Positions 1-32,000 are shown, counted from the stretch's first letter. The stretch is DNA of 32,000 nt from Planctomycetales bacterium (GCA_022646745.1 CP060262.1:570001-602000); one strand, 5' to 3'. Translations and numbers: made by a program. Notes: a model not told the origin generated them from the letters alone.

Positions 1-512
1 ACTTCATAGTGAAGTGCAAGCTCGATGCCGAGCAGATCTATATTGATAATGACGCCCCCTGGATGGTGCTGCGCGTGGCCCAGCCGATGGAATACCTGCG
101 CGAATTCAACCAGTTCGGTGTCGGCATCAAGTTCGGCGAGATGGGGCAGGCACACCACTGGATTGCCAGCTCCGACTACGCCGCCGTGGTTGCCAGGGCC
201 CATCGCGGCGAATTCGACCCCAACCAGGTGCTGTACCCCAAGGGGCCTGAGCCCTACACCTTCGACCGGGCGATGGGCACCTACCTGCTGAACGTGCACA
301 ACCGCGCCAACATGATCAAGCTGCCGCGCGGTGTGCTGAGCGTTGCCAAGAAGCTATTCCCGCGGCCGCACCTGCAGTACTACGAGGCCATGATGCAGCT
401 GCTTAATGATGCGCCGGAAGGCTCGCACCGCATCAAGGGCCACGATGAGCAGGTGCGCGGCCGTACCACGCTGATGCAGTGGTGCGCCCAGCAGTCGGAA
501 CTGCGCCAGTAG
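1..512 (+). CDS. hypothetical protein, C-terminal part (ORF open to the window edge)
   Basis: This frame has no stop back to position 3, and the first listed start is GTG at 9. Third codon positions are GC-rich like neighbouring genes. I recognise no family. Confidence 0.55.
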   Translation, partial: FIVKCKLDAEQIYIDNDAPWMVLRVAQPMEYLREFNQFGVGIKFGEMGQAHHWIASSDYAAVVARAHRGEFDPNQVLYPKGPEPYTFDRAMGTYLLNVHNRANMIKLPRGVLSVAKKLFPRPHLQYYEAMMQLLNDAPEGSHRIKGHDEQVRGRTTLMQWCAQQSELRQ

Positions 513-516
513 CCAC

Positions 517-939
517 TCAGCCCGCCTGCTTCCGTCCCCTTGCAAGCAAGGCATCAATGCTTAGCGGACCAGGTCCCGCTGCCGAGATGTACAGCCAGAC
601 GAAGCAGAACAGCACCGCCGGCGTACCGCCGTTGCCACTCGGCCAGAACCCGCCCGGCGCGTGGAACTGGAAGTATGCAACTGCCATCATCCCCGAGAGG
701 AGGAATGCCACGGGACGGGTACACAGGCCGAGCAGCAGCAGGCTGCCACCAAGCAGCTCCAGCACGCCACCGACCCAGGCCTGTGACATGAAACTGATCG
801 TCACCCCGTCCGGCAGGGGCACCGGCCAGTTGAACAGCTTGCTCGCGCCACTCGGGATGAATACGAAGGCCGCAATGATCCGCATGATGCTCAGGAACAT
901 CGGTGTCCAGGATTGCCATTTTCCCGCTAACTGCTGCAT
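517..939 (-). CDS. DoxX family membrane protein
   Basis: 140 aa with about 4 hydrophobic helices. The N-terminal MRIIAAFVFIPSGASKLF motif is typical of DoxX. GGAGG lies 6-7 nt upstream of the ATG at 939. Confidence 0.88.
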   Translation of the reverse strand: MQQLAGKWQSWTPMFLSIMRIIAAFVFIPSGASKLFNWPVPLPDGVTISFMSQAWVGGVLELLGGSLLLLGLCTRPVAFLLSGMMAVAYFQFHAPGGFWPSGNGGTPAVLFCFVWLYISAAGPGPLSIDALLARGRKQAG

Positions 940-985
940 GTTGCTTCCTCCCGTTGCTTCTACCAGTTACCTGGCGACCTGATCA

Positions 986-1459
986 TCAGCCATTCCAGGC
1001 TGCCATCAGCACATTGATGTCAAGCTTGACCATCGGCATCATCGCTGCCATCCATCGCTCACGCTGCTCCTCGGTCCCGTTGGCAAACATCTCACCGAAC
1101 CCGGCCGGGGAGACCTGCCAGGATACACCGAAGCGGTCCTTCAGCCAGCCGCACTGCACCGGCTGACCTCCACCAGACAGCAGCTTATCCCAGAATTCGT
1201 CGATTTCAGCCTGGTTCGCACAGGGGCAGACCAGGGAGATTGATTCATTGAACTGGAACAACGGGCCGCCGTTGAGCAGCATTAATCGCACTCCGCGGAT
1301 TTCAATGTCGACAGTCAGCACGGTGCTGGCAGGCATCGGCATGTCCTTCGAGTAGTGCGTGACATTGAGGATGCGCGAATCCGGGAAGATCCCGGTGTAG
1401 AACTCCGCCGCTTCCAGTGCATTATTGTCAAACCACAGGCAGGGATGGATCGATTCCAT
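986..1459 (-). CDS. VOC/glyoxalase-superfamily protein, PhnB-like (3-demethylubiquinone-9 3-methyltransferase domain type)
   Basis: Hallmark N-terminus IHPCLWFDNNALEAAEFYTGIFPDS and C-terminal DRFGVSWQV. GGAGA (1466-1470) abuts the first ATG (1465) but lies 6 nt from the second ATG (1459), so I chose 1459. Confidence 0.88.
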   Translation of the reverse strand: MESIHPCLWFDNNALEAAEFYTGIFPDSRILNVTHYSKDMPMPASTVLTVDIEIRGVRLMLLNGGPLFQFNESISLVCPCANQAEIDEFWDKLLSGGGQPVQCGWLKDRFGVSWQVSPAGFGEMFANGTEEQRERWMAAMMPMVKLDINVLMAAWNG

Positions 1460-1489
1460 TGTCATTCTCCTTGTCCTCTATTCCCGAGC

Positions 1490-2494
1490 TCAGGCCTCAC
1501 CGGCCGACTGGAGCCTGGCCAGCAGGCGATCCAGCGCTTCATGGCTCTGGCGCATTCCGCCCTCCATACCGCTGTTCAGGTGCGCATCGCGTGCCTCCTT
1601 CGAGCGGTGGCGGATTGTCAGCAGCAGGCGTGTGCCACCCTCAACCGGATGGAACTCCGCAGTTTCCAGGGACTCCGCTCCCTCCACCTGCTCATACACG
1701 AAGGTCTGCACACAGCGCACACCAGATTCCAGCTCGAGGTACTCCCCGTGGAAGCCATGTTCGCTGCCATCCGGCGCAGACAGCACGATCCGCCACTTGC
1801 CGCCGACCACCGGGTCGGCCTCGCACAGCTTGGTTGCCAGCTGTTCACAGCCACCCCACCAGTTGCGCAGGTGCTCCTGGCGGGTGCAGGCCTCAAACAG
1901 CAGGCCAGGCGGTGCCTTGAACGTGCGCATCACGAGGATCTCGGTATCGGACGGCGTTGCCATCAGGAAGCCGCCCTGCCGGTCCGCCTGCCTGGCCATT
2001 GCATGCTCGCCCCAGCGGCGGATGCACTGCAGGGCCCCTTCCAGCACGCCGTACTTTTCGATCAGCTCCCGCAGGAACTCGTTGGAACTGAAGGACATGC
2101 TCATGTTCACAAGCGTGCCGCCTTCCTTCGGCTCCATGCTGAACACACTGCGATGGTGCACCGGTTCATTGCCTTCACTGGCAACATGGTGGAAACGCAG
2201 CAGCCTGTTGGCAACGATCTCGTCGAACACGATGTGGTTCGGGTAGTCGGTGCCGTCCGGCCCGTGCATGGTGTGCTTCCAGGTCCCACCCACCTTGAGC
2301 TCATGTTCATGGGTAGTGGTGGTGAAACCATCCGGCCCCCACCACAGGTGCACCTGGCCGGGGTCCGTGATCGCCTGCCAGACCAGCTCCGGCGGTGCGG
2401 CGAACTGCCGGCTGACGCTGACCTCGCGGTCACGTTCCAAAGCGCGCTTCTTCTCCGCGGCGAACTGCACCGCGGCGATTTCCCTGATTTCCAT
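1490..2494 (-). CDS. SRPBCC/AHSA1 (activator of Hsp90 ATPase homolog 1-like) protein with two tandem domains
   Basis: 334 aa. The first half carries PELVWQAITDPGQVHLWWGP, and the second half has a similar START-like pattern (FEACTRQEHLRNWWG). GGAGG SD upstream. Confidence 0.88.
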   Translation of the reverse strand: MEIREIAAVQFAAEKKRALERDREVSVSRQFAAPPELVWQAITDPGQVHLWWGPDGFTTTTHEHELKVGGTWKHTMHGPDGTDYPNHIVFDEIVANRLLRFHHVASEGNEPVHHRSVFSMEPKEGGTLVNMSMSFSSNEFLRELIEKYGVLEGALQCIRRWGEHAMARQADRQGGFLMATPSDTEILVMRTFKAPPGLLFEACTRQEHLRNWWGGCEQLATKLCEADPVVGGKWRIVLSAPDGSEHGFHGEYLELESGVRCVQTFVYEQVEGAESLETAEFHPVEGGTRLLLTIRHRSKEARDAHLNSGMEGGMRQSHEALDRLLARLQSAGEA

Positions 2495-2532
2495 TTCCGC
2501 CTCCGAATTATTACTCAGTAGCCGCCCGCGGC

Positions 2533-3060
2533 TTACTTCACGCGGTGGTACTCAGCCACATTGAATTCCTGCCAGCTGCCGTCTTCAGCCTGCATTGCAC
2601 TGCGCAGGCGGCGGAAGTCGTCACTGACATATTCGATGGTATCCCTGTACATCCTCGTGCTGTTGCCACCGCTGAAATCAGGCCCTTCCGCAACGAGGTG
2701 CAGGCTGTTGCCATCTTCGCTGAGCTGACCTTCATAGACCCAGTGCAGCAGCATCATGGTTCCGATCCAGCTGCCGACGAACTTCCCCCTGGCCGGGTCA
2801 TAGCCCACCGTCATGCGCATCTTCGCAGACCCTCCGTCCGGCATCTCACCCTGGCCGTCGGCAACGAACCAGATATCTCCCAGCATACTGACACTCTCGC
2901 TGCCCTGCGTGACATGCTCGCTGCCATCCGGATTCTGCATCCTTGCCGTGAAGGACCAGTCGCCCACGAAGCGAGCCAGCCACCTGTGCTGCTCCAGCTC
3001 CTCAACGTTCATGCATTCAGGCATGCCGCTATCAGTCTGTCCCTGTGCGTTGTCACTCAT
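2533..3060 (-). CDS. DUF1579 family protein
   Basis: 175 aa. The pattern LARFVGDWSF...GDIWFVADGQGEMPDGG...TVGYDPARGKFVGSWI matches my recollection of DUF1579. GGAGA lies 5 nt upstream of the ATG. Confidence 0.8.
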   Translation of the reverse strand: MSDNAQGQTDSGMPECMNVEELEQHRWLARFVGDWSFTARMQNPDGSEHVTQGSESVSMLGDIWFVADGQGEMPDGGSAKMRMTVGYDPARGKFVGSWIGTMMLLHWVYEGQLSEDGNSLHLVAEGPDFSGGNSTRMYRDTIEYVSDDFRRLRSAMQAEDGSWQEFNVAEYHRVK

Positions 3061-3114
3061 GAATGTCTCCTTGATAAGTCCGTGGATTTCCTGGAACCGT
3101 AACTCCGCTCAAGC

Positions 3115-3849
3115 TTATCCGTATGTGGGTTTCTGCGGATAACCTGCCGGTGAATCCTCAAAGTCCTCCTGCCGGCCCCAGGGAGTGATGTCGAGGATCG
3201 CATAGCTGTCCGTCAGGCTCTCCACACCACGCGCCCAGGTGGAGTAGGTGTGGTAAATGTCGTTGCCAATGCGGAAGAACACGCTGGCACCGGGGATCTC
3301 TCCTGACTGCGGCACCTTGCGGCCAAGTTCCTCCAGCTCCTGCCTGCTGCGGAAGTTGCCAAGGAAAGGGGCACGCGATTCATCTATACTGGCGTGGAAG
3401 TCATAGTTGAAATCCGAATCATGGGAGCTGTACCATGGAATGTCCCAGCCCTTCTCGTTGCGGTAGCCGGCAAGTTTTTCGAATGGAGCCCGAGAGACCA
3501 ACACAAAGCGTGTGTTCCGATCAGCCAGCATTGATATGTCACCGATCTCATCCACCAGGCCAGTGCAGCCCGGGCAACCCTTCTCCCAGGATGGATCGAA
3601 CATGAAGTGGTATACGACAAGCTGGCGCTGGCCCGCGAACAGTTCCAGCAGGCCTTGCTCTCCATCCTCTCCCTGGAAGCTGTACTGCTTGTCCAGCTTC
3701 ACCATCGGCAGCCGGCGGCGCTTCGCATTGACGGCGTCCCGCAGCCGGGTGGCGGCCTTCTCCTCCCCGAGCAGCTCCCGGCGCATTGCCAGCCACTGCT
3801 CCCTTCCAACGATTGGCGGATGTCCCTCCGCCTGCTTTTCCTGGTCCAT
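3115..3849 (-). CDS. DUF899 thioredoxin-like protein
   Basis: Contains the [23 protein letters not shown] and GCPGCT motifs and a C-terminal [14 protein letters not shown] (3856-3860) abuts the first ATG (3855) and lies 6 nt from the ATG at 3849, which I chose. Confidence 0.9.
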
Positions 3850-3885
3850 TCCCATCTCCTTTCCGCCGTTATGGCAATCTCAGTT

Positions 3886-4359
3886 TCAGTTCGCGGCGAC
3901 ATAACTTTCCAGCGCATCAAACACCGCTGACCAGCCGCCGTTGTGGCCATCGCGCTGGGCGGCTTCAAGGAAGGGCCACTGCCGGAAGGTCATCCGTGTG
4001 CGCCCACCGGGCAGTCCGTCGAAACGAATACTCACCTGCATTTCGTTGTCAGGCTGCCCTGCCTTCTCATCCCACTGGAATGTGAACTCCAGCCGCGAAG
4101 GTGGGTCCAGCAGTGTGTATGACCCGCCCTGCCAGTACTCAGATCCCGTCGGCGACAGCAGGCACATCCGCCAGCGACCGCCCTCGCGGAAGTCCACCCT
4201 GCAGTAAGGCGTAGTGAAGTAGTGCCCCTGTTCACTGGGCGTCCACCAGTGCACCAGATGCTCCTCGCTGCCGAACAGCTCAAACAGCTTCTCCGGAGTC
4301 GCATCGAATTCCCGCACGATTTCCAGCGTCAGCACGCCGGCCCCTGAATCACTCATCAT
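3886..4359 (-). CDS. SRPBCC/AHSA1 domain protein
   Basis: 157 aa with PEKLFELFGSEEHLVHWWTP and a C-terminal GHNGGWSAVFDAL. The start overlaps the arsR-family stop, consistent with translational coupling. Confidence 0.88.
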   Translation of the reverse strand: MMSDSGAGVLTLEIVREFDATPEKLFELFGSEEHLVHWWTPSEQGHYFTTPYCRVDFREGGRWRMCLLSPTGSEYWQGGSYTLLDPPSRLEFTFQWDEKAGQPDNEMQVSIRFDGLPGGRTRMTFRQWPFLEAAQRDGHNGGWSAVFDALESYVAAN

Positions 4360-4708
4360 CCGCCTCCTTGTCCTGGTCCAGCTTCTGCTTCTGCAGTTCC
4401 TTCAGGTAGGCATCCAGCCTGTCAAAGCTCTGCTCCCAGAACCGGCGGTATTCCCCGACCCAGTCCGCCACTTCCCTGAGCGGTTCCGCACTGATCCGGC
4501 AGGGCCGCCACTGGGCATTGCGCCCCCGCTCAATCAGCCCGGCTTCCTCCAGCACCTTCAGGTGCCGCGAGATGGCCGGCTGGCTGATCCGAAACGGCTT
4601 CGCCAGTTCGGAGACCGAAGCTTCGCCCCTGCTCAAGCGGTCGAGGATAGCCCGGCGGGTGGGATCCGCCAGTGCTGAGAAGGTCCTGCTGAGCTGGTCA
4701 TTACTCAT
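4349..4708 (-). CDS. ArsR/SmtB family transcriptional regulator
   Basis: Canonical winged-helix signature FSALADPTRRAILDRL...SVSELAKPFRISQPAISRHLKVLEEAGLI. It is the first gene of the minus-strand operon. Confidence 0.93.
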   Translation of the reverse strand: MSNDQLSRTFSALADPTRRAILDRLSRGEASVSELAKPFRISQPAISRHLKVLEEAGLIERGRNAQWRPCRISAEPLREVADWVGEYRRFWEQSFDRLDAYLKELQKQKLDQDKEADDE

Positions 4709-4741
4709 ATAACGTTTTAGTTATATAACAATATTGTTATA
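4707..4741. promoter_or_regulatory. Candidate ArsR operator(s) in the divergent promoter region
   Basis: Perfect 18-bp palindrome TATAACAATATTGTTATA at 4724-4741. It overlaps an inverted repeat ATATAAC-N6-GTTATAT at 4707-4726. Both sit in the AT-rich gap between the arsR-family gene and the methyltransferase gene. Confidence 0.55.
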
Positions 4742-4845
4742 CAACATCAATCCTGCTCTGTCAAGGAATACACTGTCTCAATTCAGTCTTCAACTGCTCA
4801 AGAACCAGGGATGCCGGCCGATGAATGCAGCGGAGGCACCAGACC

Positions 4846-5478
4846 ATGGACCAACCGGCCGTTTCCCTGTTTGGCCAGAAGCTGCAGCCCAGCCTCGAGC
4901 AGCTGCACCGCTACTGGATCGAGAATTACCGCCAGCCCGGCACGGGCGATGCTGCCGTGCGCAACAGCGCTATGATGCTGGAGCGGATGATCGATAAGCT
5001 GGGCTGCCATGATCCATATGTGCTGGAGATCGGCTGCGCAGCCGGGCATAACCTGCAACACCTGCAGGCGCTCGGGATGCATCGCCTGAGCGGGATCGAG
5101 ATCAATCCGGATGCCGTGGCCCGCCTGCAGCAGGACCTGCCGGAGCTGTTTGCGGAAGCACGGATCTACAACCTGCCGGTTGAGGATGTGATGGGCCTGT
5201 TCGGCGACGGCGAGTTCGATGTGGTCTGCAGTGTGAATGTGCTCAGCCACATCCACCCGGACAGTGAATGGGTGTTCAGCGAACTCGCGCGCGTGGCGAC
5301 CAGCGGACTTGTGCTTGTTGAAGATGAACACAGCCGCTCAATGTGGGACTTCCCGCGCAACTATCGGCGGATCTTCGAAGGTTTCGGTATGGCACAGCTG
5401 CATGAGGAGGCCTGCCCGGCCAAGGACGGAGCAGCCGAAAGCATGCTGCGGGTGTTCAGCCGCCAGGTCGCCCGATAA
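4846..5478 (+). CDS. class I SAM-dependent methyltransferase
   Basis: Motif I VLEIGCAAGHN, an acidic loop GIEINPDA, and motif-IV-like DVVCSVNVLSHI. GGAGG (4832-4836) lies 9 nt before the ATG at 4846. The longer ORF from 4825 has no RBS. Confidence 0.85.
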   Translation: MDQPAVSLFGQKLQPSLEQLHRYWIENYRQPGTGDAAVRNSAMMLERMIDKLGCHDPYVLEIGCAAGHNLQHLQALGMHRLSGIEINPDAVARLQQDLPELFAEARIYNLPVEDVMGLFGDGEFDVVCSVNVLSHIHPDSEWVFSELARVATSGLVLVEDEHSRSMWDFPRNYRRIFEGFGMAQLHEEACPAKDGAAESMLRVFSRQVAR

Positions 5479-5860
5479 GGCTCAGCAGCACCAGCCAGGC
5501 CACCTGGCAGAGTGTGGCGATCGATCCGCAGCCCATGTTGACCCACAGCCGCGTATGCAGCATGCGCGCCAGCAGCGTCGGCGTGGCCACGCTCATGAAC
5601 AGCGCCTGCCCGAGGATCAGCAGCGCTGCAGCTTCATAACGCCCGACTGGCATGTTTGCCAGGTCCATCCCTTCCCAGACGATGAACACACCGAACAGCG
5701 CGATGGCGCAGACTGCTGTCTGGGCCAGCACCAGCAGGCGGATGAAACCAAATTCGCGACGCAGGCGGAAGTGCTTCACCTGCAGCAGGGTGGCGACCGT
5801 CATCGGGATCAGGCTGGAGAATGCGGCCAGCAGCCACTGCAGCAGGGTTTCATTCGACAC
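5456..5860 (-). CDS. hypothetical membrane protein (about 4 TM)
   Basis: 134 aa and hydrophobic. It has a GTG start with no SD. Its last 23 nt overlap the 3' end of the convergent methyltransferase gene. Confidence 0.6.
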   Translation of the reverse strand: MSNETLLQWLLAAFSSLIPMTVATLLQVKHFRLRREFGFIRLLVLAQTAVCAIALFGVFIVWEGMDLANMPVGRYEAAALLILGQALFMSVATPTLLARMLHTRLWVNMGCGSIATLCQVAWLVLLSLIGRPGG

Positions 5861-5866
5861 CGCGGC

Positions 5867-5872
5867 AGTTTA
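5867..5872 (-). promoter_or_regulatory. -10-like hexamer TAAACT, 6 nt upstream of GTG 5860 (leaderless-type arrangement)
   Basis: The minus strand reads TAAACT-GCCGCG-GTG. It fits TANNNT and has the same N6 geometry as six other starts in the window. Confidence 0.35.
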
Positions 5873-5884
5873 GCGCATGCGCAC

Positions 5885-6349
5885 TCAGCCGAGGCGCAGC
5901 AGCAGGTTCCCCACGCCATACTGCACACCGGCCCAGCACAGGGTGATCACCGTGCTTGACGTGATCGAACTGCCGCGCTTCCAGCCGGTGGTGAAGGAGA
6001 TCATCACAGGCGCAATCAAGAGCAGCGGCAGGCTGACCCAGACAAGCGCCAGGTGCAGCATCTCTGGGGAGTTAAGGGGATTTCTCATTACACTGATCGA
6101 AGCGGAGAACAGCAGCACACTCGTCAGCTGGAACAGGGCGAAGCCCAGCCCGCACTGCAGGCTGCGCTTGAAGTCCAACCGGCCCTGTCCCAGCAGGCGT
6201 CCGGCGGGGACGAGGAGCGCTGCGACGAACAGGCAGCTCACGACAAACTGCAACAGCACGACCAGTATGTACTGTCCGATCACGGTCTCAATATAACACG
6301 CCAGCCTGTGCGGCGGCGGGGGTATCATTAAACGTAATGGGGAATTCAC
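5885..6349 (-). CDS. hypothetical membrane protein (about 4 TM)
   Basis: 154 aa and hydrophobic. The start is uncertain. GTG at 6349 would overlap the divergent gene starting at 6337, and ATG at 6328 is an alternative. Confidence 0.55.
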   Translation of the reverse strand: MNSPLRLMIPPPPHRLACYIETVIGQYILVVLLQFVVSCLFVAALLVPAGRLLGQGRLDFKRSLQCGLGFALFQLTSVLLFSASISVMRNPLNSPEMLHLALVWVSLPLLLIAPVMISFTTGWKRGSSITSSTVITLCWAGVQYGVGNLLLRLG

Positions 6350-6861
6350 CCTTCCACATGGAGCACCGTCCGGCGCTGCGACGCAGCGGACCGCTCGGCG
6401 CGCTGATGGACGAGTATGAACGCGCCGCCACCGAACTCAAGGAACGGATCGCGCTGCTTCCCCTTTCGAGCTACACCGAGCTGCTGGCGGAGGGCGTGCA
6501 GCTGCGCGGGCTGGGCAGCATCCGCATCGTGGTGCTGCAGGTGATCGACCGCGGCTTCCACATCGCCAACATGATCCGCCGCCGCTTCGGCATGCAGGAA
6601 TTCCAGCACGGCATGCGAGCGGAAACCCCGGAGCTGGCCTCGATGTCCCTCAATGCGATGCTGGCCTGCACGGAAGGCGCGCTGGAAGGCCACTGGGAGC
6701 TTGACGAGCATGAGCTGGGCACGATCCTGATCAGCGCACCCTGGGGCACGGACTACACGCTGGAGCAGCTGCTGGAGCATGCAATCGTGATCGTGCTGCG
6801 CCAGCGCCGCATCGTTGACCACTACCTCGAGCAGATGCAGGACCGCCGCGCGCGGGACTGA
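6337..6861 (+). CDS. hypothetical protein, possibly a DinB/YfiT-like helical bundle
   Basis: Strong GC3 codon bias in this frame. The C-terminal TLEQLLEHAIVIVLRQRRIVDHY loosely resembles the last helix of DinB-family proteins, so the function call is weak. TATCAT lies 8 nt upstream of the ATG at 6337. Confidence 0.6.
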   Translation: MGNSPFHMEHRPALRRSGPLGALMDEYERAATELKERIALLPLSSYTELLAEGVQLRGLGSIRIVVLQVIDRGFHIANMIRRRFGMQEFQHGMRAETPELASMSLNAMLACTEGALEGHWELDEHELGTILISAPWGTDYTLEQLLEHAIVIVLRQRRIVDHYLEQMQDRRARD

Positions 6862-6873
6862 TCAGCTGCCAGC

Positions 6874-6879
6874 TAGAAT
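6874..6879 (+). promoter_or_regulatory. -10 hexamer TAGAAT, 6 nt upstream of GTG 6886 (leaderless-type)
   Basis: Reads TAGAAT-ATCTCC-GTG with no SD. Confidence 0.45.
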
Positions 6880-6885
6880 ATCTCC

Positions 6886-7239
6886 GTGAAAAATGTCTTC
6901 TTCATCCACTGGGAGCCCGAGGAATGCGAGCAGTTCGCCGCGCAGATCAGCAAATGGGGCTACAACGTGATCAGCGAAAGCGGACAGCAGGCTGAGGCCT
7001 GCCGCCGCGTGAACGAAATGCAGCCGGACTGCGTTGTGATCAGCCTGCGCAAGTATGTCAGCGGCGGGCGTGAGGTCGGGCGCTTCATCGGCACCAACCG
7101 CGCCACTAAGGACATCCCGATCATCTACATGGACGGCCCGCGCGACACGCGGCGCGACCGCATCGCCGAGATCCTGCCGGATGCGAAGTTCAGCGCGATC
7201 CAGGACCTTGAGGCCACGCTCCAAGAATTGCTGGGCTAG
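6886..7239 (+). CDS. receiver (CheY-like) fold protein lacking the phospho-acceptor Asp (pseudo-receiver)
   Basis: 117 aa with an alternating beta/alpha pattern. PDCVVISLRK occupies the position where receivers have PDLVLLDLxMP. TKDIPIIYMDG corresponds to beta4 and AKF to the beta5 Lys. Confidence 0.6.
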   Translation: MKNVFFIHWEPEECEQFAAQISKWGYNVISESGQQAEACRRVNEMQPDCVVISLRKYVSGGREVGRFIGTNRATKDIPIIYMDGPRDTRRDRIAEILPDAKFSAIQDLEATLQELLG

Positions 7240-7268
7240 TCTGGCAATGCACCTGCCTGACAGCTGGC

Positions 7269-9617
7269 TTATTCGAACACGGCACTCACCAGATTGTCCT
7301 TGTCACCGGGCAGCAATGCGATGGGCACCCCGTCCACTGACAGGCAGATATTGCTGTACTTTGCAAATCCATCCAGCAGATTGCTGTCCAGCTCACGGTT
7401 CAGCACATAGGGCGCCTGCCAGCTGCTGCCTTCCGCGTCACGGGCGATGAACAGGCAGAGCTGCCCGAATATCTTGTACTGGTAGGGATTGCCAATTGCG
7501 GCAATCGCCGGCACGCCGCCATAGTCAACCAGGTTGCCAGGGCCACGGGCCATGAAGGCCCCGGTATAGCTCGGCTCTGACCACGTACCGCCATCCTCGG
7601 AGATACAGCGCGAAAATGCCAGCTTGTCACGCCGCTTGAGCTGGTCCATCCTGTCATCCACCATGGCCAACGCTGGCTTGCCACCGATGATTGACATGTC
7701 CAGCACACTAATACCGAACTGTGGGTTCCTGGCAACAAGCACCGGGCTGTCCCAGCTGCCGCCGGAAGCCTCGCTGGCCTTCATGAAATAGACCGCCTGG
7801 AACTCACCGGGCACCCGGGTTGACCAGGCAAGGCAAGGCATTCCGTCCCAGTCCGTCAACCGCACAGTTACCGTATCCTCATGGGCATCCAAGGCCCCCA
7901 GCTCGACTGCGGCATTCCACTGGTTGCCACTGCCATCCACTGCACTGCGGAAGTACCAGTTGTCACTGGAGCTGATGCTCTCGTACACGATCACCGGTCT
8001 GCCTGCAACCAGCTCGACCTGCACTGAGTCCAGCGCAAGCTGTCCACTGATGCTGAAGCATGCCACGGGGTTGCTCCAGGCCAGTCCCTCTGCGCTTTCC
8101 GCTTCACTCATGTAAACGACTGTCTCGAATGAATCCTCAATGTACTGGGAGAAGTAAACCTGCGGCCTGCCGGAATGCTCCAGCAGTCCCAGTGAATTCA
8201 GGCTGGCCTGCCCGGTCAGCGGCGCAGCCACAAGCTGTGGACCGCCACTGAAACTGGCGGCAGCGCCGTCCGCAGCCCGCCAGTAGACCACGCTTGCGTT
8301 GTCAGGCCATCCCTGCGTAATGAGCGCCGGATACCCCGCGACCACGGCAATGCTGGGCCTCTTGTCAAACTGCTGCAGCTTACCGTCATCCTGTACCACA
8401 GTTGGATGCCAGCCTGCCGCGCTCTCCGTCACCAGCAGCTGCCGAATGTCCTCGGACATGTTGAAATTGGCATCGACCACCTGCAGGCGGACTTCATACA
8501 GGCCGGACTGCGAAAAGCTGTGGCTGAACTGGGGCTGGGTGGAATCACCGAGCGGATGCTCGTCCACGAACCAGTAGTAATGCTCAATCGGCGCGTTCCC
8601 CGGCGTACTGCCGGAGGCATCAAACAGCACATCCTCACCGGCAACGGCCCTGAAGGCATCACCCACACTCATCACGGCCTGCGGCGGTGCCGTGGCATAT
8701 TCGCCGAGCCAGACACGGTCCAGGTACTGCTTGAACACGTCACCACTGCCGGATGTCACGGTAATGCGCGGCCGGTATTCTCCTGCGGCCGGCATCTCCC
8801 AGTGCGCAGTGAAGGACACATTGTCTCCTCCTGCGGGCTGCGAGACATAGTCCGGCTGCGCATCGTTATTGAAGTCGATCTCGATCGTATCCAGGCCAGC
8901 ATAAGCCGGATCAGCGTCGGCATTCACGTGCATGCTGGCAGCCAGGTCCCCGATGCCGCCCTGCAGCGGGCTGACTGTCATGTATGAACTGATCTGGGGC
9001 CTGAAGCTGCGACCGAAGCGCAGCCAGCGCAGCGTCATCTCGCTGGCCTCCGTTGCCAGGATGCCGAATGTCATCACCCTGTACTGGTTGCTGTAGTCAT
9101 GCCAGTTGCCGAACCAGGCATCGTAGGTATCGTCCTGTGCCCGGTACTGCAGCGGGAAGGAGTCCCAGCGGCCGGTGCTGTAGTTGGCAATCACTAGGAA
9201 GCTGCCGGCCTGCACGTTCTCCTCATCAATGCCGAGGGTGAGGATCGGGTCGTAGGTCGGCTGGTCTGCATATGTGCGTTCGGTATAGACCTGCCAGAGG
9301 GCAAATGCCGGGCCGGGGCTTTCACTGTCCGGCATCAGGTGCAGTGACGAATCAGGATTGTCGACGCTGAGGTTGCGGCTGGCCAGCCCCGGATCGAAGT
9401 CAATCGCCTGCAGCAGGTTCTCCTGCTGGTTGACCCGGATGGATGGCTCACGCTCCAGCTCCTCCAGGCCTGGCAAGTGGAATGACACAGGAGTGGACTG
9501 CAGCACCGCTGGAGCCTCGACTGCCGGCTGGCTGTTGCCACCACAGGCTGCCAGCACTGCCAGGGAGAAAATGACGACGCAGCATGTGAGCAAGCCGCTT
9601 CTAGAAGTAATAGCCAT
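7269..9617 (-). CDS. large lipoprotein, paralogue 1: N-module, 2 Ig/PKD-like units, Asp-box (BNR-type) beta-propeller
   Basis: 782 aa. Signal peptide with lipobox LAAC. One PKD unit reads VLFDASGSTPGNAPIEHYYWFVDE...YEVRLQVVDANFN. Six Asp-box-like motifs are present (e.g. SEDGGTWSEP, VDGSGNQWNAA, ASGGSWDSP), alternating with G-x-P-A/V-hydrophobic strands. GAAGGG SD lies 7 nt upstream. Confidence 0.85.
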   Translation of the reverse strand: MAITSRSGLLTCCVVIFSLAVLAACGGNSQPAVEAPAVLQSTPVSFHLPGLEELEREPSIRVNQQENLLQAIDFDPGLASRNLSVDNPDSSLHLMPDSESPGPAFALWQVYTERTYADQPTYDPILTLGIDEENVQAGSFLVIANYSTGRWDSFPLQYRAQDDTYDAWFGNWHDYSNQYRVMTFGILATEASEMTLRWLRFGRSFRPQISSYMTVSPLQGGIGDLAASMHVNADADPAYAGLDTIEIDFNNDAQPDYVSQPAGGDNVSFTAHWEMPAAGEYRPRITVTSGSGDVFKQYLDRVWLGEYATAPPQAVMSVGDAFRAVAGEDVLFDASGSTPGNAPIEHYYWFVDEHPLGDSTQPQFSHSFSQSGLYEVRLQVVDANFNMSEDIRQLLVTESAAGWHPTVVQDDGKLQQFDKRPSIAVVAGYPALITQGWPDNASVVYWRAADGAAASFSGGPQLVAAPLTGQASLNSLGLLEHSGRPQVYFSQYIEDSFETVVYMSEAESAEGLAWSNPVACFSISGQLALDSVQVELVAGRPVIVYESISSSDNWYFRSAVDGSGNQWNAAVELGALDAHEDTVTVRLTDWDGMPCLAWSTRVPGEFQAVYFMKASEASGGSWDSPVLVARNPQFGISVLDMSIIGGKPALAMVDDRMDQLKRRDKLAFSRCISEDGGTWSEPSYTGAFMARGPGNLVDYGGVPAIAAIGNPYQYKIFGQLCLFIARDAEGSSWQAPYVLNRELDSNLLDGFAKYSNICLSVDGVPIALLPGDKDNLVSAVFE

Positions 9618-9692
9618 GACCCAGCCCTTCGGGTTGTATCCCCACTGAATTTACGCGGGCCGCATAACAGTCAAAGACCGCGCAACCCTCTG

Positions 9693-9721
9693 ATCATAGC
9701 AAGCCAGACCTCAAAGTGCAA
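9693..9721 (-). promoter_or_regulatory. candidate sigma70-type promoter for paralogue 1: TTGCAC-N17-TATGAT
   Basis: On the minus strand, -35 TTGCAC is at 9721-9716 and -10 TATGAT at 9698-9693. The same -35 hexamer and spacing occur upstream of paralogue 3. Confidence 0.35.
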
Positions 9722-9823
9722 TGAACACTTCCTCCTGGCTGGAGGTAAAGACTTCCCGAACTGTTTCCCTGCGGCTGCGCACAACAGCCATGCGAAAGCT
9801 GAATCAATCCGTGGCTGCCAGTC

Positions 9824-12190
9824 CTAGTAAAAGACGGCACCGACCACAGTTTCCGCAGCCTGCTGCAGCACCGCAGTTGGCACGCCATCCACCATCAGGC
9901 AGATCTCCCGCGGATAGAACACTGAGCCATAGTAGTCACTGTCCAATACCTGCTGGTCCACCACTGGGGGTGACCAGCGGGTTCCAAGCGGGTCCTCGGC
10001 AATGCTCATCGCGATGGACAGGCTGTCCCCGAAGCTGCCACCGCCGTCAAGGTATGGGTCAGCAATCATCACGATCGCCGGCAGGCCATCCAGCTCCAGC
10101 AAATTGCCGAAGAAGGCCATGCTCTCACGGCTGAACATGACGGGCGTGGACCATGTTTCCGCGTTGTCATCAAGCGCGGTAAGGTAACCCCCTCCGCCGT
10201 CCATCACCGGGCAGTCCCCAGCGAAGTATCCGCCGAAGTAAATCGCTGGCCGGCCATTGATGATCTCAAAGTCCAGCATGCTGAACACGCCGTAGTAGTC
10301 GTTCTCCATCGTGACGATGGCATCATTCCAGGCGCTGCCATCCTCCACACTGGCGGATGAGAAGCACAGTGTCTCAACGTTGTCAGCATCAGTCTGCTGC
10401 CAGGCCACACAGGGCTTGCCGTTCCATTCCGTCATGAAGGCATTGAAATCAGCAAACTGTGGATCAATCGGGCTGACCTGGGTTGCCGCATTCCAGTTAA
10501 GCCCCATTGCATCAGTGGCGCTGCGGTACTTCCAGACCTTGCCCTCGCCGGCCGCGCGGTAGAAGATCGCCGGCTTGCCCGCGATGACCTGCACGTCCAG
10601 TGAGTCAAGGTACTGGTCCGCGATGATGTCCTCCTCGGAGAAGCAGAGCTGCGGATCGGACCAGGTGCTGCCATGCACATCCGAAGCATATGTCACCAGC
10701 AGTTCGTCGTCAAACACCGGACTGCGGTCGCGGACGTAGAACACAGCCGGCTTGCCATTGATTTCCAGCAGACCGGCCGGGATGTTGCTGAAATTGTCAT
10801 CCGGCCCGAGCACGTCCACGGAGACCGTCGGCCAGCTGGAAGCCTCAGGATCCAGCGCGCGCAGGTAGTTGACCTGGCCCACCGGATACTCGGTCAGCAG
10901 GGCGGGATGCCCGGCGATCACAGCCAGCTCCCGGCGGTTCTCAAAACCCAGCAGTGAAGTCTCGCTGGAGGGAACCGATTGCCAGCCGTGCTCCACCTCG
11001 TTGACAAGCAGGCGCAACTCAGCTGAGCTCGTGTTGAAGTTGCCATCACTGACCCTGACGGACAGCCGGTAGCTGCCGGCCATCGGGAAGCTGTATTCAA
11101 ACACGGGCTCAGTACTGCTGCCCAGCCGACGGCCGTTGATGAACCAGTCATAGCCGCTGATCGGGGAACTTCCCGCCGCGCTGGCGCTTGCATCAAACTG
11201 GATCAGCTCATTGACAAGCCCGTATGGTGCGCCTGCCACCTGCAGGTCGGCCAGCGGGGGGTCAGTGCCGGGCTGGCCCAGCCAGGCATCCTCGAAATGC
11301 TCATACGTTTCCCCCGTCCCGGAGGTGATCAGCAGACGCGGTGTGTAGTGCCCCGGCTGCAGCAGGACGAAGGGTGCCTCCGATTCGTAGACACTCAGCG
11401 ATTTTGCCGCCAGCAGTTCGTCGATGCTGCCGTCATTGTCGTAGTCAACCTCGACACTGGCAATCCCGCCGAAGCGGTCATCTCCGGCCTCATAGACCCT
11501 GGCCCAGACGGACAGCTCGGCGCTTTCGGCCTGGCTGGCTGATTGCTGCAGCTCACAGTCGATCTCCGGCCGGAACAGTTCACCAAAGCGCAGGCGCTTG
11601 AGCCTGGCCGGGCCACTGCCCGTCACCAGCACACCGCAGAACATCGCGGCGAACTCGTTGTCACGGTCCTGCCAGCCGGAGAATTCCGCCCGGTAGTCAC
11701 CGCTTCCGGCATCAAGCAGCAACTCACTGATTTCCCAGCGTCCGCTGGCCAGGTTGGCGACCAGGAAGAAGGCCTGCGTACCCTCCGGGAATTCCGTGAA
11801 GGTAGCGTTCACCACCGGGTCGAGCGCCGGTCCCTCGGCATAGCTGCGCTCAATCGCCAGCCGGTAAAGCGCATAGGCATGGCCCGGTTGCGGATCACCG
11901 GGGCTGAGCACCGCCACCTTGGCGGACTTGTCCTCAAAGGCATTGCGATGCGGCAGCAGGCTGCAGAACTGGGTTCCGGAAATGCCGCGATCCTGCTGGT
12001 TGGCAACCGTACTCGGGTAACGCAGCAGCTCCGAAACCGCCGGCAGGCCCATAGCCCCATCATCCGTCCCGGCAATGACCGGCTGCAGTGCCGCATCGCT
12101 GCCGGTCCGGGGACCGGAAGATCCGCAGCCTGCGGCCAGCATTGCCAGCGCAAGCAGCACTCCCCCAAATGCAGTTCCCAGCCGGGTCAT
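9824..12190 (-). CDS. large lipoprotein, paralogue 2 (same architecture)
   Basis: 788 aa from the ATG at 12190 (MTRLGTAFGGVLLALAMLAAGC, lipobox LAAGC). AGGAG lies 5 nt upstream and overlaps the TAG stop of the upstream paralogue. Asp boxes include DVHGSTWSDP, VEDGSAWNDA and DDNAETWSTP. The longer ORF to 12241 would overlap the upstream gene. Confidence 0.85.
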   Translation of the reverse strand: MTRLGTAFGGVLLALAMLAAGCGSSGPRTGSDAALQPVIAGTDDGAMGLPAVSELLRYPSTVANQQDRGISGTQFCSLLPHRNAFEDKSAKVAVLSPGDPQPGHAYALYRLAIERSYAEGPALDPVVNATFTEFPEGTQAFFLVANLASGRWEISELLLDAGSGDYRAEFSGWQDRDNEFAAMFCGVLVTGSGPARLKRLRFGELFRPEIDCELQQSASQAESAELSVWARVYEAGDDRFGGIASVEVDYDNDGSIDELLAAKSLSVYESEAPFVLLQPGHYTPRLLITSGTGETYEHFEDAWLGQPGTDPPLADLQVAGAPYGLVNELIQFDASASAAGSSPISGYDWFINGRRLGSSTEPVFEYSFPMAGSYRLSVRVSDGNFNTSSAELRLLVNEVEHGWQSVPSSETSLLGFENRRELAVIAGHPALLTEYPVGQVNYLRALDPEASSWPTVSVDVLGPDDNFSNIPAGLLEINGKPAVFYVRDRSPVFDDELLVTYASDVHGSTWSDPQLCFSEEDIIADQYLDSLDVQVIAGKPAIFYRAAGEGKVWKYRSATDAMGLNWNAATQVSPIDPQFADFNAFMTEWNGKPCVAWQQTDADNVETLCFSSASVEDGSAWNDAIVTMENDYYGVFSMLDFEIINGRPAIYFGGYFAGDCPVMDGGGGYLTALDDNAETWSTPVMFSRESMAFFGNLLELDGLPAIVMIADPYLDGGGSFGDSLSIAMSIAEDPLGTRWSPPVVDQQVLDSDYYGSVFYPREICLMVDGVPTAVLQQAAETVVGAVFY

Positions 12191-12198
12191 TTCTGCTC

Positions 12199-14550
12199 CT
12201 ATTCGAACCTTGCGGTCACCACACCACCGACGCTGCTCCATAACAGTGCAGTCGGCACTCCGGCATTGTCAACACAGATTTCCGTCGGATGGATTACCGG
12301 GAAGTAGTAGTACCCGTCCACGCCGTACTGGGACATCTGCACCGGCGCTTTCCAGCTTGTTCCAGCGGAGTTCTCCGCCAGGTTCATGGCAAGCCGCAGG
12401 TCACCTGATGGATATGGATCGCCAATGGTCACGAGCGCAGGCTTGCCATCCAGCTCCATCAGCCTGCCCAGCTGGGGCTGGATCAGGCGCGAGAAGAATT
12501 TCGGCTCCGTCCATTCAGTGGCGAACTGGTCGGTGCAGGCCTGGTAGCCGAAGCGCTTGCTCATTTCCACGCAGTCGGGCCGGTAGCTGACAAAGTAGGC
12601 GATCGCAGGCAGTCCGTTGACAATCGCCAGGTCAAGGATATCGGCGCCTGAGCTGGAACCCTCCGAGTGCACGGCTTGCTCTTCGTTCCATGCTGATCCA
12701 TCAGAAGCGGATGCCGACATGAAGAAGAAGTCGTCCGTGTCGTCAAGCGACTGCTCTCCCCACGCCAGGCAGGGGCTGCCATCCCAGTCCGCCAGGTGCA
12801 CGCGCCGCTCAAGCGGCGAATCAACCTGGTCCAGCTCCGTGGCAGTGTTCCAGCCCGTGGCCGCCGCATCCACCGCAGAGCGGTAGCGGAATGCACTGTC
12901 TTCACCACCGAGCGCGTACAGCACCGCCGGGATGCCGCCGATCAAATGTACCTGCACTTCGCGGCTGAAGCCGTCAATGATGAACTCCGGCTCACTGAAG
13001 CAGACCTGCTCACTGCCCCAGCTGTCACCGGCGGCGTTGCTGCCCTGCACCATATACAGCTCGTCGTCTGATTCATCCGCATAGCTGCGAACAAAGAAAA
13101 CCGTCGGCAGTCCGCCGATCTCCAGCAGGCCGACTACCCGGTTGTCATATGTTCCGAACTGGACACTCGCTGCAATACTGGCAGTCGCCGGCCAGGAGGC
13201 ACCCTGTGCATCATTGGCACGCACGTATTGCACTGAACCCACTTCCGGCCCGGCCGTGGCCATGGCCGGATTGCCGGCAATGATACCGATCCGGCTGTGG
13301 TCCTGGAATCCCAGCAATGAAGTCTCATAGCTCACTGCAGGCTGCCAGCTGCGTTCATCCTCACTGACATTGATCTCCACGAAGGCAAATGCACGGTTGA
13401 AGCTGGCATCCTCAACGTAGACGGTGACCTCGTACCGGCCGGCGGTCTCGAAGGCATACTCGAGCACAGGGGTTTCCGTATGCGCCAGCCAGCGGTTCTC
13501 CACGCGCCAGCTGTAACCGGTGATGGCGCTGTCGCCGGGCAGGGAAGCCGAGGCATCAAATGTGATTTCCTCCCCGGGAGCATGGACGGGTCCACCAGAT
13601 GCAGTCAGCGAAGCCTGCGCAGCCGTGCTGCCTTCCTCGCCGAGCCAGACATTGTCAAGGTACTCGAAGACCGCACCGCTTTCGGATGTGACCACGATGC
13701 GCGGGTTATGTACACCCGGCTCGGGAACCATGTAGGTTTCAGTAGCGATGTACTTGTCCCCTTCTGAATTCTCTGCGAGGTTGTCAATCACACCGTCATT
13801 GTCGAAGTCAAACTCCACAGTGGAGATGCCTCCGTACTGCGGGTCTCCATCCGGATAGACCCAGGTATTCGCCTGCAGGTCCGCTGTCGCCCCCTGCTGG
13901 CTGGACAGCAGCATCTGCGTCTCAAGTGTGGGCCTGAAGCCATCGCCGAAGCGCATGCCGTTCAGCCGGGCGCTGATATCGCCTGCGGCGAGGATGCCGA
14001 AGGTCATCACGCTGTATTCGTTGTCGCGATAGTCCCAGGTGCCGAAGTCCGCATCGTACAGGCCGCTCTCGCTGTCCCGCTCCAGGGGGATCACCTGCCA
14101 GCGGTTCTGGCTGTAGTCCACGATCAGGAAGAAAAGCGGCCCGTTGCCAGCCACTTCCGTCAGGTTCATATGCACGATGGGCTGGTAGGCCGGGCTCTCT
14201 CTATAGCTGCGATCACGAAACATCTGGAAAAGCGCAAAGGAGATGCCGGGAGCCTCGCTGCCCGGTTCCAGCAGGATCGCATTCTGCTCCACCAGCTCCG
14301 TGATGTTGGCGTGCGGCAGGTGTGCACAGTAATCCATGCCGTCCAGCATGTTCTGCTGGTTGTTGACAACAGCCGCCGGTTCACGGTCCAGCAGCTCCAG
14401 TGTTGGCAGGCCACTTTCCACAACGGGAATGATCGCCGCCTGCATGCCACTGTCCCCCGGCTGGCTGCTGCCGCCACAGGAAGCAAACATCAGCAATGCC
14501 GCGGATGCAAGCATGCCGGGCAGCATGCCCCTGACTGTCCAAACTCGCAT
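12199..14550 (-). CDS. large lipoprotein, paralogue 3 (same architecture)
   Basis: 783 aa with lipobox FASC. PKD unit ITFDASASLPGDSAITGYSWRVEN...YEVTVYVEDASFN. Asp boxes ASDGSAWNEE, NAAGDSWGSE and NSAGTSWKAP. GAAGGA SD lies 7 nt upstream. Confidence 0.85.
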   Translation of the reverse strand: MRVWTVRGMLPGMLASAALLMFASCGGSSQPGDSGMQAAIIPVVESGLPTLELLDREPAAVVNNQQNMLDGMDYCAHLPHANITELVEQNAILLEPGSEAPGISFALFQMFRDRSYRESPAYQPIVHMNLTEVAGNGPLFFLIVDYSQNRWQVIPLERDSESGLYDADFGTWDYRDNEYSVMTFGILAAGDISARLNGMRFGDGFRPTLETQMLLSSQQGATADLQANTWVYPDGDPQYGGISTVEFDFDNDGVIDNLAENSEGDKYIATETYMVPEPGVHNPRIVVTSESGAVFEYLDNVWLGEEGSTAAQASLTASGGPVHAPGEEITFDASASLPGDSAITGYSWRVENRWLAHTETPVLEYAFETAGRYEVTVYVEDASFNRAFAFVEINVSEDERSWQPAVSYETSLLGFQDHSRIGIIAGNPAMATAGPEVGSVQYVRANDAQGASWPATASIAASVQFGTYDNRVVGLLEIGGLPTVFFVRSYADESDDELYMVQGSNAAGDSWGSEQVCFSEPEFIIDGFSREVQVHLIGGIPAVLYALGGEDSAFRYRSAVDAAATGWNTATELDQVDSPLERRVHLADWDGSPCLAWGEQSLDDTDDFFFMSASASDGSAWNEEQAVHSEGSSSGADILDLAIVNGLPAIAYFVSYRPDCVEMSKRFGYQACTDQFATEWTEPKFFSRLIQPQLGRLMELDGKPALVTIGDPYPSGDLRLAMNLAENSAGTSWKAPVQMSQYGVDGYYYFPVIHPTEICVDNAGVPTALLWSSVGGVVTARFE

Positions 14551-14583
14551 AACCCAGTCCTTCTTCGGGACTAACCCACTGTA

Positions 14584-14603
14584 TTGAAACTACTGTTGAA
14601 ACT
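14584..14603. repeat. direct repeat TTGAAACT x2 (12-nt period) in the leader of paralogue 3
   Basis: TTGAAACT occurs at 14584-14591 and 14596-14603. The repeat lies inside a segment absent from the otherwise homologous leader of paralogue 1. Confidence 0.3.
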
Positions 14604-14631
14604 GTGAAAATGGCCCGTCAATAACAGAAAC

Positions 14632-14660
14632 ATGGTATCAGCGAGGCAATTCCAGTGCAA
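14632..14660 (-). promoter_or_regulatory. candidate sigma70-type promoter for paralogues 3 and 2: TTGCAC-N17-TACCAT
   Basis: On the minus strand, -35 TTGCAC is at 14660-14655 and -10 TACCAT at 14637-14632. Confidence 0.3.
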
Positions 14661-14827
14661 GTAACAATATAAGGTGTCACTTGTACATACGGAAGTGTTT
14701 CCCGGTGTATATGCAGCCCAACATCCCATTGGTGCAACTGTTCCCGTTGTGTGCGTTTGGCATCCATTTCTTAATTGGAGAGCTCAGACCCGGCGCGCGG
14801 CACTGTGCCGACTGGTTCACAAGGCTG

Positions 14828-15613
14828 TCAGACTGCTGCCCATCGCCGTGGCAACCAGGAGGCAATAATCGCTGCAACAATCAAGGCCCCAAGCAGGATC
14901 AATGTGTACTCGATTCTCGCCGTTTCCATGAGCTGGATCGATCGCTCGTAGTAAAGGCCTGACTTCATCGCGTTCAAGTAGATCCTGAATGGCAGCAATG
15001 ACAGGTAATAAACCGAAAGATACAGAAGTGCCGCGAGCTGAATGCGAAGCCATGTATGGATCCCCGGCAGGTGAAGACTGACTGCTGCTGTGATGAAGCT
15101 CAGCAACATTGCCATGCAGCCGAGTGAAATTGTCAGCCAGGCAGCGAATTGACTCTGGTCTGGGTTGTTCTGATAAATGGGAATGATATAGTGAAGCTGT
15201 GACAGGATCGTAATTGGCAGCAGGTAAAACAGGAAGTTGCCAACTGAAACCCGTACGAAGCGATTGCGGATCAGCGCGAGTATCTGCCTGTCAGTGTACG
15301 CCCCTTTCAGCTCGGATGGGGGCCGCAGGTAATCCAGCTGAAAGCAGGTAAAGATGACAAGCAGGAGGGAGTGGACATAGCCGCCGTAGGGGTAGGCGTA
15401 CTCGAAGGGCAAGCCCTGCAGTAATCGATTCAGTTTCGATGCGAAGGGCAATTCTCCTGGCAGCCCGATGGCAAGCGCAACCAGCAGGTTGAATGCAAAG
15501 GACCCGATAACCCCCCACACAAGCCATCGATTGGCAGCGAACCATTTTGTCCTGCGCCATTTGAACCAGGTATCGAGACCCGTGCCACCGGCTGCTGGTA
15601 ATGCTCCGTCCAC
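14828..15613 (-). CDS. polytopic membrane protein (about 6 TM), function unknown; ABC-2-permease-like topology at best
   Basis: 261 aa with six long hydrophobic segments. GTG at 15613 is the only plausible start, because there is no internal Met before TM4. GC is visibly lower than in the flanks (100 of 200 nt counted from about 14866 are G or C). Confidence 0.7.
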   Translation of the reverse strand: MDGALPAAGGTGLDTWFKWRRTKWFAANRWLVWGVIGSFAFNLLVALAIGLPGELPFASKLNRLLQGLPFEYAYPYGGYVHSLLLVIFTCFQLDYLRPPSELKGAYTDRQILALIRNRFVRVSVGNFLFYLLPITILSQLHYIIPIYQNNPDQSQFAAWLTISLGCMAMLLSFITAAVSLHLPGIHTWLRIQLAALLYLSVYYLSLLPFRIYLNAMKSGLYYERSIQLMETARIEYTLILLGALIVAAIIASWLPRRWAAV

Positions 15614-15619
15614 CTTGCG

Positions 15620-15625
15620 ATTATA
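15620..15625 (-). promoter_or_regulatory. -10 hexamer TATAAT, 6 nt upstream of GTG 15613 (leaderless-type)
   Basis: The minus strand reads TATAAT-CGCAAG-GTG with no SD. Confidence 0.5.
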
Positions 15626-15642
15626 AGCGCCAGAAACGCAGT

Positions 15643-15667
15643 GAGGCCCGGGACATGCCCGGGCCTC
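15643..15667 (-). terminator. GC-rich hairpin downstream of the 637-aa lipoprotein gene
   Basis: 10-bp perfect stem GAGGCCCGGG / CCCGGGCCTC with a 5-nt loop. On the minus strand it is followed only by a short TTT tract. Confidence 0.5.
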
Positions 15668-15694
15668 GGTAGCTGCAATCTGCCGCTGATCAAC

Positions 15695-17608
15695 TTAGAA
15701 GTCCGGCGAGAAGCTGCCGCTGATGTAGTAGCGGGAGCTGCCCTCCAGCGCCGTCACCAGCAGGGCGTAATCACCCGCCGGCGTGAAGGCACCGGTTGAC
15801 ATTACGCCGTCCATGCCGGTGTTGAGCTGCTTCACGAAGTCCCACTCGGCACCATTCCAGCGCACGAGGTACAGCGAGACCTCCCCGAACAGCTCGTCAA
15901 TGATGTCCAGTTCGAACTCGATCGAGCCGCTGACCTCGGTGCTGAAGCTGTAGTAGTCCTGCATGTCCGGGCCGTTGATGTCGCCGCCGACCTCACCCAG
16001 CAGGTCGCTGAAGGGCAGCGTGGGCAGCCCGTTCATCTCGTCATAGCCGTTGTTCGGCTCAGACTCGATGTAGTCATATGCCGTGTTGCCGGTGACGATC
16101 AGCTCGAACTGCTTCGTGGCGGCAATGCCAGTGTTGTCAACCACCCGCGCCGTGCCCATGAAGTGGCCGGGGCGCTTGGGGGCGTCGAACAGGAAGCTGC
16201 CGCTGCCGCCGCTGTTCACCTCGAAGTGGCCGTCGCCGTTCAGGTCCACGCTCCAGATCGAGATGCTGCCGTCCGGGTCGTAGCTGTTGTCAATGCTGAA
16301 GGCGAGCGCCGCACCGCTGGCGACCTCCATCTGGTAATCCTCGATGATCACCACCGGGGCCTCGCTCAGGCTCATGTCGAGGCTGAGCGTGTAGTCAATG
16401 TCCATGCCGTCGCCACCGAAGGGGCTGTCCACCACGAGGTAGTACTGGCCCGGATCAAGGCTGCCATGCATTTCCTTCAGCAGTCCCTTGATCTCGGTGG
16501 TGCGCACCGGCTCGATGTCGGAACCGTTGTTGAAGGAGCGGTAGAGCATCAGGCGGGCGCCGAAGTCTGACAGCGACAGGCCGAAGTCAATGCTGGCGGA
16601 CTGCTGCAGCTCGAAGCTGAACACGTCGTAGTCATCGCCATGCACGCCGTCGTTGCCCCAGTTGCCCTTGAAGCCGGACATCCAGGAGGCCTGCAGCTGC
16701 TGGGCCTGCTCCACGTCGTCATTGTCCTCCACCTCGTCGTAGCCGGCGACATCCTGCACGATCACCGGCAGGTAGTCATAGGCGATGTTATCGAGGTCGT
16801 CGGTGATGCGCAGGCCGGCCATGTAATAGCCCGGGTTGAGGTAGAACTGCACCAGGTCCGGGTCGGCCCCGTTGTCAATCCAGTTGCCGTCACCGAGCGG
16901 ATCGAACTCGTACTTCATCACGTCGCCACCGTAGGCCACGCTGTCGATGCCGTTGAGCGTGATCGCCGTCGGGGCCAGCCCGATCGCCATGTCGCTCGTG
17001 AGCACCGCGGTCAGCTCCAGCTCGCCGCCGACGCGGATGCTGTTGATCGCGGTGTCATCCTGCCCGTCACCGAGCAGCACCGCCAGCAGCAGGTCGTCGC
17101 TGAAGCGGATGTAGTCCGCCAGCTCGCCGGTCTCGACATCGCCGTTCTCTGGAACACCGAAGAAATCCCAGCGGTCCGACTCCCAGTTGGCAAGCCCGAG
17201 GTACAGCGTGCCGGGGGTCGGCTCGCCAGTGGCGGAAATGTCCACCACCACATGGTCCTCATTCTGGTAGTCCGGCAGCCAGAAGCGGTAACCCGCCCAG
17301 GCCACGCCCTGCACATCGTTGTACTTCGGCTGCATCAGCAGCTGGTCGAGCTTCTCGTGCACGTTCTCGCCGCTGTTGAAGTCCAGCAGGTACTCATTGC
17401 CGTAGCGCCAGCGCTGCTGGCTGACTTCCGAGGCACCCTTGTCCACCGCTGAGGGTGCGGGCAGCGCTGAGGCATACTGCTGCATGGCCGGGCTGCTCAC
17501 CTGGCCCGGCTGGGCATCCATCTCCGTCATCTGCATGCCGCCCCCGCAGGATGCGGCAACCGTCAAGACAAAAATCGCAGCCAGTGCTGCGATACCCTTT
17601 CCAAACAT
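15695..17608 (-). CDS. lipoprotein with shared N-module, two PKD-like units and two pre-peptidase C-terminal (PPC) domains
   Basis: 637 aa from the ATG at 17608 (MFGKGIAALAAIFVLTVAASC). GGAGA lies 7 nt upstream. PPC signatures are EVEDNDDVEQAQ...GDDYDVFSF and IESEPNNGYDEMN...DMQDYYSFS. The longer ORF to 17752 would run through the upstream terminator. Confidence 0.85.
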   Translation of the reverse strand: MFGKGIAALAAIFVLTVAASCGGGMQMTEMDAQPGQVSSPAMQQYASALPAPSAVDKGASEVSQQRWRYGNEYLLDFNSGENVHEKLDQLLMQPKYNDVQGVAWAGYRFWLPDYQNEDHVVVDISATGEPTPGTLYLGLANWESDRWDFFGVPENGDVETGELADYIRFSDDLLLAVLLGDGQDDTAINSIRVGGELELTAVLTSDMAIGLAPTAITLNGIDSVAYGGDVMKYEFDPLGDGNWIDNGADPDLVQFYLNPGYYMAGLRITDDLDNIAYDYLPVIVQDVAGYDEVEDNDDVEQAQQLQASWMSGFKGNWGNDGVHGDDYDVFSFELQQSASIDFGLSLSDFGARLMLYRSFNNGSDIEPVRTTEIKGLLKEMHGSLDPGQYYLVVDSPFGGDGMDIDYTLSLDMSLSEAPVVIIEDYQMEVASGAALAFSIDNSYDPDGSISIWSVDLNGDGHFEVNSGGSGSFLFDAPKRPGHFMGTARVVDNTGIAATKQFELIVTGNTAYDYIESEPNNGYDEMNGLPTLPFSDLLGEVGGDINGPDMQDYYSFSTEVSGSIEFELDIIDELFGEVSLYLVRWNGAEWDFVKQLNTGMDGVMSTGAFTPAGDYALLVTALEGSSRYYISGSFSPDF

Positions 17609-17718
17609 TACAAGGTCTCCAATGGGTCCGTTACGGACGTGGATTGGGGTCCATCTGCCTGAACCATATCTGTTACCCGCAGGCGGGCATTCCAAACCGC
17701 ATTTCCGGAAAATGGTCC

Positions 17719-17748
17719 AAAAAAAAGGGCCGGGATCAACCCGGCCCT
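17719..17748 (-). terminator. rho-independent terminator of the PKD-repeat gene
   Basis: The minus strand reads AGGGCCGGG-TTGAT-CCCGGCCCT followed by a run of T residues, and starts 23 nt after the stop at 17771. Confidence 0.88.
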
Positions 17749-17770
17749 CCATTTTCGCTGCTGCTCCAGC

Positions 17771-20500
17771 CTATGCCGGCGGCTGCTCGACGAAGAAGCT
17801 GTCGAAGCCATAGCCGTCCAGGCCGTCATTGTCGAACACCCGCAGGTGGATGTTGTACAGCACCGAGCCTCCTTCCGAGGAGAACTCAATGTCGGTCAGG
17901 GTCGCCGGCCCGTCGATGATCTCGTATACGAAATCCCCGTCCAGGTCCCAGTCGTACTGCACGATCGTGCCGTCATTGTCGAAGCTCGTGCTGCCGTCCA
18001 GCGTAATGAAGCGTGAGCTTCCGTAGTAGACGTCAGTCCCTTCAAAGTTGTCGTCTGCCGCCGGCGTACGGACGATCACACCCTCCGGCCACCAGGGCAC
18101 CGTCCAGGTGTAGGAAGTCTCATCACTCAGGCCGTCGTTGTCGAACACGCGCAGGGTGACCGTCTTGGTGTCGCCCGGCTCACCGAAGAACTGGAAGTCC
18201 TCGTAGTACGGGCCCATGTCCACCTGGTCCTCCGGATCGTCGTAGTCACCGTCGTTGTTGTAGTCAAAGTCGTAGCGCACGATGGTGCCGTTGCCATCCC
18301 ATGAACCCTCACCATCCCAGCGGATGCCCTCTGTCTGCCAGACATAGGCAGTCAGCACCGCGGTCGGCGGGGTGAGGATCACGGACTGGGAACTGGCAAA
18401 GCCCGTCGCACCGTCATTGTCAACAACCTCCAGGTAGAAGTTGTAGGTGCCGTCATCCGTCAGCTGCACCGTCTGGGTCGGCCCGCCGTCGATCACCTCA
18501 TAGGTGAAGTCGCCGTCAAGGTCCCAGTTGTACTGCACGATCGTGCCGTCGCTGTCGGTGGAGCCCGTGGCGTCGAGCTGGATGTCCAGCGTGCCGGACA
18601 TCGGGATCGCGCCGCTCGGGGTGTCATTCGCGATGTCACCGGCCGGCGGCTCGTTCACGTCATAGTTCAGGGTGGCAGTGTCCTGCGCACCGTCATCATC
18701 CGTCACGCGCACGCTGACCGGGTAGATCCCACCGCTGTTGTAGAACTGCTGCTGGCTGGCCGCACCGCCGATGATCTCGAAGGTGCCGTCGTCATCCATG
18801 TCCCAGTCGTAGCTCACGATCGTGCCGTCACTGTCGGTGCTGCCGGAGGCGTCGAAGGTCACCTCAAATTCCGGCGCACTGCCGGTACCGCTGGCCGGGT
18901 CGGCCGTGATGTCCGCCACCGGCGGGTTGTTGATGTCAAGGCTGACGGTCGCCGTATCCTGCAGGCCGTCGTTGTCAGTCACGCGCACCGCGGCCGTGAT
19001 CGCGCCTCCGGCGCTGTAGCTGTGGTTCACGCTCGCGCCACCGTCGAGGGTCTCGAAGGTGCCGTCGTTGTCAAAGTCCCAGTCGTAGCTCACGATCGTG
19101 CCGTCACTGTCAGTCGAACCGCTGGCATCGAGGGCCACATCCAGCGGTGCATCACCGCTGTCCGGAGTCGCGCTCAGTGCGGCGACCGGCGGGTCAAGCA
19201 CGGTCACGGTCGCGCTGGCGGTTGAGCTGTCGCCATCGTCATCGGTGGCACGCACGGTGACGGTGTGGTCACCCAGGGCGGTGAACTGCGCATTTTGCGT
19301 GTCGCCACCGTCCAGCACCTCGAAGGTGCCGTCGTTGTCCATGTCCCAGTCGAAGGCCACGATCGTGCCATCGGTGTCAGTTGAGTCACCGGCGTCAAAC
19401 AGCACATCCAGCGGGGAGACACCGCTGTCCGGAGTGGCATTCAGCGCCGCGACCGGCGGGTCATTGGTGGGCAGCACGACGATCGCGTTGACAGTCACCG
19501 TGGCGGTTGCAGTGTCCTCGTTGCCCTTGTCATCACTGACGCGCACGGTGATGGTGTAGATGCTCTCACCGTTCTCACCGACGCTCGGGGCACTGGTGCC
19601 CTTGAATGACGCGGACTGTGAGAGGTTGTTGTACTGCGCTGTCTGGGTCGGCCCGCCGTCCAGCACCTCGAAGGTGCCGTCGTCATCGAGGTCCCAGTCG
19701 TAGGTCGTGATCACGCTGTTCACGCTACTGCTGCCGCTGGCGTCGAAGTCCACCTCAAGCGGGGCATCGCCACTGGTCGGCTCAGCCGCCAGTGCTGCCG
19801 TGACGCTGGATGCCGGCTCGACCAGGTTGACGGTGAAGGTATCGCTGTCACTCAGGCCGTTGTCATCCGTCACGCGCAGGGTGACGGTCTTCGTGCCGAA
19901 GCTGGAATACTCGTGGGAGGGGGTGGCTCCGCCGTCCAGCAGGTCGAAGGTGCCATCGTTGTCGAAGTCCCAGTCGTAGCTGACGATCTCGCCATCCAGG
20001 TCAGTGCTGGCCGTGCCGTCAAAGTTGACCAGCAGCGGGTTGCCATCGTCCTGGGCACCACTGCCAGCCGCGGTGGGCGGCATCTGCGGGTCGCCGACGG
20101 TGATCACCGCGAAGTCGGTGTCCGTCGCGCCACCATCATCCGTCACGCGCAGCACCACGTTGAAGGTGCCGGCTTCCTCATACGTATGGTTGACGGAGGG
20201 CGCGCTGCCGTTGCGGTCGAAGGTGCCGTCGCCATCGAAGTCCCAGGCGTAATCAACGATCATGCCGTCAGGGTCCGTGCTGCCGCTGCCGTCCAGGTTG
20301 ACGGTGAAGGGCACTTCGCCACTGAGTTGCACCTGGGCTGCTGCCCGAGCGGCCAGTACGGCATTCGGCGACTGGTTGCCGCCTCCAGCGCTCAGGCTGT
20401 CCTCAACATCCCCTGATGAGAAGCAGCAACTTCCCAGCAGCAGGAGTGCCAGCAGGATCATCATCCTGTAAGGCTTTCCGTAGAGCTCTTGTTTCCGCAT
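17771..20500 (-). CDS. lipoprotein composed of nine tandem PKD domains
   Basis: 909 aa from the ATG at 20500 (MRKQELYGKPYRMMILLALLLLGSC, lipobox LLGSC). GAGGGA precedes that ATG. Nine copies of the motif S-T-D-x-D-G-x-I-V-x-Y-x-W-D-F/L/M-D-x-D-G-T-F. Confidence 0.9.
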   Translation of the reverse strand: MRKQELYGKPYRMMILLALLLLGSCCFSSGDVEDSLSAGGGNQSPNAVLAARAAAQVQLSGEVPFTVNLDGSGSTDPDGMIVDYAWDFDGDGTFDRNGSAPSVNHTYEEAGTFNVVLRVTDDGGATDTDFAVITVGDPQMPPTAAGSGAQDDGNPLLVNFDGTASTDLDGEIVSYDWDFDNDGTFDLLDGGATPSHEYSSFGTKTVTLRVTDDNGLSDSDTFTVNLVEPASSVTAALAAEPTSGDAPLEVDFDASGSSSVNSVITTYDWDLDDDGTFEVLDGGPTQTAQYNNLSQSASFKGTSAPSVGENGESIYTITVRVSDDKGNEDTATATVTVNAIVVLPTNDPPVAALNATPDSGVSPLDVLFDAGDSTDTDGTIVAFDWDMDNDGTFEVLDGGDTQNAQFTALGDHTVTVRATDDDGDSSTASATVTVLDPPVAALSATPDSGDAPLDVALDASGSTDSDGTIVSYDWDFDNDGTFETLDGGASVNHSYSAGGAITAAVRVTDNDGLQDTATVSLDINNPPVADITADPASGTGSAPEFEVTFDASGSTDSDGTIVSYDWDMDDDGTFEIIGGAASQQQFYNSGGIYPVSVRVTDDDGAQDTATLNYDVNEPPAGDIANDTPSGAIPMSGTLDIQLDATGSTDSDGTIVQYNWDLDGDFTYEVIDGGPTQTVQLTDDGTYNFYLEVVDNDGATGFASSQSVILTPPTAVLTAYVWQTEGIRWDGEGSWDGNGTIVRYDFDYNNDGDYDDPEDQVDMGPYYEDFQFFGEPGDTKTVTLRVFDNDGLSDETSYTWTVPWWPEGVIVRTPAADDNFEGTDVYYGSSRFITLDGSTSFDNDGTIVQYDWDLDGDFVYEIIDGPATLTDIEFSSEGGSVLYNIHLRVFDNDGLDGYGFDSFFVEQPPA
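18800..19111. repeat. 36-nt perfect direct repeat inside the PKD gene, 276 nt apart (one PKD unit)
   Basis: gtcccagtcgtagctcacgatcgtgccgtcactgtc occurs at 18800-18835 and 19076-19111. Similar but diverged copies lie near 17945 and 18521. Confidence 0.85.
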
Positions 20501-20562
20501 GTTTCCCTCTAACCGGCCCATCCAGGGCGGACCGTGCGTTCATTAAATTACCGTTAAGCGAG

Positions 20563-20570
20563 ATTATACA
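20563..20570 (-). promoter_or_regulatory. -10 element TGTATAAT for the PKD-repeat gene
   Basis: The minus strand reads TG-TATAAT, 62 nt upstream of the ATG at 20500. No good -35 is seen. Confidence 0.4.
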
Positions 20571-20580
20571 GACCGGCACG

Positions 20581-20595
20581 TGGACTGGCAGTCCA
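20581..20595. promoter_or_regulatory. 15-bp palindrome TGGACTG-G-CAGTCCA, possible regulator binding site
   Basis: Perfect 7-bp arms. It lies where the -35 of the PKD-gene promoter should be, in the divergent region shared with the nfo-like gene. Confidence 0.3.
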
Positions 20596-20634
20596 ATTCG
20601 CACACTCTGGTACTCAATGTCCCCGGCTTTCGCC

Positions 20635-20643
20635 TGCGATAAT
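20635..20643 (+). promoter_or_regulatory. extended -10 TGC-GATAAT, 6 nt upstream of ATG 20650 (leaderless-type)
   Basis: Reads TGCGATAAT-GGCCGG-ATG with no SD. Confidence 0.45.
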
Positions 20644-20649
20644 GGCCGG

Positions 20650-21507
20650 ATGAACTATCCGCAGGAGTTTGCGAAGCTCTACATCGGCCCCAGTGGCCGT
20701 CCGGTGGATTGTCCGCCGGTGAAACGCACGACCGGAGCGATAGAAAGCTGCATTGAGCATGGCTGGTCCACAATGGAGATCAGCTTCACGAACAACGTAT
20801 ATATAAAGGAGCGGGAGGCCCAGGAAGTGGCTGCCCTGCGTGAGGAAAAGGGATTTCCGCTCTCCTGCCACGGCTCGTACTTCATTAACCTTGCAAGTGA
20901 GGAGCCGGCGAAGATCGTCCAGAGCAAGGCCCGCATCATCCAGGGGGCAAGGCGCATCCAGCAGTGCGGCGGGCACAGCATCGTGTTCCACTCAGCCTTC
21001 TATGGCAGCATGGACCACGCCGATGTGACAAGGCAGGTTGTCGCGGAACTGAACGAAGTGCAGGGCCAGATGCAGGAGATGGGGGTTGAGGTCTGGCTGC
21101 GTCCGGAACTGACGGGCAAGCCGACCCAGCATGGCACGCCGCAGGAACTGGTGGAGGTCTGCAATGGTGTGGAGATGGCCCTGCCCTGCATCGACTGGTC
21201 GCACATGCACGCGCGCAACAATGGCGGCTGGAACAGTTACGACGAATGGTGCCAGCTGCTGGAACTGCTTGGGAAGGGGATCAAGAAGAACGTGCTGCAG
21301 CGCATGCACATGCATGTCAGCGGTATTGAATATGGTGAATCCGGTGAGAAGAAACACATCCCCCTGCCCCAGAGCGACCTGAACTACCGTGAGCTGATGA
21401 AGGCGCTGAAGGCCTTCGACGTACGCGGCACCCTGATCGTGGAAGCGCCTGATGAGAACCAGGCAGGTGATGTCGACCTGTTCATCGAGGCCTGGGAATG
21501 CGCCTGA
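20650..21507 (+). CDS. nfo: endonuclease IV-like TIM-barrel protein (AP endonuclease family 2 / xylose-isomerase-like fold)
   Basis: 285 aa. Metal-ligand-like pattern HGSYFINL, HSAFYG, RPELTG, DWSHMHA, HMHVSG and LIVEAP. The start was chosen by the -10 geometry, and ATG 20617 is the alternative. Confidence 0.72.
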   Translation: MNYPQEFAKLYIGPSGRPVDCPPVKRTTGAIESCIEHGWSTMEISFTNNVYIKEREAQEVAALREEKGFPLSCHGSYFINLASEEPAKIVQSKARIIQGARRIQQCGGHSIVFHSAFYGSMDHADVTRQVVAELNEVQGQMQEMGVEVWLRPELTGKPTQHGTPQELVEVCNGVEMALPCIDWSHMHARNNGGWNSYDEWCQLLELLGKGIKKNVLQRMHMHVSGIEYGESGEKKHIPLPQSDLNYRELMKALKAFDVRGTLIVEAPDENQAGDVDLFIEAWECA

Positions 21508-21514
21508 CAAATCA

Positions 21515-22282
21515 ATGATGTCCCCGGAGACACGCCGCTTCTACACCGCCTACCGGCTGCAGACCAGCGTCATCCCGGTCTACCTCCTGACGGCGCTGTT
21601 CTTCATGCTGGGCTGGTACTTCAATCCCTTCATCCCGGGCCGGGCTGGCACCTTCCTCATCGACGGCGTGGTGCTGTTCGTAGGCATTTCCCGCCTTGCT
21701 TCACTGGCGGGCTTCCTGCTCAGCCAGGTGCCCAGGAGCATTGTGGAACCGGACCTGCAACAGGCACAGAAGCTGGCAGCTGCCCTTGAACCGTTTGACG
21801 AAGGTGCGATTGTCTCACTTGTGGAAATCGGCAAGGTGCCATTCCTGGCAGCAGGTGGACTGACCCCAACCATCTGGATTTCCAGCCATAGCCTCGCGCG
21901 GCTTGGGGCGGAAGATTTGAGCTGCCTCATGCGTCATGAAGGCGAGCATCTCAGGAAGGGCTGCAGCTTAGCCTGGTGGGACTTCCTCTGGCTGCTGGCC
22001 TGGCCACTGGCCTGGCTGTTTTCATCACATGCGCCAATGTATGCTGCCAGTGCCGTAATGTTCGCCTGGGCCTGGCTGCGCCTGCAGGGCTGGCTGCGCT
22101 GGCGTGACGAATTGCGGGCGGACAGGGCGGCTGCCGACGCCTGCGGGCGAGACAACTACGCGCGCGCAATGGTGAGGCATCTTGCGGAATTCGAGACTGT
22201 CCCGTCCTCTCCCCTGCGCCGTTCCCGGCTTGCCGCCCTTGGCCTGTCCCCTGCTGAGATTGACGGCGTGCTGCAGGACTGA
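21515..22282 (+). CDS. membrane zinc metallopeptidase-like protein (HExxH; M48/M56-like)
   Basis: 255 aa. HEGEH motif flanked by TM segments (2 N-terminal, 2 following). It starts 7 nt after the nfo-like stop. Confidence 0.65.
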   Translation: MMSPETRRFYTAYRLQTSVIPVYLLTALFFMLGWYFNPFIPGRAGTFLIDGVVLFVGISRLASLAGFLLSQVPRSIVEPDLQQAQKLAAALEPFDEGAIVSLVEIGKVPFLAAGGLTPTIWISSHSLARLGAEDLSCLMRHEGEHLRKGCSLAWWDFLWLLAWPLAWLFSSHAPMYAASAVMFAWAWLRLQGWLRWRDELRADRAAADACGRDNYARAMVRHLAEFETVPSSPLRRSRLAALGLSPAEIDGVLQD

Positions 22283-22319
22283 TTGTCCCAGCCCTGCAGC
22301 AGCCGGTTTCCTATGCTAG

Positions 22320-22622
22320 TTAGACCGCGGTAAGCATTTCGCGACCCGTCTCCAGCTCGCTGGCAACAAGCTCGCTGATGCCCTCGATCAGCTCCTGCGG
22401 ATCGATGCCATGCTGCTGTGCCGTCTGGATCAGGTACTGCTCGCGGTTCAGGCGCACTGAACCCCCGCCCAGCAGCAGTCCATCACCGCGGTAACTCGTC
22501 GGCTTGGCATTGCGCGCCTGGGGCAGGGTATAGACATAATTGAAGGGCCTGACTGTCCCCGCATTCCCTTCAATTTCGACAGACTCAATCTTCCATCCCA
22601 TTTCATTACTCTCCATAGTCAC
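22320..22622 (-). CDS. hypothetical small protein
   Basis: 100-aa ORF from GTG 22622. An internal ATG at 22601 has GGAGAG 7 nt upstream and may be the true start (93 aa). No family recognised. Confidence 0.55.
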   Translation of the reverse strand: MTMESNEMGWKIESVEIEGNAGTVRPFNYVYTLPQARNAKPTSYRGDGLLLGGGSVRLNREQYLIQTAQQHGIDPQELIEGISELVASELETGREMLTAV

Positions 22623-22912
22623 AGGGAAAATCCCAATATCAAATTATCCGAACCGGCTCTCACCGGCTTTCAGCCTGACTATCGCGTCACCAATATAGAC
22701 TGACCTGACTGCCAAACTGTTTCACTTCGCTGCAGGTAATTCCGGGAATTCCGGGTGTTTTTTCGTTTTCCCGGCTGCCTGGAATGTTCCAATCGGAATC
22801 AACAACATCCATTCGTCACAGTGTTGCCAACTTTCGCTGACAACATCGTTTCGTGCATGCGAAATGTTAAGCCGCCAATGTGGGCAAACCCGGCGTTTGG
22901 GGTGAATGCCAC

Positions 22913-22939
22913 GAATCTGCGGATTATTCTCCGCGATTC
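22913..22939 (-). terminator. bulged hairpin about 37 nt downstream of the lipoprotein gene stop
   Basis: GAATC(T)GCGGA-TTATTC-TCCGCGATTC, 10 bp with one bulge. There is no U-tract, so terminator function is doubtful. Confidence 0.25.
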
Positions 22940-22975
22940 ACCTTACTGGCAGATCAAGGGGAAATTGAATCGGGG

Positions 22976-23842
22976 TCAGATCGAGTTTGCCTCGTACTGG
23001 ATGTCCGTCAGGCCATCCAGCCCGCGGGCGGCTGCGCTGAGCGAATAGCCGTTGCCCTCGAAGCTGCGGATGCTGAAACCGTTGCGGGTCTGGGACTGCT
23101 TGAGGGTCCAGCCATGCTTGGGCAGCTCGGCCTCCAGCCAGGCGATTACCGCATCTTCGTCCGCATTGCTCTGTGCGCTGAGCATCAGGCGTCCGCCCTG
23201 CTTGAGGGGGACGTACAGCTCGCGCAGCACGCAGTCAGGGTAGACGGGCAGGATGTCAGCCGGCCAGCTGGCGGGCTGCTCGAATTCACCACTGTAGTGC
23301 GTGGCCTCGGAGAATGTCTGGGATTCGGCCAGCGGGCTGATGCTCAGTGTTCCGAAGCACTTGCCGTCAGCCTCGGTCACCGTGCTGGTGTACTGGCGGT
23401 CGCTGCTTGTGTATGTGCGCGTCTGGCTGTAGCGGTCGACTGATTCCTCACGCAGGCTGAAACCGGCGGCAGAGGCATCGGCGGCCAGGCCGGCTGTCAC
23501 ATCAGCGAGACCTGCCGCCACACTGAACTCAGCGAGGTCAGTGCCATTGCGGCTGGCAGCCTGGGTGATCTCGGCGCCCTCTGGCAGGCTGATCTCAGCC
23601 GGCCAGCTGGCGGGCAGCTGCGTTGTCGAGCCACGCTCCTCCATCTGCTTGGAGTCCACCTTGAACTGGTCGGCACTCGGCTTGGCCTGCTGCTGCTCCG
23701 GGACATCCACCGGCTGCGCCTGGGCATTTCCCTGGTTACCGGATGCGTCCGCGCTCCCGCCGGACTCACCGGCAGGCTTGTTGCAGGAAGCCAGCGCAAT
23801 CAGCGCCAGCAGAACGAGGATCGATGTGAAGAACTTGGTCAT
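22976..23842 (-). CDS. lipoprotein with an internal two-module duplication
   Basis: 288 aa with signal MTKFFTSILVLLALIALASC (lipobox LASC). Each module starts with PASWPAEISLP or PASWPADILPV. Confidence 0.8.
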   Translation of the reverse strand: MTKFFTSILVLLALIALASCNKPAGESGGSADASGNQGNAQAQPVDVPEQQQAKPSADQFKVDSKQMEERGSTTQLPASWPAEISLPEGAEITQAASRNGTDLAEFSVAAGLADVTAGLAADASAAGFSLREESVDRYSQTRTYTSSDRQYTSTVTEADGKCFGTLSISPLAESQTFSEATHYSGEFEQPASWPADILPVYPDCVLRELYVPLKQGGRLMLSAQSNADEDAVIAWLEAELPKHGWTLKQSQTRNGFSIRSFEGNGYSLSAAARGLDGLTDIQYEANSI

Positions 23843-23852
23843 GGCTGCGCAG

Positions 23853-23858
23853 ATTATA
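23853..23858 (-). promoter_or_regulatory. -10 hexamer TATAAT, 10 nt upstream of ATG 23842 (near-leaderless)
   Basis: The minus strand reads TATAAT-CTGCGCAGCC-ATG with no SD. Confidence 0.45.
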
Positions 23859-23897
23859 GACGCAAAGGCGCCGGATCTGTTTGGTGGCGGCTGCGGA

Positions 23898-24728
23898 TCA
23901 GTAGATGTCGACCTTCACCAGGCCGACCGACATCAGGATCAGGTCAAGCGCTTCCGAGAAGGGCACGTTGTCGAAGTTCAGCGTCAGCTGGCCTACGCCG
24001 TTGCGGATCAGCCCGGGCACGAAGCCGTCTCCCGGGTCGGTGCCCGGATCCACGCCGCCTCCTGGCGGACGCTTGGCCCCTGTCGGCTCATCGCCCCAGT
24101 AGGGATCGAGCACGATGGACACGTTGCCGATCTGGCTCATGTACCAGAGGATCTCGCGGAAGTCGCCGTTCACGACCTTCAGCGTCACGCGGGCATCGGA
24201 ATACTCACTGTCCGGGAAGCCCGGCAGCTCATAGTCACCATGCATCTTGTCGCGGGCAATCTCCTCATCGCTGCGGCGATGCCGCTTGCCGAGCACGGTA
24301 CGGGGGCGGAACTCCTCCGGATCGTAGCTGAAGCTGGCCAGCACCTGCGGCACGTTGGGCCTCAGCTCCGTACCACCCATTGCGTTCAGCACATGCCACT
24401 GCGGCTCACTGGCGAACTTGAGGCTGACGAGCGTGCCTTCCCGCGCGGGCTCCCAGCTGATCTGGCGGATGCCCTTGCCCATCACCCGTTCACTGCCGAG
24501 GCCCAGCAGCGGTCCACTGACAACGAAGCTGGCTGTCAGCTCATCCTCATCGAACTGGAAGTCGCTGTAGTTGTCGCCGCGGAATGCGATGCTTTCGAGG
24601 TTGTCGTGACGCAGCATCACGAGGTTCTTCTCCTCGATCACGACGCCCTCCTCCTGTGCCGCGGCAGCAGGAGCCGCCAGCAGAAGCAGGCCAAGCAGCA
24701 GCAGGGAGAATTCGCGCATCTGTCTCAT
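23898..24728 (-). CDS. secreted AMIN-like plus secretin N0 (STN-type) domain protein without a secretin pore domain
   Basis: 276 aa with signal LLLLGLLLLAAPAAAAQ. The C-terminal VTLKVVNGDFREILWYMSQIGNVSIVLDP ... LTLNFDNVPFSEALDLILMSVGL matches the PilQ/GspD N0 pattern. The protein ends about 7 aa later. Confidence 0.65.
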   Translation of the reverse strand: MRQMREFSLLLLGLLLLAAPAAAAQEEGVVIEEKNLVMLRHDNLESIAFRGDNYSDFQFDEDELTASFVVSGPLLGLGSERVMGKGIRQISWEPAREGTLVSLKFASEPQWHVLNAMGGTELRPNVPQVLASFSYDPEEFRPRTVLGKRHRRSDEEIARDKMHGDYELPGFPDSEYSDARVTLKVVNGDFREILWYMSQIGNVSIVLDPYWGDEPTGAKRPPGGGVDPGTDPGDGFVPGLIRNGVGQLTLNFDNVPFSEALDLILMSVGLVKVDIY

Positions 24729-24749
24729 GGTTCACCTCACCGGCCGCCG

Positions 24750-25778
24750 CTAGCGTATCCAGACCTCTGCGGTCTGCAGCAGCCAGTCACTGGTGCTGAA
24801 TGCATCCAGCTTTAGTTCTATCACATTCAGCCCCGGGTACATATATTGACCCAATTCATAGTCCACATGTTTTGCCTGCACCGAAATTGAACTGGCCGGT
24901 GATCCGGTCAGCACCTCCCGGCCATTGACGCGTAGTACGAGGTTCTCATGCTCACCCTGGCTCACGCTGCTGGACTCGGAGACATACAGTCGCAGCACAG
25001 CATCCGTGAATCGCAGGTCCTGCGGAAGGTATACCTCCATGATGAGCGTGTCCCCCCAGCTGATCTCCCATTCGCCCCGCGAGCCCCAGTCATCGTTGCC
25101 GATGCCAAGCCGTCCATTGAAGATCACGCAGCAGTCCTTGGAATAGGTGATGTATTCCAGACTCAGCTGGCTGCGGGCCGCTGGAATCTCCGTCAGGGAG
25201 AAGCTCGGCGGGATGTCATACATCCTGAACTGCTCAGGCTCGTATGGCAGGCCGCTTTCATGGCGATCAGTCCGTGGGAACCAAGCTTCATACAGGAGCT
25301 GCGTAACCGGCAGCTCACCAATGGTCTGGCCTGCCAGGGCTTCCGTAAGCTGCGCTGCAGGAATGCTGCGCCAGAAGATCACCCGCGTAATTCCCTGCTG
25401 GCCGTCCGGCAGCAGCACACTGAAAGTGATCTGCTGCTTAGGGATGATGCGTGAAGCAGGCTGCGATATGTAGCAGTTCCCGTCGCTGCTGTAGTGCAGC
25501 ACCGTTACGAATGCCTCAACGTCGAAGCGGGCAGTCACGAGAGCCCGTGTGCCATGGTAATAGGTCTGTTGCTCGCGGTAGCCAAGTGACTGCAGCAGGG
25601 AATCATCCCAGTCCGGATAAAGGGCAAGCAGGCTGGCCTCATCCGGCAGTGGCGGCAGTTCCGGCATGACCTGCCATGGGACTGCGGCGTATGGCAGGCT
25701 TCCCGCTGCATCCGCCGGATCGCAGTGAAGCAGGCACAGACAGGCGAAGATGCACAGGCTGCCTATCAGGCGCTGCAT
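24750..25778 (-). CDS. secreted hypothetical protein
   Basis: 342 aa with an N-terminal hydrophobic signal (LCIFACLCLLHC...ADA). The start overlaps the tadA stop by 13 nt. No family recognised. Confidence 0.7.
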   Translation of the reverse strand: MQRLIGSLCIFACLCLLHCDPADAAGSLPYAAVPWQVMPELPPLPDEASLLALYPDWDDSLLQSLGYREQQTYYHGTRALVTARFDVEAFVTVLHYSSDGNCYISQPASRIIPKQQITFSVLLPDGQQGITRVIFWRSIPAAQLTEALAGQTIGELPVTQLLYEAWFPRTDRHESGLPYEPEQFRMYDIPPSFSLTEIPAARSQLSLEYITYSKDCCVIFNGRLGIGNDDWGSRGEWEISWGDTLIMEVYLPQDLRFTDAVLRLYVSESSSVSQGEHENLVLRVNGREVLTGSPASSISVQAKHVDYELGQYMYPGLNVIELKLDAFSTSDWLLQTAEVWIR

Positions 25779-26254
25779 CCACCACCCCTCAGTCTGCTGA
25801 AGAATTGCTGCATCAACTGGCGAGACTCCTCCTCGAGCAGTCCGCCCGAGAATTCCAACTTGCGCAGGGCGTTATGTCCCTGCATATCAAAGACGCTGCC
25901 AAGCGCCCCGAACTTCGGTTCACGAGCTCCGTAAACCACACGGCTGATCCGCGCCTGGTGTATCGCCCCGAGGCACATCAGGCACGGCTCCAGGGTGATG
26001 TAAATCTCCGCCGGGTCCAGCCTGAAATCACCGATGTGACTTGCGGCCTCACGCATTGCCACCAGTTCGGCGTGAGCCGTGACGGAGGCATCCATCCGGG
26101 TGCGGTTGTGGCCCCGTCCGATCACCTCTCCGCGATGCACGACGACGGAACCGACCGGGACCTCGCCGGCATCCAGAGCGAGCCTGGCCTGCTCAAGCGC
26201 CTGCTGCATGAACTCCAGCTCCCGGGCCTGCTGCGCTTTTAAGTCAGAGTTCAC
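25766..26254 (-). CDS. tadA: tRNA adenosine(34) deaminase
   Basis: CDA-fold zinc motifs HAELVAM and PCLMCLGA, plus N-terminal EVPVGSVVV. The GTG start at 26254 fits the -10 geometry. ATG 26209 (GGAG 3 nt upstream) is the alternative. The 309-aa ORF extension is rejected. Confidence 0.9.
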   Translation of the reverse strand: MNSDLKAQQARELEFMQQALEQARLALDAGEVPVGSVVVHRGEVIGRGHNRTRMDASVTAHAELVAMREAASHIGDFRLDPAEIYITLEPCLMCLGAIHQARISRVVYGAREPKFGALGSVFDMQGHNALRKLEFSGGLLEEESRQLMQQFFSRLRGGGCSA

Positions 26255-26260
26255 GGGGAG

Positions 26261-26266
26261 ATTATA
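26261..26266 (-). promoter_or_regulatory. -10 hexamer TATAAT, 6 nt upstream of GTG 26254 (leaderless-type)
   Basis: The minus strand reads TATAAT-CTCCCC-GTG. The hexamer is part of the palindrome ATTATAAT. Confidence 0.45.
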
Positions 26267-26286
26267 ATGCCGCCCCCGCACGGCGT

Positions 26287-26292
26287 TAGAAT
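26287..26292 (+). promoter_or_regulatory. -10 hexamer TAGAAT for the zinc-ribbon gene
   Basis: TAGAAT lies 22 nt upstream of the ATG at 26315, with GGAGA (26305-26309) between them. Confidence 0.4.
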
Positions 26293-26314
26293 CTATCCGT
26301 AACTGGAGATCGAG

Positions 26315-26725
26315 ATGCCTGTCGAGTTCATAAAATGCAGTGAATGTAGTGTGTTCTTTCCCAAGGATGAGAAGGGAAGCACCGCTTGCCCGAAATGCCG
26401 CAATGAGCCCATTGAATTCAGCGGCCCGAAGGACAAGCTGCGGCACCTGAAGAATGTCCTGCGCGACAATGCGGCCAAGGGCAACATGCTGACGATTCCC
26501 CAGCTCTCCGAGATTTCGCAGATCGATGATACAGTAATCTGGGAGTTCATCAACTCCGGCCAGCTGGATGTCGCCAGCTTCAGCGACCCCGACGTGCGGG
26601 ACTTCGTCGTCAAGCGCCGGCGTGAGAAGCTGAAGGAAGCCCAGTCCAGGGTTGCCCAACCGGTGAGCAGTGAACCAGAACCGACAAAAAAGCACTCAGG
26701 ATTCCACAAGAGAGTTGACGGCTGA
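26315..26725 (+). CDS. zinc-ribbon plus HTH-like small protein, resembles the YvyF / TIGR03826 family
   Basis: 136 aa. CxxC-N13-CxxC (CSEC...CPKC) is followed by LTIPQLSEISQIDDTVIWEFINSGQL. The family call is from memory and tentative. Confidence 0.6.
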   Translation: MPVEFIKCSECSVFFPKDEKGSTACPKCRNEPIEFSGPKDKLRHLKNVLRDNAAKGNMLTIPQLSEISQIDDTVIWEFINSGQLDVASFSDPDVRDFVVKRRREKLKEAQSRVAQPVSSEPEPTKKHSGFHKRVDG

Positions 26726-27272
26726 GCGCGTCCAGAAGTCTCTCGGACCCCGACCGGATTACACCCTCGACACAATCACACAGATCACGACAGGCTGGCT
26801 GCGGCATATGCAGATCCGCGGCCTGCTGCTTGACATTGACAACACGATCACACGCTGGGAGGAGGACCATGTCCCGGACTCCGAGCTGTCCTGGCTGCAC
26901 GCGATGAGTGATGCTTCGCTGCAGATCCGCTTCATCTCAAATGGACTGGACCGCAAGGTGCGCCGGGTGGAGGCCCAGACCGGCCTGACGCACATCGCCG
27001 GCCGGCCGTTGAAGCCATTGCCGACCGGCTTTCGCCGCGGCCTTGAGGAAATGGAGCTGGAGCCGCAAGAGGCACTGATGGTCGGGGACAGCGCCGTGAC
27101 GGACATTGCGATCGCCAACCGCATCGGGATCTGGACGGTGCTTGTGGAACCGATGAGCAGTGTGCACTTCCCCGGCAGCAAGTTCTGGCAGGTGATTGAG
27201 CGGGCCTTCAGCCTGCGCTTCCCGGCGACGCCGGAAGGGGAAATGCGGCGCCAGCCGCCCAGCCGGCGCTAG
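26670..27272 (+). CDS. YqeG-family HAD-IIIA phosphatase
   Basis: DxDxT motif LLLDIDNT, a conserved ISNG, and MVGDSAVTDIAIANRIGIWTVLVEP. The start is uncertain. ATG 26670 overlaps the upstream gene by 56 nt, and TTG 26715 is an alternative. Confidence 0.82.
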   Translation: MNQNRQKSTQDSTRELTAERVQKSLGPRPDYTLDTITQITTGWLRHMQIRGLLLDIDNTITRWEEDHVPDSELSWLHAMSDASLQIRFISNGLDRKVRRVEAQTGLTHIAGRPLKPLPTGFRRGLEEMELEPQEALMVGDSAVTDIAIANRIGIWTVLVEPMSSVHFPGSKFWQVIERAFSLRFPATPEGEMRRQPPSRR

Positions 27273-28483
27273 TTGTCGACCTTGTGGGTCTCCGGAGTGC
27301 AGACACCCTCGGCCCAGCGCCGCAGCTCTTCCTTCGTCTGGGTGCGGGCCATCACGTCCAGCGCCAGGTCATCGTCACGCTCAAGGGCGTTGAAGATCTG
27401 GTCGAACTGGCTGCGTGAGATGCTGCCGAAGACAGCGATGATCCAGCCGTCGGAATTCGTGCTTACGAAGTAGCCTTCATCACCCATGCTGTCGCTTGAG
27501 GCGAACAATTCCTCCAGCTTCTTGCTGCGGGTCTCGAAGATGCTGATCACGTTCTCATTGAACGGGTTGTACAGCTCAAGCTGGTACACCAGCAGCGGCT
27601 CGTCCTTCTCACTGTAATCCAGCGGCGAGATCTCGTTCAGGCGGTAACCCTCCGGCAGCCAGCCCGGCATCAGCGGCAGCGGCACACGCAGCATGTCGGC
27701 CGGTGCTTCATCCTCAAGCGATCCAGCAGACTTGCGGGCAGAGCGTGGCATGTACTCAAGCGACCCGGCACCGTCAGCCTGCTGGTCAGGGATGTTCACA
27801 TCGGCCCGCGGCGGAGCCACATCCGGTGCATGCGCAGCCTGTCTGCCAGCCGGAATGGCAAATGCATCACCCGGGACCTCGCCGGATGTGAGGAATTCAA
27901 CTGACTCCATCTCGTAGAACTGCACCCGGCGCCCGTCCTGGGCGGTCATCTCAAGCGAGATCGGGTAGTCATTGCGCTCACTGACGTGGATGGTGATCGA
28001 GTAGCTGCCATCCACACTGCCGTCGTCACGCAGGATCCAGACCGGCTCCCCGTTGAACACGCCCTGCAGCAGGTTCACGCTTGACCGGCCGGCCAGTGTC
28101 TCCAGCAGCTTGCGGCGCATCAGGTTGTCAATGATGAACATGCGCTCCGGCATCTCCACCACATTCGCACCGTCCTGGAAAACCTTAACTAGGCGCTCGT
28201 CATTCTCGATGTAGTAGTAACCGGCCTTCTGCTTCTCGTTGATCAGCGGCTGCACGCGAAAGCTGCTGGGGGACAGGAAGATGATGTCCACCAGCTTCTC
28301 CTGGCCGTTGCCGTAGGGATCGGAATAGCGCATGCGCGCCTCATAGCTCGTGTTCTCGAGGGAGGCGATGGCGCGCGTGATCAGTTCGTCAACGGTCGGA
28401 CGCTTCTCAGCAAAAGCTGCCGCACTCAGCAGCAGCAGCATAACGATTGTGATAGCCGATAGTCTCACCGGGGTGACCGCCAC
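27269..28483 (-). CDS. periplasmic RseB/MucB-like (LolA-fold) protein with a C-terminal DUF4367-like region
   Basis: 404 aa with a GTG start and signal ITIVMLLLLSAAAFA. It is third in the sigma / anti-sigma operon. The C-terminal PGWLPEGYRL motif is typical of DUF4367. Confidence 0.6.
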   Translation of the reverse strand: MAVTPVRLSAITIVMLLLLSAAAFAEKRPTVDELITRAIASLENTSYEARMRYSDPYGNGQEKLVDIIFLSPSSFRVQPLINEKQKAGYYYIENDERLVKVFQDGANVVEMPERMFIIDNLMRRKLLETLAGRSSVNLLQGVFNGEPVWILRDDGSVDGSYSITIHVSERNDYPISLEMTAQDGRRVQFYEMESVEFLTSGEVPGDAFAIPAGRQAAHAPDVAPPRADVNIPDQQADGAGSLEYMPRSARKSAGSLEDEAPADMLRVPLPLMPGWLPEGYRLNEISPLDYSEKDEPLLVYQLELYNPFNENVISIFETRSKKLEELFASSDSMGDEGYFVSTNSDGWIIAVFGSISRSQFDQIFNALERDDDLALDVMARTQTKEELRRWAEGVCTPETHKVDN

Positions 28484-28491
28484 ATCAGGTT

Positions 28492-29067
28492 TCAGCGTGA
28501 GCTTCCTCCCTCACCAACCATGATCACAAGGTCATCGGTGTTGGGGGTATCACTGCCGGCGAGATGCTCCAGCTCACTGCGGCGATGTGCGTCACTGGCG
28601 AACTCAAGCAGGTTGCGCAGCTTCTCGTCCTTGATCGAGCTTTCGAAGTCGGGCTTGGTCCAGTAGGCATCGGAGTATTCCTTGCCCGGATCAGCCGTGG
28701 AAGTCGCGATCGCGTTGCTGCCGGTGTTCGGATCAACAGCGGCATTGCGAGTTGTCATGGAGAAGGCCAGCACGGCAACCACGCCCAGGCCGCCGATTGC
28801 AGCCAGAGCCTGGCGCCAGCCCGCCACGCGGCGGGAGGCATTGCGCTTCGCACTGATTTCACCCATGATCCGGGTCGCCATGAAGTCAGGTGCCTCATAC
28901 TCGTCCAGCTCGCCGAGCAGCGACTTGATGCTGCGCTGCTCATCGAACTCAGCCCTGAGCTCAGGATCCGCCTGGATGGCGCTGTTGATCTGCTCGACTT
29001 CATGCACGTCATGCAGCTCGCCGTCGAGCAGTCTGGCAAGATCTGTGTTGTGCCCCTTGGGTGACAT
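28492..29067 (-). CDS. anti-sigma factor (single TM, non-zinc type)
   Basis: 191 aa. N-terminal LLDGELHDVHEVEQINSAIQADPELRAEF and a central TM segment ALAAIGGLGVVAVLAF. The ATG overlaps the sigma-gene TGA by 1 nt (TGATG). GGAGGAG SD upstream. Confidence 0.8.
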   Translation of the reverse strand: MSPKGHNTDLARLLDGELHDVHEVEQINSAIQADPELRAEFDEQRSIKSLLGELDEYEAPDFMATRIMGEISAKRNASRRVAGWRQALAAIGGLGVVAVLAFSMTTRNAAVDPNTGSNAIATSTADPGKEYSDAYWTKPDFESSIKDEKLRNLLEFASDAHRRSELEHLAGSDTPNTDDLVIMVGEGGSSR

Positions 29068-29690
29068 CAGTTTTCTCCTCCGAAAACTATATCCTTATCG
29101 AGAAATTCCTTCAACTTCTTCCTCGCGTAGAAGATGCGGCTCTGTACGGTGCCAAACGGGATGTCCAGCGCCTCTGCGATTTCCTGGTAGCTGAAGCCCT
29201 GCAGGTCGCACATCACCAGGATGTTGCGCTGGTCCGGCTTTAGCTTATCCAGTGCCTCCCGGATATGCTTCGTGCGCGAGCTTGCGACCGCGCCCTTTTC
29301 CGGGCTTGAGTTGTCGACGTAACTTTCACGGACCTGCTCATCCACATCCACGGTCTGGATGCGCTTCTTGCGCAGGTAATCCAGCGTGTTGTTGTTAGCA
29401 ATCCGGAACAGCCAGCTCTTGAAGCTTGCAGGGTTCTGCAGCTTGCGAAGGCTGAAGAAGGCCTTCACGAAGGATTCCTGGGTGATGTCCTCAGCAATCT
29501 CATCGTTCCTGACCATGGAGCGCACGAAGTTGTAGAGCCTTGCCTGGTACATCCCGACAAGCTTCCCGTAAGCGCGTTCATCCCCGGCTGTGGCCCTCAT
29601 CACGAGGTCCACTTCGTCGGTGATGACATAAGCGTCAGCGCCCTGGGTATCCCGACTCAATGCTGCTCCTCTGTTGAATGTCATCTCCAT
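29067..29690 (-). CDS. ECF (sigma-70 family, RpoE-like) RNA polymerase sigma factor
   Basis: Region 2 reads AYGKLVGMYQARLYNFVRSMVRNDEIAEDITQESFVKAF...SWLFRIANNNTLDYLRKK. Region 4 reads LKPDQRNILVMCDLQGFSYQEIAEALDIPFGTVQSRIFYARKKL. Confidence 0.93.
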   Translation of the reverse strand: MEMTFNRGAALSRDTQGADAYVITDEVDLVMRATAGDERAYGKLVGMYQARLYNFVRSMVRNDEIAEDITQESFVKAFFSLRKLQNPASFKSWLFRIANNNTLDYLRKKRIQTVDVDEQVRESYVDNSSPEKGAVASSRTKHIREALDKLKPDQRNILVMCDLQGFSYQEIAEALDIPFGTVQSRIFYARKKLKEFLDKDIVFGGEN

Positions 29691-29697
29691 GCCAGCC

Positions 29698-29725
29698 AGA
29701 CGTGTGATTCATGTGGGATTGTTCA
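29698..29725 (-). promoter_or_regulatory. candidate ECF-type autoregulated promoter TGAACA-N17-CGTCT, 7 nt from ATG 29690
   Basis: The minus strand reads GTGAACAATCCCACATGAATCACACGTCTGGCTGGCATG. It resembles AAC-N16/17-CGT ECF promoters, although the spacing is about 1 nt long. It would give a leaderless or near-leaderless transcript. Confidence 0.35.
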
Positions 29726-29838
29726 CAAATCAAAGGGGGCTGGCATGTCCTCGTATTAGAACATCGGCCATGTCGGCCTGTTTGGTCAAACGCCCGATCC
29801 AAAAACGGCCCTGAAATGCCCATCTGCCCGTCCCGGCC

Positions 29839-31062
29839 TCAGAATTCCCAGGTCAGGTAGCTGTTGATGCCGAAGTCCGGAGCCGTCTCCGGGTTCGCAT
29901 CCTCGCTGAATCCGAGCGTGAAGTAGCTGCGGTCCGTCAGACGGGTGTTCCAGCCGAACTGCAGTTCCTGGCTGTCCTTGTCGGCCTCGAAGGAGCCGAT
30001 CCTGAGCGGGTTGCTCTGCACGCGGAACTGGCCCACGATCGTGCTGGAATGGCTCACCGCATACTCCAGTGCGGCACTGTAGCTGTGGGCGTCCCGGTGC
30101 TCGATGTTCTGCCAGTCCGGCGTACCAATGAAGATGTAGTCCGCATTCAGGTAGGCCCGCATATGGTCCGTCAGCTGGGTCTGGTACAGCGCGCCGAGCG
30201 AGAAGTCCATCCCGCCGCTGCCGAGCGCCGAGGAGCTGTCCCCGGTAGGCAGCTTGACTGTGCCTCGGACGGCCAGCGCTTCACTGCCATCCTCATTCTC
30301 GCTGAGGCGGTGCTTGTAGCCGAGCCGGATGTCACCGATGCCGAAGCTGTCACCTTCGTCATTGAACACCGCACCATCGCGGGTCACGATCACATACTGG
30401 TAGAGCTGGTTCGGGTAGTCGTCGCGCAGGCCGCGTGGCAGGCCGAAGAACTTGTGCCAGTCCGTGATCAGTCCGTCGAAGGTACCGGCACTGCGGTAGC
30501 GGATCGGCACATTCACCATGAACTCGCCATTGCCCGTGCCCTCGCGGTACTCACCGCTGAACTGGTACTCCTCGAAGTCAAAGGAAGCGATGATGCCGCT
30601 GTCCAGCTCACGGATCATGCTGTTGGCCATGTCCAGCTTGAAGCTGAAGCTGCGCCGGCCCTTGCCCAGGAGCGATGCGCGCTCCGGGATCGGGGTGAGG
30701 AAGATCGCGTTCGTCGGATGCATGTTGATGATGCCCATCGGGCCGAAGAACTCGATTTCGAGGCATTCATTGCAGGAGGAGCAGCTGCTGCAGGAATCAC
30801 AGCCGCAATCGCTGCAGCTTTCGGAGCAATCGCAGGAGGAGTGGTCCGAAGCAGCACCTTCCACATCCACCGGCATTGCTACTTCAGTGGAGTCGGATTC
30901 AGTGCGGGGGGCTGGATCAGGCGCGGTGTCCCGTTCGACGGCGCCGAGCTGCTTGGCGTTTCCCGGGTTGGCGATGCCGTCACGCGCTGAGTCGGCCTGC
31001 GCCTCCGTGCACGCAAGAAAAAAGCAGGCAGCGAGCCCCGCTATCCCGATGGCCTTCCTCAC
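29839..31062 (-). CDS. outer-membrane beta-barrel-like protein (DUF3187-like) with an N-terminal Cys-rich cluster
   Basis: 407 aa from GTG 31062 (VRKAIGIAGLAACFFLACTEAQA signal). It has alternating amphipathic strands and ends in SYLTWEF. The GPMGIINMHPTNAIFLTPIPERASLLGKG segment resembles the DUF3187 N-terminus. The longer ORF to 31143 would overlap the upstream gene. Confidence 0.7.
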   Translation of the reverse strand: MRKAIGIAGLAACFFLACTEAQADSARDGIANPGNAKQLGAVERDTAPDPAPRTESDSTEVAMPVDVEGAASDHSSCDCSESCSDCGCDSCSSCSSCNECLEIEFFGPMGIINMHPTNAIFLTPIPERASLLGKGRRSFSFKLDMANSMIRELDSGIIASFDFEEYQFSGEYREGTGNGEFMVNVPIRYRSAGTFDGLITDWHKFFGLPRGLRDDYPNQLYQYVIVTRDGAVFNDEGDSFGIGDIRLGYKHRLSENEDGSEALAVRGTVKLPTGDSSSALGSGGMDFSLGALYQTQLTDHMRAYLNADYIFIGTPDWQNIEHRDAHSYSAALEYAVSHSSTIVGQFRVQSNPLRIGSFEADKDSQELQFGWNTRLTDRSYFTLGFSEDANPETAPDFGINSYLTWEF

Positions 31063-31068
31063 CGTTTG

Positions 31069-31074
31069 ATTATA
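31069..31074 (-). promoter_or_regulatory. -10 hexamer TATAAT, 6 nt upstream of GTG 31062 (leaderless-type)
   Basis: The minus strand reads TG-TATAAT-CAAACG-GTG with no SD. Confidence 0.5.
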
Positions 31075-31087
31075 CAGCTGGCCCGGC

Positions 31088-31348
31088 TCAGCGCCCGAGG
31101 CTGCGGCGGATGCTGTCCTGAACGCGGTCGGACTGGCCGGCATGCTCCAGCCGGGTGATGGTGGCGATGTTCACATATGTATGCCCGCCGCGGAACTGGC
31201 CGGCCTGGCGCATCGCGGTGTTGCTCGGCTCGACGGCGATGAAGTCGTCATACACTTCGGTGATGCGCACGCCGTTGTAGTGCACGCCGTCATTGCCCGT
31301 GATGTTGAGCTCAACACCCTCGTTCATCAGTCTTTCGCAGAGTTTCAT
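31088..31348 (-). CDS. hypothetical small protein (86 aa)
   Basis: GGAGG SD lies 8 nt upstream of the ATG and TATAAT 20 nt upstream. No family recognised. Confidence 0.6.
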   Translation of the reverse strand: MKLCERLMNEGVELNITGNDGVHYNGVRITEVYDDFIAVEPSNTAMRQAGQFRGGHTYVNIATITRLEHAGQSDRVQDSIRRSLGR

Positions 31349-31368
31349 TGCCTGTGTCCTCCAGCGGA

Positions 31369-31374
31369 ATTATA
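31369..31374 (-). promoter_or_regulatory. -10 hexamer TATAAT for the 86-aa gene (overlaps the DUF1643 stop codon)
   Basis: The minus strand reads TATAAT-TCCGCTGGAGGACACAGGCA-ATG. Confidence 0.4.
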
Positions 31375-31888
31375 GACCGGCCAGCGCGCTGAGATCAAAG
31401 GGCTGCGGCCGCAGTTCGGCGGACAGGTAGAGCGGGTGCTTCGGTTCCCCGCTGCCGTTGACAGCGAGTGCCGTGGCCGCGATCCCGCCATCCAGCAGCA
31501 GCCTGGCGACATCACGGCTGCGGGAATTCAGCCGCGCATGGTTGCCCCAGGCCACCACTACCACCCCGGCGCGTGATGCAATCTCCATTATCCAGCGGTC
31601 GTTGTCAGCGCCGACCGGCTCCTCGGGGTCCTTCAGGCCCTTCGGGTCAGTGGAGCGCCAGCCGAACACGTTGGTGGTGATCATCCCGCCCATCCCCCAG
31701 TCCCAGGCGAAACCGCGGCAGCGCCGGTTGGTCGGGTCATCCTTGGTGGCGGTCGCCGTCGAGGGGTTCAGGCAGATGAAGTTGGCAAAGGGCTTGCCTT
31801 CGTCCCAGATGCGCTCCAGCGTGTAGCGGTATCGCTCGCAGGGCGAGAACACGGCATCCGTGCGGCATTCTTCGAGGGAGGGGATCAC
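31370..31888 (-). CDS. DUF1643 domain protein
   Basis: 172 aa. The pattern AVFSPCERYRYTLERIW...ICLNPSTA...DPTNRRC..FA...GWGG...NVFGWRSTDP...AWG...GEPKHPLY matches DUF1643 as I remember it. GTG start. Confidence 0.82.
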   Translation of the reverse strand: MIPSLEECRTDAVFSPCERYRYTLERIWDEGKPFANFICLNPSTATATKDDPTNRRCRGFAWDWGMGGMITTNVFGWRSTDPKGLKDPEEPVGADNDRWIMEIASRAGVVVVAWGNHARLNSRSRDVARLLLDGGIAATALAVNGSGEPKHPLYLSAELRPQPFDLSALAGL

Positions 31889-31894
31889 AGAGAT

Positions 31895-31900
31895 ATTGTA
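31895..31900 (-). promoter_or_regulatory. -10 hexamer TACAAT, 6 nt upstream of GTG 31888 (leaderless-type)
   Basis: The minus strand reads TACAAT-ATCTCT-GTG with no SD. Confidence 0.5.
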
Positions 31901-31922
31901 GGCGCGGGAAGCGGATGCTTGT

Positions 31923-31928
31923 TACAAT
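31923..31928 (+). promoter_or_regulatory. -10 hexamer TACAAT for the partial plus-strand gene
   Basis: It lies 30 nt upstream of the ATG at 31959, with GGGGAGAAG between them. Confidence 0.3.
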
Positions 31929-31958
31929 CAGCTTGCTACTGGCACTGGGGAGAAGCCG

Positions 31959-32000
31959 ATGTCGAAACTGTTCCTGATTGCATTGCTATCTGTCGTCTGC
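31959..32000 (+). CDS. N-terminus of a secreted or membrane protein (truncated by the window end)
   Basis: ATG preceded by GGAG at 6 nt. The first 14 codons, MSKLFLIALLSVVC, look like a signal peptide. Confidence 0.45.
   Translation, partial: MSKLFLIALLSVVC

Follow-up and report, generated by a model that had tools for sequence, protein, structure and literature searches.

A strain-variable cluster of large lipoproteins and a six-helix membrane protein with a possible role in envelope binding

Do large lipoproteins that are encoded next to one another, and next to a membrane protein, belong to one apparatus, or do they merely share a stretch of genome? The question is raised by six consecutive genes, all on the minus strand of the 32,000-nucleotide stretch of DNA analysed here (the window), of which five encode large lipoproteins and one a six-helix membrane protein. 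The lineage that carries the locus is labelled UBP7, and the organism an uncultured wastewater bacterium. An earlier note on this DNA had described the genes as an island built around the membrane protein, and had seen in the lipoproteins a surface recognition or capture apparatus.

Six genes and the modules that they encode

Each of the six minus-strand ORFs proposed in the earlier note is present at its proposed position. They encode PKD9, a 909-aa lipoprotein of nine PKD units (17771..20500; ORF, lipobox LGSC, Pfam PKD_4), a 637-aa lipoprotein in which an N-module is followed by two pairs of a PKD and a PPC/collagen-binding-like domain (15695..17608; ORF, Pfam, profile and N-module HMM), a 261-aa six-helix membrane protein (14828..15613; ORF, hydropathy and family HMM), and three paralogues, par3 (783 aa, 12199..14550), par2 (788 aa, 9824..12190) and par1 (782 aa, 7269..9617), each comprising a lipobox, an N-module, an Ig-like unit, a PKD unit and a seven-bladed propeller. 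The starts at 20500, 17608 and 12190 agree with gene calls in a strain-level relative, L005 (909, 637 and 789 aa), and a longer, 685-aa ORF that might be read for the 637-aa gene would contain a terminator-like hairpin (17750-17724); the shorter starts of the earlier note are thus to be preferred. Comparison with L005 gave dN/dS ratios of 0.06-0.27 overall (PKD9 0.06, the 637-aa protein 0.16, par2 0.15, par1 0.27), indicating that the genes are real and constrained. A lipobox Cys ends the signal peptide in all five large proteins (LAAC, AAGC, FASC, AASC and LGSC, at residues 18-25), which, by pattern matching alone, marks them as predicted Lgt/LspA substrates. An extracytoplasmic location fits these lipoboxes, and also the conserved Cys in the propeller. 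Scans of the six proteins with Pfam, NCBIfam and PADLOC agreed with the earlier note in revealing no catalytic, ATPase, TonB-receptor, secretin or regulator family; PADLOC defence models gave no match to any of the six. Indeed, beyond PKD and a weak PPC match, the three sets of scans were empty for the six proteins and for up to nine membrane alleles.

The count of nine PKD units in PKD9 was upheld by a PKD_4 score of 283.5 bits and by eight G-x-I-V-x-Y-x-W-D anchors plus one variant. Its orthologues are 98.8% (L005) and 78% (L001) identical, and the protein is missing from L002, the most distant locus. PKD9 lacks the N-module and is therefore treated here as an adjacent gene whose membership of a core is unsupported. 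With the Pfam gathering cut-off of 27 bits (PF18911 / PF00801), PKD units were detected in the 637-aa protein (38.0 bits), par1 (35.4) and par3 (36.0); the unit of par2 scored 22.5 bits, under the cut-off, yet aligns with those of the other paralogues. The 637-aa protein matches the N-module HMM with an E value of 3e-51. Its Pfam PPC match (PF04151), at 15.3 bits, fell short of the 25.9-bit cut-off. When four orthologues were combined into a profile, this matched the PKD domain of clostridial collagenase over residues 432-507 (E 3e-6) and collagen-binding/PPC domains over residues 497-630 (E 9e-8) and 323-408 (E 0.008), and these matches support the order N-module, PKD, PPC, PKD, PPC that had been read from the sequence. 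Orthologues of this protein are 96% (L005) and 73% (L001) identical, and neither of two JGI metagenome scans, one queried with the 637-aa family and one with P0004, yielded relatives. The N-module, which spans roughly 165 aa, is unclassified and family-specific, and has a pLDDT below 50-60 in the AlphaFold model of a full-length paralogue.

The three tandem paralogues, described earlier as sharing a lipobox, an N-module and two Ig/PKD units, are indeed mutually 33-39% identical over their full length. Their distribution among relatives is uneven. Paralogue 3 is absent from L005, with orthologues 84% (L001) and 82% (L006) identical; par2 has a 95% identical orthologue in L005 and survives as a split pseudogene in L006; par1 has orthologues in L005 (94%) and L006 (72%), and none in L001. 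The lipoprotein paralogues have been duplicated, lost or pseudogenised among relatives, making the locus a plasticity zone, and yet, to judge from substitution patterns, they are held under purifying selection despite this gain and loss.

The C-terminal 380 aa of the paralogues (in par3 residues about 400-783, 12202..13353, delineated by AlphaFold, Foldseek and profile searches) are modelled by AlphaFold as an all-beta propeller, with pLDDT mostly 70-90. Seven G-x-P-A strands lie about 55 aa apart, accompanied by six loose Asp-box-like x-x-D-x-x-G-x-x-W motifs; the seven strands, together with the model, point to seven blades and not six. The canonical S-x-D-x-G-x-T-W motif is largely absent, a relaxed Asp-box pattern being confined, among the three paralogues, to a single occurrence in par2. 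Of the earlier reading as a BNR-type propeller with six Asp-box-like motifs, the all-beta propeller fold and a relationship to BNR_2 stand, whereas the blades number seven and the canonical Asp-boxes are mostly missing. The relationship to BNR_2 is itself transitive only, because two homologues (P0020, 37.6 bits; P0021, 33.0 bits) pass the cut-off of 31.4 for BNR_2 (PF13088) while the window proteins do not; par1-3 matched no BNR family in Pfam at E values up to 0.1. A profile search with the propeller recovered 1,865 clusters, showing that it belongs to a widespread BNR_2-related repeat family and is not a new domain.

In Foldseek comparisons the best TM-scores of the propeller were to seven-bladed lectins: that of par3 gave 0.67-0.69 with PLL lectins, 0.64 with the GH145 enzyme BT3686 and about 0.5 with sialidases. 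Structural neighbours also include the Porphyromonas gingivalis sialidase (E 1.3e-8) and GH43 and GH93 enzymes. Searches of PDB sequences with the propeller, as single sequences and as profiles, returned no matches. Across nine family members the invariant residues are nearly all those of the repeated G-x-P-A and W positions, besides which only Y442, R444 and D745 are retained, and no conserved polar constellation stands out. The hallmarks of GH33 (six blades, an arginine triad, a Tyr/Glu nucleophile pair and an Asp acid/base) could not be recognized in the sequence. The earlier note had held that a match to a characterized enzyme family would overturn its reading; Pfam, NCBIfam and the PDB provided none, and the best structural matches are the lectins. 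We infer that the propeller is probably non-catalytic, with the qualification that the evidence is negative and concerns a divergent propeller, some of whose structural neighbours are glycosidases.

Exchange of the membrane gene between strains

The six genes do not appear to form one operon. The PKD9 gene is followed by a GC-rich terminator-like hairpin (17724..17750, minus strand), in which an 11-bp stem with 8 GC pairs precedes TTTTTTGG, and the 637-aa gene by a perfect 10-bp inverted repeat, GAGGCCCGGG / CCCGGGCCTC (15643..15667, minus strand), a probable terminator conserved across four genomes. A TATAAT box (15620..15625, minus strand) lies 6 nt upstream of the start codon of the membrane gene, and both the box and the start position are kept in four genomes, which suggests transcription of the gene from a promoter of its own, giving an RNA with little or no leader. 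The hairpins and the separate box indicate several transcription units, contradicting the view of the island as a single unit. Upstream of par3 is an AT-rich intergenic region of 277 nt (14551..14827, minus strand), which shares 78% identity with the sequence lying upstream of the par2 orthologue in L005. An integron-like cassette was also considered and rejected, attC-like repeats being absent around the membrane gene, which has only the conserved upstream hairpin.

Six hydrophobic helices in the 261-aa protein, as had been described, were confirmed by hydropathy, and the positive-inside rule predicts an N-in topology. The gene is also low in GC, as previously remarked, with values of 0.54 for GC and 0.65 (0.645) for GC3 compared with 0.60-0.63 and 0.74-0.88 in its neighbours; a mere effect of hydrophobic amino acids was rejected because GC3 is also low and differs between alleles. 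Three motifs are conserved in the family, namely an N-terminal G-L-x-x-W-F-x-x-R-x-x-x-W, P-P-x-E-L-x-G after TM2 and L-x-L-P-R/G after TM4, and all map to predicted cytoplasmic segments, which show 26-36% pairwise identity compared with 11-14% in the predicted periplasmic loops. Neither the protein nor its family has a match in Pfam, NCBIfam, PADLOC or the PDB (profile search included), and Foldseek returned nothing below an E value of 0.6 for a model built by AlphaFold from two sequences (pLDDT 53.7). A word-indexed homologue search with the family alignment retrieved, besides the window protein, a single relative that was already known. In the window and the recovered loci, the family HMM identified 10 distinct members in five distinct loci, with one to three copies per locus (one in the window, L005 and L002, three in L001 and in L006), together with a copy of the window allele on contig L003.

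The membrane gene is the most variable element of the locus. Between genomes with 91-96% identical flanks its coding sequence has been swapped exactly, from start codon to stop, for alleles with 22-35% protein identity, several of them with low GC3. Two such replacements were resolved. Between the window and L005 the flanks are 93-96% identical and the membrane proteins 22%; between L001 and L006 the flanks are 91-92% identical, without DNA homology between the second membrane genes. By blastn, homologous DNA is missing from L005 for window positions 14811-15631 and from L001 for 14647-15617, amid flanks that are 76-96% identical, and the segment containing par3 and the membrane gene (12157..15631, minus strand) breaks an otherwise 93-96% collinearity with L005. 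The variable alleles have GC3 values of 0.44-0.71 compared with 0.74-0.89 in their neighbours, and the codon usage of some is foreign. The island can consequently not be said to be built around this protein, which is exchanged as a cassette between strains instead of forming a fixed core. Conservation of the 637-aa protein extends through its last codon where membrane alleles diverge, and the allele shows no visible co-variation with the adjacent lipoproteins. New copies of the membrane gene also occur in L001 and L006, where they directly follow lipoprotein paralogues at a second site. Assemblies with window-type and with L005-type alleles have neighbouring ENA accessions (ERZ27309060; ERZ27309083 to ERZ27309117), which suggests that strains with the two types coexist. 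Plasmid, phage and viral-contig searches were negative and gave no hint that the locus came from a mobile element or a phage. Elsewhere in the window, a DUF899 gene also shows a recombination-like jump in divergence.

Among the recovered loci all 10 members of the membrane family adjoin N-module lipoproteins, as judged with HMMs, while no member was detected by HMM beside the weaker N-module or propeller proteins of L008-L011. The paralogue family is co-localized with the membrane family in five of five distinct loci, so that the chance cluster envisaged in the earlier note, in which the genes would never be found together in related genomes, is not what is observed. It should be emphasized that in four of the five loci the synteny is weak evidence, since these are close relatives from one narrow lineage (orthologues 72-99% identical); L002 is the sole independent data point. 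In L002, a 27%-identical lipoprotein is paired with a membrane-family member that is about 20% identical, amid neighbours that otherwise differ (an amino-acid permease and a dockerin-like protein). A conserved 117-aa receiver-like gene, considered as a cytoplasmic partner, was rejected because it is missing from this distant locus. These comparisons suggest that the conserved unit may be the pair of N-module lipoprotein and membrane protein rather than the whole island.

Weighing the possible roles of the locus

It could be argued that there is no system at all, the locus being a recombination-prone plasticity zone in which adjacency reflects the shared ancestry of close relatives and not shared function. 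The separate transcription units, with their terminator-like hairpins and own promoter box, the variable gene content, the narrow lineage behind most of the loci and the divergence jump in the DUF899 gene would all be expected on this account. It explains less readily why every member of the membrane family adjoins an N-module lipoprotein, why the distant pair in L002 has been kept amid different neighbours, and why copies at the second site in L001 and L006 again follow lipoprotein paralogues directly; we consider it unlikely, while giving it real weight. The cassette-like exchange of alleles among 91-96% identical strains, the atypical GC3 of several alleles, predicted periplasmic loops that are the most variable part of the protein, and the presence of one to three copies per locus are also what would be seen if the membrane protein determined immunity or identity in a polymorphic system of recognition or toxin delivery, with the lipoproteins as recognition or delivery components. 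Toxin, Rhs, CDI, T6SS and other delivery domains, however, were not detected in the six proteins or the scanned neighbours, and the lipoproteins end in propeller or PPC domains and have no variable C-terminal tips. Indeed, because the C-terminus of the upstream lipoprotein is conserved where the membrane allele differs, there is no co-variation of the toxin-immunity kind, and neither that pattern nor a toxin domain beside the variable gene was found. Such a role seems improbable.

Two further readings would assign the locus a transport or a catalytic function. In Wzm/TarG-type structures, ABC-2 permeases contact their ATPase at an N-terminal amphipathic segment and the TM2-TM3 loop. The membrane proteins, with about 260 aa, six helices, an N-in topology, a conserved basic amphipathic segment at the N-terminus and a conserved cytoplasmic TM2-TM3 loop, might thus be highly divergent ABC-2-type (type V) permease subunits, served by an ATPase encoded elsewhere and exporting or handling a substrate linked to the lipoproteins; the tandem pairs in L001 and L006 could then form heterodimers. 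That nine members gave no ABC2_membrane match at E values up to 10, that no ATPase gene is present among the scanned window genes or was called in L001, L002 or L005, that such permeases are not among the listed Foldseek matches (to a low-confidence model, nothing below E 0.6), and that the PDB profile search was negative make this the least probable of the readings considered. Scarcely more probable is a polysaccharide-degradation locus in which the propellers are glycoside hydrolases of a divergent sialidase-, GH145- or GH43-like type. The Foldseek neighbours (P. gingivalis sialidase, BT3686, GH43 and GH93) and the relatives that pass BNR_2 are in keeping with it. Against it, the window proteins have no Pfam, NCBIfam or PDB sequence match to glycosidase families, the top TM-scores are to seven-bladed lectins, the family-invariant residues are structural repeat positions, and the scanned window genes include no accompanying transporters, regulators or other carbohydrate-active enzymes. 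The earlier statement that the island does not match a PUL also holds, since neither a SusC-like TonB-dependent transporter nor a SusD-like lipoprotein was found by Pfam in the island's six proteins or in 26 further window proteins.

The reading that we favour, tentatively and with a little less than even confidence, is that the cluster is a lineage-specific, strain-variable envelope binding locus whose core would be the pair of N-module lipoprotein and six-helix inner-membrane protein. Beyond the N-module the lipoproteins appear to consist of binding-type modules only, either Ig/PKD units followed by a seven-bladed propeller, or PKD-PPC pairs, and a part in surface recognition or capture, as had been proposed, may be read from this composition. 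In such a locus the lipoproteins would serve, outside the cytoplasm, to bind ligands or to adhere, without catalysis; the N-module would lie beside the membrane, and the Ig/PKD units would be spacers that hold the propeller or the PPC domain out towards polymers, for example glycan or protein, as ligands. The membrane protein would be the membrane-embedded partner of the N-module, with its variable side facing the periplasm and its three conserved motifs facing the cytoplasm, where they could contact a conserved cytoplasmic component. Allele replacement may then reflect diversifying or frequency-dependent selection on the envelope-facing parts. A bolder proposal, which we regard as doubtful, is that N-module lipoproteins and hypervariable membrane proteins make up an undescribed, horizontally exchanged envelope system in which the allele determines some trait peculiar to the strain (the choice of docked lipoprotein, the distinction of self from non-self, or resistance to a phage or predator exploiting the apparatus, for instance) and balancing selection maintains many alleles within one community.

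If the pairing is functional, it brings to light two families without a Pfam or NCBIfam model, the N-module (~165 aa) and the membrane protein (~260 aa), and a way of organizing surface binding proteins in a candidate phylum without cultured members. If it is not, the locus is still a well-resolved strain-variable surface-protein hotspot, of a kind that breaks metagenome assemblies. Exact swapping of the membrane coding sequence between 91-96% identical genomes points clearly to strong selection at the envelope, or to frequent exchange there. A nine-year series of activated-sludge metagenomes from the Shatin plant (PMC8495973) could allow this swapping to be tracked directly; the L006 genome (HKST in its name) may come from that plant.

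Relation to known systems

Similarity to known proteins is in each case partial. The propeller of the paralogues resembles the PLL lectins of Photorhabdus (PDB 5c9l, 8q83) in being all-beta and seven-bladed, with its best TM-scores to them; sequence identity, in contrast, is just 12-13%, and the comparison is one of fold. With the BNR/sialidase superfamily (BNR_2, PF13088) the paralogues share Asp-box-like turns and domain homologues that pass the cut-off, whereas sialidases have six blades in place of seven, and the paralogues have a degenerate Asp-box and neither the arginine triad nor an invariant catalytic set. The 637-aa family matches the PKD-like and then collagen-binding domains of the clostridial collagenases ColG/ColH in the same order, twice, although the Pfam PPC match of the 637-aa protein is below its cut-off (15.3 compared with 25.9 bits); in contrast with the collagenases, the protein has no peptidase M9 domain, is predicted to be lipid-anchored and not secreted, and carries the unclassified N-module.

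The membrane protein is small and polytopic, and has alleles that differ sharply between near-identical strains, as do polytopic immunity and identity proteins such as IdsE of Proteus mirabilis and those conferring immunity to pore-forming bacteriocins; these differ from it in that no cognate toxin, delivered partner or co-varying neighbour was identified here. It shares size, six helices, a basic amphipathic N-terminus and the TM2-TM3 loop with the ABC-2 type V proteins Wzm, TarG and NosY, and differs from them in having no family match, neighbouring ATPase or structural support. The SusE/SusF-like SGBPs of Bacteroidota PULs are lipid-anchored, multi-domain, non-catalytic proteins with Ig-like spacers and distal binding domains, encoded as tandem paralogues. 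The lipoproteins described here likewise combine a predicted lipid anchor, Ig-like spacers and distal binding-type domains, and include tandem paralogues; in contrast to the SGBPs, they are encoded without SusC/SusD, a TonB-dependent receptor, a glycosidase or a regulator in a host that does not belong to the Bacteroidota, and their partner in the locus is a predicted six-helix inner-membrane protein.

Lipoproteins built of binding-type modules

The six consecutive minus-strand genes that the earlier note had placed in 7269-20521 are all present as long open reading frames (ORFs), encoding the 909-aa lipoprotein PKD9 (17771-20500), a 637-aa protein (15695-17608), a membrane protein (14828-15613) and the paralogues par3 (12199-14550; 783 aa), par2 (9824-12190; 788 aa) and par1 (7269-9617; 782 aa). 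The shorter starts adopted there, at 20500, 17608 and 12190, match genes called in the strain-level relative L005 (909, 637 and 789 aa), and a terminator-like hairpin at 17750-17724 would fall within an extended 685-aa ORF if a longer start were used. A lipobox cysteine stands at the end of the signal peptide in all five large proteins. Between the window and L005 dS is 0.1-0.2, and dN/dS is 0.06 for PKD9, 0.16 for the 637-aa protein, 0.15 for par2 and 0.27 for par1; these are therefore expressed and constrained genes rather than chance ORFs of a GC-rich genome.

The lipoproteins are lipid-anchored and carry binding-type modules only. The nine PKD units first read in PKD9 are recovered as nine repeats (Pfam PKD_4, 283 bits), and the order N-module, PKD, PPC, PKD, PPC stands for the 637-aa protein, in which Pfam detects PKD_4 (38 bits) and, weakly, PPC. 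A profile of this protein, built from four orthologous and paralogous sequences, matches clostridial collagenases in a PKD-like domain at residues 432-507 (E 3e-6), a collagen-binding domain at 497-630 (E 9e-8) and a second collagen-binding-like region at 323-408 (E 0.008). The three paralogues (~785 aa) share 33-39% identity along their entire length, each with one Pfam-detectable PKD unit at ~310-385 and a second Ig-like unit before it. The N-module (~165 aa), for which Pfam has no model, is common to the 637-aa and 785-aa types; PKD9 lacks it and is not found in the distant locus L002.

The last 380 residues of the paralogues have no sequence match in Pfam, NCBIfam or the PDB; a match to a characterised enzyme family, which the earlier note had named as evidence against its reading, was likewise not found for the paralogues there. 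From an alignment of six sequences, AlphaFold predicts an all-beta domain at residues 420-783 (pLDDT mostly 70-90). The BNR-type propeller proposed previously thus holds in outline, with its six Asp-box-like turns, but these are degenerate and the model has seven four-stranded blades, corresponding to seven G-x-P-A strands ~55 residues apart. Foldseek returned generic propellers, with top TM-scores for the seven-bladed Photorhabdus PLL lectins (0.67-0.69), followed by the GH145 BT3686 (0.64) and six-bladed sialidases (~0.5). Searched against 1.84 billion representative proteins, the propeller profile matched 1,865 clusters at E <=1e-3 and 184 at E <=1e-30, for the most part long multidomain proteins, some of them above the Pfam BNR_2 cut-off or with a T9SS sorting tail. 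The propeller is therefore a widespread, poorly annotated, BNR-related domain and by itself not new. Residues invariant across the nine full-architecture family members occupy almost exclusively repeated structural positions and lend no support to an active site.

Cassette replacement of the membrane gene

The membrane gene undergoes precise allele replacement as a cassette. Over 1-12156 and 15632-21774 the DNA of the window is collinear with that of L005 and 93-96% identical, but homology is absent over 14811-15631, which is the membrane ORF +/- 18 nt, and the two membrane proteins share 22% identity. In the close relatives L001 (GCA_041395205.1) and L006 (UBP7 HKST-UBA03), the second membrane gene shows no DNA homology although the sequence flanking it on either side is 91-92% identical; the first membrane genes encode proteins 91% identical. 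On its upstream side the cassette has a sharp edge: four genomes retain a perfect hairpin, a TATAAT box and the position of the start codon, and divergence starts within the coding sequence. GC3 is 0.44-0.71 in the variable alleles versus 0.74-0.89 in the lipoprotein genes; amino-acid composition therefore does not by itself account for the low GC, which suggests that the alleles may have been exchanged with a wider gene pool.

Terminator-like hairpins lie 3' of the PKD9 and 637-aa genes and the membrane gene has a promoter box of its own; ‘island' is therefore a fair term and ‘operon' is not. The observation in the earlier note is upheld, and its interpretation is borne out in part. At 15620-15667 (minus strand) the perfect 10-bp hairpin is followed by the TATAAT box, 6 nt upstream of a start codon that is GTG in the window and ATG in three relatives, a spacing which suggests that the transcript may be leaderless or near-leaderless.

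Elsewhere in the window, the DUF899 gene (3115-3855, minus strand) is 72.5% identical to its L005 orthologue (dS 1.08) and its neighbours 92-100% (dS 0.1-0.4); judged by this divergence, it appears to be a second patch of recombination or replacement. At 29067-29690 (minus strand) lies a gene for an ECF sigma factor, with a DUF3187 / MetA-pathway-like protein gene just upstream (29839-31143). Behind the sigma factor gene, on that strand, come two ORFs of 191 and 404 aa (sigma factor gene and ORFs together spanning 27269-29690), which have no Pfam match and possibly encode an anti-sigma factor and its partner. A 309-aa protein (25766-26695, minus strand) has a C-terminal MafB19-like / cytidine-deaminase domain at residues 160-303 behind an unannotated 160-aa N-terminal region, and is preceded by three same-strand ORFs (22976-25778) with no Pfam match.

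Pairing with the N-module and lipoprotein turnover

The 261-aa membrane protein has six hydrophobic helices, as previously described, and no match in Pfam, NCBIfam, PADLOC or the PDB. Three short motifs recur, in corresponding places, in the similar-sized proteins that adjoin lipoproteins in the other loci: the N-terminus carries G-L-x-x-W-F-x-x-R-x-x-x-W, and TM2 is followed by P-P-x-E-L-x-G and TM4 by L-x-L-P-R/G. In the sequence examined a family HMM found ten distinct members, and all ten adjoin an N-module lipoprotein. The window, L005 and L002 have a single member and L001 and L006 three apiece; a further match, to contig L003, represents the window allele again, and the weaker N-module or propeller proteins of L008-L011 have no member in their vicinity. 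The co-localisation that the earlier note asked to see is thus strict within the sequence examined, with independent support from a single distant locus, L002, and the conserved unit is therefore N-module lipoprotein plus membrane protein. With topology assigned from hydropathy and the positive-inside rule, conservation is highest in the predicted cytoplasmic segments (26-36% pairwise identity) and lowest in the predicted periplasmic loops (11-14%). In L002 a 590-aa protein with a weak dockerin-type match (E 0.006; 1079-2851, plus strand) lies upstream of the pair, an oppositely oriented amino-acid permease gene intervening.

The full-architecture family is tiny, comprising the window, L005, L001, L006 and P0004, a distant 641-aa member on the ENA contig L002. 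Orthologues in L006 are 72-82% identical to those of the window; PMC8495973 reports UBP7 genomes from the saline activated-sludge plant at Shatin. Paralogues turn over under purifying selection: the window has par3, par2 and par1; L005 has par2 and par1 without par3; L001 has a second 628-aa PPC-type paralogue, par3 and a different 779-aa paralogue; and L006 has par3, a split par2 pseudogene, an extra 826-aa paralogue and par1. The L006 par2 orthologue (4629-7010, plus strand) is broken into two ORFs (156 and 606 aa), an apparent pseudogene or frameshift. The window membrane allele also occurs in eight independent assemblies (L012-L019) from several ENA and Logan samples, on contigs of only 2-6 kb that end around this locus, consistent with assemblies broken here by strain heterogeneity.

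A gene that converges on the last paralogue in four genomes, and is absent from L002, encodes a 117-aa stand-alone CheY-like receiver domain (6886-7239, plus strand; PDB response regulators, E 0.003-0.03; Pfam Response_reg, E 0.077). Its sequence reads serine at the expected phospho-accepting aspartate (PDCVVISL), and its DNA is unusually conserved, at 92% identity to L001 versus 77-84% for neighbouring genes.

Interpretation and known systems

The reading that we tentatively prefer, at a little short of an even chance, is that the lipoproteins would be extracytoplasmic, non-catalytic, ligand-binding or adhesive proteins, whose N-module would contact the membrane protein; the conserved cytoplasmic motifs of the latter would contact a conserved cytoplasmic factor, and its periplasm-facing parts may be under diversifying selection. 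It could be argued that the locus is a plasticity zone of genes without functional link, an unlikely explanation weakened mainly by the distant lipoprotein/membrane-protein pair of L002. The allele pattern of the membrane gene matches that of an immunity or identity determinant; neither toxin nor co-variation was found, however, and we consider this improbable. That the paralogues are cryptic glycosidases, to which structural neighbours alone point, is very unlikely, and slightly more so is a divergent ABC-2 permease, with which the size and conserved-motif positions of the membrane protein are compatible, but not the lack of a family match and of an ATPase. It is doubtful that the island is a genuinely new polymorphic envelope system. 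Its individual domains are ordinary, and its lineage is uncultured and narrow. The libraries searched contain no description of the combination seen here, in which the N-module and the membrane family, both unclassified, occur together with exact swapping of a cassette between near-identical genomes.

Among the systems compared, the island has the defining features of the generic categories lipoprotein and PKD domain only. The 637-aa protein has the character of the tail by which clostridial collagenases bind their substrate, with no enzyme attached; the paralogues have that of propeller lectins or BNR proteins carried on Ig spacers. Their overall logic is that of the surface glycan-binding lipoproteins of Bacteroidota PULs, although the island has no SusC/D pair and the organism is of another lineage. 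The membrane protein is similar to polytopic immunity or identity proteins in population-genetic behaviour only, and the locus as a whole is kin in kind to variable multigene families of surface lipoproteins.
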